Shown here: positions 1-64,000 of the stretch, one piece after another
Position numbering within the stretch: position 1 is the first letter of the stretch
Layout: every line of letters starts with the position of its first letter
Virus record (IMG/VR): IMGVR_UViG_3300029955_000023
DNA from: an uncultured virus (IMG/VR IMGVR_UViG_3300029955_000023)
Lineage: Duplodnaviria > Heunggongvirae > Uroviricota > Caudoviricetes
Length of the DNA: 64,000 nucleotides
Strand: one strand, 5' to 3'
Notes under the pieces: generated by a model
What the model was told of the DNA's origin: nothing
The model's input: only the letters and a program-made list of their open reading frames with translations
Database searches by the model: none
Program-made: the position numbers and the translations under genes

Positions 1-1057
1 CGTAGGCTGTTTTTACGCCTTCGCCGAGGCTGTCGCCGTAGACTTGGGCGTTCGAGGAAACCGGCGTCGTCTTGGGCGGGCCGCTCCCCGCCGCGTCCCA
101 AGAAGCATTGCCGCCGCCTTTGCCGATGGCGGTGTTGGCGGCCGCGTGCGCCTTGTCTAGCGCCGCACCGTACATTGGCCCAAATTTATCGGCGTTCTGC
201 CGCACGAACGCCTCGGCGTGCATGGGGTCATCAACAGCCATCGCGTCGGTGCGGGAAATGTAGTTTTTGGCGACCGTCTCCTGAACGGATTTGAACGTCT
301 TGTCGTAATCCGCGCCAAGCTGGGCTTTGACCGTTGGGTCTTGAATGCGCGCCCACGCCTCATCTGGCTTCGTCAACGCGCGCGCTTCAATGGCTGCGCT
401 CCATGCAGCGTATGTTTTTTGTTCTATTTCTTGTTGAACCTCCGGTTGATCCCATAAGCCTTTTTGCTGCGCATCAGATTTCAGGGCCATTCCGGCGCGG
501 TGTCTGGCAACTTCTGCGTTTTTCCACCAAAATGTCGGGCTGTTAGGATCGGAATTTCCGCCGGACCCAGCCGTCGTCGCCATGCTGATCGCGTTACCGA
601 AACGGTCCATATTGATTTTGTTCGCGACCACCTTGCCCTGGTCGACGAAATGCGTGTCGAGGTTCCCTCGAATGAAGCGGTTGAAAAATGACGTAACCCT
701 TTCGTCGTATCGGGATTGCGAGTCAAGCGAATCTAGTTTGATGCGATACTTCTCCCTGATCGCATCAAGGTTTGCGAGAATGGACTTTTGCGCATCAAGC
801 GCGTCTTGCCCTTCAAGAGATTTCGCGTGGACAAGAAGGTCGGACGCTTCCTTTTCCGCGTTGTTGCTCATGTCCTGACTTTGGACATTTCCCCAAAACT
901 TGCTGAGATCGACCGCGCCAGCGCCGGCCTTTTCCGCGCCCTGCGCAATCGCTCCACCGAAGGATGACGGATTGGCCTCGATGTGCTGGTAGTCGTCGGG
1001 CGGACGGGCATCCGGCTGAACGTCGTCCGCGCCTCCGGCGTAAGGGACTTGGGCCAT
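1..1057 (-). CDS. Large internal virion/ejection protein, N-terminal part (runs off the window start)
   Basis: Manually translated open frame from ATG 1057 (TGATG overlap with upstream gene): MAQVPYAGGADDVQPDARPPDDYQHIEANPSSFGGAIAQG...QVYGDSLGEGVKTAY. Position follows the nozzle, GNAT and small ejection genes. Confidence 0.75.
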   Translation of the reverse strand, partial: MAQVPYAGGADDVQPDARPPDDYQHIEANPSSFGGAIAQGAEKAGAGAVDLSKFWGNVQSQDMSNNAEKEASDLLVHAKSLEGQDALDAQKSILANLDAIREKYRIKLDSLDSQSRYDERVTSFFNRFIRGNLDTHFVDQGKVVANKINMDRFGNAISMATTAGSGGNSDPNSPTFWWKNAEVARHRAGMALKSDAQQKGLWDQPEVQQEIEQKTYAAWSAAIEARALTKPDEAWARIQDPTVKAQLGADYDKTFKSVQETVAKNYISRTDAMAVDDPMHAEAFVRQNADKFGPMYGAALDKAHAAANTAIGKGGGNASWDAAGSGPPKTTPVSSNAQVYGDSLGEGVKTAY

Positions 1058-1638
1058 CAGATACCAACCCCGCCACTCGCGACATAATCAGAGCCAATAG
1101 CGCCGTTCGCCGCCGGGGCCGCCGCGCCAGTCCAGTTCAGCCCCTTGAAGCCGATGGCTGACGCGCCGGACAACATGCTTCCGGTAGCGCCTATCGCCGC
1201 CCCGATGGGAGCTTCGGCCGCTGTCGCCTGGTCGAGCCCGGCCTGCGCCTCGAAGCCGGTCGCCTGGGTCTGATAGCCATAGGCCTGCAGCTCGGCGTTG
1301 TTCGCTATGGTCTCCTGGTCCAACTGGCCCTTCTCGCGCGTCCCGGATTCGACATCTTTCGCCGAGCCGGTATTCACGTCCACGTTGTTCGCGGCGAGCG
1401 CCGTCTTGACCATGCCGCCCTCCTCGGCGGCTTTCAGTCCGGCCTGCTCCTGCTTCGCCTGCCCGGCTTGCAGCGCGTAGGTGGCGTTCTGCTTGGCGAT
1501 CTGCGCGTTGTTCTGCGCCACCTGCGCCTGGTAGGACGCGGCGTTGCCTGCCGCGATACCGCCCAGCACCGAGCCGCCGGCCGAGACGGCGGTTCCGATC
1601 AAGCCCAGAACCGGGGCGGCGGCAGCGAGGATCGCCAT
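1057..1638 (-). CDS. Small internal virion (ejection) protein, T7 gp14-like position
   Basis: Ala/Gly/Gln-rich, hydrophobic N-terminus, ALAANNVDVNTGSAKDV motif typical of podovirus ejection proteins; synteny. Confidence 0.7.
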   Translation of the reverse strand: MAILAAAAPVLGLIGTAVSAGGSVLGGIAAGNAASYQAQVAQNNAQIAKQNATYALQAGQAKQEQAGLKAAEEGGMVKTALAANNVDVNTGSAKDVESGTREKGQLDQETIANNAELQAYGYQTQATGFEAQAGLDQATAAEAPIGAAIGATGSMLSGASAIGFKGLNWTGAAAPAANGAIGSDYVASGGVGI

Positions 1639-2178
1639 TCAGTCCGCCTCCGATCGATAGGCCATCGGGATCATGAAGCTGGTCCCTACTGTAATTCTCA
1701 AATCAGCATTACCCGCGATTTCGCGCGCGAGCAATTGCCGACCCTCGCGGGTTTCCGCCGGGCCTTCCCAAAGACAGCCGATAGCTTGAAAGCCGAGAAA
1801 GATCGCCAGCCGCAGCGACGCCTCGTCGCCCTCGAAGATCGACGCGCGCAGTTCGCGCCGGGTTCGCATCAGTCCGGCAATCTGGCGGCGCGCTTCGACG
1901 ATCACAGCTTTGGGATGGCGGGTCGCTTCCTCGGACAGCGCCAGCCAGACCATGCCCTCACCGTTCATCAGCGTGCCGGTCACGCCGCCGACCGCCGCCA
2001 CTTTGCCGTCGATCAGCCACGCCTTGCGAAAAGCGGATTGCTCAAAGCAGTCGATCAATTCGTGGTGCGGCTTCGCGGCGGCGGTCAGCAGCGCCGCGAG
2101 ATAGTCTCGGCGCATCACGCGCGCCATCTGCCCGCAATGAAACCGCTTGGCCTCCACGATCTCGAAGCGCGGGGTCAT
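1639..2178 (-). CDS. GNAT-fold virion-associated protein (T7 gp13-like)
   Basis: GKVAAVGG...VWLAL...SLRLAIFLGF pattern; lies directly downstream of the nozzle gene. Confidence 0.6.
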   Translation of the reverse strand: MTPRFEIVEAKRFHCGQMARVMRRDYLAALLTAAAKPHHELIDCFEQSAFRKAWLIDGKVAAVGGVTGTLMNGEGMVWLALSEEATRHPKAVIVEARRQIAGLMRTRRELRASIFEGDEASLRLAIFLGFQAIGCLWEGPAETREGRQLLAREIAGNADLRITVGTSFMIPMAYRSEAD

Positions 2179-5100
2179 TGGCCGCCTCCGCCGCGCTTCT
2201 GCGGAGCTTGCATTTGCGGCGTGTCGCCGCTCAAGAGTTCACTGTAAATCGCCACCACGTTCGCAGGCAGAGGGTTGTCCTGCTGAATCGCAAGCTGTCC
2301 TGGCGTGACCGTGCCGCCCGCGAGCGCCGTCCGCACGTCGCCTGTGCGCAACGGCGTGCAAAGCGCGTTGTAGGGAACCGGCGGGAAATTCGGCGTTCCT
2401 GGCCCGCTATCTGGCAATGGGTTCATGTCCTTCCACGGCACGGCGATCTGCGGCGGGCTCAACGACGATCCGTCGCGCTGGTTCGAGCCGACCTTCACGC
2501 CGCGCGAGGCGTCGAGCCGCAACGTCGTCGCGGTCAATTTCTTGCGCTGGCCCTGCACCGTCGGAGCGCCGGTGTCGACAGGCACGTCCTGCGCCTGCGC
2601 CTGGAAACCGAGGCCCACCACGATGGCGGAGGCCGGCGTCGCCAGCGTGATTGTACCTACCGCGCTAACCACCGTAGGCGGAATCACGTTGCCGTCGGCG
2701 AGCCCCGTCACGGTTGCGCCCACCAAGTGCCGCATCCCACTGACGGTCGATGTCGGCGTCGTCTTGGTCCACTGGCCGGAAAGTATCGGCGCGAGCGGGC
2801 CGCCGGACGCGGATGTCACATCGACGAATGGGACGAGGACGTTCGCGATAACCTGTGTCGAGGACTGAAAGGCTGTGATGACCGCGATACCGCCGGCCGC
2901 GCGAACGACGGACCCAATGTCGGCGTTCGAGAATACAGGGGCTGACGCATTCAGCGTCGTGGCGTTGTTCAGAATCAGCCGTGCGCTCGCGCCGGAGCCG
3001 CCCGCGCTGCCGGCGGGATCATTGATAATGAGCAACGGTTGCGTATAGGCCGCGCCTTGGCTGACCGGGAACGAAACGCCCGTAAGCGCCCCCCCGGCGA
3101 ACGTCAGCACAGGAACGGCTCCCGCGCCTGGCCCCTCAAACTGATCCACCACCGTCCCGGTTGTGGCCGCCGAATAGCCGGAGCCGCCGACGATCCGCGT
3201 TGCGCCAGTCAAGCTCCCGAGCCCCATCGGCGAGCTAACGGTCAGTGTCGCAGCCGGCTCCGGTTGCGGATAGGAGAGGCCGCAATCGACAGCCCAGACC
3301 GATTCAGCCGTTGACCAGATGCGATTGTCCATGCGCTCGATCATGTAGGCTGTGTTCGCGGCGATCGTGCGCTTGGTCGCGAAATAGGCCGCGTTGACCG
3401 GCGGTTCGAGCACCGAGCAACAGCCGACGAACTGACCCTGCGTGTCGTGCCGCGCCCAGCCCTGCACCTTCTGCGTCTTGTAATAGGTGAGCGACAATAA
3501 GGCGCCATCGCTCCGCGCAGACCAGATAAGCCGGTAAGGCTTCTCGCAATAGGCGTTTGCGACGACGCTGTACCCCGAAAACAAGTGGGCGGACACGTCG
3601 GTCAGGTCTATCGGCTCCGACAGCGCGTATAGCTGATATGGCAAATCGTAATAATAGACGTTGTTCGGATCGACATAGAGCACATCGAAATTGATGAGAA
3701 GAGGCTGAATCAGTGGCGACGAGCCGGTGAACGCCTGCGGCACGTCGTTCTGGTTCGAGGGAGAGATCGGCTGCACATTCGTCGCAAACGAGCCAGAGCC
3801 AACCAGCATCCAGGCGCGCAACCCGGTCATCACGAGCAGGCCGCCCGAAGTCTGGATCATCCATTGCACGCCATTGACTTGCACTGCCCACGGAGAACCA
3901 GTGACGGCGTCCGAGGCGATGGTCGGATTGCGCACATCAAAATTAGTGAACGCACCCGGCTGCGAAAAGAAATAAGTGTCAGGGTTGTTCAACGTATTTG
4001 CGTAGCCGCGCCGCTCTTGGAAATAGGCAGGCAAAGATGGGTATGTGCCGGACTGCGGTCCTACTTGAAGCGTCAGCGCGGCTCCTGTTCCGTCTCCGGT
4101 GACGCTGATCGTGTCGCCGGCGTTATAATTCATGCCTTCGTCCTGAACGATGGCCCCGGTCACGCCGCCGTTGGATATGATCGCGCTGAGATTGCCTCCT
4201 GTCCCTGTCGCCGACGTAATACTTAACGTCGCTGTCGTATATCCGGTCCCGGTGGAAACCGCCGTCGCGCCAGTGATGACGCCGCGCGCGAATGGGTTCG
4301 CGTGCGTCGGGGGGGATTGCGAGAAGTCCGCCGTGATGTTGCTATCAACAAAAGAATTTCCGTAAGTGAAACCCGCATACCCAAATTGTGCGCCAGACTG
4401 GACGGGGGCTCCGTACCCCGGCAGCGCCTTGTAGACATAATATTCTTGCACGCCCGCAACCGGAGTCCAAGAAACCGTAATCGACCCAGCCGTCGAAGCG
4501 ACGTCTACCGCATTCGAGATTTTTGCTATCGGCGACGCGATGCTCTCTGTTCCGTCGGCTGGATTGATCGACGTGACGACATATTCGTAATTGACGCTCC
4601 CCGCAGCCGTGTAAACCCCCGATGTTGTCGCGGGCGGCAGAACAGAAGGCGCGGGAACGGTTGGAGAAAACGACCAATTCGTGTCCGAATTTCGCGTCAG
4701 GTCTTGAGGGACGTATTCCGTCGCGGTTGCTGTGTTCACGCAGCAGATCGACATGGCGTCCGCAGACTCAACGATTTTCAAGTAGGGAAGATCAGTCTCG
4801 GCGTAAGGCGTCGCCAACGTGTAAATGCGCGAGACGGTCCCGCCGCCAGTATAAGCGGCGAAAGACGTGGCGTCGACGGGGTTGCCGAAAACGTCGTAGA
4901 TCGTCAAAACATTCGAGACGATAGAATTAATGACGAAGGTCTCTCCATTGAACGGCGTCGCTCCCCCAACGCCAGAAATATAAATCCAATCTCCCGCGTT
5001 CAACGGCGGCGGAACCGACGTCGATGTTAGGTTGAACTTGGCGCCAACGCCGGAACCGCTAGTCGACGCCTGACTCACGGGATTGGTCGGCAGCGTCGAG

Positions 5101-6104
5101 TATTGTCCCGCGTTAGAAACGTAAACCGTGTTCGGCGCAAAAACGCCGGAGCAAACCAACCCGGTCCCACTTCCGCTCGTCGAGGCCTGCGTCAGCGCCC
5201 CAGCGGCGGGGTTCACCGTGTATGCGCCGCCTGATGTCACACTGATTGCATTGGCTCCCATTAGGATGCTGACGGTAGCTCCGGTTAACCCTCCTCCGGT
5301 GACAGGCTCGGCAGTCAACAAGGCTGGGTTGGTTGTGTAGCTGCCGGCCACAAGCACAGAATTGATGGAAGAAATAGCGCCACCACCGCTGACCGTTACA
5401 GAAAGCTGAAATCGCGTTCCTGTTCCCGTGGTCCCGGTGACAATCTGAGTCCCCGGCGTCCCACCCGATCCCGCCGCGACTACCGTCGGCGTTCCCGAAA
5501 CCTGCGTCGCCGCGATGGCTCCGCCCGCAGCGGATGAGTGCGTGCCGCCAGCGAAAACGACGGTATCGCCGGGGACGTATCCATGGCCGGGCGTCGAAGG
5601 ATAGGCGGACGAGACCGCCGTATTGGTCACGTTCACCACCGCCTGCGTTACATAGGTTCCGCCCGCGAGCGTGATCGTTTCGCCTGTGTTGTAGGAAACG
5701 ACGACACCAGCATTCAAAGCCGTCGCAGTCGATACGCCAAGAACATTATTGACGGTAATGGTCGCTGGATTGGCTAACGAAATGGCGGATATGCCAACAG
5801 GGACTTCGGTAACGAATGCCCCATTCGAAACGGCCCGCATGTAAAAGTTGCCAAATTCCAGCCCGAGGCCTTGATTATTCGAGAACTGAAACTCAATCAG
5901 TCGTGGCGGATAGCCGCGGCCCGTCTGCTTCGAGTATCCAACGAACGCCGTTCCAGCGCGGCTGCTGATGCCGCCGACGTAAGACACAAAGAAATTGCGG
6001 CACGTCGAGAGCGCCGAGTGATAGCGATCCACGTCCTGCCGGCCCATCATGGCCGGGGATATTTCTCCTGTCGTGAATGCGTTTTTACTTATTGCGACAG
6101 CCAT
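2175..6104 (-). CDS. Tail nozzle / tail tubular protein B with large beta-rich insertions
   Basis: N-terminal FTTGEISP...RQDVDRY...NFFV..GG...RAGT, YPS...FQERR and GWARHDT motifs of the T7 gp12/P22 gp10-like family. Likely start MAVAISKN at 6104. Confidence 0.85.
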   Translation of the reverse strand: MAVAISKNAFTTGEISPAMMGRQDVDRYHSALSTCRNFFVSYVGGISSRAGTAFVGYSKQTGRGYPPRLIEFQFSNNQGLGLEFGNFYMRAVSNGAFVTEVPVGISAISLANPATITVNNVLGVSTATALNAGVVVSYNTGETITLAGGTYVTQAVVNVTNTAVSSAYPSTPGHGYVPGDTVVFAGGTHSSAAGGAIAATQVSGTPTVVAAGSGGTPGTQIVTGTTGTGTRFQLSVTVSGGGAISSINSVLVAGSYTTNPALLTAEPVTGGGLTGATVSILMGANAISVTSGGAYTVNPAAGALTQASTSGSGTGLVCSGVFAPNTVYVSNAGQYSTLPTNPVSQASTSGSGVGAKFNLTSTSVPPPLNAGDWIYISGVGGATPFNGETFVINSIVSNVLTIYDVFGNPVDATSFAAYTGGGTVSRIYTLATPYAETDLPYLKIVESADAMSICCVNTATATEYVPQDLTRNSDTNWSFSPTVPAPSVLPPATTSGVYTAAGSVNYEYVVTSINPADGTESIASPIAKISNAVDVASTAGSITVSWTPVAGVQEYYVYKALPGYGAPVQSGAQFGYAGFTYGNSFVDSNITADFSQSPPTHANPFARGVITGATAVSTGTGYTTATLSITSATGTGGNLSAIISNGGVTGAIVQDEGMNYNAGDTISVTGDGTGAALTLQVGPQSGTYPSLPAYFQERRGYANTLNNPDTYFFSQPGAFTNFDVRNPTIASDAVTGSPWAVQVNGVQWMIQTSGGLLVMTGLRAWMLVGSGSFATNVQPISPSNQNDVPQAFTGSSPLIQPLLINFDVLYVDPNNVYYYDLPYQLYALSEPIDLTDVSAHLFSGYSVVANAYCEKPYRLIWSARSDGALLSLTYYKTQKVQGWARHDTQGQFVGCCSVLEPPVNAAYFATKRTIAANTAYMIERMDNRIWSTAESVWAVDCGLSYPQPEPAATLTVSSPMGLGSLTGATRIVGGSGYSAATTGTVVDQFEGPGAGAVPVLTFAGGALTGVSFPVSQGAAYTQPLLIINDPAGSAGGSGASARLILNNATTLNASAPVFSNADIGSVVRAAGGIAVITAFQSSTQVIANVLVPFVDVTSASGGPLAPILSGQWTKTTPTSTVSGMRHLVGATVTGLADGNVIPPTVVSAVGTITLATPASAIVVGLGFQAQAQDVPVDTGAPTVQGQRKKLTATTLRLDASRGVKVGSNQRDGSSLSPPQIAVPWKDMNPLPDSGPGTPNFPPVPYNALCTPLRTGDVRTALAGGTVTPGQLAIQQDNPLPANVVAIYSELLSGDTPQMQAPQKRGGGGQ

Positions 6105-7012
6105 CAGTAAGCACTCGTGTTCCCTACCCCACAGCACGCATCGCAGCCGCTGTAGAGCATCCCATAGCCGCCGTCGCCGAGCGCGCCGATAGCTTGACTG
6201 TAACCGCCCATGTAGCCGCCGCCGACATTGCGAAAGCGCATCCAGTCAGGAACGAAATCGCTGTTGTGCCACCCTTCATTTCCATCGGTAACGCGCGCCG
6301 CCATGATCTTCGCAGCCGCGATCTTCATGTTGTCCTGCCTCATCGCCATACCCATCTTAGGATTGTTCTTCCACGACCATAGCGGAAGGGCGATCTCCGA
6401 AGCGAGATAGGCGACGAACGCCGCGCGAAACTGCGCATCCCAATTCGAGGGATAATTCATCAGCGCGGTATAGACGATAGATGCGCACGGCACGTTCGTC
6501 AGGATTACGCTGCGGCCTTGCGGCGACACGCCCTGCACTTCCCACGTCAGCGCGCCAGCCTGCGCGGGATAATTCGTATCAGTGGCTTCGAGCCAGCGCG
6601 CGGGACGAAGCTGCGCGCCGGGGACCGGGCTACCGAGGCCGCCGACAAGCGGAGATGTTGGGTTCGACGGCGTAATATTGCCGGGCGGGACCACGCTATT
6701 GCCGCCCGTCGGCGACCACGGCACGAACCGCGCCTTCATGCAGTCGTTCGGATAGGCGTATTCGTAGGTCCACGGCGCTATGACCTGCGTGGGCGTGTCC
6801 GGCGTCTGACCGGAGGCGTCGGCGAGAAGCAGGAGTGGGGTTTGCTTGCGAGCAAAATTCCAATGTACAGCGCGAAGCAACTGACGAAGGCATTGGCTGT
6901 AGGCGCGCAAAAGCACCTGCGCGGGCTTCGTTCCTTCTTGCAAGTCGCCTATTGTGAAATCCAGACCTATCGCGTCAAGGGCCTGGTTCGCTACATCAGC
7001 GGGCAAGTTCAT
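6104..7012 (-). CDS. Tail tubular protein A / head-tail adaptor, paralogue 3
   Basis: DVANQALDAIG...HWNFARK...YEYAYPNDC...WDAQFRAAFVAYLASEIA. Confidence 0.75.
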   Translation of the reverse strand: MNLPADVANQALDAIGLDFTIGDLQEGTKPAQVLLRAYSQCLRQLLRAVHWNFARKQTPLLLLADASGQTPDTPTQVIAPWTYEYAYPNDCMKARFVPWSPTGGNSVVPPGNITPSNPTSPLVGGLGSPVPGAQLRPARWLEATDTNYPAQAGALTWEVQGVSPQGRSVILTNVPCASIVYTALMNYPSNWDAQFRAAFVAYLASEIALPLWSWKNNPKMGMAMRQDNMKIAAAKIMAARVTDGNEGWHNSDFVPDWMRFRNVGGGYMGGYSQAIGALGDGGYGMLYSGCDACCGVGNTSAY

Positions 7013-7015
7013 GGC

Positions 7016-7630
7016 TTACCCCTGCTCTTTCTCTGCGACGCCGAAGGCGGCTTGCTCGTCGGCGGCGAGCGGTTGCAGCGCCTTGAGACCCACCAGCACC
7101 GGCGCGAGCCGCCGCCCTAGCGCCGCCGCGAACGATTCCACGGTGTCGACATCCCATGCCGTCAGATCGGTCACTTGCGCCGTATAGACCATAATCGCGT
7201 TCGGCACATTGCACAGGATTACCTGCTGCACAGGATTGTAGGTATTGTCGTTCGCCGTGGTGTAAACGACCGGCTGCGGATCAAAGTCCATGACAAAGAT
7301 CGCTTGCGGCTTAATCGCGCGCACTTTGAGACAATCCGCAGGATAGGCGTATTCGAACAGATAGGGCAGCGCGGGATAGGCGTTCGACCACACGGCGGGC
7401 GGGATATAGCCGCCGTCCGGGGCTTGTTTTAGCAGCGTCATGGAGATCGATCGCTCGGCGAAATCGAAATCGTCTTGGCGGAGGAGTTCGTCGCGGGTCT
7501 GCGCGTAAATGCGCAAACTAACCCGCGCGGCCTCTGACCCGTCATAGAGCGAGCCAATCGGCATTTTATAGCCGATGCGCGCGAGGCTCATGTTCACGAG
7601 ATCAGCAGGCGTCTGAATCGACGAAGGCAT
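7016..7630 (-). CDS. Tail tubular protein A / head-tail adaptor, paralogue 2
   Basis: DLVNMSLARIG...TRDELLR...FDFAER...FEYAYPADCLKVR...FAAALGRRLA. Confidence 0.75.
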   Translation of the reverse strand: MPSSIQTPADLVNMSLARIGYKMPIGSLYDGSEAARVSLRIYAQTRDELLRQDDFDFAERSISMTLLKQAPDGGYIPPAVWSNAYPALPYLFEYAYPADCLKVRAIKPQAIFVMDFDPQPVVYTTANDNTYNPVQQVILCNVPNAIMVYTAQVTDLTAWDVDTVESFAAALGRRLAPVLVGLKALQPLAADEQAAFGVAEKEQG

Positions 7631-8199
7631 TATCCCATCCTACCTTCGGCGATTGTCTCAAACGCGCCGCCGGAGTTCAAGTAAGATTCCGCCGTGTCAG
7701 GGCGCCCGTAGAGCGCCATCGCGACCTCGGACGCCAGCAGGCGCACCATCGCCTCCCGGAACCCAACATCCCAAGTCGCCTCACTCGGCGCGTTGTTCAC
7801 GATGGCCTGCGCTCCTGCGAGGCTCGACCAGATCACCTTGGTCTGCACGCTTGCGACCGTCGTGTTGCCGATAGACCAATTCTGCGGCAGCGGGTTATTC
7901 GGATCGGCGAGCGCGGGCGGTTGCACCTGCATCACTTCGATGGCGGCGGCCGGATAGACATATTCGTAGGCCCAACCCAACGGCGGGGGGTTGCCGGTCA
8001 GCGCCAGCGTGAACACACTGCGCGCGAAATCCCAGCCGTGCTGCTTGGCGACGGTCTGGTAGCATGGCAGGTAGAGGCGTGAGAGAGCTTGCCCGGCGGC
8101 GGACGAGTCGAACGTCGGAGCCTGGCCTAAAACGGGCGGCAAATTGTCGCCAATCAAGGCAAGCGACTGGTTTGCTACGTCGTTTGAAGTGATTCCCAT
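7630..8199 (-). CDS. Tail tubular protein A / head-tail adaptor, paralogue 1
   Basis: DVANQSLALIG...HGWDFAR...WAYEYVYP...WDVGFREAMVRLLASEVA. Confidence 0.75.
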   Translation of the reverse strand: MGITSNDVANQSLALIGDNLPPVLGQAPTFDSSAAGQALSRLYLPCYQTVAKQHGWDFARSVFTLALTGNPPPLGWAYEYVYPAAAIEVMQVQPPALADPNNPLPQNWSIGNTTVASVQTKVIWSSLAGAQAIVNNAPSEATWDVGFREAMVRLLASEVAMALYGRPDTAESYLNSGGAFETIAEGRMG

Positions 8200-8294
8200 T
8201 GTGACCACCATAGGCGCGGATAACGGTCGTCAGATGAACGCCGCGGCGTCCGCTATCTTTGGCTTGGGCACGCTATCCCCAAATGCAATTGACC

Positions 8295-10028
8295 TCAGCT
8301 ACGTCGGAAATCGACCCAACCCGCCGTCGACAAGTTCATGCTCGATCCGGCAGTCGCACATCGGACGCCGAGATGCGCGGATGCGTCGGTGAGCGGCATG
8401 TGAAATGCTAGCTCTACGCTGCCCGCCGACACGTCGGCGCCCGCGTTGGTCGTCGGCGACGGCGCGAGGTCCGGTTCGTCGGGGGAGACTAGATTACACG
8501 CCCCCGACGCCGCTCCGGGCGGCGTGAATCGCCCCGTCCAGGTGTTCTTAACGCCGGTCGGCGTGCTTAATGCATACAGCGTCCGCGTCGTCGTCGGCGT
8601 CAACCCATTGATGTCGAGGACCGGCGTCGTGAGCCACGCCTGTACCGAGCCGCCCGCCACCTCGTCGGCGGTGTATGGATTCGGCGCGCCCGCTCCGCTC
8701 GTCGTGAAGCTGAATATCCGACGCGTGTAGGCCTGATAACCGGATGGGCAGTTAGCCGGCAGGAACGTTCCCGGCGCGGTGCGCGAGGCGTAGGAGCCGT
8801 CGCCTGATGTGCCGTGGCAGTCGTACATGTGATACGTCGCCGACGCCGTCAGCGTCGTTCCATCGGCCGAGCCGTTGATCGCGTTGCCGTTGGTCACGGT
8901 CCACGACTTCGAGAGGGTCCAGCCGATATAAACGGTGTTGCTTTGGTCCGCCGCCGAGAGAGCGGAGATCGTCATGACGGCGGTGGTGCTAGTCCCCGAC
9001 ATGCCCGAAGGAAGTCCGCCGGTGATCGCCCAGGGCGTGATAAAGCCGTTTGGGATGCTCGCGCACTGAAACCCAACGTTTGTGACCCATTGAAGTAACT
9101 GGGAAGATGACGAGCACGAGGGCACCGACACGTCGGCCTTGTTCGCCGTCACGCCGGAGGCGTTGCCGACCACTGTGTTTCCAGCGGATTGGGCCAGACT
9201 GTCGTAGGCTATTGCATTGGCGGCGATATTGCCGTCGCCAATTGTGTTGGCGGCAATCTTCGATCCCGTCACAGCGCCGGCCGAGATCGTGGTCGCCGGA
9301 AGAGTTGAGCCAGCAAGGTCTCCGGTCAGCGTCCCCACGTTCGCCGCCGCCGCGCCGCTGGCCATCTTGCCTGACGTGACCGCGCCGCTCGCAATGGTCG
9401 TCGCCACTGTGCCTGCGGTGGACGTGACGTCGCCGGTCAGCGCGGGCATTTTCGTGGACGGAAGATTGCCGGGAATGGACGAGAATACGAGCGGGCCTCC
9501 GTCCGCGAGAAGCGTCCCACTCGTGTTATTCCATACAGCGAGGTCGCCTACCGTAGTTGTGCTCGGCCCGACCACGCCGGAGCCGGCGGTGAACGGAAAG
9601 CTGTAGGGGACGCCGTTGAGGATGAACGTAAACGGGAGCGCCGTCGCGAGGCCGCCCTTTCCATAGGACATGAGGCCGCCGCCGGCCGCGTTTGGGTCCA
9701 TACAGAAATAGTGGTAGCCCGTCGCATTGTTGGTAGGGGCGTCATACAGGCAGGCGTGTTCGCCGTTGGGGCCGTGGCCGGAATTAGCGGAAGGATAGGT
9801 ATTGGTCGGACTGCGCGAGGTTATCCCAATCTCGCCGGGGTTCGCCTTGAGACCGCCGCCGCCGGAACCGCCGCCGTCCTGCACAAGGGGCTGACTAGAG
9901 CCGGAGCCGGAATACATCGGCTGATGGCCGGGCGTGACAGGGCCTGCTTGCAAAAGAGACGACTGAGCAAGAGCAGGCGACGCCGCGACTAGGGCGACTA
10001 AGAACACCCAAAGGCGCGGAAATCGCAT
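8295..10028 (-). CDS. Fibre-like virion protein with signal-peptide-like N-terminus
   Basis: MRFPRLWVFLVALVAASPALAQ start; LTGDVT and TI.AGAVT..K fibre repeats; N-terminal ~180 aa shared with 48716-51667. Confidence 0.7.
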   Translation of the reverse strand: MRFPRLWVFLVALVAASPALAQSSLLQAGPVTPGHQPMYSGSGSSQPLVQDGGGSGGGGLKANPGEIGITSRSPTNTYPSANSGHGPNGEHACLYDAPTNNATGYHYFCMDPNAAGGGLMSYGKGGLATALPFTFILNGVPYSFPFTAGSGVVGPSTTTVGDLAVWNNTSGTLLADGGPLVFSSIPGNLPSTKMPALTGDVTSTAGTVATTIASGAVTSGKMASGAAAANVGTLTGDLAGSTLPATTISAGAVTGSKIAANTIGDGNIAANAIAYDSLAQSAGNTVVGNASGVTANKADVSVPSCSSSSQLLQWVTNVGFQCASIPNGFITPWAITGGLPSGMSGTSTTAVMTISALSAADQSNTVYIGWTLSKSWTVTNGNAINGSADGTTLTASATYHMYDCHGTSGDGSYASRTAPGTFLPANCPSGYQAYTRRIFSFTTSGAGAPNPYTADEVAGGSVQAWLTTPVLDINGLTPTTTRTLYALSTPTGVKNTWTGRFTPPGAASGACNLVSPDEPDLAPSPTTNAGADVSAGSVELAFHMPLTDASAHLGVRCATAGSSMNLSTAGWVDFRRS

Positions 10029-10053
10029 GGCCGTCTCCAAACAGGTAGGTTGA

Positions 10054-10239
10054 TTACTCGGTTCCGGCGTCGCTCGGCGGGGGCGGGGGCTCAACCGGCA
10101 TGGCGGCGATCTGCGCGATATAGAGCTTCGCGAGGTCGTGACCGGGCGTCAGAAGCTCCACCAGCTTGTTGAACTGCTCGTCGGTCAGGAACACGCCCTT
10201 GGGCGAGCGGTCCTCGTGCTGGTTCTGGAAGTGCGGCAT
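10054..10239 (-). CDS. Hypothetical protein
   Basis: MPHFQNQHEDRSPKGVFLTDEQFNKL...; tightly packed in the late operon. Confidence 0.55.
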   Translation of the reverse strand: MPHFQNQHEDRSPKGVFLTDEQFNKLVELLTPGHDLAKLYIAQIAAMPVEPPPPPSDAGTE

Positions 10240-10240
10240 G

Positions 10241-10552
10241 TCATGATTCCTCGTTTTCGTCGTCGGGGGATTCGTGGCTCTCATTCTCGACCGACATCTT
10301 CTCGAGCTGCAACTCGACGCGGTTCGCTCCGTTCTCTTTGTGGACAGAGATCACGGTGGCGAACGCGCGAATGTCGAGGTAGTCGCCCTCGTCGCAATCG
10401 GCGTCGAGGCCGAGTTTCGTCAGCTCCTCGTCGCACAGGCAAATGCGCAGCCCATAGGGATAACGGGCGCGCTCCGGCAGATCGAACGGCATGGGATGAT
10501 CCAACTGCCGTTCGTCGTCCATCTCCATATCGACGAGTTTGCCCATCGTCAC
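10241..10552 (-). CDS. Small head-associated protein (capsid staple-like)
   Basis: YPYGLRICLCDEELTKLGL...VELQL motif, as recalled from BPP-1/Bcep22-type head modules. Confidence 0.55.
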   Translation of the reverse strand: MTMGKLVDMEMDDERQLDHPMPFDLPERARYPYGLRICLCDEELTKLGLDADCDEGDYLDIRAFATVISVHKENGANRVELQLEKMSVENESHESPDDENEES

Positions 10553-10944
10553 ATCCCCGGTGCGCCGCCGGGAGCGCCAGGCGCGCCTCCGGGGGGAGGC
10601 GGAGCGCCGCCGGGAGCGCCGCCTTCGGGAGGCGCACCTTCCTGCGGGCCGGCCATCTCGGCCTGCTGCGCGGCCTGCATGTCCTGCATTTCCTTGACGT
10701 GCCGCGAGTGCATCTGGTCACGCTCGGCCTTGTGGTTGCCGTGCATGTCGCGATGCTCCGTGCGGTGACGCTCGTGCATGTGCTTGGTCGCCTCGATGTG
10801 GCGCTCGTGCATCGACTTCATTTCGCCGATTTCGCCTTCGCCGCCCTCGGCCTTTTTCTCAGGCTTCTTTTCCTCGCGCTTTTCGGGCTTCTTTTCTTCG
10901 CGCTCGCCGCCGCCGTAGAGTGAACCTCGTGCCATGATCTTCAC
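10549..10944 (-). CDS. Hypothetical His/Glu-rich helical protein
   Basis: ORF with overlapping start/stop; MHERH repeats and a Pro/Gly tail. Confidence 0.6.
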   Translation of the reverse strand: MKIMARGSLYGGGEREEKKPEKREEKKPEKKAEGGEGEIGEMKSMHERHIEATKHMHERHRTEHRDMHGNHKAERDQMHSRHVKEMQDMQAAQQAEMAGPQEGAPPEGGAPGGAPPPPGGAPGAPGGAPGM

Positions 10945-11162
10945 CTTTGCCGATAGAGATTGTGACGGCCAGCGGCGGCCTTCACTGAACTGAAAGGACG
11001 CGAGAGCGCGCCAGTGTCGCGGCTTTCGCTCTCATCGCCCTGTGCGGCCTCGTACGCGGCTGGGGCCTGCGCCGTCTTTGGCTTCCAGCGTTTCGGCGGC
11101 TTCTTGGCTTCGCTCATCGGTCCAGCCCTTGATGCGGCGTCGGCGACCGTGAGGGACGCCAT
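10941..11162 (-). CDS. Hypothetical small basic protein
   Basis: MASLTVADAAS... start overlaps the upstream stop; ends RHNLYRQR. Confidence 0.45.
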   Translation of the reverse strand: MASLTVADAASRAGPMSEAKKPPKRWKPKTAQAPAAYEAAQGDESESRDTGALSRPFSSVKAAAGRHNLYRQR

Positions 11163-11332
11163 CAGGATTTCTCGCGGTAGAGCGACTTGCTCTTTTTCTT
11201 CTCCGGCAGCTTGCCGCCGGGGTCGGCGTTCGCGAACTCTTTGCCGACGCTTTGAGGGACGCCGCCCGCGCCCCCCTTTTTTGCCGCGGCGGCGAACATG
11301 AGCCGCCGCTGCGCTTCGCTGACGGCGGGCAT
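11162..11332 (-). CDS. Small conserved phage protein
   Basis: MPAVSEAQRRLMFAAA...GVPQSVGKEF motif, common in podovirus head regions. Confidence 0.6.
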   Translation of the reverse strand: MPAVSEAQRRLMFAAAAKKGGAGGVPQSVGKEFANADPGGKLPEKKKSKSLYREKS

Positions 11333-11829
11333 TACAGCGTGCGGACCCAGGCCGCCTGCGAACCGAAATAGCGCCAGCAATAGCGCGTGTTCGCGACCAG
11401 CGCGGTCGGCGTCGCCAAGCCATAGGTCCCGGACGTAAGCGTCTGCCCGGTGTTGGCCGAGATCGTGATCGCGGTCTGCGTCTGCGAGTCCTCCAGGCAG
11501 AACCGCTGGCCGTCCGAAGGGGCCGCCATCAGAGTCAGCGTGCCGGTCGCGAGCGTGCCGGCCGGGTTCAGATAGAGTTCCGCAACGTAGACCGGGACCG
11601 TGATCGAAAACGCCGTCAGCGGCACCTGATAGGAATATTGATCGACGCCCGCAATCGCGCCAGGGGGCGCGAATTGGCTCTGCGCGGACGGCGCCCCGTA
11701 GGGGTTGACCTGCACGGTGTCGTTCTGGTGCATGGACGGCACAAGCGGCGAAACGACCTGCGCCGAGACAGCGTTGGCGAAGCCCAGCAGAGCGAGGCCG
11801 ATGACGAAACCTTTGAGCAAGTTCTTCAT
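11332..11829 (-). CDS. Beta-rich virion protein with signal-peptide-like N-terminus
   Basis: MKNLLKGFVIGLALLGFANAVSAQ; LNPAGTLATGTLTL...P.DGQ fibre-type C-terminus. Confidence 0.7.
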   Translation of the reverse strand: MKNLLKGFVIGLALLGFANAVSAQVVSPLVPSMHQNDTVQVNPYGAPSAQSQFAPPGAIAGVDQYSYQVPLTAFSITVPVYVAELYLNPAGTLATGTLTLMAAPSDGQRFCLEDSQTQTAITISANTGQTLTSGTYGLATPTALVANTRYCWRYFGSQAAWVRTL

Positions 11830-11839
11830 TCTGGCCTCC

Positions 11840-12157
11840 TCAGCCCGTGATCGAATAGTTGTAAGTGCTCGTATCGCTCGCCGTGGCTACGATGGTGAAG
11901 CCGGTGCCGGGCGTAATCGTCGTGATCGCCGGAACCGCGCCGACCGTGCCGCCGACGGTTTTCAGCGTGATGTTGATGTCCGACGTCGCGGTGACGTTGA
12001 CGTCGGCGATGGTGACGGTCGAGGCTCCGTTCGCCACGAACGATCCGGCGGAATATTTTATGCGGACAGCCTGCGGGCCGCCGTTGTCGAACATGAAATA
12101 TCCGATCTGGCCGGGGACGGTCAAAACGCCGGTGGTCCAAGTGACGGGAGCAGCCAT
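11840..12157 (-). CDS. Putative head fibre/decoration protein
   Basis: Thr/Gly/Val-rich beta protein; GGAGG RBS upstream. Confidence 0.6.
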   Translation of the reverse strand: MAAPVTWTTGVLTVPGQIGYFMFDNGGPQAVRIKYSAGSFVANGASTVTIADVNVTATSDINITLKTVGGTVGAVPAITTITPGTGFTIVATASDTSTYNYSITG

Positions 12158-12160
12158 TTG

Positions 12161-13066
12161 TCAGCCTCCTGATAGCGGGCCGATGGCCAGCGATTCGTTC
12201 GCGCCGCCGGTCTGGCTCACACGATAATTTATGACGCCGGACGTGTAGGCGATGCAGTTCGGGCGATATAGCACATTCTTTTCCGGTTCGCCGAACACTA
12301 ACGAAACTGGCGTCCCGGCGGTGTATTGCGCCAGCGCGCCGCCGCCGCCCTGGTTACAAATGATCCAAGTCAGGCCGCCGTCAAAGCTGCGCTCGATCTG
12401 CACGGTCGCGACGAACACGACGCTGGCTCCGGTGAACACAGCCGCCGCATCCACACCCGCCGAGACGGCGTTGGCGGCCAGCGCGAACCGCAGGAAGCGC
12501 GGATTCGGATCGGGGGGAACCGCCGTCGGCGCGGCGGAAAGTTGCACGACGCCCGGCTGGCCTGGCGAGGTCGAAGTCGCCGGGATGTCAAGCTGGGTGA
12601 TAGCAACCACGGTCGTATTGGCCGGCAGCGTCGTTTGCTCGTTGGTCGACGGCACGGTGACGGTCGCACCGAGCAATTGCGCGACGTTCGATCCGGGGGG
12701 CAGCGTGACGAACGCGGCGTAGGTCGAAAGGTTCGTCGCTTGGATCGCTAGCGCGGGCAGCGCCAGCGTGCCGGACGTTCCGGCGAAGGTCTTCCAAGTC
12801 GTGCCGGCGGGGATATTCTTGGAGTTGATCGCGCCGCCAATCGCCAGGCCGGTTCCGCTCGACACGGAGGCCGCCGCCGAGCCCGCCGTCGTGGTGAACG
12901 CTATGTTGGCGATCGAAGCCCAGATTGACCAGTTCATCGGGCCGCGAAACGCGAACGCATCGCCGGGGCCGACCGCCGACAGCACTCCGGACACAACGAC
13001 GCTGGCCTGATCGCCCGCATTCGGGAGGCCTGCGGCGTCAATGTTCTGGACGGCGGGGATGCCCAT
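12161..13066 (-). CDS. Putative virion structural protein
   Basis: Beta-rich with ATVQIERSFDGGLTW motif; lies in the head module. Confidence 0.6.
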   Translation of the reverse strand: MGIPAVQNIDAAGLPNAGDQASVVVSGVLSAVGPGDAFAFRGPMNWSIWASIANIAFTTTAGSAAASVSSGTGLAIGGAINSKNIPAGTTWKTFAGTSGTLALPALAIQATNLSTYAAFVTLPPGSNVAQLLGATVTVPSTNEQTTLPANTTVVAITQLDIPATSTSPGQPGVVQLSAAPTAVPPDPNPRFLRFALAANAVSAGVDAAAVFTGASVVFVATVQIERSFDGGLTWIICNQGGGGALAQYTAGTPVSLVFGEPEKNVLYRPNCIAYTSGVINYRVSQTGGANESLAIGPLSGG

Positions 13067-13072
13067 GTTCGA

Positions 13073-13843
13073 TCAGACCGGGTTATCGGCGTTGTATTGG
13101 CGCGCGGGCGGGTGCGACGTGCCAAGCACGCGGACGTGCGTGGCGTTCGGGTCGAACGGGTCGGCCTCGATGTCGAGCGCGTTGGCTACGGTTTCGTCGA
13201 ACCTGATTTCGCGGCGCGCGGGCGGCGCTCCTTCGATCAACAGGCCGCCGTCGGTAAGCCACGCCTCACGACGGACCTCGTTTTTTCCGTATCCATCCTT
13301 GCCGTATTTGTTGCCGCGCGAGCCGCGGAACTCGGCGTAGATGCGCTCGGCCATCTCGTTGAGCGGGATCATCGCGTCATTCGGCTCAAGGCACCAACGG
13401 AACTCGACCGGAACCGCCTTCTTGGTCGCCGGATCGCGCTTCCATGGGTCGATGATGTGGTCGGCCAGCACAACCTTGGAGCGGCATTTCCACTTCGGCC
13501 GGCGCGGGTCGCCCTTCGGCAGCGCGACGGCTTCGCGGATCAGCGCATCCATACGGTCCTGCGCCATGCGCCTCTCGGCCATGACCTTCGGATCGACGGG
13601 CTTGTCGCGCTTGTCGCCCTGATGCGACATTTCGGCGATGGCGAGCGCCAGCCCGCGCAGCAAGTCCTGCGCGTCGCCGGTCGGCTCAGCGTCGCTCCTG
13701 GACGACGCGAAGTGCGCGATGGCCGCCGCCGTGGCTTCGGCAGCGGCGACGCGCGCGGCCTCGGCGACCGCGTGCTTGAACTCCGGCGTCTCGGTAATAG
13801 GAACCGGGTTTTCGGCCCGGTTCGGCTTGATCGGCTCACCCAT
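13073..13843 (-). CDS. Hypothetical protein (head module)
   Basis: 256-aa ORF with AGGA RBS, in the late operon. Confidence 0.65.
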   Translation of the reverse strand: MGEPIKPNRAENPVPITETPEFKHAVAEAARVAAAEATAAAIAHFASSRSDAEPTGDAQDLLRGLALAIAEMSHQGDKRDKPVDPKVMAERRMAQDRMDALIREAVALPKGDPRRPKWKCRSKVVLADHIIDPWKRDPATKKAVPVEFRWCLEPNDAMIPLNEMAERIYAEFRGSRGNKYGKDGYGKNEVRREAWLTDGGLLIEGAPPARREIRFDETVANALDIEADPFDPNATHVRVLGTSHPPARQYNADNPV

Positions 13844-13854
13844 GAACTCGTTCC

Positions 13855-14397
13855 TTACGCGAGGGCGAAGTTCTTCGCGCCAAAGTTCACGTCGTCGCGA
13901 GCCGTGGTCGGCATGGCGAAGGCGATGGTTCCGGCGGTGAACGTCGTGCCGGTCAAAATCTGGAACAACAGCCGCAGATAGCGCGGCAGCGTGCCGAACG
14001 GGAACGACGGCGGGTAGTCGAACCGGGCGACCGTCTTGGACGCGCCGAGGTTGGCCGCCGACATGTAGCCGCTCTCAACCAGCGTGATCCACGTTCCCGG
14101 CTGATAATTGCCGCCGGAGCCTTGATCGACAGCCGCCTGAAACTGGATATTCAGCGTCGCGGACGAGCCGGTCGTGAACGCCGTGCCGGTGGTGCAGAGC
14201 AACTGCGTCTTCTGCCGGCCGATGCCGAGGTCCGTTCCGAACACGGATCGCGTGCCGATGATGTTCGGGGGGGCCACGCCGACGCCGGCGCCGGTGAGGT
14301 CGATGACGTTCGAGGCGACGCCCGCGCCCGCCGCCGTGTTGGCGAGGGAGAGGGGGGCGCCGAATGGCACAAATTGAAGAAGGCCGTCGATTTCCAT
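13855..14397 (-). CDS. Capsid cement/decoration protein (Bbp16-like)
   Basis: MEIDGLLQF...ASNVIDL...RYLRL...FTAGTI.A pattern, directly after the MCP. Confidence 0.75.
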   Translation of the reverse strand: MEIDGLLQFVPFGAPLSLANTAAGAGVASNVIDLTGAGVGVAPPNIIGTRSVFGTDLGIGRQKTQLLCTTGTAFTTGSSATLNIQFQAAVDQGSGGNYQPGTWITLVESGYMSAANLGASKTVARFDYPPSFPFGTLPRYLRLLFQILTGTTFTAGTIAFAMPTTARDDVNFGAKNFALA

Positions 14398-14421
14398 GAG
14401 ATTTCTCCTTCGCCTGCGCGA

Positions 14422-15465
14422 TCAGGTCAGTCGGCTTTCGGTGTTGAGAATTTGGTCCGAGATGTCGATCGGGATATCCCGCCACTTCATGACGGCGACG
14501 CCCGCGTACTGGTCGGGGCTCATCAGCACGTTGCGGTTGCGCATGGCCTGAACCTGCATCCAGTGGCCGAGCGTGCGGTTGACGAAGATGCGATGGCGCA
14601 CGCCGGGGTCGCCCTCGGGGTCGTCAGTCTCGGTGATGCCGGACGTGTCGCTGGTGAGCGATGGGAAGAAGAACTGCATCTCGGCGAGGGTCGCGAAGAT
14701 GTCGAGCGCGTTCGGCCCGGCGAGGCCCGCCGTGGTGACGTCGATGTTGGCGATGCGCCCGCCGTAGCGCCAGTCCTTCGGGCAAAGGCCGATCTGCTGG
14801 CGGAAGAAGCCGGTGAACGCCTCGTACTGGTTGCCCAGCGAGTCGTAGGCGGCGCGGACGTCCGACTTGTCCTCGAAGTCGAGGCCGGCGTGGGAGTCTT
14901 CCGGGTAGACGCAGAAGATGGTCTCCGGCCCGAGGCCGAGCCACCAGAGCGACGTGTTGGACGATCCAGTACCGCCGCCGTCGAACACGTTGGCCGCGTT
15001 CTGCGTGTTGGCTGTGTTGACCGAGTTGTAGAAGGTCGAGAGGCCCTGAAACGCCGCCGGGTTGGTGGCGGTGTTGCCGTAGAGCATCGTGAACTCGATG
15101 GTCTGGCCCATGCCTTCGAGGAACGCGACATCCTCGGAGCGCCGGAACTTCTCGGTGTTGCCGGTGCGCTCGGCGAGCGTGCGGTCGACGACCGAATAAT
15201 CGGTCAATTCGCCGATGGACACGCGGTCCTGCGCGGTCGTGCTCTTGCTCGACGGCGTGCCGGTGTTGATCATGCGCCACGAACCAGTCGGGATCGACGT
15301 GCGGTAAGTGAACATATGGGCGCTGCGCTCGTTCGCTTTCACGAACGGGAAATTTTTGTAGATGGCGAGCTTCTGGCTCATCATCTCGGCGACGCGCGGG
15401 ATGTTCCCCTGCACGTCCATGCGGGAGGCGACGTCAACGATTGTTGGGAATTGTCCGGTCGCCAT
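14422..15465 (-). CDS. Major capsid protein (Bbp17-like, HK97 fold)
   Basis: PT.VD.A.R, RTSIPTGSWRMIN.G, FRRSEDVAFLEGMGQ, DWRYGGRIANID and DQILNTESR motifs. Confidence 0.9.
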   Translation of the reverse strand: MATGQFPTIVDVASRMDVQGNIPRVAEMMSQKLAIYKNFPFVKANERSAHMFTYRTSIPTGSWRMINTGTPSSKSTTAQDRVSIGELTDYSVVDRTLAERTGNTEKFRRSEDVAFLEGMGQTIEFTMLYGNTATNPAAFQGLSTFYNSVNTANTQNAANVFDGGGTGSSNTSLWWLGLGPETIFCVYPEDSHAGLDFEDKSDVRAAYDSLGNQYEAFTGFFRQQIGLCPKDWRYGGRIANIDVTTAGLAGPNALDIFATLAEMQFFFPSLTSDTSGITETDDPEGDPGVRHRIFVNRTLGHWMQVQAMRNRNVLMSPDQYAGVAVMKWRDIPIDISDQILNTESRLT

Positions 15466-15483
15466 TTCAAGCGCTCCTATTCA

Positions 15484-16335
15484 TCATTTCGAGGCGTAGA
15501 GGGAATTGGATGGCCGCTTGCCGTTGTTCTTGGTCGGCTGCGGAGGGACGTTCGGTTGCCTGGGCTCGTCGAGAACGCCGCCGAGCGCATGGAGTATTTC
15601 AACAAAAACCGGGTGATCTCCGGCCCCGGTGATGCGCACGAAATTCTCAACGCGCTCGGCTTGGGCGTTGTATTTTGGCGACCCAGGGACCGCGCCGCCG
15701 GCCAGAATCGACGTCGCGAGATCGCGCGCGCGAACGGCGACGCCCATTGCGGCGTCATGGCCGGAGCCGCCGACAAAGGGGCTGGCGAGGATTTCCTTGC
15801 GCCAGCCGGCGCGCGTGTCGTTCCAGACCTGCACCTGCTTGGCCGCCTGCTCCTGCACGAACGCGGTGGCGGCTTCGTTGAAATAGCCGACGGCCTTCTG
15901 CGCGGCCTCGGGCGTCAGCTTGTGCTCGCGCGCGAACTCGGTGAAGGCGGCGACCTTCTCGTCCTGCGGCTTGACGTGATCGGGGAAATCGAACTTGTAT
16001 TCGACCGGGGCTTCCGGTTCGGCCTCGGCGGCCTTTTCCTCGGTCGCGGGCTTCTCGGCGTCGGGCTTGGCCTCGACCTTCGTTTCCGGCTTGACCTCCG
16101 CGGGTTTGGCGTCCGCTGGCTTCGTCTCGACGGCGGGAGACTCGGCGGCCTTCTCGGCGGCCTTGGCCGGCTCCGCGCCGGGAGCCTTGAAGGTCTCAAG
16201 CAGCGTCGGGATTTCGTGGGGATGCTTCGGCGCTTCCGGCGCGGCGGCGACCGGTTCAACAGCCGGGGCGGCGACGGGCGCTTCGACGGCGGGAGCCGGA
16301 GCGTCGGGATTGACGATGGGTTCTTCGCCGGCCAT
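15484..16335 (-). CDS. Capsid scaffolding protein
   Basis: Ala/Pro/Glu-rich N-terminus, FAREHKLTPEAAQK and GAGDHP motifs; immediately upstream of the MCP. Confidence 0.75.
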   Translation of the reverse strand: MAGEEPIVNPDAPAPAVEAPVAAPAVEPVAAAPEAPKHPHEIPTLLETFKAPGAEPAKAAEKAAESPAVETKPADAKPAEVKPETKVEAKPDAEKPATEEKAAEAEPEAPVEYKFDFPDHVKPQDEKVAAFTEFAREHKLTPEAAQKAVGYFNEAATAFVQEQAAKQVQVWNDTRAGWRKEILASPFVGGSGHDAAMGVAVRARDLATSILAGGAVPGSPKYNAQAERVENFVRITGAGDHPVFVEILHALGGVLDEPRQPNVPPQPTKNNGKRPSNSLYASK

Positions 16336-16754
16336 CAGCGTTTGCCCTTCTCAGGCTTCGGCTTCGGGAAGCGGGGATCGTGTTCAATCCGCATCAGGCG
16401 CACGCCTTCAAAATCGCGGATCGTCCATTGGTCGAGGAAGTGGTCGGAAACCGACTTGACGCCAGCGCGGAAGAAACTCGCGTGTGGATCGGGAAAGCCA
16501 TTCGGACCCGCGCCGAATCGCGCGTCCATGATGCCGGCCGACTTGAGCAGTCCCCACATTTCGCGGCGACCGACCGGCGAAGCGAACGTCGCGCGCCACC
16601 AATCTTCGGCCTCGCGGTCGTCAAGCTCGGCGCGGCGCGCCTGCTGCTTGAGACGTCGCGCGTCAGCGGCGCTGTCGGGAGAGCCGGGATCCGGCTCCGC
16701 GCGCTCGGCGTCGTCATCGTCAGGTTCGAGCGGGTCAATTTCATCATTGCTCAC
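16335..16754 (-). CDS. Bbp19-like head-module protein
   Basis: SPVGRREMWGLLKSAG...FF.AG...V pattern upstream of the scaffold gene. Confidence 0.65.
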   Translation of the reverse strand: MSNDEIDPLEPDDDDAERAEPDPGSPDSAADARRLKQQARRAELDDREAEDWWRATFASPVGRREMWGLLKSAGIMDARFGAGPNGFPDPHASFFRAGVKSVSDHFLDQWTIRDFEGVRLMRIEHDPRFPKPKPEKGKR

Positions 16755-17245
16755 GCATTCGCCCCTGGGAGGATGATCCCGCCGGGGCTGAGCGACGCGC
16801 GATAGCCAAACTTGCGGTTATCGCGCATGAACGGCTTGACGGGCTCGGGGATGATTGCGCCGGCCTTACCGGTCTTGCCGCGCTGGGTCTGATCGACGAG
16901 GCGGATCACGGCCCGCAGATTCTCGGCCAGCTTGACGAAATTCAGGTTCTTCTCGCCCATCGCGATATGGACGGTTTCGCCGTCGATCTTGTAGCCGCGC
17001 AGCCAGCCGCCGGCCTTCTTGTGGCACTCGCCCATAAGTTGGCCGATGGGCCACCAGCGCATATCCTCGCGCCATTGGGAGGCTTGCTTGCAGCAGCCTT
17101 CGATCTTCTCAAGCTCGTCGCGGAGCATTTCGTATGCGCCGCCGTTGTAGCTTTCGATGGCGAGATGGTCGCAATGCTCCGCCGCGAGCGCGAGGTTTTC
17201 GCGCATACACTCGAAGATTTCAGCTTCCGTCAAGTCGCTCATCAA
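16751..17245 (-). CDS. Hypothetical protein
   Basis: 164-aa ORF coupled to the downstream gene by ATGA overlap. Confidence 0.65.
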   Translation of the reverse strand: MMSDLTEAEIFECMRENLALAAEHCDHLAIESYNGGAYEMLRDELEKIEGCCKQASQWREDMRWWPIGQLMGECHKKAGGWLRGYKIDGETVHIAMGEKNLNFVKLAENLRAVIRLVDQTQRGKTGKAGAIIPEPVKPFMRDNRKFGYRASLSPGGIILPGANA

Positions 17246-17286
17246 AGCGACGGTTGGCTTGTGTGTGGAAAATCAGCAATTGGCTG

Positions 17287-17317
17287 TTGAAACAACCGTG
17301 ACTATCCGGTAGTCACG
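17287..17317 (+). promoter_or_regulatory. Putative promoter with overlapping palindromic operator
   Basis: TTGAAA-17 nt-TAGTCA, overlapped by perfect IR CGTGACTA-N5-TAGTCACG (17297-17317). Confidence 0.45.
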
Positions 17318-17339
17318 AGGATTATGCAGTATCGCCAAA

Positions 17340-17561
17340 ATGTCTAACGACGATCTTTTCAACAGGAAGCAAGCCGCCGCTTATCTTCGCAAGATGGGCT
17401 GCGCGGCTTCTCCATCGACGTTGGCTAATATGGCGGTAAGCGGCAATGCAGGCGGAGGCCCGCCGTTCATCGTGTACCGGAATCGAAAACGACGGCACGT
17501 CAGCTACAGGCGCGTCGATCTGGACGAGTGGGCGGCGAAGAAAATCCGGAGGGTCGAGTGA
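17340..17561 (+). CDS. Excisionase/AlpA-like helix-turn-helix protein
   Basis: RKQAAAYL...STLANMA..G.GPPF...VSYRRVDLDEW. Confidence 0.75.
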   Translation: MSNDDLFNRKQAAAYLRKMGCAASPSTLANMAVSGNAGGGPPFIVYRNRKRRHVSYRRVDLDEWAAKKIRRVE

Positions 17562-17740
17562 TGGGCGTCATGACTAAACGTCGGCTGATATCAAAGGCCA
17601 AACGACACGCCGCCCAGCGCGGAAGGGAACGTGAGGATGAGCGGTTTTTGGGTGGCATGCGCAGGCGGATGCAGGCGACCGTTGACGCCTGCAATTTCTA
17701 TCGCAGCATCCCCGCCCCCCTCATTGCGGACGCGGAATAA
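17561..17740 (+). CDS. Hypothetical protein
   Basis: Coupled short ORF in the plus-strand island. Confidence 0.45.
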   Translation: MGVMTKRRLISKAKRHAAQRGREREDERFLGGMRRRMQATVDACNFYRSIPAPLIADAE

Positions 17741-18039
17741 TGGGCGAATCCCGGCGCAAGGCCCAAATCATAGGAGTTGAAATGTCTGGTCTGATCGGAG
17801 CGAAGTCCTGCCGCTCGTGCGAATATAGGCTCAAGCTGCAAGGCAAGCTGTTCTGCCGGCGCTATCCGCCGCAGAACATCGGCGGCCTCGTGCCGGGGCC
17901 GGAAGGGCGGCCGATGACCATGTTCATGTCGAGCTATCCCGAGACGAACCCCGACCTTCCGTGCGGCGAGTATGTGCGCAACGGCGCGCACGCGGCGGAG
18001 GAATTGCAGGACGCGGCGAAGGCCGCGACGCAGCAGTGA
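17740..18039 (+). CDS. Cys-rich (putative Zn-binding) phage protein
   Basis: CRSCEY...CRRYPP...YPET...CGEY motif. Confidence 0.65.
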   Translation: MGESRRKAQIIGVEMSGLIGAKSCRSCEYRLKLQGKLFCRRYPPQNIGGLVPGPEGRPMTMFMSSYPETNPDLPCGEYVRNGAHAAEELQDAAKAATQQ

Positions 18040-18323
18040 GCGAGGTTGAAGCGGCGGCGGTTGGGGGATCGCATGATAAGAGATTGATCAAGGCCAGCGT
18101 CGGCCACAGCCCGTGGATCAAGGTCCGTTCCAATCCGAAACGCGGGCCGTGGATAGCCCCAGGTGAGGATGTACCCCCCATCCTCATCGAGGGATACCGG
18201 CTCGAAACACTGCACTACATGCGCGAAAAAGAAACGTCGCCGGATATATATCGTTTCTGGGTTCATGAGAGCCTGACGATTGACCAGGCTTGCGCGATGA
18301 TTATGGAAGGTTACGCGCGATGA
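18036..18323 (+). CDS. Hypothetical protein
   Basis: GTGA overlap start; coupled to both neighbours. Confidence 0.55.
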   Translation: MSEVEAAAVGGSHDKRLIKASVGHSPWIKVRSNPKRGPWIAPGEDVPPILIEGYRLETLHYMREKETSPDIYRFWVHESLTIDQACAMIMEGYAR

Positions 18324-18619
18324 TCCTCTCCCGCCGAGGCGTCCTGCGCTGCTTGACCGGGCTGATCGCTGCACCTGCGATTGTGCGGGCCGACGCGTTG
18401 ATGCGGGTGGTGGCGCCACGTTTGGGTGAAATAGGAAACCCCGTTATTGGGTTGCCGCCGCCACCTGGATACGAATGGCGAACGTCGTTTCCGACGGCGA
18501 AATGGCGGATGCTAAATTCTGGCGATCCAGGCATTCGTTTGTGGGAACTTAACGAATATTTCGCAGACCTGAAATATTTGTCATTGGCCGCCCCCGCCCA
18601 GCATCGCGCCGAGGGCTGA
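18320..18619 (+). CDS. Twin-arginine-leader small protein carrying an MCP-like peptide
   Basis: MILSRRGVLRCLTGLIAAPAIVRA leader; internal WRTSFPTAKWRMLNSGDP. Confidence 0.55.
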   Translation: MILSRRGVLRCLTGLIAAPAIVRADALMRVVAPRLGEIGNPVIGLPPPPGYEWRTSFPTAKWRMLNSGDPGIRLWELNEYFADLKYLSLAAPAQHRAEG

Positions 18620-20401
18620 ATTTCCGCCAGGCAGTTGCGTCTGGCTCAGGGTTTTAGCGGCGTCCACGCCCGCCATCGCTTGCCCAGGAGCCGCCGCTTT
18701 CTGCATCTCGTCGTGCCGGATTTGATCGTGCTGCACGACTTCGCCGTCTGTGAAAAACAGATTCGGAGGGAAGTCGTTGAGGTCGCCGTAGTGGCGGAGC
18801 GCCTTGTCGAGATTGATGATGCGGATGGGATCGGGGACGCCGGCCGCCTTCGCCGCCGACGAGAGCGCGCCGGCCGTCTGGAAAACGTCTTTCATGCTGA
18901 CCGACTCGGCGCTGCGTTGCGCCAGCCGCATGATCGACGTGAAGCCGATCTTTAGAGGCACGCCATGCAAAGACGGCGGCGGCGGCTTGAGCATCTTGCG
19001 GCGAGACATGATGTTCATGACGCGCTGGAGCATCACTTCGAGCGCCTGTTCGGCGAGCGTGATGACCGGGCCGAGTTCCTGCAAGCGTTCGAGGTCTCGC
19101 TTCGACAGTTCAAGTTCGTTGCGCGGCTGCACGCCCTCCATCTTGGTGATAGCCATGAACAGGTCGACGTAAAGGCATTTCTCGACGCGAGCGTTGACTT
19201 GCGCGATGTCGGCGGTGATCGCGGGGAGCCATTGCGGATTAGGCTCGAACAGCGGGAAAAAGCCTTTCTTCCCTCCGTCGGTGTTGAAATAGGTGATGTT
19301 GCCTTCGATGATCGAGGCGGGCTCGGATTTCAGTTCGGGCGACGCGCCCATCGGCGGACGGACGCCTTTGCCGATATATTCGGCCTTGCGCATCGTCTCC
19401 AACTGCACCTGCTTGGAATCGCCAAGGCAGTCCTCGCAGGGGCCGTGGCCGTAGGGGTCGTTCGACACCTGAGACCACATCAGCGTGAAATTCGGCTGCA
19501 CGTTGAAGCCGCGCCGGCTTAGCGGCTTCTTCGATTTCGAGCCGCGCAGCCAGTAGACCTCGCGATAGGCGAAGTGGTCGGGGACAATACGGACGATGCG
19601 GTCTGGGTCTTTTGAGCGGCGATCCCGGATCGGCGTGTTCGGCTCGATGGCGTGCGCCACGACAAATTCGAGTTGCAGCGAGCCGCCACCCTCGCGCCAG
19701 GCGTTCGCGACTTCCTGCGGGCAATTGTCGATTCCGAAGAAATCGACGATCTGGATCACGTTGTAGGTGAACTCGCGATAGAGCGTGTTGTTGGTGAGGG
19801 AGCCGCCGACGTCGAGGTAATATTCGCCCGCGCAGGGCAGATAGAAGCTGACGACGCGATCAAAGTCCTCGTAGCAGATAATCGGCGCGGTTCCGAAAAC
19901 GATCTCGTCTTTGAACGCCTGCGCCATGATCGTGTAGAAATTCGACTGCGCCAGCACCGTGTAAATGCGGTCCTGCGTGTCCTTGAGCCACGACGTCGCG
20001 TCAGCGTCGAGATTGAGCCACGGCAAAGCGTTCGCCAGCTTGAACCAAGGCCGGGAGGGCGACGTGAGGCCGGACCACATGCCGCCGGCCGCCGTGCGAA
20101 CCGCCATCAGCCCGGTCGAATCCTTGATGGCGTCGTTGACTGGAAGGTCTTTGTTCATCCGGTTGGCGGTGATGACCCATTTGTAGCGGCGCGGCAGAAA
20201 ATAGCGCGCGAGCACCTCCCAATAGGCCCACGCCGACCAACGCCAGGCGCGCAAGGATTGAAGGCGGCTTTCGGAATGATCGTAGGTCGCGCCCCAATCG
20301 GGATCGACGGCTTTCTGGTTTCGCGGAGTGACCGGCTGCATGGACAAGAGCGAGACGGACATATCCTCATATGCCGCGTAATTACCGGTCATGTCGTTCA
20401 T
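18581..20401 (-). CDS. Portal (head-to-tail connector) protein, Bbp21/T7 gp8-like
   Basis: GMWSGLTSPSRPWFKL, SNFY...FGTA, YGHGP...LGD.KQ.Q and ELGPV motifs. Confidence 0.92.
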   Translation of the reverse strand: MNDMTGNYAAYEDMSVSLLSMQPVTPRNQKAVDPDWGATYDHSESRLQSLRAWRWSAWAYWEVLARYFLPRRYKWVITANRMNKDLPVNDAIKDSTGLMAVRTAAGGMWSGLTSPSRPWFKLANALPWLNLDADATSWLKDTQDRIYTVLAQSNFYTIMAQAFKDEIVFGTAPIICYEDFDRVVSFYLPCAGEYYLDVGGSLTNNTLYREFTYNVIQIVDFFGIDNCPQEVANAWREGGGSLQLEFVVAHAIEPNTPIRDRRSKDPDRIVRIVPDHFAYREVYWLRGSKSKKPLSRRGFNVQPNFTLMWSQVSNDPYGHGPCEDCLGDSKQVQLETMRKAEYIGKGVRPPMGASPELKSEPASIIEGNITYFNTDGGKKGFFPLFEPNPQWLPAITADIAQVNARVEKCLYVDLFMAITKMEGVQPRNELELSKRDLERLQELGPVITLAEQALEVMLQRVMNIMSRRKMLKPPPPSLHGVPLKIGFTSIMRLAQRSAESVSMKDVFQTAGALSSAAKAAGVPDPIRIINLDKALRHYGDLNDFPPNLFFTDGEVVQHDQIRHDEMQKAAAPGQAMAGVDAAKTLSQTQLPGGNSALGAMLGGGGQ

Positions 20402-20404
20402 GGC

Positions 20405-20617
20405 TTACTGCCCGTCGCCGAGAAATGATTTCGCGGTCGCGGGCGCGGAGGCCCCGGCGCTCGACGATTTGAGCGTGCCGCCGAACCCCATGCCGCTCGC
20501 GCTAGCGGCGGCGGCGCGCGCGGCGGCGGCGGCGTCCTGCACGCCCGCGTTCGCCATCGTCGGCGGAGCCGGGGGCGGGGCGGGCGCGGGCGGGGCTTTC
20601 GGGTTGAAGATCGACAT
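20405..20617 (-). CDS. Small Pro/Ala-rich virion assembly protein
   Basis: MSIFNPKAPPAP...KSFLG; usual position upstream of the portal. Confidence 0.6.
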   Translation of the reverse strand: MSIFNPKAPPAPAPPPAPPTMANAGVQDAAAAARAAAASASGMGFGGTLKSSSAGASAPATAKSFLGDGQ

Positions 20618-20628
20618 GTCGGGCCTCG

Positions 20629-22089
20629 TCAGTAGGGACCAGTATATGCATCGTCCTTGGACTTGTCCAAAGCGGCGAAGGGATCATATTCCACAAGCAT
20701 TTGTCGTGGCCTGGACGCCCGTGCGGCGATAGTGATCGGCTCGGCGAACGTCAGGATGGCGGAATCGAAGTCGTCGGGCGAGTGTCCGATCTTGGCCTTC
20801 ACCAGTTCTTTCGGCTCGAGCAGCAGCCGGTCATTCTGAAAAGTGTACGTCGTCTGCGTCAGCGCGGCCATGAGCGATTGGTTTTCGCCGGGGAGCGCGC
20901 CGCCGCGCTTGATCCAGTCGACGAACTCGAACGCCATTTCCGACCGTTTGTTGAAGAATTTGGTCTTGTTCGCGGCTTGGCCGGAAAAGTGGACGCCGAT
21001 AGGCGAGCGGCCGAGCACGCGAAGCTGATCTTCCCAGCCGGAGCCAAAGCCGCCGGTGGCGTCGATAAAGGCGGCGTCCGCGCCCCATTGTAGCCATTCG
21101 CGATTGACCCAGGACGCGCCTTGCAGCGAGTCGATGCCGCGACGCTTCTGGAACGGAAACATCTGGATGCCTTGGCGGAAGGCCATCGAGCACGAGTCGT
21201 TGCCGAATCGGGCGACGTCGATCCCCATGATCTTTGGGACGCGGCCTATCTCGTGCTCACGGTAATATCGCCGCATGGCGGCCTCGACGTCCTCCTGGCC
21301 AATCAGACTGTCAATCGACGAGGAGGGGAATTCTCCGAAGATGTCGGACTTCACCCAATTGTTGTCACGACCCCACTGGCGGATTTGCTCGCGCGCGTAC
21401 TCAATGGGGATGCGCGGCGACCTCTTCGGGTCGTCAGGGTCTCCGGTGATCGTGATGACGTTCCATAGATGCGCCGCCGACGTGCATGCGCGATAGAGTG
21501 GCCCGGCGAGCTGCGTCGGGTTTCCGGCCTGCACGATATGGCATTCGAGCGTGCCGGCGAACGCGGCCTCGGCGGAAACCATCACGGCGTCGGTCATGCC
21601 GCCGGATTCGTCGATCAGGAACAGCACGTAATCGGCGTGGAAGCCGGCGAGCGCCTTGGCCTGTTCCTCGGTCGAGGCCGACTTCGGCCATGACTTCGCC
21701 GACATGAACCACGTCGCCGGAGCCTCGTTGGCGAAAATGCGGGTTTTCGTCCAAGTGAACCCCTGCTTGAGCAGGGGCGACTTTTCCTGCCATTTCGCCA
21801 TTTCTTTCCACAGGCCGTCGGCAAGGTTCTGGACGGTGATGGAAAGCGCGCCGATGTTCGAGTTTCGCCGCGTCAGCAGGTAATTCCAGCCTATCCACGC
21901 GAGGACTGTGGTTTTTCCTGGCCCCTTGCAGGCCCTCAAGGCTAGGCGCGGCGATTTTGGGAATAGAGCGAGCGCCTCGTCCTGCCACTTGTCAGGCGTG
22001 ACGCCGAACAATTCGCGGACCATCATCCGCGGCGCGGCGCGCCAACGCGCGAGATGGCCGGCGAACTCTTTGGCCTCGGATGGCGTCAT
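20629..22089 (-). CDS. terL: Terminase large subunit
   Basis: Walker A-like ACKGPGKT, Walker B FLIDE, GNP motif, nuclease GIDVARFGND and SPD..D. Confidence 0.92.
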   Translation of the reverse strand: MTPSEAKEFAGHLARWRAAPRMMVRELFGVTPDKWQDEALALFPKSPRLALRACKGPGKTTVLAWIGWNYLLTRRNSNIGALSITVQNLADGLWKEMAKWQEKSPLLKQGFTWTKTRIFANEAPATWFMSAKSWPKSASTEEQAKALAGFHADYVLFLIDESGGMTDAVMVSAEAAFAGTLECHIVQAGNPTQLAGPLYRACTSAAHLWNVITITGDPDDPKRSPRIPIEYAREQIRQWGRDNNWVKSDIFGEFPSSSIDSLIGQEDVEAAMRRYYREHEIGRVPKIMGIDVARFGNDSCSMAFRQGIQMFPFQKRRGIDSLQGASWVNREWLQWGADAAFIDATGGFGSGWEDQLRVLGRSPIGVHFSGQAANKTKFFNKRSEMAFEFVDWIKRGGALPGENQSLMAALTQTTYTFQNDRLLLEPKELVKAKIGHSPDDFDSAILTFAEPITIAARASRPRQMLVEYDPFAALDKSKDDAYTGPY

Positions 22090-22134
22090 AGCCGCGCAGT
22101 TAGCCGAATGGCTGGCGCGGCGTCAAATGGCCGA

Positions 22135-22332
22135 TCAGGGCGTTGGCGCGGCCGGGGCGGCGAGAACCGGTCTTTTGGAGCGATCGTCCCGCGCGGCGAG
22201 CCGGTCGATAACAGCGGCGATTTCCAGAGCCAGACCGCGCCTGATCTTGTCACCGCCCATGACGCGCAGGGTGTGCGCGGCTTGCGCTGGCGTCATCAGT
22301 TCTTCCGGCAGCGTATATTGCTTTCGGTTCAC
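22135..22332 (-). CDS. Hypothetical protein
   Basis: 65-aa ORF with GGGGA RBS. Confidence 0.45.
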   Translation of the reverse strand: MNRKQYTLPEELMTPAQAAHTLRVMGGDKIRRGLALEIAAVIDRLAARDDRSKRPVLAAPAAPTP

Positions 22333-22392
22333 GGCTTTTCCCCTTCGACAAGATGGCGGCCGATGTCGCGGATCGCCGCGCGCGGCATGGCG

Positions 22393-23049
22393 TCACCCTT
22401 CCGCTCTGATCTCAAGCGGAGCGCCCTTCCGGCAAGAAAAGCCGCCAACAGGCTTGCGAACCAGAATGCGACCACGGCCAACCCCCTTGGATTCGAGCAC
22501 GCGGATCACCGACCGCACGGAAATCCCCAATTCCTTCGCCGTCGCCGACTTGCGCCAGCCGCGCTCATGCAATTCGATGATGCGATCGGCCTGCAACATC
22601 GCCGACGGGCGTCTGCCGCGATATTTGCCCTCCGCGCGGGCTTTGGCAATGCCGCATTTTTGCCTTTCCAGCATCATTTCGCGCTCGAACTGCGCGAAAG
22701 ACGCCAACATGGACAGCATCAGGCGTCCAGTCGCCGACCTCGTGTCCACGGTGTCGCCGCCGAGGTTGAGAACCCGCAAAGCAAAGCCCTTTTTGTTGAA
22801 GTTTTCCACAAGATGCAGCAAATCTAGGATCGAACGGGCCAGCCGATCCATTTTGGTGACGACGAGAGTGTCGCCGGGCTGCAATTCGGCGAGCGCGGCG
22901 GCAAATTCGGGTCGATCAGCGACTGACGAGACTTCCTCGTTGTAAATAATATCACAATGGGCGGCCGTCAGGTCTCGGATTTGTTCTTCTAGGCCGGCGT
23001 TTTGAGAATCTGTCGAAACGCGAGCGTACCCAACGAGTTTTCCGGTCAT
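22393..23049 (-). CDS. Small serine recombinase (resolvase/invertase family)
   Basis: GYARVST catalytic Ser, GDTLVVTKMDRLARS, FAQFERE..LERQ..GI..A...G.Y.GR, C-terminal HTH. Confidence 0.92.
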   Translation of the reverse strand: MTGKLVGYARVSTDSQNAGLEEQIRDLTAAHCDIIYNEEVSSVADRPEFAAALAELQPGDTLVVTKMDRLARSILDLLHLVENFNKKGFALRVLNLGGDTVDTRSATGRLMLSMLASFAQFEREMMLERQKCGIAKARAEGKYRGRRPSAMLQADRIIELHERGWRKSATAKELGISVRSVIRVLESKGVGRGRILVRKPVGGFSCRKGAPLEIRAEG

Positions 23050-23270
23050 TTCTGCGACTCCTTGCGCGCGGCGCGGACGTTCACGCCGTATTGGCGCAGC
23101 CGGGCGTAGAACACCGGCCTTGACAGCCCGATCTCGTAGCAAGCGCGGTCGACGCCGAAGTTGTAGAATTTGAGCGCAAACATGATGACGTCGCGCTCGA
23201 CGTCCTTAATAGGACGAGGCTTGCCGGCGGCGCTCAATAGGGAAACCGTGGGGTCGAGGGGCTCGCTCAT
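23046..23270 (-). CDS. Stand-alone Fis/NtrC-type HTH (HTH_8) protein
   Basis: RPIKDVERDVIMFALKFYN..VDRAC.EIGLSRPVFYARLRQYG. Confidence 0.75.
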   Translation of the reverse strand: MSEPLDPTVSLLSAAGKPRPIKDVERDVIMFALKFYNFGVDRACYEIGLSRPVFYARLRQYGVNVRAARKESQK

Positions 23271-23276
23271 ACCCCC

Positions 23277-23305
23277 GTTATCAAATCAAGACATGCAAAA
23301 GTCAA
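23277..23305 (-). promoter_or_regulatory. Sigma70-like promoter of the Fis-recombinase operon
   Basis: TTGACT-17 nt-GATAAC, 6 nt before the ATG (likely leaderless); AT-rich upstream. Confidence 0.55.
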
Positions 23306-23327
23306 CACAAAATATGCGATAATTTGT

Positions 23328-23513
23328 CTATTGGTGCGCCGTCGCCTCGTCCTGCCGGCCAAGCTCAATGATATCGGCCAATTGGGCGGGTGACGGTTCG
23401 GGCAGGCCACGCTCGCGGTGAAAACGCAGCGTCCATTCCGCAACGGACTCGCGCGCCAAGAAGCCGATGCGGCGTGCAAGGGCATGTGGGTCGCGGGCGG
23501 GAAAATCCGTCAC
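23328..23513 (-). CDS. Hypothetical protein
   Basis: GTG start overlapping the upstream TGA. Confidence 0.45.
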   Translation of the reverse strand: MTDFPARDPHALARRIGFLARESVAEWTLRFHRERGLPEPSPAQLADIIELGRQDEATAHQ

Positions 23514-23662
23514 CGCAGCAAACCCCATGCCACGGCAAAAATCAGCGCCCAAAACGGCGCTGAGAACAGTAACCCATTGATGATCGCGCGCGGGTTCAAA
23601 ACGGTCGCGACCGCGCGCACGAACACAGGCGGCTCGACGACGGGCAGCTCGACGTAATTCAT
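23510..23662 (-). CDS. Small membrane protein
   Basis: GGAGA RBS; C-terminal hydrophobic helix. Confidence 0.5.
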   Translation of the reverse strand: MNYVELPVVEPPVFVRAVATVLNPRAIINGLLFSAPFWALIFAVAWGLLR

Positions 23663-23678
23663 CGCGTGGTCTCCGTGG

Positions 23679-24035
23679 TCAGCCGCGAATTGCGCGGTCA
23701 AGGCGTCCGAACTCGTGCGCCATTGCGTTCAACCGCTGTTCGAGCATCATGATCCGCTCGCACATTTCCATGCCGAGACCGAGCGCAACCGCTTTCGGGC
23801 CACCAATCGCGCCCCCGTTGCCGGTCGGCTCGCCGCCGGCCACAAAATCGGCCAACGAGCGCAGTCCTTCGAGCCGCTCCTCGGCGCGCTTCACCAATTC
23901 AGCGAGCGCCAGCGCGTGATAGGACAGGCTGTTCTCGTCGACCGATGGGCGAACGTCGGCCGGCGGCATTTGCCGGTAATCGTCGCCGTTCAGCACAAAG
24001 CGTTTGTCGGCCGTTCCTGTCTGGTAAGCGTTCAT
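23679..24035 (-). CDS. Hypothetical coiled-coil protein
   Basis: GGAGA RBS; 118 aa. Confidence 0.6.
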   Translation of the reverse strand: MNAYQTGTADKRFVLNGDDYRQMPPADVRPSVDENSLSYHALALAELVKRAEERLEGLRSLADFVAGGEPTGNGGAIGGPKAVALGLGMEMCERIMMLEQRLNAMAHEFGRLDRAIRG

Positions 24036-24051
24036 TTTAGGGTCTCCGAAA

Positions 24052-24136
24052 TGGTTAGACGCTCGGGCCGGGGTCGAACCGACAACCTGCTCTACGGCGG
24101 TAAAGCAAGCTCATTCCCAATGCCGCGCATCCGCCA
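24052..24136 (-). ncRNA. tRNA-like (degenerate tRNA) structured RNA
   Basis: T-arm GTCGG-TTCGACC-CCGGC, acceptor-like pairing, 3' ACCA; D and anticodon arms non-canonical. Confidence 0.5.
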
Positions 24137-24629
24137 TACACATAATCCAGATAGCGGGCGTGGGCAAGTCAGCGCAGGGCGGCGTCGATCATGGTGCGCC
24201 AAATCTCATCGGGGTCAATGATAAATTCGCCGAACAAGATCGTTGCCATGCACCGTCACAGCCAGCAGCGCCTCAATCTCTCCACGCCGAGCCTGTTCCA
24301 ACGCATCTTCCAGCCATCGAACAATCTCAGGATCAGCCCCGGTCGCCGTCGGAACCTTCTGGCCGCGAAACCCAATTATCTTGCCACCCATGAAACCATC
24401 TCCAAAAAATCCCCCCAAAAAATTCTGGGAAAGATGTGGGGGGTGTGTATATCGCGGACGGGGCGATGCCCACCCCGAACCCCCAACTCGCCCATATGGA
24501 CGTGCCTCGGCCAAGGATCGAAGGGGCGGGGGACTGATCGGGTCGAGAGCCGACCGGCTGGCCTCGCGCGGGTGTGATCGGCGATCAACCCACTAGATGT
24601 TGAACCCGGCAATAGACCGAGGTCCAGTG

Positions 24630-25217
24630 TCACGTTTCGTCCGATTTATCCTGTTCGATCAGTTGACCCTCGATCACCTTCCCGTCGAGCGCCATCGACT
24701 GCTTGATTAGGTCGCCGAGGTTGAACGTCACGTTGTGCTCCGCCGTGAGCCGCTCCTTCCAGTCCTCGCCGCCGACGTTGAGCAGCCCGAGCTTGATCGC
24801 TGACATGCGCGTCGAGTCTCCACCGCGTCGCACGATGTCGATCAAGTGGCTCTCGTACATGAACTGACGAGCGCCTTTGCCGCGTGCGTGGGCCTCAGCG
24901 AATTCACGGTGAGAAGAAGACCATTTACTAATCGTCTCCCTTGTCACTCCGAGGACGGCTGCGATGGCTCCGACGGTGTGTCCGAGCGCGGAGAGTTCGA
25001 GGAACTTGTCGGCGAGTTCAGGCGTGTATTTCGGGGGAGCGCCGATGCGGCGGAGCGCGGTCGCTGGGAGGGTCGGGGTGTAGGGTTCGAAGTGGCTATT
25101 GAACGAGGCGCGTTTGGCGTCGAGTTCGGCGAGGGACTGGTTTGCAGCGGCTTGAGCGGGCGAGAGCTTTGGCGGGTTGTGAGCGACGCGCTTGGTTTTG
25201 CGAGAAGGGGCGGCCAT
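24630..25217 (-). CDS. terS: Terminase small subunit (HTH type)
   Basis: GAPPKYTPEL...IAAVLGVTRETISKW...EFAEA..RGK pattern; upstream of terL. Confidence 0.7.
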   Translation of the reverse strand: MAAPSRKTKRVAHNPPKLSPAQAAANQSLAELDAKRASFNSHFEPYTPTLPATALRRIGAPPKYTPELADKFLELSALGHTVGAIAAVLGVTRETISKWSSSHREFAEAHARGKGARQFMYESHLIDIVRRGGDSTRMSAIKLGLLNVGGEDWKERLTAEHNVTFNLGDLIKQSMALDGKVIEGQLIEQDKSDET

Positions 25218-25451
25218 TCGTGGTGTCCTGGGATGGGGCGGTTCGTCGGTTATATCGGATGGTGCTGTGAATGTAAGCCGCGCGCGAGGGTTTCCCTTTA
25301 CAAAAAGATGGGGTTTGCGGGAGTTTTCCATCAACCAGTAACGATCAGCGGGACTGCCCTTACAGGTTGGTCAGCTTCACTGACCTATTTTGAGGTGTTG
25401 ATGATATGTGGGTGATACATTGCTCGTGGCGCGTTAATGTGCCATCTATGA

Positions 25452-25685
25452 TTGATGGCGGGGCAACGATCCGCGCTTCGTGGCCGGAGGCGGCAGGCTG
25501 TGATGCGCCTGTATTGGCAGGGCCGGATTAGCGCGGTGCAGGCGGCGTCGGCCATTGGCGTGACATGGCGTCAAGTGGCGCGCCAGACTCCTGTGGAGTT
25601 CAATTGGAAGGTCGCCAATGACGCTTACGCCGAGAAGGTGATCGCGCGCCGACTGGCCAAGATAGATCGAGGATCGACGGAATGA
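25452..25685 (+). CDS. Small HTH-like protein
   Basis: ISAVQAASAIGVTWRQV. Confidence 0.5.
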   Translation: MMAGQRSALRGRRRQAVMRLYWQGRISAVQAASAIGVTWRQVARQTPVEFNWKVANDAYAEKVIARRLAKIDRGSTE

Positions 25686-26023
25686 CGATGCGGACATATT
25701 CGGACGAGGAGCATTTGAAGTCCGCCGTGGCTATCGCCATGTGCCGATCTGGGCAGCTTACCCAAGGTGAGGCGGCGCGGCTCGGCGGCGTCAGCCGACA
25801 GACCATAAGGCGGAAAATCAAGACGATTAATTGGGACGAGCAGCGCGCAATCCACGTTTCGCACGAGTTCGATAATCGCTTGAGCGTGATGTCTCGGTCG
25901 GGAGCGCGTTACCGACCATCTCCAACCGCCAAACAACGTCGCGGAATCCTAGACCGCATCCTGCGTGAGGCCAGCGCGACGACAAACCGCCCTACTGATG
26001 GAGTTGACGATGACCGAGATTGA
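25682..26023 (+). CDS. HTH DNA-binding protein
   Basis: LTQGEAARLGGVSRQTIRR. Confidence 0.6.
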   Translation: MTMRTYSDEEHLKSAVAIAMCRSGQLTQGEAARLGGVSRQTIRRKIKTINWDEQRAIHVSHEFDNRLSVMSRSGARYRPSPTAKQRRGILDRILREASATTNRPTDGVDDDRD

Positions 26024-26219
26024 AGCTCGCGAGAAATGGTGTCCGCAAACGCGCGCTATATACGCAGGGCAATCCTTTAATCGCTTGGGTGAAATGTCCG
26101 AGCATCATTTGACCGCCGACCTAAACCCAGCCCCGCGCCGCTGTATCGCGTCTGACTGCATGGCCTGGCGCTGGGGCGGGCGCGATAAAGGCCACTGCGG
26201 CCTCGCCGGCAAACCCTAA
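26010..26219 (+). CDS. Cys-rich small phage protein
   Basis: MTE.EA..KWCP...CIASDCMAWRW...GHCGLAGKP motif. Confidence 0.7.
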   Translation: MTEIEAREKWCPQTRAIYAGQSFNRLGEMSEHHLTADLNPAPRRCIASDCMAWRWGGRDKGHCGLAGKP

Positions 26220-26449
26220 TGATCAGCGGCGTGAGAAGACGCGACGACGACCTCGGTATTGTCGACGCCCTTAGAGCCTATTGCGCCAAGCACGGATATC
26301 CTAACGCCATCGTGGTCGGACTGGATGGAGAAGGCGACATCGCTGGCGTCGCTAGCGCAAGGTTTCCCGCGCGCGTCGCCGACGATCTCGGCGAACAGAT
26401 CAACGAGGCGCTCGCCCGCATCCATCGCGGCCAAGGCCTGCAATCCTGA
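26219..26449 (+). CDS. Hypothetical protein
   Basis: TAATG-coupled ORF. Confidence 0.55.
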   Translation: MISGVRRRDDDLGIVDALRAYCAKHGYPNAIVVGLDGEGDIAGVASARFPARVADDLGEQINEALARIHRGQGLQS

Positions 26450-26491
26450 TCACATTTTTGTCAATTCGACAACTTCCCGCCTAACACCCTC

Positions 26492-26532
26492 TTGACGCCC
26501 TGCTCGCAACCTGTCAGTCTCGCAACTGTCAG
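26492..26532 (+). promoter_or_regulatory. Putative promoter with tandem direct repeat
   Basis: TTGACG-17 nt-CAGTCT; CTCGCAAC(C)TGTCAG occurs at 26503 and 26519. Confidence 0.4.
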
Positions 26533-26664
26533 GCGATAACGGCGAAGAGGAAGCATCCATCTAACCCGCCGCAACCGCCTCGGCCCGTCCAGCACCCGCG
26601 CAATAGACCGCGCACGAACCTACGAAGGCCTCGCAGCCGCGATGGCCGAACAATGGAGCTTGAC

Positions 26665-27042
26665 ATGACCGAACCCCGCAATGACGAACGCAAATACCGC
26701 CCCGGAGACTTCGTGCTCGCCGGAGGCCACTACTACCGCTGGCCCGTCGATCCCTCCCACACGCCTTGGGGACGCTCACAGTCGCGCTCCGAGATCGCGC
26801 CCGGCATTATCCACCACGAAACGGGATCGCACGGCGGCATGTTCGTCAGCGACGAGCTGCTCGCCCAAATCCCCGCCCCGTAGCGCGCCTACGCCGCCAA
26901 GTGGTCAGGATCGGAAAGCTGGTTCGAGGAGGACGTCGCATGGAGCGCCGTCGCCTTGACCTTCCCGCAGTACTTCCCCGACGAAGCCGTCACCCTCGCC
27001 GCCCGCATCGCAGGCGCGTGGCTCCCCAAACTCAACGACTGA
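26665..27042 (+). pseudogene. DUF7007-like gene with an internal amber stop
   Basis: TPWG...GI...TGSHGG [TAG 26881-26883] ...WFEEDVAWSAV...FP..F continues in the same frame to TGA 27042. Confidence 0.7.
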
Positions 27043-27055
27043 AAGGACATCGCGC

Positions 27056-27217
27056 ATGGCCATCAAAATCAAGATCGACACCACGGTTAGCGGCAAGCGC
27101 ATCGCTCACTATTTCGGGACCGCGATGCGCTGGTTGGCGCTGCCCGTCGAAACCGCCGAGGCCGCTATCAAGGCCGGCTCGCTTTATGGCAAGCCCGTCG
27201 TCGTAGTCAAAGACTGA
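27056..27217 (+). CDS. Small hypothetical protein (53 aa)
   Basis: AAGGA RBS; MAIKIKIDTTVSGKRIAHYF... Confidence 0.55.
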   Translation: MAIKIKIDTTVSGKRIAHYFGTAMRWLALPVETAEAAIKAGSLYGKPVVVVKD

Positions 27218-27225
27218 TCGCAGAC

Positions 27226-27256
27226 CAAGCCCGCGACGCCACTACACGCGGGCTTG
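27226..27256 (+). other. Intergenic hairpin
   Basis: 10-bp IR CAAGCCCGCG/CGCGGGCTTG with no U-tract. Confidence 0.5.
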
Positions 27257-27293
27257 TGCGGCGACCAGAGCCGATAACCAAGGAGAACCGCGA

Positions 27294-27455
27294 ATGTCCA
27301 AACTCCCCTTCACCTTCGCCCAGGAACCGCCGCGCAAAACCACCCACGTCTTCGTCGCCGTGCTCGCCTTCGAGGTCGTCCAGCTCGTCTGGTGCGCGCT
27401 CGGAGCCTTCGGCGTCGTCGCCGCGCTCTACGCCATGCTGGAGGCGCTATCGTGA
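27294..27455 (+). CDS. Small membrane protein
   Basis: AAGGAG RBS; MSKLPFTFAQ... followed by a hydrophobic segment. Confidence 0.5.
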   Translation: MSKLPFTFAQEPPRKTTHVFVAVLAFEVVQLVWCALGAFGVVAALYAMLEALS

Positions 27456-27952
27456 GCGCCGCGCATACGCCGGGGCCGTGGCGTCAAGAGGTCAACACGA
27501 CTCTCGTTTGGGGCAAATGCAACCGCCATGACGATAGTAGCTACGGCATGGGCTATCCCGTCGCCGACGTTCAGCTTTGCCGAGGCTGGAAACGCCACGG
27601 CGAGGATAATGAGCCGACAACGGAAACCGCGCTCGCCAACGCCTGCCTGATCGCCTCCGCACCCGATCTGCTGGCGGCGTGTCGCGCCGCCTACGCATGG
27701 GGCTACGCCGAACATCACGGGCTCGGCTCATTCGCCCAACGCATCACGCTTTGCTCTCATTCCGAAAGCCTTGTGGCTATAGCCATAGCTAAAGCCGAAG
27801 GACGTCCTGTACCGGATTACAAAGGGTCAAAGCGGATGACCGTCTGGCCGAACGTCGATCTTGAGGAATCCTCGATAGCTGAGGGCGACGCGCTGGTTAA
27901 AGCCGCGTTCGAACACGAGGCCGTCGCCAAAGTCGAAGGGGAAGCGCCATGA
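27452..27952 (+). CDS. HTPGPW-family phage protein
   Basis: HTPGPW...ANACLIASAPDLLAAC...AIAKAEG. Confidence 0.7.
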   Translation: MSAAHTPGPWRQEVNTTLVWGKCNRHDDSSYGMGYPVADVQLCRGWKRHGEDNEPTTETALANACLIASAPDLLAACRAAYAWGYAEHHGLGSFAQRITLCSHSESLVAIAIAKAEGRPVPDYKGSKRMTVWPNVDLEESSIAEGDALVKAAFEHEAVAKVEGEAP

Positions 27953-28215
27953 CCCAGCCCGAAATCCTGCCCACCGAAGCCCTCGCCGCGCCTATGACGC
28001 GTCACGTCCTCCTCCACGCATGGAGGAAGTCAAAGGGGCTGACCCGCCGCGACCTCGCCGAACTCACGGGATTCAGCGAATCGGGTATTGTCAACTTCGA
28101 GCGCGGCGAGCGGCGCAACATGCCTCCTCGACAATCCGTCATCTCCGAGGCCTCGTGGCGGAAGCTCGGGCTGGCCTGCGCGGCGATCGAATATGGGATC
28201 GAGCCGTTGTTCTGA
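27949..28215 (+). CDS. XRE-family HTH regulator
   Basis: WRKSKGLTRRDLAELTGFSESGIVNFERGER. Confidence 0.8.
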   Translation: MTQPEILPTEALAAPMTRHVLLHAWRKSKGLTRRDLAELTGFSESGIVNFERGERRNMPPRQSVISEASWRKLGLACAAIEYGIEPLF

Positions 28216-28338
28216 AACAAGCGCGGCGGCTGTGGGCAGCGATGAGGCCCACACCGCCGCATCCGGTGATATTTGTGTTCCAGGGCGTGTGTTACGCGCC
28301 CCCCGCCTCTAAACCGGATTGGCGAACCTCCTTAAAAA

Positions 28339-28761
28339 TCAATCTCCGCGTGAGAAGATCGTGAAGTCAGGCGGCAAGACCAGACCACCCCAAATGTGGA
28401 ACATATCGGCCTCGTCAACCATTTCGGCCGCGGGCGGGTAAATCTCGATAGCGACAGCCTGCTCGCCGAGGATTTCGTTTTTTATCCGCTGCATCTCGCG
28501 CCAAGAAGGTCGAACGCCGGACAAAGACGAAATAGCGAGATGCGCATTACCGTCTCGAAGCGGACGGACAAGCAGCGAAAAAACGTGATTTTTCCGAATC
28601 TGTCGCACTTCGCTAGGCCATCCCTTTCCACTGAATACGCCGTTCGGAAGTTCAATAATCTCCCAATCGCCCCAGACGCCAGATTTCCGACGGCGCGCCT
28701 CCCTATCGAGCAAGTCGCGGCGCTCGTGTCTGGTCAAATGCTGCATGGCTGGGTTTGTCAA
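28339..28761 (-). CDS. Conserved phage hypothetical protein
   Basis: HLAIS...PSWREMQRIKNEILG...AIEIYPP...VD.A...HIW motif. Confidence 0.7.
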   Translation of the reverse strand: MTNPAMQHLTRHERRDLLDREARRRKSGVWGDWEIIELPNGVFSGKGWPSEVRQIRKNHVFSLLVRPLRDGNAHLAISSLSGVRPSWREMQRIKNEILGEQAVAIEIYPPAAEMVDEADMFHIWGGLVLPPDFTIFSRGD

Positions 28762-29381
28762 AAATCAATCTCCGCGTCCTCGTCGCCGATCGCCTCCGCG
28801 CGCGGCGCGTCGTAGCCGAGGATGGCTAGGAGGCGCGAGGATGCGCGGACGGGTGCGCCAGCGTATTGCTCGGCCATGTCGGCTATGTGGGCTTCGCTGG
28901 CCCTTACAGCCAATTCCCGCATCTCGCCCTTCATCTTGCGAATGTCCATCTCGTGCAGCTTATTGCCCGGCTCACCGGACGCCGCGTGAGCGATCAGCAC
29001 AGCCTGCTTCTGCCGACAGTCCGCGATAAATTCCCTACGCCGGGCTGCTTCTTCGGGTCCGATATCGCGCGGCTTCTCCTCGGTCGCCTCACGGCGCAGC
29101 CGGGCCTGCTGGTCGCGCAACGGCTTCATGCGGCGCTCGCACTCGCTGCCGATCTCATAGATCGTGGGAAGGAATTGCGACCGGGAAGGAAGTCCGCCTA
29201 CCGGGTCACAGACGGCCTTGACGATGGGTTCGGGATAACCGCGCAGCACGGCGACGGCGGCGCGCAAATAGACCTCAGGGTCTTCCGCGTCGCCCCTACG
29301 ATAGCATCCGAAAAGCACCGTCGCGAACTTCGTCGCCTTCTCGGCGGAACACGTCGTTGTCAGGATTGTTGTTGAACTCAT
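28758..29381 (-). CDS. Putative helicase loader / replication protein (lambda P position)
   Basis: Follows the initiator gene; YP...V...C...FLPTIYEI motif. Confidence 0.5.
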   Translation of the reverse strand: MSSTTILTTTCSAEKATKFATVLFGCYRRGDAEDPEVYLRAAVAVLRGYPEPIVKAVCDPVGGLPSRSQFLPTIYEIGSECERRMKPLRDQQARLRREATEEKPRDIGPEEAARRREFIADCRQKQAVLIAHAASGEPGNKLHEMDIRKMKGEMRELAVRASEAHIADMAEQYAGAPVRASSRLLAILGYDAPRAEAIGDEDAEIDF

Positions 29382-29988
29382 CGCACAGTCTCCGGGCTAC
29401 GTCTTGGATCGAGGGCTTGCCGTTGCGCGTGGTCGGCGGGCCGGCGCGGGCGAATTGGTCAATGTTGCCGACCCATGTTCGCCAAGCAGCGCGCCAATCG
29501 GCCATCAGCGAACCTTTGGCGATGTGGTGATCGCGGAATTTCCGCCACTCGCGGCGGAAAATTTCTCTCGGCAGGTGGCTGGCGACGACGCAATCCTGAT
29601 CGTTTGGCTGTTCGGAAGGGGCTATCGGTCGGCGAGCCTTTTGGCGAGCGGTTTTGATTTTAGGGGTAAGAGACGTAGTCTCTTGGGGTATATTACTTCT
29701 AAATTCTTCACCAAGAAGACCGGGCGCGCGTATACGCGAGGGGCTGTTTTCAGCGTTTTTCAGTAGGTTTTCAGTAGAAGATTCAGCGTTTTTCAGCGCG
29801 GATTCAGCGTTTTCAGTAGTTGATTTCAGCGTTTTTAAGCGCGAGTAAGCGCGCCGGTTCTGCTCCTGACGGGATAGTTTTTCTTTCCGGCAGGCGAGCG
29901 CCTCGGTGAAAGCGTCGAGCGCGATCTTTATCGCTTCTGGAGGCGCGCCTGCCGCGGCGAGGGCTGATGCAAGATCGCCGGGCGTCAT
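29296..29988 (-). CDS. Replication initiator (lambda O-like)
   Basis: C-terminal FRDHH..KG...DW.AAWRTWV motif; internal iteron-like repeats. Confidence 0.65.
   Translation of the reverse strand: MTPGDLASALAAAGAPPEAIKIALDAFTEALACRKEKLSRQEQNRRAYSRLKTLKSTTENAESALKNAESSTENLLKNAENSPSRIRAPGLLGEEFRSNIPQETTSLTPKIKTARQKARRPIAPSEQPNDQDCVVASHLPREIFRREWRKFRDHHIAKGSLMADWRAAWRTWVGNIDQFARAGPPTTRNGKPSIQDVARRLCDEFNNNPDNDVFRREGDEVRDGAFRMLS
29747..29836. repeat. Iteron-like direct repeats (putative replication origin)
   Basis: About 8 copies of TTCAG(C/T), including TTCAGCGTTTT four times, in an AT-richer patch within the initiator gene. Confidence 0.6.
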
Positions 29989-30224
29989 GTGCGCGCCTTC
30001 TCCTCTCTCCGCACCGCCAACGGCGCAATCAACGGTGTTCCGGCCGGCACGACGATCTGGACCGGAGCGGGATGGTCGATCGTGCGCCAGGCGCGCGCGG
30101 AACAGGCGTTGCAGGCCCGCACGGTGACGCGGGCGTCGCTCCACGGCTCTCGAAGCAGGGCGACGCTGCATTTCGTGACGGCCCCGCACAGGTCGCAGTG
30201 CGAAGGTTCGGGCCTGTCGGTCAT
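29985..30224 (-). CDS. Zn-finger-like small protein
   Basis: CDLC...CNAC. Confidence 0.55.
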   Translation of the reverse strand: MTDRPEPSHCDLCGAVTKCSVALLREPWSDARVTVRACNACSARAWRTIDHPAPVQIVVPAGTPLIAPLAVRREEKART

Positions 30225-30427
30225 GCGCGGCTCACCGGCGCTTTGGCTGTCCGATCACGACATTCTTTGTCCGCGAGATCGTTGAGAGTATCGGCGGCGG
30301 CCCGCAGGTGCGCCATGAGCATGTCGGTCTCGCTTTCGCGCATCTTGATGGCCTTGAGGCACTCGCGCCGGGCGACGGTGCGCACGGCGTTGGCCTGTTG
30401 GGCGAGAGAGATGGGCCGCGCGCTCAT
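30221..30427 (-). CDS. Hypothetical protein
   Basis: MSARPISLAQQ...; overlapping start/stop. Confidence 0.55.
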   Translation of the reverse strand: MSARPISLAQQANAVRTVARRECLKAIKMRESETDMLMAHLRAAADTLNDLADKECRDRTAKAPVSRA

Positions 30428-30675
30428 ATCGCCCCCAGATTTTTCAACGCCATCGCGGTGTCGGCCGACAGCTTGATATAGGCGGCGATGTTTAGCGCGG
30501 CGTTCTTGGAGCCGGCCGCCAGCATGGTGAAACGCGGATCGCACGCGAGATCAGCCATGAGCTGCGTGGGCTCAATTCCGGGCTTGCGAATCGTGGCTGT
30601 TAACGCCTCGACGATGAGTACGGCCATTTCGTCAACGTTGATTAGGACGGCGTTCTTGGCTCTTTCCTCGGTCAT
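30424..30675 (-). CDS. Hypothetical protein
   Basis: GGAGA RBS; MTEERAKN... Confidence 0.55.
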   Translation of the reverse strand: MTEERAKNAVLINVDEMAVLIVEALTATIRKPGIEPTQLMADLACDPRFTMLAAGSKNAALNIAAYIKLSADTAMALKNLGAI

Positions 30676-31280
30676 CGGCGGCTCTCCCGCTTGGGATGCA
30701 GGTAGGATTCGGCGGCCTTGGACCGGCGACGGGCGAACCAAGCGCGGCGGCGCTCGCACGCCTTGGTCCGTTCGATCAGGTCGGCGGGAGTGATCGGCTC
30801 ATCGCCCGGGGGCAGAATTTGCCGCTTACGGGAGGCCCTCATCGTCGGTCCTCAGTCCTGTGGCGCGCGCTCGGCCAGTTGAGCTTCGGCAGCGTCACCG
30901 GCGCGGCGTGGTATTCGGATTTGATCTGCTCGCCGCGCTCGGGCGCGTAATTCCGGTGGCTGTTGGGATTCTGGCGAAGTTCAACGGTTCGTGAACGCGC
31001 GGGAATGTGACTGGACAAGCCTCCCGATGAGGCGCGTTGTCTCTTGCAATTCTGTGGGGTCTGTGGACTGCGCGGAGAATAAACTTGATCGGCGGCAGCA
31101 ATGCCGCTATAGCCAGACTGTGACATCGGAACTCGTCCTTCCGGTTTCCAAAGGGCCGGGTCGAGCGGGTGCACGCTCCCCGGCCCGCCCTTTCTCCACC
31201 CGATTTGCGTTTTCGTCAAGCGGGTTCCGCTCATCACGAAAACGTGATCTGCGGAAACTACTCAGGCTGTGGATAGTCGG

Positions 31281-31730
31281 TTAGGAGAGCCTCTCCACTC
31301 GCACCACGAGCCGCGCTGGGCCGCCATATCGCTTGGTCGCGCGCCCGTCCGCAATCTGCGCGTCGTCGCCGAACACGATAGCGAGCGGCAATCGGTCGTG
31401 TGACGCCAGCGATTCGTTCTTGCCGATGCAGTCGCCGACGAGCTTGGCGAGGTTGTCGTAGTCAGGCTTCGCGGTGTGCCAGTGTGTCGCCGCTACCTTC
31501 TTCTTCGGCCACGAGGCTGGATACTCAAACACGCAATCGACGGTTAGGCGCAACGGTCCTTCGAGCGGCGTGGCGCTCAATTCCAGCATTTTCGCGTAGG
31601 CGACCGCACGCACCTGAAGCATGTAATCGCGCTGTTTCGGCGGAGTGAACCGCCGCCGCGTGGATCCGCCGCCAGCGCGCGCAAACGGCACTGGCGGACC
31701 AAACACGACAAACTCGACGTAATCAGTCAT
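31281..31730 (-). CDS. rusA: RusA-family Holliday junction resolvase
   Basis: G.PVP..R, KPDYDNLAKLV.D and DDAQI motifs. Confidence 0.85.
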   Translation of the reverse strand: MTDYVEFVVFGPPVPFARAGGGSTRRRFTPPKQRDYMLQVRAVAYAKMLELSATPLEGPLRLTVDCVFEYPASWPKKKVAATHWHTAKPDYDNLAKLVGDCIGKNESLASHDRLPLAIVFGDDAQIADGRATKRYGGPARLVVRVERLS

Positions 31731-31742
31731 CGCGCCGCGTAT

Positions 31743-31958
31743 TCATGTGCGATCGCGCTTGGGCGCGCTTGATATGCCCGCGAAATCGTTGGGAGTGACC
31801 TTGCCGCCCGTCGCCTTCATGATCCGCGTCGCCAGCCTCATAGACGGCGCGCAACCACCCAGTTTCACCCGGTTGATCGTGGACTGCGAACAGCCCACAA
31901 CGCGGGCCAAGTCGGCCTCTGTCAGCCGCTCTTGTTCGATGAAATCAGAAAGCGTCAT
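31743..31958 (-). CDS. Cro-like HTH regulator
   Basis: LT...LARVVGCSQSTINR...PS...A.RI..AT.GKVT.NDF. Confidence 0.8.
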   Translation of the reverse strand: MTLSDFIEQERLTEADLARVVGCSQSTINRVKLGGCAPSMRLATRIMKATGGKVTPNDFAGISSAPKRDRT

Positions 31959-31996
31959 TTACCCCCCGTACACGAAAAGATTATGCGTGTAAAGGG

Positions 31997-32025
31997 TTGA
32001 CTTGATAATCCGCGTGGCGTATTTT
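31997..32025 (+). promoter_or_regulatory. Rightward early sigma70-like promoter
   Basis: TTGACT-17 nt-TATTTT, divergent from the cro-like gene. Confidence 0.6.
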
Positions 32026-32052
32026 CCGAAACAGAAAAACGAGGGATTGCAC

Positions 32053-32343
32053 ATGTCTATCAGCTACCCGAGCATATACGACGCCGCGAGGGTCGTCGCC
32101 GAGATGAACGAATATGACAAACATGTTTGGGTCGATCTTTGGTTCTTCGGAAAAGAACCAAAATGGGCGAGGAAATACGGACCGCCATCGGCGGGTCCAG
32201 ACCGCATCACTATCCATTTCGAGCCGGAATCGCTCGGGAAATTCCAAATGCTCGCCGAAGCAATCAACCATATTTTCGGCGAACCCACCAATCCGAGCGC
32301 GGCGGAACCCGCGCAATCCGAGGACAGCAACAATGGCGTTTGA
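32053..32343 (+). CDS. Hypothetical protein
   Basis: GAGG RBS; first gene of the rightward operon. Confidence 0.6.
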   Translation: MSISYPSIYDAARVVAEMNEYDKHVWVDLWFFGKEPKWARKYGPPSAGPDRITIHFEPESLGKFQMLAEAINHIFGEPTNPSAAEPAQSEDSNNGV

Positions 32344-32617
32344 AAAAACAGTCAAATACCGCACGCCAGATGGCGTTGAGCACGAGAGCGTAGACGCGGC
32401 GAAAACCCATGCGTTCGCGTTGCATTACGGCGTGCTGGGGCAGGCGATTTCATTGGATTTTGAGAAGCTCGTCGCTTCGCCGACCAAATACCCCGCCCTA
32501 CGAGACGCGCTGCGCGAGGTCTACCTTCGCGCTTTCCCGCGCGCCAACACCGGCAAGCCGAGGCCGAGGAAGGCGAAGGAGACGCCGGCTCTTGCGAGCA
32601 AGGAGGCTGCAAAATGA
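32333..32617 (+). CDS. Hypothetical protein
   Basis: GAGGA RBS; YRTPDG..H.S...A motif. Confidence 0.6.
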   Translation: MAFEKTVKYRTPDGVEHESVDAAKTHAFALHYGVLGQAISLDFEKLVASPTKYPALRDALREVYLRAFPRANTGKPRPRKAKETPALASKEAAK

Positions 32618-33525
32618 GAGGCCTCATCGCGCCCCTTGGCCCCGGCTTCTGGCCTAACGTGCCCGCGCACGAATATCACGCGGACCCGTGCGTAGAGCCG
32701 TCGCTGTCCTCGTCGATCGCCAAGGTGCTGATCGACGAGACGCCCAAGAAGGCATGGTTGAGCCATCCCAAGCTCAACCCTGCGTTCGTCGTGGAACACG
32801 ACGACCGTTTCGACCTTGGAACGGCCGTTCACGACTTCCTGTCGTCGGGAGGCGAGCGCGTGCGCGTGATTCCCGGCTTCACCGACTACCGGAAGGAGGC
32901 GGCGCAGACCGAGCGCAACAAGATGCGCGCGGCCGGCGTCGTGCCTCTGCTTGAGCATCAAGCCGATGCGGTGAATGAGATCGTCGCCAGCGTTCACGAG
33001 ACGTTGGCCGCCCGCAAGATCGACCTTGGCGCGCAGGAGGCGGTTTTCATCGCCGAGGATCGCGGTGTGATGCTGCGCGCGATGATGGATTCGTGGAACC
33101 CGCCATGGATTTCCGACTTCAAGATTTCGGGGATCAACCTCGCAAACGATTACACGCTGGGCCACCACATCGCCGACCTAAGCTACGATCTGCGCGCCGC
33201 GTTCTACCTTCGCGTCGCTGAACTGGTCTTTCCCGAATGGGCAGGACGGCTCAAGTATCGTTGGATCATGGTGGAAAAAGATGAACCGTTCGGCGTGCGG
33301 ATCGTTGAGGCCGACGCCACCACGCTCGAAATGGGCCGGCGCAAAATGGGCAACGCGCTAGGCGTCTGGCAGAAGTGCTTGGCGAGTGGGCGTTGGCCAC
33401 ATTTGGAGCATTGCTCGCCTACCGTGCCATATCCGAGCTTCGCTGAAACGCGGTGGCTTGAGCGCGAAGAAAAGGACGGCTTCGTTCAGGGTCCGATCGA
33501 TCCAAATGTGTTGAGGGCAGGATAA
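32614..33525 (+). CDS. RecE/exonuclease VIII-like PD-(D/E)XK nuclease
   Basis: YHAD...LSSS, GTAVH, D....DFK, YDLRAAFY, VEK.EPF and C...G.WP motifs. Confidence 0.8.
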   Translation: MRGLIAPLGPGFWPNVPAHEYHADPCVEPSLSSSIAKVLIDETPKKAWLSHPKLNPAFVVEHDDRFDLGTAVHDFLSSGGERVRVIPGFTDYRKEAAQTERNKMRAAGVVPLLEHQADAVNEIVASVHETLAARKIDLGAQEAVFIAEDRGVMLRAMMDSWNPPWISDFKISGINLANDYTLGHHIADLSYDLRAAFYLRVAELVFPEWAGRLKYRWIMVEKDEPFGVRIVEADATTLEMGRRKMGNALGVWQKCLASGRWPHLEHCSPTVPYPSFAETRWLEREEKDGFVQGPIDPNVLRAG

Positions 33526-33896
33526 TGCCCCGCACCTTCTTTCACGACATCACGCTCGAAGTCCTGCTCTGCGGCAACAGCTTCGAGTTGGTGGCGACCA
33601 TCGAGTTCACCGCGACGCCGGTTGTTCCGGCGACGTGGGATGATCCGGCGGAGGGCGGCGAGGTCGAAGTGATCGGCGTCGAAGGTTTGGCGCACGAATG
33701 GGCCTACGAGGTTGTTGACGAGCCGGGTGGCGTTCCGAAGCGAGTCAAGAAAGAGACGTTCATGGACTGCCCGCCCGCGCTTGCCGAGCTGATCCTCGCC
33801 AATGTCGATGAGGACGATCTGTACCGTAGCGCCGATTTCGACGACGGGCCGGACCCTGACTCTTGGTGCGACCGCATGAAAGACGAGAGGTACTGA
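33525..33896 (+). CDS. Hypothetical acidic protein
   Basis: PATWDDPAEGGEVE motif. Confidence 0.65.
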   Translation: MPRTFFHDITLEVLLCGNSFELVATIEFTATPVVPATWDDPAEGGEVEVIGVEGLAHEWAYEVVDEPGGVPKRVKKETFMDCPPALAELILANVDEDDLYRSADFDDGPDPDSWCDRMKDERY

Positions 33897-34906
33897 TGGA
33901 CGACGAAATCACCTTTACAGAGGCCAGGCGCGAGAACGTCGCGTTGCTGATAGGCATGGCCGGCGCGTCCGGTTCCGGGAAGACCAAGAGCGCGCTAGAG
34001 CTGGCGACCGGCCTTGCGGACGGCGGCAGAATCTTCGGAATTGACACCGAAGCAGGCAGAATGAAGCACTACGCTTCCGAATACATATTTGTGCACGGCG
34101 ACATGAAGCCGCCGTTTTCGCCGGACCGTTATCTGAAAGCCATCGACCGCGCCGAGCAGGCTGGCGCGGCTGTCATCGTCATTGATTCAGCGTCGCACAG
34201 TTGGGAGGGCGAGGGCGGCCTTCACGACATGCACGACGCCATCCTGAACGAACAAGTCGAGGCGGCGCGCAAATCGCACAACGGAAGTTGGCAATTCGAT
34301 GAGGACAAAACGCGCGACCGGCTAAGCGTCGGCGCGTGGCGCGAGCCAAAAACGCTCAACAAAAAATTCGTGAGCCGGTTGCTTCAATGCCGGGCTCACC
34401 TGATCCTGTGCTTTCGCGCCGACGAGAAGATGCGGATCGAGAAGGTAACGGATGATCGCGGGCGCACGAAAACCGTAATCATTCAAGCGAAGGACTTGCC
34501 GCCAAACGAGCGTTGGTCCCCGATCTGTGAGCGCCGCCTTCCCTACGAACTTACCCTTTCGCTGATTCTCACGCCGCAGAATCCTGGTTATCCGGTGCCG
34601 GTGAAGCTGCAAGATCAGCACGCGGCTTTCTTGCCGCTTGATCGCCAAGTCAACGTCGAAGCCGGCCGCCGCTTGGCCGCGTGGGCGCTTGGAGACGCCC
34701 CGGCCGCCCCCGATCCCGCCGTGCTCGCCCGCGCACGGGCCGATGTCGATTTAGCCCTCACCATGTCGACGCCGGAGCCGCTCAACGCGATCTGGAAGAG
34801 GTTGACGCCGGCCGAGCGGGACGCGCTAGGCGGCAAGGCGCAGTTCGGCGCGTGGAAGGCAAAGATCGAGGCCAGCGCGGCCGAAGGGGGCGACAATGCA
34901 GGGTGA
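33896..34906 (+). CDS. Sak4-like AAA ATPase (single-strand annealing)
   Basis: GASGSGKT, IDTE and VIVIDSASHSW.G.GG motifs; next to the RecE-like gene. Confidence 0.8.
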   Translation: MDDEITFTEARRENVALLIGMAGASGSGKTKSALELATGLADGGRIFGIDTEAGRMKHYASEYIFVHGDMKPPFSPDRYLKAIDRAEQAGAAVIVIDSASHSWEGEGGLHDMHDAILNEQVEAARKSHNGSWQFDEDKTRDRLSVGAWREPKTLNKKFVSRLLQCRAHLILCFRADEKMRIEKVTDDRGRTKTVIIQAKDLPPNERWSPICERRLPYELTLSLILTPQNPGYPVPVKLQDQHAAFLPLDRQVNVEAGRRLAAWALGDAPAAPDPAVLARARADVDLALTMSTPEPLNAIWKRLTPAERDALGGKAQFGAWKAKIEASAAEGGDNAG

Positions 34907-35081
34907 TGAGGTCTACGTGCGCTCGCCGCACGAGGTCATGCTAGACGCGATGTTGGAGAGCCTGCCGGCGAACCTGCCGAACGACGATCCTTCACTGATC
35001 CACGCTCTACGCTGGCAAGGTTTCATGCTCGCCGAGATCGGCCAGCACATTGACGAGATCAAACGAAGGAGAGCGAAGTGA
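34896..35081 (+). CDS. Hypothetical protein
   Basis: Coupled short ORF. Confidence 0.5.
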   Translation: MQGDEVYVRSPHEVMLDAMLESLPANLPNDDPSLIHALRWQGFMLAEIGQHIDEIKRRRAK

Positions 35082-35329
35082 ATATTTATGAGAAACATCT
35101 AGCCGAAGTGCGAGAGGCGCAGGTTGACTTCAACGAAGGCGCCCTGAAACTGCACGACGCCTATGCGGCGCGTGTGCAGGCGTCTCGTGAAGGCCTGCTG
35201 CACGCCTTGACCGGCGACAAGACGCCGATTGTGGACCTGGGAGAATTGGAGAAGCGCCTGCTTAGGCTACCCGAGGCAGACGATATGATTGTGTCAAAGG
35301 TCGCCGAAATCGGGGACTCCAATGACTGA
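35078..35329 (+). CDS. Hypothetical protein
   Basis: AGGAG RBS; GTGA overlap. Confidence 0.55.
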   Translation: MNIYEKHLAEVREAQVDFNEGALKLHDAYAARVQASREGLLHALTGDKTPIVDLGELEKRLLRLPEADDMIVSKVAEIGDSND

Positions 35330-35589
35330 CAGAACGTACGGCGAAACGCGAGATTGTAGAGGTTGCCGCTTTTGGAGCGAGATGATAGCGCGAACGATCG
35401 GCGGCCATCCGGTTGAGGCTATGTGTCTCAGTGAAACCGAGACCGCTTAATGGCCGCTACACGTCCGGCCGCCAGACGTGCCTTGTCTGGATGTCCGGCC
35501 ACTTTGGAGCCGTCGACGACCCACCTAATTACGGTGAAGAAACGCGCCGCGCCTATGCCGAGGAAGCCGCCAAGGAGCAAGCGAGATGA
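35322..35589 (+). pseudogene. Frameshifted Cys-rich small gene
   Basis: MTDRTYGETRDCRGCRFWSEM...AMCLSET stops at TAA ~35450; the +1 frame continues PLNGRYTSGRQTCLVW...AKEQAR to TGA 35589. Confidence 0.55.
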
Positions 35590-35933
35590 CAGAGGCAGTT
35601 GACGCCACATCCGAAGCCGTGCGGGCGCGCATCAGGCGTCTCGAAACCGACTACGCCGACGACGGGGCGGGGTTCGATGCGAAATTGCTCGCTGCCCTCC
35701 TAGCCCGCGCGGAAAGATCGGAGGCGGTGCTCCGTGTCGAGGTCGAAGCGCACGCCAAAACGGGGTTACTCCTTTGGATCATGACAGCCAAACGCGACGA
35801 AGCGCGACGCCTGCTACGCGCCGCCCTACCGACATTCGAGCGCGAGTTAGCCGAGGCCGACAGCGCGGGCGAGAAGCTGTTCTTGGTGCAGATGGTGCAG
35901 TCGATCAATCGAGAGATTGGAAAGGTAGCATGA
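35586..35933 (+). CDS. Hypothetical coiled-coil protein
   Basis: AAGGAG RBS; MTEAVDATSEAVRA start resembles the array's shared N-terminus. Confidence 0.6.
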   Translation: MTEAVDATSEAVRARIRRLETDYADDGAGFDAKLLAALLARAERSEAVLRVEVEAHAKTGLLLWIMTAKRDEARRLLRAALPTFERELAEADSAGEKLFLVQMVQSINREIGKVA

Positions 35934-36125
35934 TGCGAACGCCCGCCTGACCCGCGAGCGGGACGAAGCATTGGCGCTAATCGAACGAGCGTCAGAAGAA
36001 TTGCGATTGATCCGCATGAAAGACAGTGGCGCGGTCTATGACATTTTGATCCGTGCGGATTTGAACCGCGCCGCCATCGCCAAGGCCACATAACCCCCAC
36101 CCCGTAAATCATTAGGAGAGGCGCG

Positions 36126-36365
36126 ATGAAACCCGGCGACATCATTAGGTGGCAGTGCAAGCGATTTCCCCACGTCATACACGACTGGGTGGTTCGCGGC
36201 GTCCATCTTGGCGCGGTCGGCCACGAAAGCGTGGTCGAAATTGAGGGGCTAAATCTCATCCCCGCGAGAACTGGCGAGTGGGAAACGCATCAATTGATGT
36301 TTGTCCCCGAGTGCCTATTGCGAGACTTGCCGATTATCGGACACCGGAAGGTCGAACTCGCCTAA
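36126..36365 (+). CDS. Hypothetical protein
   Basis: AGGAGAGG RBS; flanked by repeated intergenic boxes. Confidence 0.6.
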   Translation: MKPGDIIRWQCKRFPHVIHDWVVRGVHLGAVGHESVVEIEGLNLIPARTGEWETHQLMFVPECLLRDLPIIGHRKVELA

Positions 36366-36398
36366 CTCCACCCCCTGTAAATCATTAAGAGAGGTAGC

Positions 36399-36824
36399 AT
36401 GAACGAATTTGAGAAGGCGGTGACAGCTAGGGATGCGCTGGTTTTGGCGATATCGGAGAAGGGGTTCGGGAACGAGCGCGCTGGCGTCGCCATTGAGAAT
36501 CTAGCGAAAGTCGGTTGGAAGCTCGTTCCGTATCATCAATACCCGAGCCCTGGGCCGTCCGGGTACTCGCCTGATGAATTTCCCGAGGCCGGCGGCGTAA
36601 CCGAGGCGGCGCGGGCCGCGAGGGCGGACGCGAGTGAAGTGCTTCGCGACGTGTTGGCCTCATTGGCCGCAGCGGTGCAGGCTAAGATAACCGAAGCGGA
36701 AATTCAATGTGCTAAACACGCGCCGATGGGCGGGATCAACTATCTGTGTTGGTTTGGCAGGCTTGCTGGATTGAAGGACGCCCTCGCCTATATCGCGGCG
36801 GCGAAGAGCAAGGGAGGGGAGTGA
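36399..36824 (+). CDS. Hypothetical protein
   Basis: GAGG RBS. Confidence 0.55.
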   Translation: MNEFEKAVTARDALVLAISEKGFGNERAGVAIENLAKVGWKLVPYHQYPSPGPSGYSPDEFPEAGGVTEAARAARADASEVLRDVLASLAAAVQAKITEAEIQCAKHAPMGGINYLCWFGRLAGLKDALAYIAAAKSKGGE

Positions 36825-37276
36825 TGAAACATCACAAGGCGTCTGAGGCTATGCGGGAGGCGGCGGCGAAGGTGGCGGACCGGCGCGCGAATTATGCGTT
36901 CAGCAATTGCGACAGAATGGGTGGTGCCGACCCGGAAACAGGCGTGGCGGAATGTTCCTTAGAATCTCGCGGCCAAGATTGCCGATGCCAACAGATAGAA
37001 GAGGACGCTGAGAATATGGCCGCCGCCATCCGAGCCCTCCCGCTTCCCTCCGCGACCAAGGCGGGGGAGTGGAGGCCGATAGAGACCGCGCCGAAGGATG
37101 GCGAGCCCGTACTAATCGCGTGCGACAGGACGGGAAGCATTAGGTGGGCCGTGTGGTCGGGAGGGATGTGGCGAGACGGTCAGGTGGTTGCCGGTGGCCG
37201 CGCATCTGGCGTCCCGAACCCAACCCATTGGCAACCCCTCCCGCTGCCCCCAACCCCCAAGGAGCCCGGCCTATGA
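36824..37276 (+). CDS. DUF551-like mosaic phage protein
   Basis: WRPIETAPKDG...PTHWQPLP.PP. Confidence 0.7.
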   Translation: MKHHKASEAMREAAAKVADRRANYAFSNCDRMGGADPETGVAECSLESRGQDCRCQQIEEDAENMAAAIRALPLPSATKAGEWRPIETAPKDGEPVLIACDRTGSIRWAVWSGGMWRDGQVVAGGRASGVPNPTHWQPLPLPPTPKEPGL

Positions 37277-37494
37277 CCAATATAGACGAAGCCTGCAAGA
37301 CGATGGATCGTGCGATTGCTGAGATCGCCGCCCTGCGCGCCAAGAATGAGGTTCTGCGGAAGGCGCTTGAATGCATCCTGCCGTACTTGCCTAAATCGAT
37401 GGCCAAGGACGACGGCCCCAACGCATTTTCCGGGCACGTCAAGGCTGCTGATACTGTCCGCGCCGCTCTCTCCACAACCAAGGAGCCGAAATGA
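37273..37494 (+). CDS. Hypothetical protein
   Basis: AAGGAG RBS; ends RAALSTTKEPK. Confidence 0.6.
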   Translation: MTNIDEACKTMDRAIAEIAALRAKNEVLRKALECILPYLPKSMAKDDGPNAFSGHVKAADTVRAALSTTKEPK

Positions 37495-37592
37495 GCGAAG
37501 CGCATGAGAAGCTGGCTGAGGAGCCCATCGAGCACCCGCTAAAAGAGATCGATACGCAGATTTATGTGTAACCCACCGCCCAGGAGAAAATA

Positions 37593-37940
37593 ATGAAAAT
37601 TCTACAATTCGAGACGGTTGCCGCCCAGGGCGAGCTTACGATCACGAAGTTGAAGAGAGCCCCAAATAACATCGGAATCCGCGTTGAGCCCGTTGATGGA
37701 AAACTGATCGTCGGCCATTCCGAAACGGGCCACCATCATGTCGTTGACGCCGAATGCGCGACGCTCACGCGGATCGATCAATTCACGGCGCTACTCGATG
37801 TGATCAAGATGACGCGGCTTGATCACCTGCGCGAGTGCGACACACATCCGAGCATCGCGTTACAGCCCGGAATGTACGAGTTCCGAACGGGTCGAGAGTT
37901 TGACCCTTTTGCTGCAACCATCCGCGCCAGCCAGGATTGA
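37593..37940 (+). CDS. His-rich small beta protein (partner of DUF6745-like), copy 1
   Basis: QGE...GHSETGHHH...H...I.L.PG.Y...REFDPF. Confidence 0.75.
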   Translation: MKILQFETVAAQGELTITKLKRAPNNIGIRVEPVDGKLIVGHSETGHHHVVDAECATLTRIDQFTALLDVIKMTRLDHLRECDTHPSIALQPGMYEFRTGREFDPFAATIRASQD

Positions 37941-37949
37941 GGAACTGCC

Positions 37950-39206
37950 ATGTTTGATATTGAGAAATATAAAGCAGCGTGCGTTTTTCCGGGTGAGATC
38001 GACGACTCTGCCGTGAAAATAGCGCTGGCGGGATATTGCGCCGCGCTCAAAATCGAGCGCGAGATTGTTAGAATCGAGAGAGGTTGGAAACTATCTGACT
38101 ATCCTGATCTCCAACGAACGATTGTGGAAATCGCCCGTGCCGCCCGTGACGCTCGTGACGCTCGTGACGCCCTTGCCGCCAGTGACGCCCGTGCCGCCCG
38201 TGACGCTCGTGACGCTCGTGACGCCCTTGCCGCCAGTGACGCCCGTGCCGCCCTTGCCGCCCGTGACGCCAGTGACGCCAGTGCCGCCAGTGACGCTCGT
38301 GACGCCCTTGCCGCCAGTGACGCCCGTGCCACCCGTGACGCTCGTGACGCCCGTGCCGCCCTTGCCGCCCGTGACGCTCGTGCCGCCCTTGCCGCCCGTG
38401 ACGCCAGTGCCGCCAGTGACGCTCGTGCCGCCCGTGACGCCAGTGACGCTCGTGCCGCCCGTGACGCTCGTGACGCCCGTGACGCTCGTGACGCCCTTGC
38501 CGCCCGTGCCGCCCGTGACGCCAGTGACGCTCGTGACGCCAGTGCCGCCCTACATCGTTTCGCGAAATGGTGCATCGCGCGTCAATATTGGTGGGATTGG
38601 GATTTATCGTTGATAAGCGAAATAAACGCCGGGGCTCATCAAATAAAAGAAAATCGCGTTATTGCGTGGTCTGATCCTATCTATGACGCTTTCTTGTCAG
38701 GGGCGTCTTTTCTATTTTGGACAGACAAGACGCTATATTGGGTTGCAAAACCGGATATTAAAACCGAAATTGTCAACGGCTCGCGACGTCTACATTGCGA
38801 GGACGGCCCCGCCGCTGATTTTGACAGTGAACCATTGTATTTTTGGCATGGAAACCTCGTTCCGAAACATTGGATCGAGGCCAAGAATGATCTGACCGCC
38901 GATGAGATATTCAAGGAAGACAACGCCGAGATCCGACGCGCTGGTTGCGAAATCATCGGATGGGATCGCGTGCTGTCTGGCATTGACGCGAAAATAGTTG
39001 ACACGGACGGAGACCCAATGATCGGCACGTTGTATCGAGGTCAAATACCCGGCGCGGTCGAATGCGGGTTCTTGAAAGTCTTGTGCGGGACAGGTCGTGA
39101 GTTCGTCATACCGGTATCGCCCGAGATTAATACCGCGATCAAAGCGCAAGCGTGGGTGCAAAATGTTTCCTTTGAGAAGTGGATGCGTCCGGAGGTTCGC
39201 GGATGA
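37950..39206 (+). CDS. DUF6745-like protein with tripeptide repeat tract, copy 1
   Basis: RLHCEDGPA...YFWHG..VP...NAEIRR...IG..R motifs; A-R/S/L-D/A repeats. Confidence 0.7.
38133..38546 (+). repeat. 46 x 9-bp coding minisatellite
   Basis: Units GCCCGTGAC, GCTCGTGAC, GCCAGTGAC, GCCCTTGCC and GCCCGTGCC. Confidence 0.9.
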
Positions 39207-39285
39207 CCATCGACACGTCAACGGAAGCGGTGAAGGCGGTTTCCATATTGGTGCGTATGAGCGACCCAACAACCAAGGAGCCGAA

Positions 39286-39570
39286 ATGAGCGAAGCGCAT
39301 GAGAAGCTGAAACGCGAGATAGTGGAGATTATCGAGATACGGCACAAGGATGATAGGGGCGATGATGAGATCGCGGCTAATATACTATCACACATCCTCG
39401 CCGCGTTGGAGACCGTTACGCCGGAAATGGCGGATTCCGCATTTGGGGCTGTGATGCTCGGAGGGCGGCACGGCCCGAACACGGCCGACTTTTTCAGACA
39501 GGAATCTCAAATTCATACGTACAAGAAGATGCTCGCCGCCTCTGCGCTAACTCCAACCAAGCGAGGATGA
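39286..39570 (+). CDS. Hypothetical protein
   Basis: MSEAHEKL start; VTPEM...YKKMLAAS motif. Confidence 0.6.
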   Translation: MSEAHEKLKREIVEIIEIRHKDDRGDDEIAANILSHILAALETVTPEMADSAFGAVMLGGRHGPNTADFFRQESQIHTYKKMLAASALTPTKRG

Positions 39571-39571
39571 A

Positions 39572-39817
39572 ATGATCGGCCTACTGCGCATGGATTACAT
39601 AAACAAATTGCCGCATCCGCTATTTGTCAAGTTGTTCGGCGATAAGGACCAAGCGTGGCCTGTTGAGACCATTGACGTTGAAACAGGACTGATGCGCATA
39701 GACGTCTGCGGAAAATTGCAGCGTCTACACATTGGAGGGGTGGGCGAGTTCGTGGATGCGGATGGGAAATTGCACGATCCCGAGACATTGTACTCTGATT
39801 ATGAGGAGCCGAAATGA
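39572..39817 (+). CDS. Hypothetical protein
   Basis: WPVETIDVETGLMRIDVCGKL; ends EEPK. Confidence 0.65.
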   Translation: MIGLLRMDYINKLPHPLFVKLFGDKDQAWPVETIDVETGLMRIDVCGKLQRLHIGGVGEFVDADGKLHDPETLYSDYEEPK

Positions 39818-40149
39818 CCATCGATGTCAGCAAAATCAAAGTGGGAGACACCATCTGGGTGAAGGCTGTCGTCGCCATGACCTCCCATTACGACATCCAT
39901 CGCCCATTCAAGGCAATGGTGGTAGATCATCCCACCAATCTCGAACGCGACGACTTCTGGCCCAAAATCGAAAACATCGTCGGATGGGAAAAGCAAAAAC
40001 ATCTCCTTCGTGTTGGAGCCATAGTGCGGTCCAAAACATGGAAACATGAGGGTGAAGTGTTCGCGTATGACGATAAGGAAGTCGTCATAAAGAGTGTGGA
40101 TCACGGATTCGTCGTGCTCGAGATTGACGACATAGAGGTACTGTCATGA
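39814..40149 (+). CDS. Hypothetical protein (tandem SH3/KOW-like)
   Basis: IKVGDTIWV and LRVGAIVR segments. Confidence 0.6.
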   Translation: MTIDVSKIKVGDTIWVKAVVAMTSHYDIHRPFKAMVVDHPTNLERDDFWPKIENIVGWEKQKHLLRVGAIVRSKTWKHEGEVFAYDDKEVVIKSVDHGFVVLEIDDIEVLS

Positions 40150-40330
40150 CCATCAACACAAGCACGGAAGCGGTGAAGGCGGTTTCCATATTGGTGCGTA
40201 TGAGCGACCCAACCCCCAAGGAGCCGAAATGAGCGACGCGCATGAGAAGCTGGCTGAGGAGCCCATCGAGCACCCGCTAAAAGAGATCGATACGCAGATT
40301 TATGTGTAACCCACCGCCCAGGAGAAAATA

Positions 40331-40678
40331 ATGAAAATTCTACAATTCGAGACGGTTGCCGCCCAGGGCGAGCTTACGATCACGAAGTTGAAGAGAGCCC
40401 CAAATAACATCGGAATCCGCGTTGAGCCCGTTGATGGAAAACTGATCGTCGGCCATTCCGAAACGGGCCACCATCATGTCGTTGACGCCGAATGCGCGAC
40501 GCTCACGCGGATCGATCAATTCACGGCGCTACTCGATGTGATCAAGATGACGCGGCTTGATCACCTGCGCGAGTGCGACACACATCCGAGCATCGCGTTA
40601 CAGCCCGGAATGTACGAGTTCCGAACGGGTCGAGAGTTTGACCCTTTTGCTGCAACCATCCGCGCCAGCCAGGATTGA
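40331..40678 (+). CDS. His-rich small beta protein, copy 2
   Basis: Protein identical to 37593-37940. Confidence 0.75.
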   Translation: MKILQFETVAAQGELTITKLKRAPNNIGIRVEPVDGKLIVGHSETGHHHVVDAECATLTRIDQFTALLDVIKMTRLDHLRECDTHPSIALQPGMYEFRTGREFDPFAATIRASQD

Positions 40679-40687
40679 GGAACTGCC

Positions 40688-41944
40688 ATGTTTGATATTG
40701 AGAAATATAAAGCAGCGTGCGTTTTTCCGGGTGAGATCGACGACTCTGCCGTGAAAATAGCGCTGGCGGGATATTGCGCCGCGCTCAAAATCGAGCGCGA
40801 GATTGTTAGAATCGAGAGAGGTTGGAAACTATCTGACTATCCTGATCTCCAACGAACGATTGTGGAAATCGCCCGTGCCGCCCGTGACGCTCGTGACGCT
40901 CGTGACGCCCTTGCCGCCAGTGACGCCCGTGCCGCCCGTGACGCTCGTGACGCTCGTGACGCCCTTGCCGCCAGTGACGCCCGTGCCGCCCTTGCCGCCC
41001 GTGACGCCAGTGACGCCAGTGCCGCCAGTGACGCTCGTGACGCCCTTGCCGCCAGTGACGCCCGTGCCACCCGTGACGCTCGTGACGCCCGTGCCGCCCT
41101 TGCCGCCCGTGACGCTCGTGCCGCCCTTGCCGCCCGTGACGCCAGTGCCGCCAGTGACGCTCGTGCCGCCCGTGACGCCAGTGACGCTCGTGCCGCCCGT
41201 GACGCTCGTGACGCCCGTGACGCTCGTGACGCCCTTGCCGCCCGTGCCGCCCGTGACGCCAGTGACGCTCGTGACGCCAGTGCCGCCCTACATCGTTTCG
41301 CGAAATGGTGCATCGCGCGTCAATATTGGTGGGATTGGGATTTATCGTTGATAAGCGAAATAAACGCCGGGGCTCATCAAATAAAAGAAAATCGCGTTAT
41401 TGCGTGGTCTGATCCTATCTATGACGCTTTCTTGTCAGGGGCGTCTTTTCTATTTTGGACAGACAAGACGCTATATTGGGTTGCAAAACCGGATATTAAA
41501 ACCGAAATTGTCAACGGCTCGCGACGTCTACATTGCGAGGACGGCCCCGCCGCTGATTTTGACAGTGAACCATTGTATTTTTGGCATGGAAACCTCGTTC
41601 CGAAACATTGGATCGAGGCCAAGAATGATCTGACCGCCGATGAGATATTCAAGGAAGACAACGCCGAGATCCGACGCGCTGGTTGCGAAATCATCGGATG
41701 GGATCGCGTGCTGTCTGGCATTGACGCGAAAATAGTTGACACGGACGGAGACCCAATGATCGGCACGTTGTATCGAGGTCAAATACCCGGCGCGGTCGAA
41801 TGCGGGTTCTTGAAAGTCTTGTGCGGGACAGGTCGTGAGTTCGTCATACCGGTATCGCCCGAGATTAATACCGCGATCAAAGCGCAAGCGTGGGTGCAAA
41901 ATGTTTCCTTTGAGAAGTGGATGCGCCCGGAGGTTCGCGGATGA
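40688..41944 (+). CDS. DUF6745-like repeat protein, copy 2
   Basis: Protein identical to 37950-39206. Confidence 0.7.
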
Positions 41945-42336
41945 CCATCGACACAAGCACGGAAGCGGTGAAGGCGCAGGCGCAATTCTACCGCGAATAT
42001 GGATTCCCCAAGGCCTCCGACCTTATTGACGCTCTAGTAGCGGAGAGGGATGACGCAGAGCGTGCGATGACGCTAGGCGGCAATGCCGGGCGAGCCACGA
42101 TGGAGGCGTTGCTATCCGCTCAATCTGACCTCGCCGCCCTCCGCGCGGAGAATGAGGTTTTGAAGCGGGCGTTGGAGCCGTTCGCGAAAGTGGCGGAATG
42201 CGACATAGGCAAGGACGAAGGCGACGATGAACAGTTCATGCCTTTCCGATCGGGCCATAACCGAGCGCCGAAGCTGCTCGTCGGCGATCTTCGCGCCGCC
42301 AAAGCCGCTCTCTCCACCAAGGAGCCGAACCTATAA
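41941..42336 (+). CDS. Hypothetical coiled-coil protein
   Basis: Starts [18 protein letters not shown]...GDLRAA.AAL; ends STKEPNL. Confidence 0.65.
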   Translation: MTIDTSTEAVKAQAQFYREYGFPKASDLIDALVAERDDAERAMTLGGNAGRATMEALLSAQSDLAALRAENEVLKRALEPFAKVAECDIGKDEGDDEQFMPFRSGHNRAPKLLVGDLRAAKAALSTKEPNL

Positions 42337-42353
42337 CCGATCCCCGCCCTGCG

Positions 42354-42614
42354 GTGGAGAAGGCGGCAAAGGAGATAGGCGCAGTCTATCCAAGGCTACC
42401 ATTCAAGATTTCCCTCGCCAAGGCCGAGATCGATACCGAGGCCCTTCTCAAAGATTGGTTCGAATCCCACCCCGACCAAACAGATAACTATTGCTTCCTC
42501 TCACGCGACTTCATCGCCAGCCTAACCCATTTGCTCGAACCCGTCGAATGCTGGGAGTTTCACGTTGACGAATATAACCCGGCCGGAGGAAACTACGTCA
42601 CACGGATGGGCTAG
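42354..42614 (+). CDS. Hypothetical protein
   Basis: Last plus-strand ORF; weak start. Confidence 0.35.
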   Translation: MEKAAKEIGAVYPRLPFKISLAKAEIDTEALLKDWFESHPDQTDNYCFLSRDFIASLTHLLEPVECWEFHVDEYNPAGGNYVTRMG

Positions 42615-42767
42615 GCCATCGTCGGCGCGCTACTCGAACCCCATAGCGCGTAAGACCCCGTAGCATACCAGTGACGCGACGATCACAGCCTCAACAAAGC
42701 TGATGGTCGCCGCTAATCCGTCCGGGCTCCTGCATTGCGTCGCCAGAATGATCGCCATTTTGAGCAT

Positions 42768-43028
42768 TTACGTGCCCCATAGCATCGATAAAAGCATAGC
42801 GAATTTACCTCGCGCCGCCAATATGATCGCCACCACGATGCCAATTATCCAGACGCCTGGACGAAGAAGTCGGCCGATGAACCCTAGCGCGGCAAGTCCT
42901 CGCCAAGCCGTGATCATCTCGCGAAGCGTGGCGACCTCTTCCGTCGTGAAGATATGAATGCTCTGGTCGTCCAACAGTTCCTTGAGCTTGGAAAGAGCGG
43001 CTGTTTCGGCGGCGTCGAATCCTGGCAT
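42768..43028 (-). CDS. Small membrane protein (possible holin/antiholin)
   Basis: MPGFDAAE...; C-terminal TM helix; lies in the lysis region. Confidence 0.5.
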   Translation of the reverse strand: MPGFDAAETAALSKLKELLDDQSIHIFTTEEVATLREMITAWRGLAALGFIGRLLRPGVWIIGIVVAIILAARGKFAMLLSMLWGT

Positions 43029-43072
43029 GACGGGTTGATCCTCGTTCTTAATTCGCCCTGCGATAGTCCATC

Positions 43073-43291
43073 CTAGCCCGCCGTGGCGAAACAAACGATA
43101 CCACCCCACCAGAAATGGCAGGCGAGAAACCCGGCGACAAACCCGGCGATGAAGGGCAGCGGAGGCCACGCCTTGGTCGTGTCCCAGACTGTCCTCGATA
43201 GCGTCGCGCGTCCCGTTTTGATCGCGAACGCCTCAAATACGCCGAAGCTCGCGGCGATGAGAAGAACCCAAAACCACCAAAATAATTCCAT
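43073..43291 (-). CDS. Small two-TM membrane protein
   Basis: MELFWWFWVLLI...TLSR..W...LACHFWW. Confidence 0.6.
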   Translation of the reverse strand: MELFWWFWVLLIAASFGVFEAFAIKTGRATLSRTVWDTTKAWPPLPFIAGFVAGFLACHFWWGGIVCFATAG

Positions 43292-43436
43292 CAGACAACT
43301 CCGAGGCGAATGCGCACATGTGCGATTATCCAGAACGCCGCCCACCCGGTCAATCCGACGACCGCGATGCCTAGGCAGGTGCAGAATATTAGAAACATTC
43401 CGAATGCGTTGAAAGCGTCTTGGAAGAGTCGCCGCA

Positions 43437-43664
43437 TCACCGCCCCCGATGTTTTTTGAAATCGACGGCGACGTTCGCGCCGTCGCCGATTACATTGAGG
43501 ATGGCGCTCGGCGTGAACGTCCGGGTCGCTAGCATACATCCCAGGTCGATCACGCCGACCGCCACGTCGGTCGGTAGGAAGCCCTGCAGCTGGCCGCCAA
43601 GCGCGTCGACCGGGGCGTTAATAGCCACGCACGCCGCGACGACGGCTAGCAGGTGGACCGCCAT
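43437..43664 (-). CDS. Small hydrophobic protein
   Basis: TAATG-coupled ORF. Confidence 0.45.
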   Translation of the reverse strand: MAVHLLAVVAACVAINAPVDALGGQLQGFLPTDVAVGVIDLGCMLATRTFTPSAILNVIGDGANVAVDFKKHRGR

Positions 43665-44002
43665 TAGCCGCCCGAGTTGATGAGCTGCTCGATTTCAAGA
43701 ACCGTCTGCACGATGTTGGTTCCCGGCGCGGGATTGATAAGTGTCATTGCGAGCGCCGCCGCGTCGGAAGGTTCGCCCTGCTCGGTCGCCAATTTGGCCG
43801 CGAGCGTGGATAGGATTTGCGGATTGGTCGAAAATTGCAGAATCTGTTTGCAGATCGCGAGTTCGTCGGACAGATTAGGGTTGGCCGCGTTGCCGATCGA
43901 GTTGATGATCGAGGTCGCGCTCGCTCCGGTAATGCCGAGACTGGTTAGCGTCGAGGTGACGCCGGACAGCGCGGAGGAGACGTTAGCCCAATTGAAAGAC
44001 AT
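43664..44002 (-). CDS. Hypothetical protein
   Basis: AAGGA RBS; Ser/Ala-rich. Confidence 0.6.
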   Translation of the reverse strand: MSFNWANVSSALSGVTSTLTSLGITGASATSIINSIGNAANPNLSDELAICKQILQFSTNPQILSTLAAKLATEQGEPSDAAALAMTLINPAPGTNIVQTVLEIEQLINSGG

Positions 44003-44114
44003 TATGTGGTTTCCTTATGTGAGGTTTCTAGGGATGAATCCGACCGGCTCGGCGTCAACGTGGGTCGCGTCCCACGGGAGATGTCGGAACCGGGCGAAAG
44101 GGGTTCGAGGGTGA

Positions 44115-44300
44115 TTATTTGCTCGGGATGACGGTTCCCGGCTTGTTGGTGATGGCGGACCATACCGCAACACCAGCCGTCGCCACGGCCGTGGCGATGA
44201 TGGTGTCCTGATCCGATGTGCCAAAACCGTAGTGCGTGGCGACGGCGACTATACCAGGGATAATAGCCCTGATAATCCCGGTGATTTGGTCAACGTTCAT
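44115..44300 (-). CDS. Putative holin
   Basis: 61 aa with two hydrophobic segments (GIIRAII...AVWS); directly downstream of the endolysin. Confidence 0.6.
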   Translation of the reverse strand: MNVDQITGIIRAIIPGIVAVATHYGFGTSDQDTIIATAVATAGVAVWSAITNKPGTVIPSK

Positions 44301-44314
44301 GGCATGTCCTTTTG

Positions 44315-44364
44315 TGACGTTCGTCGAGTGCGGGGGCCACCGCGGCGCGCCTCGACGAACGTCA
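44315..44364. promoter_or_regulatory. 14-bp perfect inverted repeat between endolysin and holin
   Basis: TGACGTTCGTCGAG-N22-CTCGACGAACGTCA. Confidence 0.6.
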
Positions 44365-44394
44365 GGCAGGCCCGCGCGTCGCGGTGTTCGTATT

Positions 44395-44934
44395 TCATGT
44401 CGCGGATCTAGCCGCCGCGTTCATCGCGAGCGACTTTGCGTGGATGCCATTGAGCCGGTTTGTCCAGCCGGTCCCGAAATACCTCCACGTCGTGAGCCGC
44501 TGAAAAAACGACAGCCGCGCGGCGCATAGGCTGTTGATGAGATTAGGCGAGTTCGCGAAAGGCTTTAGAGCCGCCAGCGTCATCACGCCGAACTGTCCAT
44601 CGTCGGCGACGCCGAGTTGACGCTGCAAATATTTGATCGCCGTCACTGGCCCGGAGCCCCAGCCGAAATCAACCATCACGAGATCGAGCCCGGCGTAGAG
44701 ATCATCGCCGCGCACCGCGTCCCAGAATTGGGCGCGGTAGATCGCCTGGATATCGGCGTCGGAGGCGTCACGCACCGCAGCGTCGGGGCGGCCGTGGTGG
44801 ATGAGCCACGCTGAATAGACGGCCTGGGTGACTCCCTTGAGCGTCGCGCCGCCGGGGTCGTGCGGGTTGTCGACATAGCCTCCCTCGAAACTTTCGGTTT
44901 CGGCGAAGCAGGCGAGAAAATTGGCGGCGCTCAT
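44395..44934 (-). CDS. Endolysin, glycoside hydrolase family 108 with PG-binding C-terminus
   Basis: EGGYVDNPHDPGGATLKGVT; DG.FG..T; FG.GW.NR. Confidence 0.92.
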   Translation of the reverse strand: MSAANFLACFAETESFEGGYVDNPHDPGGATLKGVTQAVYSAWLIHHGRPDAAVRDASDADIQAIYRAQFWDAVRGDDLYAGLDLVMVDFGWGSGPVTAIKYLQRQLGVADDGQFGVMTLAALKPFANSPNLINSLCAARLSFFQRLTTWRYFGTGWTNRLNGIHAKSLAMNAAARSAT

Positions 44935-44956
44935 TTGCGGAATCCTTTCACATACA

Positions 44957-45355
44957 TCACGATGGGTCGCTCAGGCGGCGGAACTTCCCCGCTTTGATGT
45001 CGTCGAAAATGGCCTTGACGCCGGGTACGACGCCGAGCCGCTCGCACGTCATTACACCGTCGACAAAGACGACTGCGCCAACGAGGTCCGGGTCGCCGAC
45101 GTGTTTGACGAGGGCCGCTTTGTCGCCGTAGGGAACATCCTGTGAAACAGGCGGCGAAAGCATATATAGCGCCCGTGCGAATTGGAATTGCTCGGGCGTC
45201 AGCCATTCCGCCGAGCCGTCCGCAATCGACGCCTGTAAATGGTCGACGTCAAGCATCTGACATCGGGGCGGCGCATCGGCCGCTCGCGCATTCTCGACAG
45301 AGGAGAACCCGGCGAACACGCAAGCGAGCGCGGCGAGAAAGACGAGACTGGGCAT
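44957..45355 (-). CDS. Exported hypothetical protein
   Basis: Signal-peptide-like N-terminus ending ARA-AD. Confidence 0.6.
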   Translation of the reverse strand: MPSLVFLAALACVFAGFSSVENARAADAPPRCQMLDVDHLQASIADGSAEWLTPEQFQFARALYMLSPPVSQDVPYGDKAALVKHVGDPDLVGAVVFVDGVMTCERLGVVPGVKAIFDDIKAGKFRRLSDPS

Positions 45356-45371
45356 GTGCAGTCCTTTCAGG

Positions 45372-45794
45372 TCAGATGCAGCTAGGGACGCCGAGAGCTA
45401 TAGCTTCACGGCCGGTCATATAGGTGAATGTCAATTGATCTAACGCGTGATGCGCGCGGACCCATCGGCCTATGCCCGGATGCGGCCAGAGGTATGTCGC
45501 CAGCACCCAGTTTGATGCTGGCCGGTAGGGAGGGCCACCCGGGCGTTGAACACCCGCGTGGAAGGCGAGCGTGGCGTCAGGGTAGATGCATACATGCGTT
45601 GACCCGAGCTTCATCGTGCAGGCGGATTCGCAGAGCCCCGAGATTGCCACGCGTTCATTAAATATCCAGAAGTGATCGTAGTCTATGAGATAGCCGCCGG
45701 GGTCCACCTGGGCGAAGGCCGACGCGACGCCGAGCCAAAACAGCGCGCAAAACGCGACGACGATAGGCCAGACGAGGGCGTTGAGCCAATTCAC
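45372..45794 (-). CDS. Exported protein with a ClpP/crotonase-like motif
   Basis: Signal-like ...ASAFAQ; ISGLCESACTM...C...A.L.FH motif. Confidence 0.55.
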   Translation of the reverse strand: MNWLNALVWPIVVAFCALFWLGVASAFAQVDPGGYLIDYDHFWIFNERVAISGLCESACTMKLGSTHVCIYPDATLAFHAGVQRPGGPPYRPASNWVLATYLWPHPGIGRWVRAHHALDQLTFTYMTGREAIALGVPSCI

Positions 45795-46222
45795 GCAATA
45801 TTTCCTATGTTGGAGAGATAGGTCGGCGCATGAGTTACGCCCGCGTCCGTGCTCCAATAGGACGCGGAGCCGTCAGCGAGAGTGACCAGCGTGTAGATGG
45901 TCAGGGTTGCGGGGATGGTCATCAGCCCGCGCGCCACAGGGTTGAGCCCGTTGATCCGCAACCGGGTCCAGAAACCAGGAACCGCCGCCATGGTTGGGAT
46001 GGTGTCGCCATTGGCGTCAGTTGTCGTTGCGCCAGTTGGTTCTTGATGCACGCCCACGACGTTGAGGAAATAGCTCGCCATCGGATTTGGGTCGCCGGGA
46101 ATGAGCCCCTGACTGACAAAGCCTGCCTGCACCTGGCCGCTGGCCGCACGGTAGAAGCCCATTGTCGTGGCGGCGGCGATCAGCGTGGGGAGGTCGGTAG
46201 AGTCGATGAGGAAGTCGGTCAT
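45791..46222 (-). CDS. Fibre-associated hypothetical protein
   Basis: VVG...PTG...D..G...P.M..VPG...LR motif, typically found downstream of spike genes. Confidence 0.6.
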   Translation of the reverse strand: MTDFLIDSTDLPTLIAAATTMGFYRAASGQVQAGFVSQGLIPGDPNPMASYFLNVVGVHQEPTGATTTDANGDTIPTMAAVPGFWTRLRINGLNPVARGLMTIPATLTIYTLVTLADGSASYWSTDAGVTHAPTYLSNIGNIA

Positions 46223-47739
46223 TATTGTGGGCTCATGACAAAGAGACTATAGTAAGAAATAGATTTAATATGCGCATCCCAGAAAGCCGATGACCCGCTA
46301 GTTGATCCGAGATAGAAAGGCGATGTCGGCGTGCGGGTATTTGTATCCGTAGTTTTTGTGCCGTTCAGATCAATGATGCCTGCCGATGCTTTCCACGATA
46401 GCCCCGTATCGTTCGCCCCGGTCCATGTGGCCGTATTGCTGGAACTGAGAACCGAAGCAAGCGCGGTCGTAGCGTTGTTTCCCGCTGTCTTTCCGAGCAT
46501 AACAGCGCCGTTCGCACTTACAAGCGTGGAGGCAGTCGAAGCAATACCGTCAGGCGTATTGATGACGAGCGCCCCGCCCGCCCCCTGCAACGCCACCAAC
46601 GCCGGCCCAATGATCTGCACCACGTCCGCCGCGCGGGTGACGGCGCTTGCGGCGGTTGGGATCGCGCTCGTAGCAAACGCGCCCAATTCGACTTGCGGAT
46701 ATGTCATCGTGCCGAGGGACGTGACGGTCACAACGAGCGAGGTCGTCGAGGTCGTTCCGGTGTAAGTCGTGCGTGTTGGATAGGCGCTGCCGGTCATAAC
46801 CTGCGTCAGCGCACCGGACAGCGTAAGGACGCCCGTGCCGTAGAAACTGACCGAGTAGGCCGAACCGCTGGCGACAGTGATCGTCTGCGTGGCGGGGGCG
46901 TTGCTGTTGAGGAACAGGTTCGTCCTACTCTCTTCGATCCGCAGCCCTAGCGGCGCGAGCGTGGTGGGGCTGTAGTCGAAAGCAGGTCCGAAAAAGGATG
47001 CGCTGGTCGTAGCGACCTGATCTTGAGCGCGGGGGGCTGTTTCGTAGGTGACGGCGGAAAGGGTGACGCCGCCCACATACATCGTCGAGTTGGCTACTCC
47101 ATCTGGTCGCAGCCATGGATAAATTTGTGTGACCGTCGTTTTGAATGCAATATAGATCTTAAACAAGCCCCCGCCCAACGAGATCGAACCATATGTTAAG
47201 TTGGAATACCCACCTATTGCAGCCGGTGCAGACGCCCCGCCAGTCGTGGCGTTGAAAGTCACCAATGCATAATCTGCCCCGTCCGTGAACGCGATAAGTG
47301 TGGTTGAAGCGGAAGTGCCGGCGGACATGTACGTGGAAAGAATATAATTCCCGCTTTGAACGCTAATTGGGTTGACTGCTTGAATCTGGGCAGTGCCACC
47401 ATAACCCGTAACCTGCCAGAGATTGCCCGCTGGTGACGAAACAGCCGAAGCAGAAACGATTTCGCTAGGCCCCTGCCACCCGAGGGTGTTGCTTAAAGCG
47501 TTGCTATACAACGCCAAATTATTCGGCGCATACGTAATCGCCCCCGTCGCGCCGGTGATCGTCCGCAGCGACGGGCCGCTGTAGGTGTAGTTCGCGGGGT
47601 CGAGAGCGCCGCCGAGAAAGTTTGTGTATACGGTCGGCTTTACGCCGCCGCTAAACAGCAACAGTTCCTGCCCCGGCGTCGCAGCAATCGCCCCCGCCGC
47701 AACCAGCATAGCCCCAATAAAAGCGATCAGTCCCCGCAT
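46222..47739 (-). CDS. Head-spike/fibre-like protein with signal-peptide-like N-terminus
   Basis: GLRIEESRTNL and QVELGAFATSAIPT.ASAVTRAAD motifs; start MRGLIAFIGAMLVAAGAIAA. Confidence 0.75.
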   Translation of the reverse strand: MRGLIAFIGAMLVAAGAIAATPGQELLLFSGGVKPTVYTNFLGGALDPANYTYSGPSLRTITGATGAITYAPNNLALYSNALSNTLGWQGPSEIVSASAVSSPAGNLWQVTGYGGTAQIQAVNPISVQSGNYILSTYMSAGTSASTTLIAFTDGADYALVTFNATTGGASAPAAIGGYSNLTYGSISLGGGLFKIYIAFKTTVTQIYPWLRPDGVANSTMYVGGVTLSAVTYETAPRAQDQVATTSASFFGPAFDYSPTTLAPLGLRIEESRTNLFLNSNAPATQTITVASGSAYSVSFYGTGVLTLSGALTQVMTGSAYPTRTTYTGTTSTTSLVVTVTSLGTMTYPQVELGAFATSAIPTAASAVTRAADVVQIIGPALVALQGAGGALVINTPDGIASTASTLVSANGAVMLGKTAGNNATTALASVLSSSNTATWTGANDTGLSWKASAGIIDLNGTKTTDTNTRTPTSPFYLGSTSGSSAFWDAHIKSISYYSLFVMSPQ

Positions 47740-47743
47740 CGTC

Positions 47744-48334
47744 TCAGTCCTGCAACATGGTGTAAGTAAACACGAGATCTGTCGTGCTCGCGGGCGTCGG
47801 CGTGCCGGTCGTGACCGCACAAACGTAAAGATTGGTCGTCGGCGTCGTGTCGGCGTTCTTGACGGATTCGTTAACGCTCTGGCCAGATGTCGTCTGCGTC
47901 GTTCCCGCCGTCGCGGATGGCGTCAGCGTGATCGGGAAACCCGGCAGGAGGTTGGGGAGATCGGCCGAACTGAGCACAAAAGTTACGTGGTCGGTGCATG
48001 TCGAAGCTGGCGACTTGTTGAATACATAGATCGCCTCGGTGGCCGTCAGACCCCCCTTGGAGGCGATGCCGATATAATTCAAAATCCCGCTCGGCTGTAC
48101 GGGGGTGCGGAAAATAGATACTGTCTGCACGCCGCCGACCGCCATATTAGCCGTATAGGCGCTGTTCGTTACGGTCGGATTCGCGGAGATCGGACCGGCG
48201 TTGAGGCTGGCCGACGTGTAGCCCCCACCCGCAGGGCCAGAGCCTCCACCGCCGCTCGCGATTTGTGCGTCCGTACGTCCAGCGAAGATCGCGAACAGAA
48301 TCGCCGCGAGGACCAGCTTCGCTAAAGATTTCAT
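47744..48334 (-). CDS. Beta-rich protein with signal peptide
   Basis: MKSLAKLVLAAILFAIFAGRTDAQ; AGGAG RBS. Confidence 0.7.
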   Translation of the reverse strand: MKSLAKLVLAAILFAIFAGRTDAQIASGGGGSGPAGGGYTSASLNAGPISANPTVTNSAYTANMAVGGVQTVSIFRTPVQPSGILNYIGIASKGGLTATEAIYVFNKSPASTCTDHVTFVLSSADLPNLLPGFPITLTPSATAGTTQTTSGQSVNESVKNADTTPTTNLYVCAVTTGTPTPASTTDLVFTYTMLQD

Positions 48335-48428
48335 GCGTATCTCCTACTAGACGAAACAGAGGATGACGGCGAACGCCCACGCTCCGAGGATCGCGGCGGC
48401 GGTGTATCGCCGCCACGACATCGTAGGG

Positions 48429-48695
48429 TCACTTGCTTGGAGACGTCGGCGCATTGGCTTTCACCGCATCCGCTTTCAGCTTGTCGTTCTCCGCCTTGAG
48501 CGCGGCGTTCTCTTTCGCCAAGGCAATGATATCGTCAAATACATGTTGCTGCTGAGTGTTGAACGCCTGCCAATCCCGGTCGAGCGTCGAAAGAACCGTA
48601 GGCGGCGGAGTTGGCGTAGCCTGTTGCGCCCCGGCGGCGGCGGAATAGGCCATAGATCCTGCAAATATGGCGTTTTTTAATAGGGTGAGTTTCAT
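48429..48695 (-). CDS. Small exported coiled-coil protein (possible fibre chaperone)
   Basis: Signal-like ...SAAAGAQQ; LAKENAALKAENDKLK. Confidence 0.55.
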   Translation of the reverse strand: MKLTLLKNAIFAGSMAYSAAAGAQQATPTPPPTVLSTLDRDWQAFNTQQQHVFDDIIALAKENAALKAENDKLKADAVKANAPTSPSK

Positions 48696-48715
48696 TGCTG
48701 TTCTCTCAGGTGCGT

Positions 48716-51667
48716 TTAGTACACGACATTATACTGGTTGACGACGTTCGTCACCGTCCCGACATTAACCGCGTTCGTATATCCGTGCATATCATTTCCA
48801 ATGACAATCGCGGAAGTCCCGGCTCCGAGCGCCACGCCGCTCGCCGAACCGCCCGTCACGTCGGATGTGTTTCCCTGAATAACTGCTCGGGTAGTCGTCC
48901 CGAGGTTGGTATAGAACCCTCCGGCTGGCCCAAACTGATGATTCCCGATCATCGTCACGGTTGTCGTTGTCGCGCCGCTGGTGGTAGCATACGCATATCC
49001 GCCAACCGAGCCTGTAACGATGAAGTCGGTCAGCGTATTATTGCTCATTCGGTTATCTTGTGCGGTCCCCGTATTCACTATCATTGCCGTATCGACACCA
49101 TCGAATTGAGAATTGGCTAGTGTTACAGGGCCGTTGTCGGTAAAAGATCCACAACAGGCCGTGGCGAAGTCCTCTCCTATACCTTGGTTGTAGCCCCACG
49201 CCTGCTCGTTATCGAACAGTAGCCAGTCGCTATGCTGTACATACGCAACAAACCCGTTTAGAGCCACCCATCCGCGCAGATGGCTCGACGGCGACGAATC
49301 AGCATTCCACAACGCCCCTGAGTTCCAGTGGTTGTGGTCAATAGTGGTCCAGTCAACGATAAAGTTGATGTAGTAGCAGGCGTAGATGCACGAACCGTTG
49401 TTTCGCTGCACATGAAGTCGCCCGACGCCAGAACTAGCATACGACCCTGCTAGCCCCATCGACTCATAGGAATTTGCGAAGAAATTATCCGCGATTGTTT
49501 GGTTTACGTTTCCGATTGTTCCGTTCGAAGTAAACAATGCAATCGTCGGCCCATATACGGTCGGCGATGCCGATGCGGCGCTCTGGCTGGGGTACCAAAA
49601 CCCGCAGTTTCTCACCCCAGAATCATAGTCCAAAAGAATTGCTGCGTTCGTGTAAGCAACTGATCCAGAGCCCCACAATACCGCGAACACGGAACCTTTG
49701 CCGCCATACGCCATCGTGTTTGAGTCAAAAACGCTGCCGTTGTTGGCGCACTGTAGCGTAACGCCGGATTTCACTGTTACTTGGGATTTGAGATTGATGT
49801 AGCCCACACCCATCCAGACTACGCCGCCGCCTGCCGTGTTAGCGGTGTTTATAAATCCCTGCACACAACTCGCCTCGTCGCCGCTGCTCGTAGTTGTGCT
49901 GACAGCGCATGACGAAGCGTCGTAAACGTTAGTCAACCCGCCGCTCGTGATCGTGTTGCATCCGAACCCCGTCGAGGTCGTCCACGTTAGGGCGCTCGAT
50001 CCCGCCGAGCACGAGGGCATACTGACCGCGGTTGGCGACGCGGCCCCTGCCGTGGCGTTGGCGAGGACTGTATTCGCCGTCTGCGTGGCTAATTCCGCAA
50101 GCGTGATCGACGCTGACGGAAATGTCTGCGTCGCCAACCATGTATTGGCGTGACTGAGGTTGACGTTGATCGCCCCGGACGTGTTGGCGAGCGTCGTGCC
50201 GTCCGGCTTGACGCCACCGAGCACCGAGTTCGTCGCCGTGGGGAGAACATAGGCTGTCGCATAGGCCCCGGTTCCGAACGCCCCGCCCGCCGCCGAGGTC
50301 AAGCTCGACCCCGTGACGCCGCTCGCCAGCGTTGCGCCCGTCAGCGTCCCGGCGGCGGCCGCCACTGTACACGTCGATCCCAACGTGCAGCTTTGCCCGT
50401 TTACCGTTGTAGACGAGTAGACCAAATCCGCGTTGGTGACGAGCCCCGTCGCTGTAAACGTCGTGGTGACGGTGAAGCTAGGGGCGGTCAAACCGCTCGG
50501 CAGTGTCGTGGAGATCGACGGCGCGCCGCCAGAGGACGTGACTAGAACGCCGTTGTTCGCCGTCGCCAGCCCGGTAACGGTAGTCCCCGCCGTGCTATAG
50601 TAGGCGAGGTTGTTGGTCGATCCCGAGCTCACCGTGCCGCCGCCGCCGCCCGTCGTGCAGGCTCCCCCCGCATCCTGCACGCCCGTTGAGGACCATTGCA
50701 GGCAGTGCCCCGGCACAAGCGTTGGGGAATTGTTAGCGAGCACGATACCCGTCGAGGCGTTCGTGTTGACGCCGAGAGCCGGGGATACGCCTGTCCCGAG
50801 ATTTATCGATGTTCCCCACGCCGACCCGGTGCTAACCGCCACGCCTGCGCCTGGGTATATCATGCCTCCCCCACCAGAGCACGCGCCACCCGCGTCCTGC
50901 ACGCCCGTTGAGGACCATCGCAGGCAATCGCCAATAGTAGGCGAGCCGTTGACCAGCGTCATTCCTCCCGAGGCGTTCGTGTTGACGCCAATCGCCGTCG
51001 CGACGCCACTTCCAGGATTAATAAACGTCGGCGCGGAAACCCCGTTGAACTCTGGGATGCCAGCGGGGTTTGCCGTGCCTGTACCGCCGTTGATAGTGGG
51101 CAAAACAGCAACATCTTTGAGCAGCGTCCCTGTCGTGTTATTCCATATAGCGATGTCGCCCGCCGTAGTCGTGCCCGGTCCGACAATCCCTCCGGCTGCA
51201 AACGGGAAATTGTATGTCGTCCCGTTGTAAATAAAGGCTAAAGGTAATTGCAAGGCTCCGGCCGCCGCTCCAAAATCCAGAAGGCCGCCGCCCTGCGCAT
51301 TCGGGTCGAGACAGAGATAGTGATAGCCTGTCGGGTTATCCGTCGGTCCATCGAACATGCAGAAATGTTCGCCGAGTGGGCCATTGCCATTGCTGGCGTA
51401 TGGAGGCGTGTATGCGCCGTGACCCGCGCGCGAGGTAATCCCCAATTCGGCAGTATTGGCGCCCAATCCGCCGCCGCCCGCGCCGCCTGCATCCATTACG
51501 ATAGGTTGCGAAAATCCATCGCCGACATATTGCATTACGTGACCGGACGTTATCGGACCGGCTTGTAGGATAGTAGATTGGGCAAACGCCAAAGACGGAG
51601 CCAGCAGGGCCAGCGCCATCGAAATGGCTGACTTCCAAGGCGCGCGGCGGGCCAACCTGTTATTCAT
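48716..51667 (-). CDS. Tail fibre/tailspike with a C-terminal beta-helix (depolymerase-like)
   Basis: D..S.VQ.FIN.A...GGGVV...G entry motif and Asn-rich beta-helix repeats; N-terminal domain shared with 8295-10028. Confidence 0.8.
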   Translation of the reverse strand: MNNRLARRAPWKSAISMALALLAPSLAFAQSTILQAGPITSGHVMQYVGDGFSQPIVMDAGGAGGGGLGANTAELGITSRAGHGAYTPPYASNGNGPLGEHFCMFDGPTDNPTGYHYLCLDPNAQGGGLLDFGAAAGALQLPLAFIYNGTTYNFPFAAGGIVGPGTTTAGDIAIWNNTTGTLLKDVAVLPTINGGTGTANPAGIPEFNGVSAPTFINPGSGVATAIGVNTNASGGMTLVNGSPTIGDCLRWSSTGVQDAGGACSGGGGMIYPGAGVAVSTGSAWGTSINLGTGVSPALGVNTNASTGIVLANNSPTLVPGHCLQWSSTGVQDAGGACTTGGGGGTVSSGSTNNLAYYSTAGTTVTGLATANNGVLVTSSGGAPSISTTLPSGLTAPSFTVTTTFTATGLVTNADLVYSSTTVNGQSCTLGSTCTVAAAAGTLTGATLASGVTGSSLTSAAGGAFGTGAYATAYVLPTATNSVLGGVKPDGTTLANTSGAINVNLSHANTWLATQTFPSASITLAELATQTANTVLANATAGAASPTAVSMPSCSAGSSALTWTTSTGFGCNTITSGGLTNVYDASSCAVSTTTSSGDEASCVQGFINTANTAGGGVVWMGVGYINLKSQVTVKSGVTLQCANNGSVFDSNTMAYGGKGSVFAVLWGSGSVAYTNAAILLDYDSGVRNCGFWYPSQSAASASPTVYGPTIALFTSNGTIGNVNQTIADNFFANSYESMGLAGSYASSGVGRLHVQRNNGSCIYACYYINFIVDWTTIDHNHWNSGALWNADSSPSSHLRGWVALNGFVAYVQHSDWLLFDNEQAWGYNQGIGEDFATACCGSFTDNGPVTLANSQFDGVDTAMIVNTGTAQDNRMSNNTLTDFIVTGSVGGYAYATTSGATTTTVTMIGNHQFGPAGGFYTNLGTTTRAVIQGNTSDVTGGSASGVALGAGTSAIVIGNDMHGYTNAVNVGTVTNVVNQYNVVY

Positions 51668-51816
51668 TTAGGTTTCTCGTGAGACCTGAGGGAATGTTGC
51701 GCGCGACCTGACTCGTGCCCAATGGGCTTGCCTTTGAACTCGACGCGCTGGGGCTTGCGCGGCTTGGGCGGCGGTCGGACGGCTTGATGGGCCGGGCTGG
51801 CGGGCGCGTCGGTCAT
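51664..51816 (-). CDS. Small basic hypothetical protein
   Basis: MTDAPASPAH...; ATGA overlaps on both sides. Confidence 0.45.
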   Translation of the reverse strand: MTDAPASPAHQAVRPPPKPRKPQRVEFKGKPIGHESGRAQHSLRSHEKPK

Positions 51817-54800
51817 TGGCCGACCCCGAGCTTCGCCATTTTTTGCCGCGTCGCGTCGGCCATGATCTGTGGATATTTCATGAAAAGCACCCCGCGCGCC
51901 GCCTCGCGGCTGTGTTCGACGATGGCCTTGACCGCATCGACGCGGACGCCAACGGGCCATTGACGCCAATCCGGTGAACGCACGAACACGTCGAGGCGCT
52001 GTTTCGCCATCCGGCCGGCGATGCGCGCGAAGTCATCATACTGCTGGTCTGTCAATTGCACATTTCGGATGGTTCGATCAACGGGGGCTATCCCGATCCC
52101 AAGTTGCGCGAGCGATATGTTCACCGGGTCTTGGCTCATCCGCTGTTCGTAAATCGCGGTGGCCCCGGCGGCGATCAGCGCATCGCGCGACGGAATCGGC
52201 TGGCCCCAAATGTCGAGACGCGGAAACAGTTCTTCCGACATGCCGGGAGTTTTGGCGCGGATCGAGTCCATGACCGTGCGGGCCTGCCGAGAGTATGGGT
52301 CGCTTGCGCGCGCCATCTGCGCCATGCCGACGCTATACGGCACGAAAGACGATGCGAAATTCTGGATATAACGCTCGCCATAGCGGCCTGGGTCTTCAAC
52401 GGCCTGGATCAGTTCGGCCGGCCCGCGCATGAACGACTCGTCCAGCACGTTTTGCGTGACCGCGTGCTGCATCAGCGCGGCGGCCTGCAGCATGTCGCCG
52501 GTCGACGCCGTGTGCGCCACGTCGTACAGATCGGCTGACATGCCGAGCAGCATCCCGAGCGGCCCGAGCCGGTTCATCGCATACCAAGTGTCTCCGATCC
52601 GAACGGAATGCGGCTGGTTTCCGGCCATGCGCCACATCGCGGCCTTGTTGCGATCCATCGGGCCAGAGCCGCTCACGTAGCCACTGGCGGCGAGCGAGCC
52701 GAAGCCAATCGACAGCGCCGTGCCGACGATCATGCGGGCCTGCGCCATGTCCTGCGCGGCGACGCCGTTGCGGCCCATCAGGTCCGCGCGGATTTCCGAC
52801 GACAGCAGGCCGGCGGGCGTCCGCTGCACGATGGACTGGTCGATGATATTCGCCGCGATGTGGACGAACGGGTCGATAAACTTGAGGATCGGCGTCTCGC
52901 CGAGGCCGGGCAGATTCGGAGCCCAATTGGTCAGTTTCGATAGGTGCTCGACGAACTTGCCGGCAGGCCCCATGAGCGTGAGGTCCGTCGCCCCCTTCGT
53001 CGAGGCCGACATGATGTCATCGGGCGTGTTCAATCGCAATTGCGCGATCTTCGCCGCGTCGCCTTCGGCCTGCCGGTAGATCAGCGCCGATTTCTCGATG
53101 CTGTAATTCATGGCTCGAAAAAAGGTGTGGATAGATGCGATGGCGCGGCTCGGCGCGCGCGCAAGCTGCCCGATCGGGATCACGCCCCCTCGAACCCGGA
53201 CGTCGAAGATAGCGCCCATCGGCGAATACATCGGCGCGGCGGTGCGCTCGCCGGCCGGCGTCGCCTCAAGCACCTTGCCTATGGCGAGCGCGCCGTCGAG
53301 CACTCCACGAAACGCGCCGAAGATCGCCGCCTTGGCGTCCGCGCGCGTCGCGCCCTCGTTCAGCATCTTGCCGGCCAGCGGGAGCGCCTGCTCCGGCTGA
53401 TAGGGGAGGGCACGCACCTTGTCTTGGCCGGGAAGCCGCCCGGTCAGGCCGGTGCGGAAAGCGTCGGCCGCCGCTGTGACCGCCGGGATATAGCCAGACG
53501 CCGCGCCGCGTAGTCTGGCCGCCACCTCGCCGAAGCGGACTACGTTCGAAGTGTCGCGACCCATTGGGCCGCGCAGCGCGCCCAGCGCGGCGGCTGTGGT
53601 GGTTTCGAGCAAGCCCTTCTGCATCGACAGGATCATGTTGCCGATCACGTAGGTTGTATGCGTCGCCGGGCCGGAGATCAGCCCGTTGATCCAGTATTCC
53701 AGCAACATGCGACCGAACGAATGCTTCGCGGTCGCGTCGGTCAGATAGGCGATGGCTTCCGGCGTCTCGTAGGCCGCCAACAGCTTCATCTCCTGCGTCT
53801 TTTGGTAGAGCGTGCGGCCGGTCGCCGCGAGCATCACCTTGTCGATATCGCCCTGCATCATGCGGAAGATGTTGAGCGCGCGGCCCGCCTCCGCCGTCGC
53901 GCCCATGATCGACTTAAGCACCATGTCGAGCCGGGCCTGTTCGGTCGCGAACGCCAGCACGCCTTCCGGCGACTCATCCTTGAGCCGCGAGATGCGCCCT
54001 ACCTCGTTGGCTTGGTCGGTCAATAGCTCCTTGAGCGCCACGATCTGCTCGGCGTTCATCGCTCGCCCGCGCACCCAGCCATCGACCAAATCGGCCGCGC
54101 CAAACTTACCCATCGCCGCGGCTAGTTCCTGCGTTTGCGCCCACGTCGTCGGCGCGCGGCGGTCGCCGATGAAGTCGCCATTCGCCTCGGAGCGCGCCTT
54201 GATCGCCGCCCACACGTCGTCGGCGACGTTGATGTTGGCGCGCTTGAAATTGCCCGCCTTGTCTACGTAGGGGGATTCTCCGTCCCCGATGAGCCTGACG
54301 GGCCGGGGGGCGAGGGGGGCATCCCTAAGAGGGTCGCTAGATTCGGGTCGTCCGCTGGCGGAGCCTCCGGCGGTGGGCTTGCCGACTTCTGCCGGAGCTG
54401 CATTTCCGCCTGCGCGCTCCTGGCCGCCTGCGCCGCCCATGACGCCGCCGCCGGACTGAGCCCCGGCTTGGCCGCCACCGCCGACCATTTCTGGTAATCC
54501 GACGTCGCCGCGTCCAACTTCTCCTGCGGCGTCGCCTCCTGGTCCTGCTGCTGCGGCTTCGACTTCTTGGACGGCTTGGGCGATTTCATCGGCGATCTCC
54601 GTCGGCGGTTGAGCGTCGTCAAAATGCGGCCGCTCGGCCTCGACCCGGTCGGCCGCGCCGCTCGCGTGTTCGTGCGGCGTCTGCTCGGCGGCTTCCGCGT
54701 GGAGGTCGTCGAGGCCGCGCCCCGGTTCCGCGTGCGGCGCGATCACCGTAGCGCGATCTTTCGTCTCGTGCATGTATTCGAACACGCTGCGTAGCGCCGG

Positions 54801-57800
54801 ACTGATTTCTACGTTCAGGCCCTCCACCCGATCGTAGAGAGGGAGCATCCAGTCGCGGAACATCTTGAACACGCCGTCGAGCGCGCGCGTCGGCGCGGTT
54901 CCCTCGTAAAGCCAGCGCATGTAGCCGTTGGCGAACTTCTCGTGCGCCTTGGTCGAGATCACGTTGTCCGCGCCAACGCCTGTTTCGCGCTTGGCAACCT
55001 CCCACATATCGCGCATCCGTTGCGGCGCTTCAGGATGTGCGGCGTCGCGCTTGAGCATCTCGAAGAAATCGTGGCCGAGTTCGTGGATCGCCGTCGTCGC
55101 GTTGGCAATTTTCATCAACGTGATGATCGACCGCTGGCCGAGCCGCAAGAGGATGCGGCCGAACTGGCTCTGCTCAAGCTTGCGCTCGTCCTCATCTGGC
55201 TTCTCGGCTTCAATGGCCTGCGGAGCCTTTGACGGGTCTTTCGGCTTCAAGTCCTCCGTCAGCGCGGCCAGCTTCGCAGCCGCTTCGGCGTATTCCGCTT
55301 GGCGCGGCCATGTCGCCGCCGCTGCCTTCGACAGCGTGTCGTATTCTTTCTGGTTCCCCGCGATCTGCGCCTCGACGCGATCCGCCTGCGCCTTGATCTC
55401 CGCGAGCAACCCGGTGAACTTCGCCATCAGGCCGACCGGATCAGTCTCGCTGTTGATGATGAACTCGTTCGGGCTGGCGTAAAGGCTATTTCCCTCAAGC
55501 TGTAGCTTGCCGACGGTGATGATGTTTTCCTCTTGCGACGCGCCGCCGTAGGAATAGCTGCGCCTCAATTCGATGCTGGCCGGGAAGCCGCCAATCTCGC
55601 CGAAGTTAAGTGCGCGGGCGCTATGGCTCAATTGCGGAGCAATCCGCAGCACGCCGTCACGCACCTTCTCGCCGGCTGCTTTCCGGTCCGTGAGCGTGGT
55701 CCCGTCGCTCAACGTGATCTTGAACTTGTCGCCGCGAATGTCCTGCACGCGCTCGGAATCCTCTTTCGCAGGCGCAAGGTTCCGCTTCAATTCTTCAATG
55801 TGAGATTGCAGGCCCTTCACCTGCCACGTCGCACGCTGCTTGGTCTGGTCGAAACCGCGCTTTTGCGCCGTCAGTTGCCGCACCTGCCGCGTCAGTTCGG
55901 CGTGCTGCATGATGCGCGGGTCGCCGGAGGCCGCCGCCTTGAGCATCTCGGCCTCGGGCAACGGGTTGTCGATGTCCTCGGCGACGCGGACGCCCTTCGA
56001 TCCGCTGTTGACCTGCCCGATGAACTTCGCCTTGCGCTCTAAAAGCTGCCAGCGCGTCGCGTCCAGCGACCGTTCGGTGATGTAGCGCAGGATATGGACC
56101 TCTTTGTTGAGGTTGCCTTGGCGCAAAATGCGCCCATCGCGCTGTTCGATCTCCGCCGGCTTATGTGTCGGGTCCATGTGGTGCATGGCGATCAGGCGCT
56201 TCTGCGCGTTGGTGCCGACGCCCATCTTTTCCGTCGAGCCGATCAGCACGCGCGTCACGCCGTCATTCATGCGCGCGAATAGGGCGCGCTTCTTCTCATC
56301 GCTGTCGGCGTCGTGGATGAACTCGATCTCCTTGCGCGGGATACCTTCGGCCACAAGCCGCTGGCGCATGTCCTCGTAAAGATTGATCGGTGGCGGCTTC
56401 CCGGCCGCGCTCTCGTCCTTCGGGACCACGGTGCGCAGCGCCTTCTGCTCGGCCTTGGTCAGATCGCCCCACGAACGCTGCCAGTCGCGGTCCTCAATGT
56501 TCTTCGTCGATCCCGCCGCGCGCGCCCAATCCATGCGCTCGTCGCCGGTCACGGCGTCCCAAGTCGCGGCGTAGCCTTCATCGCTCTCGGCGACCCTGGC
56601 CTTGGGCGTGCCGCGATCCATGAACACCATCTGCGAGCGCGCGTTCGGATCGTCCTTGTAGCGGTCGTATATGTCTTTGATGTTCTTGACCGCGAGCGCG
56701 ATTTTGCCGTTCGGGTTGAACTCCATCGGCTTCGGCACCGCAAAGCCCATGATGTCGCCGTCGCGCAGCAAGCGCCCGTCGAGCGCGGCCTTGTTCCCGG
56801 CCCCCATGAGCGACAGCGTGTTGTCCTCGCCCTTCTCGCGCCGCAGGCCCTTGATCTCGGCGAGGCGCTCCACGATGCGCCGCACGGCGGCTTCCTCGTG
56901 CTCGGAAAGCTGCGCGGTGTGAACTTCGATCCCCGGCTTGCCGTCGCGCGTCATCAACGCCGGGCGTGGCAGGTTCAACTGCTCGGCCGATTGCGAGTCG
57001 GCGATCTCGGAATAGAGCGAGATCAACTCGGGAATGTTGACGAACTTCGAGAACGACGTGACGTCTTTGATCGACCTCCCGTCGGGAGCCATCTCGGGCT
57101 GCGTCACCACCTTGCCGAAGGTGTTGCCCCAAGCGTCGAACTTATCCAACCCGCGCTCTTTGAGCTTGTCGAGTTGCAGATAGCGCATCATGGTCCAAAG
57201 CTCGGCCATGCTGTTCGACATCGGCGTGCCGGTCGCGAAGATCGCCGAGCGCCCAGGCTTGCGCTGCTCGAGGTAGCGAATCTTCATAAACAAGTCCTCC
57301 GACCGCTGCGAGGCGGCGGAGGAAAGCCCGCGAATGTTCGAGTAGCGCGTCGGGAAGGCAAGGTTTTTGAACAGGTGCGCCTCATCGACGATCACTTGGT
57401 CAATGCCCGATTCCTCGAATGTCGTTCCCTCGTCCTTCACTTCGTCGTTCAACAGTTTTTGCAGTCGGGCGTTCATCTTCTCCATCGCGCTTTCAAGCTG
57501 CTTGACGGTGCGCGACTTCTTTGTTTCCCCCGCCGCACGATCCGCCGCCTGCTGCGCTTTAAGCGCTTCGCGATATTCCGCAAGCTGGTCTTGGATGAAT
57601 TGGCCTTGCGTTTCGCTCGATACGCCGATGCGTCCGAACGCGCTGTGCGTGAAGATCACGGCGTCCCAATCGTTCGAGGCGGTTTTGGCTACAAACGCGC
57701 GGCGCGCGTCGGGCGACATCTCGTCCTTGTTCGCCACTAGGATGTTGGCGTCAGGATAGGCCTGAATGAACTCGGTCGAGAATTGGTCGAGCATGTGGTT

Positions 57801-60800
57801 CGGGACGGCCACGCAAGGCTTTTGAATAAGTCCCAGCCGCTTTTGCTCCATCGCCGCCGCTATCATCGTTACGGTCTTACCGCTCCCGACCGCGTGCGCG
57901 AGCAGCGTGTTGCCCTTCTGCAAGATGCGCCAGACCGCGTTCTTTCGGTGCGCGCGGTCGGTGAACATCGGATTGAGGCCCGGTAGCGTCAGGTGCGAGC
58001 CGTCGGCCTTCCATTGCACCAGATCGTTCATGGTCCGATTGTAGACGCCCTCAAGCAATTCGCCGCGCTGCTGGTCCGCGAACGCCCAAGGCTCCACGCC
58101 CTTGTCAGGGTCGCCGGAGAACATCGAGCGGATTTCCTCGATCTTCGCCGCGACTTCTTCTGTCTTGGCTTGGTTCACAACGCGCGTGTCGCGGTCGATC
58201 TGGTCATAGACCGTGATCTGATTGTTGTTGAACGCCGCCTTCATGATCGACTTGAGAGTGACGTCAGATCGACCGACGCCCCATTTCGTCTCTGCCGATG
58301 GCTTGAAGCGGTCAGCCTCGACGCGCCATTCCTTGTTGACCGGCAGCAATTCGACCTTCGGATTGACCGCGCCCAATTCCTTGAGGAAGTCGGCGTGGAC
58401 CTGCGCGGGTATCCACGGTGCGCCCAACTGCGCCGTGATGTCTACGGCTGTCAGCAGGGGCGGCTGCACCTTTTCGAGCGCCGCGACGTTGCGCGCATAG
58501 GTCGGATCGGTCGCGGCGATGGCGCGCGCATCTTCCAACTTCTTGATGACGGTTCCCGACAGGTATTGATCGGCGGATTCCCATTCGCGCCCGTTCGGGT
58601 TCTGGTAGATCAGGTCGCCCAAGCGCGCGACAACCTCGTCCTCGTCCTTCGCTCCCATAAGCTTACCGATCTCTTGCAGATCGACCTTGCCTTGGGTGTC
58701 AAGCACGGACGCCAGCGCGTCGGCGGAACTGTTGATCTTGCGGTCCACCGGCGCGGCGATGACGTCCTTGGTCTGGATCGCGGCGCGCGTCGCCGTATCC
58801 TTCTCAGGATCGTAATTCTCAATGGACGCAACCTTGTAGACGTCGGGGTCGTCGCGGAATTCCTCGAAGTTCGGATGCTTGATGCGAACCTGCGGGTTGC
58901 CGTCAGCGTCCAGCTTCTTCGAGACGATCTTAACCTCTTTGCGGATCGGGCCGTGTTTCGCCACGAACTCGTCGTAGGCGTCGCGCAGCGCCTCGCGCAG
59001 CTTCTCGGCGTCGCCGCCCTTGCCGAGTTGCGCCTTGAGCAGATCGTTGTAGATGTCGCGTATGCCGATCAGCTTCGACACGCGCGCAACGGTCTCCGGC
59101 GACATTTTCTGCGGCTCGCCAATGCCCTGAACGCGCCGGTAAATCTGGCCGTCTTTGAGAGCGTATCCGCCTTCTTTGACGTCCATTCCCATGTCGTCGC
59201 GATTGATGGTCGGCGGCGGCGGCGTGGCGCGCTTGGTGAAAGCGCCGGGCGGCATTTTTCCCGCCGCCTCGCCGATCTTGGCGCGCAAATCGTCCGGCTC
59301 GCCCATCAGCACGGGCTCGTTCGCTCCATACATCGAGCCTTTCAGCCGCATTTCGCCGAGCATCATGTCGGGGCGGTCGGCGAAATACTCGTTGATGTGC
59401 GTCGGGCCTTCCGGCGTCTGGATTTCCTTCGTGTCCATCCAGTCCGCGCTCGCGAACGGAGCCTCGCCCGGAATCTTCTTGCGCAGGAAGATAATGTCGG
59501 TCGTGACTTCTGTTCCAGCGTTGCCGGCGAATGCGCCCTCCTTGCCGCCTGGCAAGCGGATCGCGCCCACAAGATCGGCGTCTTTCGCCAGCCGCGCGCG
59601 CACGTCCGAATTGGCCTTGTCCATCGTCCCCTTGGACGTGATGAACGCCACCACGCCGCCAGGGCGAACCTTGTCGAGCGACTTCACAAAAAAGAAATCG
59701 TGGATCAGGTGAGTGCCGTGCGGCTTCTCCGTCAGCGAATAGCTGCCGAACGGCACGTTGGAGATCGCGAGATCGTAATAGTTCGACGGGCGCTTGAGCG
59801 TCTCGAAGCCCTGATTGTTGACCTCCGCGCCGCCGTATAGCGCCTTGGTGATGCGGGCGGACAGCGGGTCAAGTTCAACAGCGGTCCATGACGTGCGCGG
59901 CGCGACGCTATCGGGAATGAGACCGATGAAATGGCCGATGCCGGCCGACGGCTCGATGGCCTCGCCGCCCTTGTAGCCGAGCGCCGTCAGCGCATCCCAC
60001 ATGCCCTTGACGACTTCCGGCGACGTATAGTGCGCGTTCTTCGTCGAAGCGCGCGCGGCGGCGTATTCCTCGTTGGTGACGAGAGCGCGAAACGCCTTGC
60101 GCTCCGCCTTGAACTCATCCTGCCGGTCGGCATTGAACATCTTTTCAGAGAACGCGCCCCAGCCGGTGTATTTGACCAGCTTCGCCTTTTCCTCTTGCGT
60201 CGCCTCGCGCGCCTCGTCCTCGATCAGCTTGAGCGTCTTGATCGCGTCGATGTTCGCCCGAATCTTCGCCTTCGGGCCGCCCTCGCCGATGGCGTCGGCG
60301 TCGGTGATGCGATAGTTCGCGCGCGACCGCTCCGCGATCTTTTGGCGCGCTTCTACTCGTCCTGCGGCTGCGGCGTCGGTTGATGGATCAGGTCGTGCCT
60401 GATCAGTTCCGTCAGAGCTTCTTGGTGGCCCGCTAACACTTTCTCCCTCGCCAACTGGTCCAAGTCCCTCGTCTCGTCGAGCTTCTTGAACATTTCGTGG
60501 TTCATCGTCTCCGCCGCCGACTCCCCCACCGAGGTCAGTCGTGCTTGGAGTTTGCCGGATTGGCTTAGGCTCCGGTGCAGGCGTGGGTGATTCGCTTTCA
60601 GGAAGCTCTCGTGCTCCGCCGCGAACCGTCTCTCCATCGCGTCCATAATCGACACTCCATTCCGGCGCGCTCGCCCAGGCGTCATCGAACAACTTGAGCG
60701 CCCGATCCATCACGTCGCGGTAGATCGCGGTATCAGCCGGGTCGACCGATTCTTTCAGCCGCTTCACCGGCTGTCGCATCTCGTGCGCCTCGTCCATAAC

Positions 60801-63212
60801 CCGCATCACGGGCTCAGGGACAAGCTGCAACTCCGCCGACATGCCGTCGCCAAGGCCTATTTGCAAGTGGATGGCGCGATAACCTTCCTTGCCCGGACGA
60901 ATAAAGTCCTCGGCCTCGATTATTGCGCCCGTTGCCTTGATTTTGTCGAGAATGGCGTCTAGGTTTTGAACGTGGTCGACAACGATACGCGCGCCGAGAT
61001 AGTCGGATATCGTGTTCGGGTTCCGCCTCTTCGCCGACAATTTGAGTTCGAGGCCCGGCAAGTCCTTTGCCCGCGCCCCATACACGCGCGCGCCGTCGAC
61101 GCCCTTGACTAGCTCGTTAAGCCTGTCGAGAAGCTTCGGCTTGTTTTCCTCGGCGGCGGCCAGCAGCGCCTTGTAGTCGCTTGATCCTTGAATTATCTTC
61201 TTACCGGAGGCTTGGTCGATGTCCCCCAACGAAAAATCGGTGAAGCGCGTAATCTCTGGCCCCTCGAAGATCGACGGCGGCATCTGCCGCATGGTCGAGC
61301 TTTCCGACGGCTCCGCGCGCTGCGAATCCTGGATCAAAGGCTCGGGCTGGGAGGAAGGCGGCTGCTTCCCTTCCGAGTTCATGTTCGCGCCGCCGGTCTC
61401 CTCGGAGCTTGCCTCGCGGATGGGCTGTCCCACTTCCGAGCTTTCCAAGGTCTGAACCGGCTCGGGCTCGGGTTCCGGCTCCGGCGCTTCCGCGATCTGC
61501 TCCTTTGCGATCGCATCGACGTCCGGCTCCGGGGATGCCGCGCGCCGTTGCGCCTCCGCCTCGGCCTCCGCCGGCACGACGGGCAACTCAGGCGGCAGCT
61601 CGACCGACGCGACCACTTCCGGCCCGGTCTTGGCGCGCTTTCCGCCCACGCGGCGCACCTTGCCGTCCTCGCCTCTGATATCCGCGCCCTCGCGGCGATA
61701 GATTTCCTCCGGCGTTCCGATCTTGCCCTCGAACGCCTCCGAGCGCGCGGCCATGCGCGACGCCACGATGTGCCCCAGCGCCTCGGCTTCATCCGGCGGG
61801 CGTCCGGCGCTGATGAACTGGCGCTTGGCGTCGTCAACGATGGCCTGCAGGTCGCCGCCGCCGGCCGCCGCCTCGCCCTCCGGCGCGACCATCGCCCCGC
61901 CGACCTTCTCCGCCGCGCGCCGGTGCGCCGCGCTGATCTCTGGCGCGATGTCCGCAATCTTGGCTTCTACGGCGGTAACTTGCGCGTCGAGCGCGCCGTC
62001 GTGCGGCAATTCGTCGGCGGCCTTCACGAGCGCGTCGCGCTGCGCGGTCAACGCCTCATATTCGCGGAACGCCTCGACGTGCGCGTCGCGCGCGAGCGGA
62101 GCCGGGTTCGGCAGTTCAGCCGTCCCGACGGTCGCTTGTTCCTCGCGCTGCGCGGCCTGCGCGGCCTGCTCCACGGCGGGCGGAGATTCCTCGTCGCCCA
62201 TGAACGTCTTTTCGGTGCGAGCCGGGCCGCCCACGCCAAGCGCCCAGGCGTCGGTCAGCGTGGGGGGCCGCTCGCCATAAACGTAGTTTGCGTCGACGTC
62301 GGCCAGCGTGTGTTCTGGTCCGGCTGGCGGTTCGGTCACGGCTCCGTAAATGCCGCCCACGTCGTAATCCTGTCGCCCCCGGAACCGCTGACCTTGTTCC
62401 TCGAATGGCGGTTCTTGGGGTTTCAGCCCCATCACGTCATGTGCGGTAGTTCGCCCGAGCAAGCGCGGAATGATGCCCTCTATGGCCTCTCCGAAGCGAT
62501 TTGGCTTGTTGAACACCAGACCGAAGCCGGTCGAGATCGCGACCTTGTTCCAATCGACGTCGCCCTCGGCCGCCTCTTGCCCCAACTCCATGCCGCCCAT
62601 CAACGCGCCGCTGAATAGCCGCTGCGTCGCCGGATTGACCATTAGACGTTGGAGCGCGGTCGAGTTCTCCGGCAGTTTCGCCGCCGCTGAAAAACCGCCC
62701 GGTTTCATCGTCAGCGCGAACGGAGCCATGCCGCCGAGAAATGTCGCGTAGGGGTGCTGCTCTTGGTCGAGGCGCTGCTGGCGCTCGTCTTGGCCTATCG
62801 ACTCCACCCACGAATCCGGCAGCTTCGACAGGCCGTAATCCTGAGCCTTCTCAGCCGCGAACGATCCGCCGAACCCGCCGATCAAGCCGCCAGCAACGCC
62901 GCCGACCAATTCGGAAATGCCGGTTTCGCCGAGGCCTGGGACCAGAGCGCCCGCCGCCGCGCCGTAGGCCGCGCCCGCTCCTGCGCCAGCGAGACCGCCC
63001 GCCGCCGGGAGCGCGCCGCGCGCCGCGCCTCGCGTGAACGCGCCGGACGTTGATGAGCCTGTCGGGTCGACGGTCTGGCCATTCAGCAGTTTCGCGAACG
63101 GGTCGTTCTCGTCATCGGCAGGCGGCGGCGCGGCCTGATAGCGCAGCGGCTGGTCGCCGCCGCCTAAGACGCCCGCAAACGGATCGGCAACTTGACCATC
63201 GGCATCGGCCAT
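51813..63212 (-). CDS. DarB-like giant polyvalent virion protein (RelA/SpoT + N6-adenine MTase + SNF2 helicase + HExxH zincin-like + C-terminal LPD-like)
   Basis: RelA/SpoT ~61180-60660 (RAK..., SDYLGARIV, KEGYRAIH, ELQL); MTase ~60320-59250 (EPSAGIG, SNVPF); helicase ~57990-55900 (HAVGSGKT, DEAH, TGTP, QRDGRILRQGN); HELGH near 55080. Confidence 0.9.
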   Translation of the reverse strand: MADADGQVADPFAGVLGGGDQPLRYQAAPPPADDENDPFAKLLNGQTVDPTGSSTSGAFTRGAARGALPAAGGLAGAGAGAAYGAAAGALVPGLGETGISELVGGVAGGLIGGFGGSFAAEKAQDYGLSKLPDSWVESIGQDERQQRLDQEQHPYATFLGGMAPFALTMKPGGFSAAAKLPENSTALQRLMVNPATQRLFSGALMGGMELGQEAAEGDVDWNKVAISTGFGLVFNKPNRFGEAIEGIIPRLLGRTTAHDVMGLKPQEPPFEEQGQRFRGRQDYDVGGIYGAVTEPPAGPEHTLADVDANYVYGERPPTLTDAWALGVGGPARTEKTFMGDEESPPAVEQAAQAAQREEQATVGTAELPNPAPLARDAHVEAFREYEALTAQRDALVKAADELPHDGALDAQVTAVEAKIADIAPEISAAHRRAAEKVGGAMVAPEGEAAAGGGDLQAIVDDAKRQFISAGRPPDEAEALGHIVASRMAARSEAFEGKIGTPEEIYRREGADIRGEDGKVRRVGGKRAKTGPEVVASVELPPELPVVPAEAEAEAQRRAASPEPDVDAIAKEQIAEAPEPEPEPEPVQTLESSEVGQPIREASSEETGGANMNSEGKQPPSSQPEPLIQDSQRAEPSESSTMRQMPPSIFEGPEITRFTDFSLGDIDQASGKKIIQGSSDYKALLAAAEENKPKLLDRLNELVKGVDGARVYGARAKDLPGLELKLSAKRRNPNTISDYLGARIVVDHVQNLDAILDKIKATGAIIEAEDFIRPGKEGYRAIHLQIGLGDGMSAELQLVPEPVMRVMDEAHEMRQPVKRLKESVDPADTAIYRDVMDRALKLFDDAWASAPEWSVDYGRDGETVRGGARELPESESPTPAPEPKPIRQTPSTTDLGGGVGGGDDEPRNVQEARRDEGLGPVGEGESVSGPPRSSDGTDQARPDPSTDAAAAGRVEARQKIAERSRANYRITDADAIGEGGPKAKIRANIDAIKTLKLIEDEAREATQEEKAKLVKYTGWGAFSEKMFNADRQDEFKAERKAFRALVTNEEYAAARASTKNAHYTSPEVVKGMWDALTALGYKGGEAIEPSAGIGHFIGLIPDSVAPRTSWTAVELDPLSARITKALYGGAEVNNQGFETLKRPSNYYDLAISNVPFGSYSLTEKPHGTHLIHDFFFVKSLDKVRPGGVVAFITSKGTMDKANSDVRARLAKDADLVGAIRLPGGKEGAFAGNAGTEVTTDIIFLRKKIPGEAPFASADWMDTKEIQTPEGPTHINEYFADRPDMMLGEMRLKGSMYGANEPVLMGEPDDLRAKIGEAAGKMPPGAFTKRATPPPPTINRDDMGMDVKEGGYALKDGQIYRRVQGIGEPQKMSPETVARVSKLIGIRDIYNDLLKAQLGKGGDAEKLREALRDAYDEFVAKHGPIRKEVKIVSKKLDADGNPQVRIKHPNFEEFRDDPDVYKVASIENYDPEKDTATRAAIQTKDVIAAPVDRKINSSADALASVLDTQGKVDLQEIGKLMGAKDEDEVVARLGDLIYQNPNGREWESADQYLSGTVIKKLEDARAIAATDPTYARNVAALEKVQPPLLTAVDITAQLGAPWIPAQVHADFLKELGAVNPKVELLPVNKEWRVEADRFKPSAETKWGVGRSDVTLKSIMKAAFNNNQITVYDQIDRDTRVVNQAKTEEVAAKIEEIRSMFSGDPDKGVEPWAFADQQRGELLEGVYNRTMNDLVQWKADGSHLTLPGLNPMFTDRAHRKNAVWRILQKGNTLLAHAVGSGKTVTMIAAAMEQKRLGLIQKPCVAVPNHMLDQFSTEFIQAYPDANILVANKDEMSPDARRAFVAKTASNDWDAVIFTHSAFGRIGVSSETQGQFIQDQLAEYREALKAQQAADRAAGETKKSRTVKQLESAMEKMNARLQKLLNDEVKDEGTTFEESGIDQVIVDEAHLFKNLAFPTRYSNIRGLSSAASQRSEDLFMKIRYLEQRKPGRSAIFATGTPMSNSMAELWTMMRYLQLDKLKERGLDKFDAWGNTFGKVVTQPEMAPDGRSIKDVTSFSKFVNIPELISLYSEIADSQSAEQLNLPRPALMTRDGKPGIEVHTAQLSEHEEAAVRRIVERLAEIKGLRREKGEDNTLSLMGAGNKAALDGRLLRDGDIMGFAVPKPMEFNPNGKIALAVKNIKDIYDRYKDDPNARSQMVFMDRGTPKARVAESDEGYAATWDAVTGDERMDWARAAGSTKNIEDRDWQRSWGDLTKAEQKALRTVVPKDESAAGKPPPINLYEDMRQRLVAEGIPRKEIEFIHDADSDEKKRALFARMNDGVTRVLIGSTEKMGVGTNAQKRLIAMHHMDPTHKPAEIEQRDGRILRQGNLNKEVHILRYITERSLDATRWQLLERKAKFIGQVNSGSKGVRVAEDIDNPLPEAEMLKAAASGDPRIMQHAELTRQVRQLTAQKRGFDQTKQRATWQVKGLQSHIEELKRNLAPAKEDSERVQDIRGDKFKITLSDGTTLTDRKAAGEKVRDGVLRIAPQLSHSARALNFGEIGGFPASIELRRSYSYGGASQEENIITVGKLQLEGNSLYASPNEFIINSETDPVGLMAKFTGLLAEIKAQADRVEAQIAGNQKEYDTLSKAAAATWPRQAEYAEAAAKLAALTEDLKPKDPSKAPQAIEAEKPDEDERKLEQSQFGRILLRLGQRSIITLMKIANATTAIHELGHDFFEMLKRDAAHPEAPQRMRDMWEVAKRETGVGADNVISTKAHEKFANGYMRWLYEGTAPTRALDGVFKMFRDWMLPLYDRVEGLNVEISPALRSVFEYMHETKDRATVIAPHAEPGRGLDDLHAEAAEQTPHEHASGAADRVEAERPHFDDAQPPTEIADEIAQAVQEVEAAAAGPGGDAAGEVGRGDVGLPEMVGGGGQAGAQSGGGVMGGAGGQERAGGNAAPAEVGKPTAGGSASGRPESSDPLRDAPLAPRPVRLIGDGESPYVDKAGNFKRANINVADDVWAAIKARSEANGDFIGDRRAPTTWAQTQELAAAMGKFGAADLVDGWVRGRAMNAEQIVALKELLTDQANEVGRISRLKDESPEGVLAFATEQARLDMVLKSIMGATAEAGRALNIFRMMQGDIDKVMLAATGRTLYQKTQEMKLLAAYETPEAIAYLTDATAKHSFGRMLLEYWINGLISGPATHTTYVIGNMILSMQKGLLETTTAAALGALRGPMGRDTSNVVRFGEVAARLRGAASGYIPAVTAAADAFRTGLTGRLPGQDKVRALPYQPEQALPLAGKMLNEGATRADAKAAIFGAFRGVLDGALAIGKVLEATPAGERTAAPMYSPMGAIFDVRVRGGVIPIGQLARAPSRAIASIHTFFRAMNYSIEKSALIYRQAEGDAAKIAQLRLNTPDDIMSASTKGATDLTLMGPAGKFVEHLSKLTNWAPNLPGLGETPILKFIDPFVHIAANIIDQSIVQRTPAGLLSSEIRADLMGRNGVAAQDMAQARMIVGTALSIGFGSLAASGYVSGSGPMDRNKAAMWRMAGNQPHSVRIGDTWYAMNRLGPLGMLLGMSADLYDVAHTASTGDMLQAAALMQHAVTQNVLDESFMRGPAELIQAVEDPGRYGERYIQNFASSFVPYSVGMAQMARASDPYSRQARTVMDSIRAKTPGMSEELFPRLDIWGQPIPSRDALIAAGATAIYEQRMSQDPVNISLAQLGIGIAPVDRTIRNVQLTDQQYDDFARIAGRMAKQRLDVFVRSPDWRQWPVGVRVDAVKAIVEHSREAARGVLFMKYPQIMADATRQKMAKLGVGQ
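54263..54589 (-). CDS. Candidate nested gene (alternate frame, 108 aa)
   Basis: GGAG 7 nt before ATG 54589; spans a Gly-rich linker of the giant protein. Confidence 0.45.
   Translation of the reverse strand: MKSPKPSKKSKPQQQDQEATPQEKLDAATSDYQKWSAVAAKPGLSPAAASWAAQAARSAQAEMQLRQKSASPPPEAPPADDPNLATLLGMPPSPPGPSGSSGTENPPT
60353..60646 (-). CDS. Nested TnpV-like gene (alternate frame, 97 aa)
   Basis: GGAG 8 nt before the ATG; H..FLK.NHP.L...L..SGKL...L..V.E.A...E.IRHDLI resembles the TnpV family. Confidence 0.65.
   Translation of the reverse strand: MDAMERRFAAEHESFLKANHPRLHRSLSQSGKLQARLTSVGESAAETMNHEMFKKLDETRDLDQLAREKVLAGHQEALTELIRHDLIHQPTPQPQDE
61219..61455 (+). CDS. Nested antisense gene (78 aa), candidate antitoxin of the RelA/SpoT domain
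   Basis: GGAGG at 61206-61210, ATG at 61219; globular-looking sequence while the host frame is Ser/Pro/Glu-rich. Confidence 0.6.
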   Translation: MSPNEKSVKRVISGPSKIDGGICRMVELSDGSARCESWIKGSGWEEGGCFPSEFMFAPPVSSELASRMGCPTSELSKV

Positions 63213-64000
63213 TACGGCGAAATCCCCATTGTCGTGTTGAACACCGGGGCTAGCGCATCCTGTTTCGGCGGCTCATTTCCCACGTTTTCAGGCTTGCCGA
63301 CAAGGCTCCCGCGCAGATCGCGCACGGTCCGCTCCGCCGAGAAGCCTGCCGGGCCGAAGTGTTTGTCGAAATATTGCATCGTCGCGTTCGTCGGGCTCTC
63401 CGACAAAATACTAAGCACATTAGCCCATTGTGTGTGCGTGATCGGTTTCCCGCCGACGCTGGGCGGCTTTGTGACGTAAGACTGCCACGCCGCCGGAGCG
63501 ACATTTGCAGGCGGTGGAGGAAGTGGCGCGTCAGGCGCTTCCTGCCCGCCCGCGCCGATCTGAAATTCGTTGATCTTCGCGCGGGGCCTCAATATCGTGA
63601 GCATTTGGTCCAGCTTTTTCTGATCAAACAGCGGGAAGTCCGCCATGTTCTTGTTAGCGTTGCGCCAATCATCCAACTGCCCATAGAACATGTTGAGGAA
63701 CTTCAATTCGTAGATGCCCTTACCTTCCGGGTCTTTCACCTGGTAATAAGGCTCGTTCACGCTCTTATCGAGATAGTCCTTCGCGTAGCTTAGAACGCCA
63801 GCCTCACGTTGTTGCATCCCGAGTTCGCTCGTGGATTTCTTCGTCTTGTCGAGGACGCCGAGCAAATGGTCTGAGCCCTTGGCCGTCAACTTTCCGTCGG
63901 CTTCCATCTTCAAGATGTCGCGCGGATCGCTGATCCGATCAGTCTCACTCTTGGGCTCGACGATGTTCTTGAGCGCGTCGGCGTATTCCGAGCCGTAGCT
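63212..64000 (-). CDS. Large internal virion protein, C-terminal part (runs off the window end)
   Basis: Frame is open to 64000; TAATG-coupled to the giant gene. Confidence 0.7.
   Translation of the reverse strand, partial: SYGSEYADALKNIVEPKSETDRISDPRDILKMEADGKLTAKGSDHLLGVLDKTKKSTSELGMQQREAGVLSYAKDYLDKSVNEPYYQVKDPEGKGIYELKFLNMFYGQLDDWRNANKNMADFPLFDQKKLDQMLTILRPRAKINEFQIGAGGQEAPDAPLPPPPANVAPAAWQSYVTKPPSVGGKPITHTQWANVLSILSESPTNATMQYFDKHFGPAGFSAERTVRDLRGSLVGKPENVGNEPPKQDALAPVFNTTMGISP

Follow-up and report, generated by a model that had tools for sequence, protein, structure and literature searches.

A giant gene on the minus strand of an uncultured Caudoviricetes virus (IMG/VR IMGVR_UViG_3300029955_000023; here "the window" means the whole stretch of 64,000 nucleotides analyzed) contains three complete small open reading frames (ORFs), two in an alternate sense frame and one antisense, that taken as a whole are probably genuine genes older than the frame surrounding them. 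As far as can be read from the DNA, the giant ORF would have overprinted these genes, turning their bases into low-complexity linkers between its domains, and each small gene would have kept a start of its own and may encode a partner of an adjacent module. What the nested genes display are sequence conservation, openness of both frames, composition and start signals. The host gene and its modules are located as follows.

51813..63212, minus strand: giant host gene, an ORF of 3,799 aa encoding a putative polyvalent, DarB-like virion protein
60648..61292, minus strand: RelA/SpoT-like (small alarmone synthetase-like) domain, host aa 641-855, Pfam RelA_SpoT
55167..60494, minus strand: DarB-like methylase and SNF2-helicase core, host aa 907-2682, phrog_10089 and phrog_11801, Pfam SNF2-rel_dom, ResIII and Helicase_C
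54666..55298, minus strand: host segment with an HELGH motif, host aa 2639-2849, phrog_9880, upstream of the 108-aa nested gene

The host protein is laid out as an N-terminal region, the RelA/SpoT-like domain, the methylase-SNF2 helicase core, the HELGH segment (common to the window and the relatives L046 and G002) and a C-terminal module resembling internal virion proteins. Pfam matches were found to RelA_SpoT, SNF2-rel_dom, ResIII and Helicase_C, and PHROGs matches to phrog_10089 ("DarB-like antirestriction," aa 907-2682) and phrog_6651 ("internal virion protein," aa 3439-3683). The RelA_SpoT match (aa 714-797) is borderline, with 27.4 bits against a cut-off of 27; the domain has 60% identity to that of the relative L003. 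A methylase, a SNF2/DEAD helicase core and further effector domains are combined in one polypeptide, as expected of a polyvalent protein, and the giant genes of relatives additionally carry Zeta_toxin, ddrB-ParB, InPase and an intein. The polyvalent proteins described from phages and conjugative elements, including DarB of phage P1 (PMC5512222), are likewise giant multidomain virion-associated proteins that join a methylase and a SNF2-type helicase to effector domains such as RelA/SpoT-like ones. The window differs from the description given in the main text of that paper by its genes nested in linker-coding stretches; TnpV, frameshifts and overlapping, alternative-frame or internal-start genes are not mentioned there. 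The C-terminal phrog_6651 match and a position among tail genes suggest, indirectly, that the giant protein may be carried in the virion and enter the host cell from it. A false giant ORF produced by sequencing frameshifts was considered and rejected, because the arrangement recurs in 10 independent assemblies. The relatives in all comparisons were uncultured metagenomic contigs; the nearest record (G001) is near-identical to the window and uninformative. Scans for relatives used the narrower alignments A2 and A7, as A1 and A6 had no sufficiently conserved stretch.

The nested genes and their start signals are located as follows.

60353..60646, minus strand: nested gene 1, TnpV-like, 97 aa, +1 frame of the host, stop codon included
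60655..60658, minus strand: GGAG Shine-Dalgarno-like motif, 8 nt upstream of the TnpV-like ATG at 60646
61219..61455, plus strand: nested gene 2, antisense, 78 aa, ATG start, stop codon included
61206..61210, plus strand: GGAGG Shine-Dalgarno motif, 8 nt upstream of the antisense ATG at 61219
54263..54589, minus strand: nested gene 3, 108 aa, +1 frame of the host, stop codon included
54597..54600, minus strand: GGAG Shine-Dalgarno-like motif, 7 nt upstream of the ATG at 54589

These coordinates bear out the original prediction that three ORFs lie wholly within the giant gene, one antisense and two in an alternate sense frame, each with a Shine-Dalgarno motif 7 to 8 nt before its ATG. The placement over low-complexity linkers was also found to be right: the host translation over the three ORFs consists of 65 to 74% G, P, A, S, T, E and R, two of the ORFs flank the RelA_SpoT match, and the third follows the HELGH-containing segment. 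The antisense gene lies opposite host aa ca. 586-665, where the RelA/SpoT-like domain has its 5' edge; the TnpV-like gene overlaps host aa ca. 856-953, the linker between this domain and the DarB-like core; and the 108-aa gene overlaps a Gly-rich linker that connects the HELGH segment with the C-terminal module.

The mere presence of nested ORFs is no more than chance would give. In its alternate frames, the giant gene contains 28 ORFs of 60 aa or more that begin with ATG (52 when GTG and TTG starts are counted), compared with 29.3 ± 3.0 expected from 300 synonymous shuffles, and 13 of the 28 equal or exceed the longest of the three in length; in addition, the same gene has antisense ORFs of 475 to 615 aa. 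These figures are what would be expected if all three were chance ORFs of a GC-rich gene with no coding function, a reading that we nevertheless find scarcely credible and that is already contradicted by the Pfam TnpV matches, an unbiased screen and the GC content by codon position. Homologue families exist for all three, and confident folds are predicted for the TnpV-like and antisense products. Only one of the 52 alternate-frame ORFs (the TnpV-like one) had a Pfam match and the other 51 had none, and arginine makes up 2 to 8% of the three nested ORFs but 20 to 30% of 12 other sense alternate-frame ORFs.

The screen took 1,046 segments of 50 aa or more in the alternate frames of 11 giant genes, compared them all against all and ranked them by the alternate-frame score minus the host-frame score over the same bases. 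The values were up to +85 for TnpV-like segments, +26 to +46 for a fourth family (present only in relatives and with no Pfam match), +25 for the 108-aa gene, +20 for the antisense gene and +11 or less for all other segments. Within the window's gene, it is only at the three ORFs that the nested frame is more similar between relatives than the host frame. The GC content at host codon positions 1/2/3 was 0.66/0.46/0.80 for the whole gene, 0.80/0.65/0.37 over the TnpV-like region and 0.84/0.64/0.61 over that of the 108-aa gene, values that correspond to the usual signature of coding sequence in the nested frame. The top 12 of 370 GC windows all fell on these two genes, and the flip recurred in 7 of 7 relatives for the TnpV-like gene and in 2 of 2 for the 108-aa gene. 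Taken together, selection at the protein level was detectable on the nested frames, with a weaker signal for the antisense ORF.

The full TnpV-like ORF (60353..60685, minus strand) has 110 aa, and the ATG at 60646 is internal to it. Its match to Pfam TnpV (PF14198) is borderline in the window (E value of 2.8e-6; 27.3 to 27.7 bits with a gathering cut-off of 27), and the orthologues of 5 of 5 relatives also match, with a best E value of 5e-12. The match spans profile positions 25 to 93 of 111 and leaves the N-terminal part of the profile unmatched, whereas classical members of 129 to 131 aa match positions 1 to 111. We found 86 database homologues, all with the same start and most bearing a precomputed PF14198 label. 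Among 14 diverged relatives, 10 have the gene likewise nested in +1, and in these both frames are open; of the four nonintact loci, L021, L023 and L024 have both frames interrupted, and L026 is an N-truncated remnant without a giant ORF. Amino acid identity is 44% in the TnpV frame and 36% in both the host frame and the third frame. Nucleotide differences are spread almost evenly over the three TnpV codon positions (0.41/0.37/0.44), a pattern that carries no clean single-frame signal and is compatible with a dual constraint. The AlphaFold2 model has a pLDDT of 92.6; a Foldseek search of the PDB with it gave no match (best E value of 1.8), leaving an Xis-like fold without structural support.

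The resemblance to TnpV of Tn4451/Tn4453 and related clostridial elements lies in the shared PF14198 family and in being a small helical protein on mobile elements. Classical tnpV, "postulated to be involved in excision" by its likeness to lambda Xis, in the wording of a passage of PMC3158075, is a stand-alone gene adjoining a large serine recombinase of the TnpX type, the arrangement that we saw in L029. The window's version differs in being shorter (97 aa), in lying wholly inside another gene in its +1 frame and in having no recombinase beside it in the loci inspected; none was found among the 21 large window ORFs scanned with PHROGs. A Subdoligranulum plasmid carries a stand-alone tnpV within 2.2 kb of a 1,989-aa N6_Mtase and SNF2 gene. 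The nested arrangement was not encountered in any cultured phage, and tblastn of the window's TnpV-like sequence against named phages gave no match; with P0022 as the query, only classical Firmicutes-type TnpV was recovered, in four unannotated gut phage contigs and two plasmids.

The original prediction had tied the TnpV-like gene to RelA/SpoT, and this part did not survive: the gene is still located at the 5' edge of the methylase-helicase core in relatives that have Zeta_toxin and ddrB-ParB as upstream modules. It was accordingly rejected as a RelA/SpoT partner.

The 108-aa gene has a full ORF of 119 aa from a TTG (54263..54622, minus strand), with the ATG at 54589. Among 1.84 billion representatives, the family gave 83 matches at E values of ≤1e-3, 12 of them at ≤1e-10, and an alignment of 19 sequences showed a conserved KW..VAAxPGLSP..AAWA..ARSA.AE..LRQKA pattern. 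No Pfam match was found for the family. L046 and L047 also carry the gene nested in the +1 frame, and their host ORFs are open for 2,322 and 1,448 codons, so that the DNA comparison covers three lineages, with both frames open in 3 of 3. Identity in the nested frame was 65 of 96 residues, versus 40 of 96 in the host frame, and L047 retains the gene although its host protein has no BLASTP similarity to that of the window. The six family members looked up were all on contigs of 508 to 5,317 nt, probably because the giant gene is cut there. With the host protein as the query, no other viral relative was found for this region, and G002 to G005 do not share the linker.

Both sense ORFs lie in the host +1 frame on the same mRNA, which is also the layout expected from programmed +1 ribosomal frameshifting out of the giant ORF, yielding truncated products with the N-terminal modules fused to a TnpV-like or 108-aa tail. 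Frameshifting in phages is the subject of a review in the literature, and in database proteins of 220 to 426 aa, a TnpV-like domain is preceded by other domains within a single frame. Nevertheless, we regard this explanation as improbable given the start signals. A Shine-Dalgarno-like motif and an ATG stand at the conserved N terminus in 8 of 9 TnpV-like orthologues, compared with such motifs before 17 of 160 of all sense-strand ATGs in the gene, and in 2 of 3 copies of the 108-aa gene (the L046 copy has GGAGG 6 nt upstream of its start). Moreover, a stop in the nested frame lies just 6 to 43 codons upstream of the ATG, leaving little room for a conserved shift site, and the antisense gene falls outside the reach of such a mechanism.

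A further reading is that the giant ORF is not one protein at all and that separate modules and small genes follow one another, the continuity of frame 0 being incidental. Composition and conservation do favor the nested frame at the two sense regions, where the host reading looks off-frame. Against this, the host frame is free of stops in 11 of 11 giant genes examined, of 1,167 to 5,394 codons, and across the TnpV-like gene in every intact relative. When codons were shuffled keeping local usage, the fraction with an open host frame was 0.21 to 0.75 per sequence, with a product of ca. 1e-4 over nine sequences; by this estimate, openness of the host frame across the TnpV-like gene by chance is unlikely, and we consider the separate-modules explanation very improbable. 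What remains favored is a single giant ORF reading through small genes. The idea that the host ORF crosses preexisting genes, already put forward from the window's sequence, gained from the homologues, from the GC signature at the two sense genes, from the stand-alone TnpV found elsewhere and from the openness of nested and host frames together in diverged relatives (10 of 14, 3 of 3 and, for the antisense gene, 2 of 2); none of the outcomes that had been named in advance as refuting it was encountered.

The antisense gene calls for a separate evaluation, since its third codon positions coincide with those of the host, and its conservation is partly inherited because the two frames share wobble positions. 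The DNA comparison involves two lineages, with both frames open in 2 of 2: in L003 the antisense frame is open with the same MSPN start, identity is 62.7% (versus 57% in the host frame), and the site of the GGAGG reads as a purine-rich GGTGGAAGGG. Shared wobble positions and GC richness could make its openness and conservation a by-product of host-frame selection, with no gene there. In line with this, no other frame has as many ORFs as this antisense one (14 seen versus 15.7 expected), and over the whole window-L003 alignment, its mean identity is 0.545 versus 0.618 for the host. The protein lacks Tyr, His and Gln, and the host frame therefore cannot gain a stop whatever codons are used; this absence is equally expected from a disordered host linker without Tyr, Cys and Trp. 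The ESM Atlas gave no usable match.

Other evidence speaks for a gene. Only at the antisense site does the alignment show higher identity in the antisense than in the host frame (top 4 of 227 windows). The family has 10 members (8 of them database homologues), and W38, W44, F54, D19 and E53 are invariant in all 10, despite their identity depending on host wobble bases. The 10-sequence AlphaFold2 model has a pLDDT of 83.3; in P0191 a domain like the antisense product (56% identity; E value of 2e-25) is joined to a TnpV-like domain in one ORF; and the strong GGAGG stands 8 nt before the ATG, with Shine-Dalgarno-like motifs preceding 9 of 151 ATGs on the antisense strand of the giant gene. With these observations, we judge it unlikely that the antisense ORF is not a gene, though this is the strongest of the alternatives. 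The transition/transversion test had only four usable sites, and a promoter scan of the plus strand returned one weak match (9 of 12) at 60976-61003, upstream of but not near the ATG at 61219.

Searches with the antisense family gave no Pfam or PHROGs match and no known antitoxin family, and Foldseek with its model gave no match in the PDB (best E value of 0.6). More relatives were found neither in viral contigs, including a viral scan with P0191, nor in the three genomes carrying L025 to L027 and 401 sampled genomes of one class, a search that had no positive-control genome. A wide fold search with VIA-align reached a best Z score of 4.0, with no match; matching by fold or family gave no hint of function for the three nested proteins. 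These empty searches do not make the folds new.

Toxic small alarmone synthetases occur in toxin-antitoxin pairs, and the window resembles these in having a small gene directly beside a RelA/SpoT-like domain. The difference is that the small gene is nested antisense instead of being an operon neighbor, and toxicity and neutralization are putative here. Of the nested ORFs, this one alone co-occurs with RelA/SpoT: it is present in 2 of 2 giant genes with the domain and in 0 of the others compared. Complex prediction of the antisense product with the RelA/SpoT-like domain scored 0.54, versus 0.00 for the best control; the individual runs gave 0.00, 0.54 and 0.56, with at least 41% of contacts agreeing and a partner pLDDT of at least 74. 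Of 157 solved complexes, 116 reached the mark used, as did 2 of 215 mismatched pairs, and passing scores of 0.60 or less comprised only 18 of those 157 complexes plus both of the mismatches. The predicted complex hints that the antisense product may bind the domain.

Given these data, we propose that at each of the three places the small gene is the older coding frame and that the giant ORF would have come to cross it in a different frame or on the opposite strand, producing a low-complexity interdomain linker, that is, a gene fusion by overprinting across resident genes. The giant protein would be translated from its own start, the TnpV-like and 108-aa proteins most likely by internal initiation at their Shine-Dalgarno motifs and ATGs on the same mRNA, and the 78-aa protein from an antisense transcript; the nested genes would then be expressed, initiated independently of the host and functional. 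All three lie at 5' edges of modules: that of the RelA/SpoT-like domain for the antisense gene, that of the methylase-helicase core for the TnpV-like gene and that of the C-terminal virion module for the 108-aa gene. Their products may be dedicated partners of the adjacent modules, acting as neutralizers, chaperones or regulators.

Embedded genes are familiar in phages, as with Rz1 within Rz of lambda and the overlapping genes of phiX174, and as in viral overprinting generally, the window has complete genes with their own starts inside a different frame of another gene, one of the two products being of low complexity or disordered. In the classical form of overprinting, it is the embedded frame that is new. 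In the window, the embedded frames appear to be the older ones, with stand-alone homologues and a native GC signature, and the new reading would be the linker of the giant protein; several unrelated small genes also share one host gene, and one of them is antisense. A broader suggestion, which we offer tentatively as a possibility, is that giant polyvalent genes arise by module fusion through out-of-frame or opposite-strand read-through of intervening small genes; the overprinted reading would become the flexible linker, and the small genes would survive within the giant gene as separately translated partners of the adjoining modules (neutralizers, chaperones or packaging factors).

Gene callers forbid fully nested genes, so that such proteins are invisible in annotated phage genomes. 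If the interpretation holds, several conserved and foldable proteins, one of a known Pfam family, would be dual coded with the linkers of a giant, putatively injected protein, and the 78-aa gene would rank among the rare well-supported candidates for nesting on the antisense strand. The combination of a codon-position GC flip with an excess of nested-frame over host-frame similarity provides a recipe by which more such genes may be detected, and the nested products indicate candidate partners for RelA/SpoT-like, DarB-like and virion modules. An origin of linkers is also suggested, in which polyvalent proteins gain them by overprinting resident genes. If read-through fusion is true, it would be a general and recurrent route to polyvalent proteins, with four unrelated nested families in this clade so far, and would reveal a hidden layer of small phage proteins beyond gene-caller annotation.

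The window is a tailed-phage genome, in which PHROGs identified a major head protein, protease, head-tail adaptor, tail proteins, endolysin and exonuclease VIII. Its giant gene is arranged as follows:

51813-63212, minus strand: giant ORF, single, 3799 codons
Giant protein aa 714-797: RelA_SpoT (Pfam, 27.4 bits against a cut-off of 27)
Giant protein aa 907-2682: 'DarB-like antirestriction' (PHROGs)
Giant protein aa 1753-1960: SNF2-rel_dom/ResIII (Pfam)
Giant protein: Helicase_C (weak Pfam match)
Giant protein aa 3439-3683: 'internal virion protein' (PHROGs)
60353-60646, minus strand: nested TnpV-like gene
54263-54589, minus strand: nested 108-aa gene
61219-61455, plus strand: nested antisense 78-aa gene

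Outside the giant gene, we noted a direct duplication (37478-37777 and 40216-40515, spacing of 2738 nt, 100% identity reported across 300 nt). The duplication holds two ORFs of 418 aa (37950-39206 and 40688-41944) without a PHROG match, the interior of which is a 9-nt periodic repeat run (78 overlapping copies in register).

The three small ORFs were found where the original prediction had placed them, the two sense ones in the +1 frame, and its other structural claims held as well: each ATG is preceded by GGAG or GGAGG 7 to 8 nt upstream, and the host reading over each ORF is a low-complexity linker (65 to 74% G/P/A/S/T/E/R). Their mere presence is not beyond chance. The giant gene has 28 alternate-frame ORFs that begin with ATG and reach 60 aa or more, against 29.3 ± 3.0 expected from 300 synonymous shuffles, and 13 of the 28 match or exceed the length of the longest flagged ORF. 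Allowing GTG and TTG starts, there were 52, among them antisense ORFs of 475, 615 and 476 aa (56313-57740, 57993-59840 and 61188-62618, plus strand), which had no Pfam match and fit the shuffle expectation for a GC-rich giant gene. It is by content that the three flagged ORFs are exceptional. The other sense alternate-frame ORFs translate into 20 to 30% arginine where the host reading is protein-like, while the flagged ones show the opposite pattern, and only 1 of the 52 matched Pfam (E of ≤0.01), ORF 60356-60685, as TnpV.

Two unbiased scans pointed to the same places. The first ranked 1,046 alternate-frame segments (≥50 aa) from 11 giant genes, compared across genomes, by nested-frame minus host-frame score. 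The TnpV-like gene came top (up to +85). Second was a fourth nested family, which is confined to relatives and scored +26 to +46; the 108-aa gene reached +25 and the antisense gene +20, and every other segment scored ≤+11. The second took GC by host codon position (1/2/3) in 370 windows of the giant gene, for which the whole-gene values are 0.66/0.46/0.80. Across the TnpV-like and 108-aa genes they were 0.80/0.65/0.37 and 0.84/0.64/0.61, respectively, the pattern of ordinary coding sequence but set in the nested frame. All of the 12 most extreme windows lay on these two genes, and the flip recurred in 7/7 TnpV-like and 2/2 108-aa gene relatives.

With the nested protein and the flanking host protein as queries, we searched viral contigs, metagenomes and MAGs; TnpV-like matches turned up at 14 distinct loci (a fifteenth, L028, was false). 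At 10 of them (the window and relatives L003, L004, L005, L007, L011, L017, L022, L025 and L027), the gene lies in the +1 frame of an open host ORF (1,167 to >5,000 codons), with its own frame open for ca. 87 to 180 codons and the same end point. Both frames are interrupted in L021, L023 and L024. On L026, a contig of 206 kb from an alphaproteobacterial MAG, the remnant (9725-10210) is truncated at its N terminus and no giant ORF surrounds it; it may derive from a prophage or element that has decayed. The nested translations align well, and 5/5 matched Pfam TnpV (best E, 5e-12), while the host translations of the same bases are low-complexity strings unlike one another; amino acid identity was 44% in the nested frame versus 36% in both the host and third frames. 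All copies have an ATG 10 to 15 codons upstream of a conserved EHxxFL motif, a start shared by public gene calls of homologues, and an SD-like motif precedes it in 8/9 copies versus 17/160 of all sense-strand ATGs. The product is predicted to be a four-helix protein (pLDDT of 92.6, 51-sequence alignment). When its codons were shuffled synonymously, the host frame stayed open in just 0.21 to 0.75 of trials (product over nine sequences, ca. 1e-4), so selection holds this frame open as well.

The fourth family (ca. 60 aa, +1 frame) has its own ATG and SD-like motif. It is absent from the window and occurs in these relatives:

L040 8053-8244: fourth-family gene
L041 7851-8048: fourth-family gene
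L019 9404-9595: fourth-family gene
L022 6072-6245: fourth-family gene
L025 168-356: fourth-family gene

In relatives with Zeta_toxin/ddrB-ParB modules, it precedes the TnpV-like gene by 0.3 to 1 kb. The family (consensus, ..FPTAAALVxARAxKRxAGKYGDLGLARAAK..NRQSVLS) had no Pfam match. In database proteins P0186, P0187 and P0188, the motif stands in frame ahead of TnpV-like sequence. In the second half of one giant ORF of this group (G003; L040 11658-19295), an Intein_splicing match (aa 59-401; E, 7.1e-11) interrupts the helicase part, and the giant genes of G003 and G004 terminate in an InPase domain.

For the 108-aa gene, HMMER was run over the full set of 1.84 billion representatives and found 83 matches at an E of ≤1e-3 (12 at ≤1e-10), mostly proteins of 90 to 125 aa aligned end to end; 19 family sequences share an MKS start and a conserved core, and 6/6 members looked up were on contigs of 508 to 5,317 nt. 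The gene recurs in the +1 frame of two viral contigs, L046 and L047, with host ORFs open for 2,322 and 1,448 codons. The window and L046 are identical at 65/96 positions in the nested frame, versus 40/96 for the host reading and 50/96 for the third frame, and in both the gene ends right before the host VDKAGN segment. L047 retains it although BLASTP finds no similarity between its host protein and that of the window.

The antisense gene calls for caution because its frame is the richest in spurious ORFs within the giant gene; its third codon positions coincide with those of the host. The DNA comparison covers two lineages, and a transition/transversion test had four usable sites. L003 shares the ORF with the same MSPN start; identity is 62.7%, versus 57% for the host reading. 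When antisense-minus-host identity between the window and L003 was followed in sliding windows, the top 4 of 227 fell on this gene. Eight called database proteins are homologous to its product, and W38, W44, F54, D19 and E53, which wobble changes silent in the host frame would replace, are invariant in a 10-sequence alignment. The predicted model reached a pLDDT of 83.3. The family core has 6 Tyr/His/Gln among 674 residues, a scarcity that fits dual coding and is equally expected from a host linker without Tyr, Cys and Trp. A 221-aa database protein, P0191, joins a TnpV-like N terminus to an antisense-family C terminus (56% identity; E, 2e-25) in one ORF. Its middle resembles the G004 host-frame reading of the fourth-family region (…LPSQxSPLGFEEEAIRAQQPT…), which hints at a cluster of small genes that was rearranged or frameshifted.

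The original prediction saw effector modules captured with immunity or chaperone partner genes. Each small gene does border one module at its 5' edge, and we infer that the products may act as partners. For the TnpV-like gene, RelA/SpoT can be rejected as the partner, because the gene stays ahead of the methylase-helicase core in relatives that have Zeta_toxin and ddrB-ParB as upstream modules in place of RelA/SpoT. Among the giant genes compared, the antisense gene is present only in the two with RelA/SpoT, and complex prediction of its product with the RelA/SpoT-like domain lent weak support (score of 0.54 versus 0.00 for the best control; runs of 0.00, 0.54 and 0.56; contact agreement of ≥41%; partner pLDDT of ≥74). 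The mark for such predictions was reached by 116/157 solved complexes and 2/215 mismatched pairs, and at scores of ≤0.60 by just 18 of the 157 plus both passing mismatches. Fold or family searches with the nested products gave no match pointing to function. TnpV is also a stand-alone gene in Firmicutes elements. In a Subdoligranulum plasmid (L029, 757-9270), a 1,989-aa N6_Mtase+SNF2 gene is followed by a large serine recombinase and a stand-alone tnpV, with an overlap between the recombinase stop and the tnpV start; this order ties TnpV to methylase-helicase giants in an unrelated lineage. TnpV of Tn4451 is 'postulated to be involved in excision' from its likeness to lambda Xis (PMC3158075).

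All relatives compared were uncultured. Phage genes embedded in others are a known kind, Rz1 and those of phiX174 among them. Viral overprinting is a known kind, too, and has been reviewed (PMC8227390). Our literature searches found no paper on genes nested within polyvalent or DarB-like genes, and the main text of the description of polyvalent proteins (PMC5512222) does not mention TnpV, overlapping genes or frameshifts. Judged from sequence, the small genes are most likely older coding units, and the giant ORF would run over them out of frame, thereby gaining linkers. What is new is the direction of overprinting, in which the linker is the new reading, along with how many unrelated genes are nested and the fact that one of them is antisense.

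Follow-up and report, generated by a model that had tools for sequence, protein, structure and literature searches.

The window, the whole stretch of 64,000 nucleotides that we analyzed, covers most of a virus record of 66,309 bases that has repeated ends; the genome is therefore circular, with a length of ∼65.3 kb. It carries portal, major head, tail and internal virion genes, as a ∼65-kb podophage. Beyond the block of virion genes lies a giant gene on the minus strand (51813..63212), which encodes a DarB-like polyvalent protein of 3,799 amino acids and matches phrog_10089 (‘DarB-like antirestriction’) with an E value of 0. Its RelA/SpoT domain (Pfam RelA_SpoT, residues 714-797, 60822..61073) is followed by a helical domain, labelled LPD36-like by its description in PMC5512222 only, with an N6-adenine methyltransferase (together ∼residues 966-1330, 59223..60317), by a further helical domain (residues 1359-1486, 58755..59138, model pLDDT 94) that offers the predicted TnpV-binding surface described below, and by SNF2-type SF2 helicase/translocase domains (∼residues 1753-2366, 56115..57956), all on the minus strand. 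A SNF2-rel_dom match and an invariant N-x-P-F motif mark this host protein as an N6-adenine methyltransferase fused to a SNF2-type helicase. The host shares the LPD36-methyltransferase-SNF2 module, the RelA/SpoT domain and the late-gene position with the DarB-type proteins of Iyer et al. 2017 (PMC5512222), where methyltransferase-SNF2 modules are described as belonging to proteins that are carried in together with invading DNA, and P1 DarB as shielding DNA from type I restriction. A Bcep22-like relative is virion-associated (PMC9144972). Judged by the position of its gene, the host giant may be packaged in the virion and guard DNA from restriction.

A second gene (60353..60646, minus strand) is fully contained in the open host frame (51813-63212, minus strand), at an offset of +1, between the RelA/SpoT and methyltransferase domains. 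The initial annotation had placed an out-of-frame gene at this point; its translation gives the quoted protein of 97 amino acids, and the GGAG Shine-Dalgarno site reported with it is found at 60655..60658 on the minus strand, 8 nt 5' of the ATG. The host frame over the nested gene is indeed the G/P/E-rich linker described there (G 17%, P 13%, E 10%). Over the overlap, the host-frame GC3 falls to 0.38, compared with 0.56-0.93 in all other 97-codon windows; at host codons 901-950, the host frame has a GC3 of 0.28 and the +1 frame one of 0.82. The same Met start, within two residues, is present in 5 of 6 close homologues (63-84% identity), and an alternative in-frame ATG at 60685 has no Shine-Dalgarno match. 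Contigs from two public runs, which may be the source data of the window itself, cross the overlap gap-free, and one RNA run (0.11 of words) covers 61208-61450 only, outside the nested gene. We regard the frame at 60353-60646 as almost certainly a real gene, whose product is likely translated as a separate protein.

The resemblance of this protein to TnpV, which had been recognized by eye, was borne out by both profile and structure. Pfam TnpV (PF14198) matches it over profile positions 25-93 of 111 with an E value of 2.8e-6, a marginal result at 27.7 bits against a cut-off of 27. The AlphaFold2 model consists of four helices (pLDDT 93), and an ESM Atlas structure match to a 100% TnpV cluster has TM scores of 0.78/0.73 over 89 residues, both structures being predicted. 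By profile and structure the protein belongs with the TnpV of Tn4451/Tn4453-type mobilisable elements. However, the described TnpV copies are free-standing genes in Bacillota elements, whereas the present one is a phage gene nested in a DarB-like gene and is shorter at its N-terminus than the Tn4451/Tn4453-type copies; the Tn4451-like setting beside a serine recombinase is absent here, tnpV being nested in a phage late gene. TnpV has no solved relative by sequence, and when the model was searched by fold, neither PDB nor BFVD yielded a match at E≤0.001 (best VIA Z 7.1). The top BFVD row, Q8W6J4_2 (probability 0.99, TM 0.60), is probably orf33 of phage PBC5, which ends in the TnpV frame, an identification made from length alone. 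In the PBC5 record (L013, AF448724.1), a frame change relative to phage Atu_ph08, either an error or real, occurs at ∼3130, just before the TnpV-like start, and splits the giant in two. The N-terminal half of TnpV also shows a fold likeness to DUF1896 of Bacteroidota (PG0816, PDB 2apl; Z 6.5, rmsd 2.1 over 65 residues) that lies within the helical background and is a lead only, with no profile-profile match between DUF1896 and TnpV (hhalign, narrow 24-sequence profile). On a Chryseobacterium plasmid, a truncated DUF1896 gene (L187:2037-2273) stands directly upstream of a fragmented methyltransferase gene and is a possible positional analogue of TnpV; no DUF1896 gene holds that position in L186, L208, L209 or L210.

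We gathered related loci for the likeness of their methyltransferase, without regard to TnpV. They comprise 11 viral loci, a larger viral set (best 80 of 177), a set of genome stretches (best 80 of 552, from a scan covering 16 of 64 parts) and 13 annotated records picked by hand. An iterated profile search was run over 27,675 open frames from 185 loci, which collapsed at 95% identity to 147. A TnpV-like frame is nested in the +1 frame upstream of the methyltransferase in 115 of these 147 distinct loci, a count inflated by sampling from best-match lists for the window's methyltransferase and including a few loci that end at a contig edge. The conservation in homologues that the initial annotation had named as a test was thus found, within this sample. 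In 6 further loci the TnpV-like frame is present and the host frame is interrupted before the methyltransferase, 9 loci are cut short upstream of the methyltransferase, and 17 gave no TnpV-like match at E<0.001 with the iterated profile; antisense or +2-nested TnpV was found in none of the 147. The starting profile, made without the sampled loci, detects 84 of the 115 nested frames, and with the Pfam TnpV profile a match at E≤0.5 was obtained for 69 of 76 representatives. Among the 17 misses, a short-class profile recovered 4 at E<0.003, and another 4 gave weak matches (E 0.016-0.21). TnpV-profile scans run directly on viral contigs returned an identical contig as the sole match.

Among the carriers are phages Itty13, LASTA, VvAW1, Gervaise, Mwe-JY07 and Atu_ph08, from whose records the nested gene is missing, an Enterococcus plasmid, an Alteromonas plasmid, and elements in Bacillota (ICEs), Verrucomicrobiota, Acidobacteriota and Synergistota. 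Because the domains upstream of the methyltransferase module vary among relatives, TnpV is linked to the methyltransferase-helicase module and not to RelA/SpoT; a tie to RelA/SpoT, which is not a constant neighbour, was considered and rejected. In phage 8P, in one plasmid each of Xanthomonas and Campylobacter, and in a viral contig (L016:3678, L022:3440, L025:3519, L173:6726), the +1 frame upstream of the methyltransferase holds a divergent class that matches TnpV-like profiles only weakly.

In each of 200 pairs compared, conservation of the nested protein exceeds that of the host linker over the same bases (identity 0.59 vs 0.39); these pairs are non-independent and, having been chosen by shared words in the nested protein, biased upward. 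Substitutions in these pairs number 7169, 5482 and 10114 at nested codon positions 1, 2 and 3. A Shine-Dalgarno match precedes 49 of 83 nested starts, compared with 13% of 1,660 control draws, and a -1 slippery heptamer, the sole frameshifting signal searched for, occurs near the tnpV stop in none of 96 loci. The arrangement has the features of an embedded same-strand gene: both frames are open, the inner frame is under selection, and it has its own start signal. Since sequence change, codon bias and ribosome-binding sites all favour the nested frame, the host linker is the frame that was overprinted. Stand-alone TnpV genes contain 2-13 stops in the frame that the host would use; therefore read-through is not automatic, and an open host frame costs selection.

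The extent of the host frame varies with lineage. In several Verrucomicrobiota and Acidobacteriota loci it opens just 120-180 codons ahead of the methyltransferase; in most phages it reaches 500 to >2,300 codons upstream and includes unrelated domains; and in Bacillota the distance from TnpV to the methyltransferase is up to 4 kb. We infer that tnpV and the methyltransferase-helicase gene may once have formed an adjacent two-gene cassette, and that the enzyme would later have been joined to upstream delivery domains by read-through of tnpV in another frame. This would be a large natural example of domain fusion via read-through of an intervening gene. In the case of Rz and Rz1, the Rz1 product works together with the Rz product. 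Rz1 is likewise a complete gene in another frame, within Rz (PMC9144972), but unlike that pair, the present one has the inner frame better conserved and spans phages, plasmids and ICEs.

Approached from TnpV, the association with DarB-like enzymes proposed in the initial annotation holds in part. TnpV matches were found in 39 of 101 clostridial genomes; when the best match was taken in each of 30 genomes, 9 were nested +1 in a long frame and 21 stood alone. Ten non-identical metagenome loci found by TnpV divide evenly, with 5 continuing into an LPD36-like start and 5 not. One clostridial genome has 12 TnpV genes, of which 2 are nested and 10 are not, and a serine recombinase lies near 4 of these 10 stand-alone genes (21 long ORFs scanned). 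In a quick midpoint-rooted tree (140 rows, 133 columns), a single branch inside the nested Bacillota sequences holds 24 of the 28 stand-alone copies (SH-aLRT 94), and this placement suggests that the stand-alone copies are derived. Three loci (L008, L133, L143) have a second TnpV at the point where the host frame ends. TnpV-bearing IMEs insert in the snf2 genes of ICEs, a preference called unexplained (PMC9815147), and the linkage described here bears on the question of why they choose this target. TnpV-like genes of the window's own clade with no methyltransferase behind them were also observed (L248:5958-6335, L249:2188-2487, L250:3164-3463); two of these, L249 and L250, retain a linker-like -1 frame, as if they were relics.

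We co-folded TnpV with host residues 958-1750, each with its own 100-row alignment and rows in matching order. The complex scored 0.65, compared with 0.19 for the best of three controls, and passed a mark that is attained by 116 of 157 solved pairs and by 2 of 215 mismatched ones, rates that are approximate here, where our own alignments were used. Contact agreement among runs was at least 42% and partner pLDDT at least 77. In the predicted complex, residues 2-7 and 45-75 of TnpV contact the host at residues 1359-1486, between the methyltransferase and the SNF2 motor; this interface is off the catalytic site and off RelA/SpoT, the latter lying outside the folded part of the host. The bound helical domain has no solved relative by sequence and gave no match in a fold search (best Z 6.0). 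Because neither TnpV nor the bound domain has a solved sequence relative, memory of a known complex is unlikely to explain the score.

The distribution of the two partners agrees with this model in part. A P1-like DarB has neither the bound domain nor the nested gene. Nine loci keep the bound domain with no TnpV-like gene detected in the available DNA (L024, L046, L117, L128, L142, L147, L184, L186, L190), and the short nested class misses ∼residues 58-74, much of the predicted interface (helices 3-4), while the host motif is retained. Covariation gave no clear independent support (of the 200 top-ranked pairs, 43 fell in the region where 30 were expected, from ∼38 effective sequences). A strict partnership between TnpV and the enzyme is countered by the 21 of 30 stand-alone clostridial genes and by giants without TnpV. 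The suggestion that TnpV is a partner of DarB-like enzymes is thus upheld by co-folding, as a prediction, and limited by the many clostridial copies that stand alone. We consider it probable, on the strength of the model, that TnpV binds the host enzyme.

What would such binding achieve? A separate protein, made from the same transcript and predicted to bind between two catalytic parts, would best fit a chaperone or inhibitor that acts before delivery. TnpV may hold the enzyme folded and idle within the producing cell and stay behind when the giant leaves by virion ejection or through a conjugation channel, so that the enzyme would modify incoming DNA in the new cell only. We give a probability of about 0.55 to this reading, in which a TnpV-family gene in the +1 frame makes a dedicated chaperone or inhibitor predicted to bind the helical domain; as to the role itself, the present data fit inhibitor and activator alike.

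The main rival, drawn by analogy with Ulx, makes TnpV a permanent subunit or loading factor that would travel with the enzyme and be needed for packaging or for activity in the new cell. We think this possible but doubtful. The same predicted binding would fit it, and in P1, as here, a DarB enzyme is accompanied by a linked small accessory gene, that of Ulx; Ulx, a virion head protein, aids DarB localisation (PMC9024508), so DarB-type enzymes can need small helpers. Yet the Ulx gene is downstream and separate, the P1-like DarB lacks the very domain that TnpV is predicted to bind, and TnpV has no profile similarity to the protein found at the Ulx position in a P1-like plasmid (hhalign probability 0.06%; a comparison with one protein, named by position and size). 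The nested gene is, moreover, retained in conjugative elements, which have no capsid. Directionality factors of the lambda Xis type have a winged-helix DNA-binding fold. For the TnpV of Tn4451 an Xis-like role has been postulated, and postulated only (PMC3158075), and with serine recombinases near 4 of 10 stand-alone genes in one genome, TnpV might be a DNA-binding factor for recombination or regulation whose presence at the locus is incidental. The model is a four-helix bundle, with no Xis structure among the fold matches listed; the net charge of the protein is -4 (family median -1); the location of its gene follows that of the methyltransferase gene in phages, plasmids and ICEs; and the stand-alone copies mostly branch within the nested Bacillota. 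Such a factor therefore seems improbable to us.

Two further readings concern the nested frame itself. A frameshift could fuse the N-terminal part of the host protein to TnpV, or TnpV to the methyltransferase, leaving no free protein, and the constant offset of +1 would suit this, as would the PBC5 record with its orf33 ending in the TnpV frame. The enrichment of ribosome-binding sites belonging to tnpV itself, the absence of slippery heptamers, the Bacillota genes lying kilobases upstream of the methyltransferase and the continuous host frame of the close relative Atu_ph08 make this very unlikely. Least probable of all, to the point of being negligible, is that the frame is a shadow or an assembly artefact: the Pfam score exceeds its cut-off by 0.7 bits and high-GC DNA is rich in open frames, but the GC3 pattern, the ribosome-binding site, the confidently modelled fold, the Pfam matches among representatives, the conservation of the nested protein, the gap-free contigs and the match to the TnpV cluster all argue against it. 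A wider and more speculative reading would make TnpV the hidden regulatory subunit of the main phage and conjugative antirestriction enzyme; the giants would carry several +1 nested partners, each guarding one domain like an internal immunity gene, and the mobilisable elements inserting into ICE snf2 genes would control the helper's enzyme through a captured stand-alone TnpV.

TnpV, DarB-like giants and embedded genes are each already known; their nested link appears to be new. In the mostly open literature searched, by titles and abstract openings, TnpV-DarB nesting or linkage is not described. The main text of PMC5512222, as distinct from its supplements, makes no mention of TnpV, DUF1896, Ulx or an overlap, and DarB-like genes or Ulx are treated without a nested gene in the portions of PMC9144972, PMC6630229, PMC11437467 and PMC9024508 covered here. 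The link offers a testable function for TnpV, a family that is common next to resistance genes and often wrongly labelled as a transposase, and the records of cultured phages overlook a conserved gene inside their largest protein. For the helper genes of P1, PMC9144972 notes that Bcep22-like phages have no known homologues; nested TnpV may explain the absence of these helpers from DarB-like phages, and work on DarB-like enzymes may need the TnpV partner.

Several other features were observed in the window and in related giants. The host gene contains a second candidate +1 nested gene (54263..54589, minus strand, 108 amino acids), with a GGAG site and no Pfam family, over a G/A-rich host linker. 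Three homologues with 68-85% identity share its Met start, and it resembles the N-terminal part of P0017 (E 1.7e-5, small set), a protein that ends in a TnpV-like domain. Two families of small +1 nested ORFs that are better conserved than the host frame occur in related giants, one at L012:5105, L108:6207 and L109:5550, which by eye is joined to TnpV-like domains in P0018 and P0031, and another at L010:3578 and L019:2004. Intein-like insertions, recognized by eye, lie in the SNF2 Walker B region at L108:10479-10985 and from L115:10881 onward, with their DUF559 endonuclease (E 3.4e-14) in the +1 frame; out-of-frame intein endonucleases are already in print. Finally, positions 37478-39206 and 40216-41944 of the window, 2,738 nt apart, are a near-identical duplication that may be real or a product of assembly; the duplicated unit comprises a 115-amino-acid gene and a 418-amino-acid gene with 9-nt repeats and DUF6745, with 1,613 of 1,614 bases identical.
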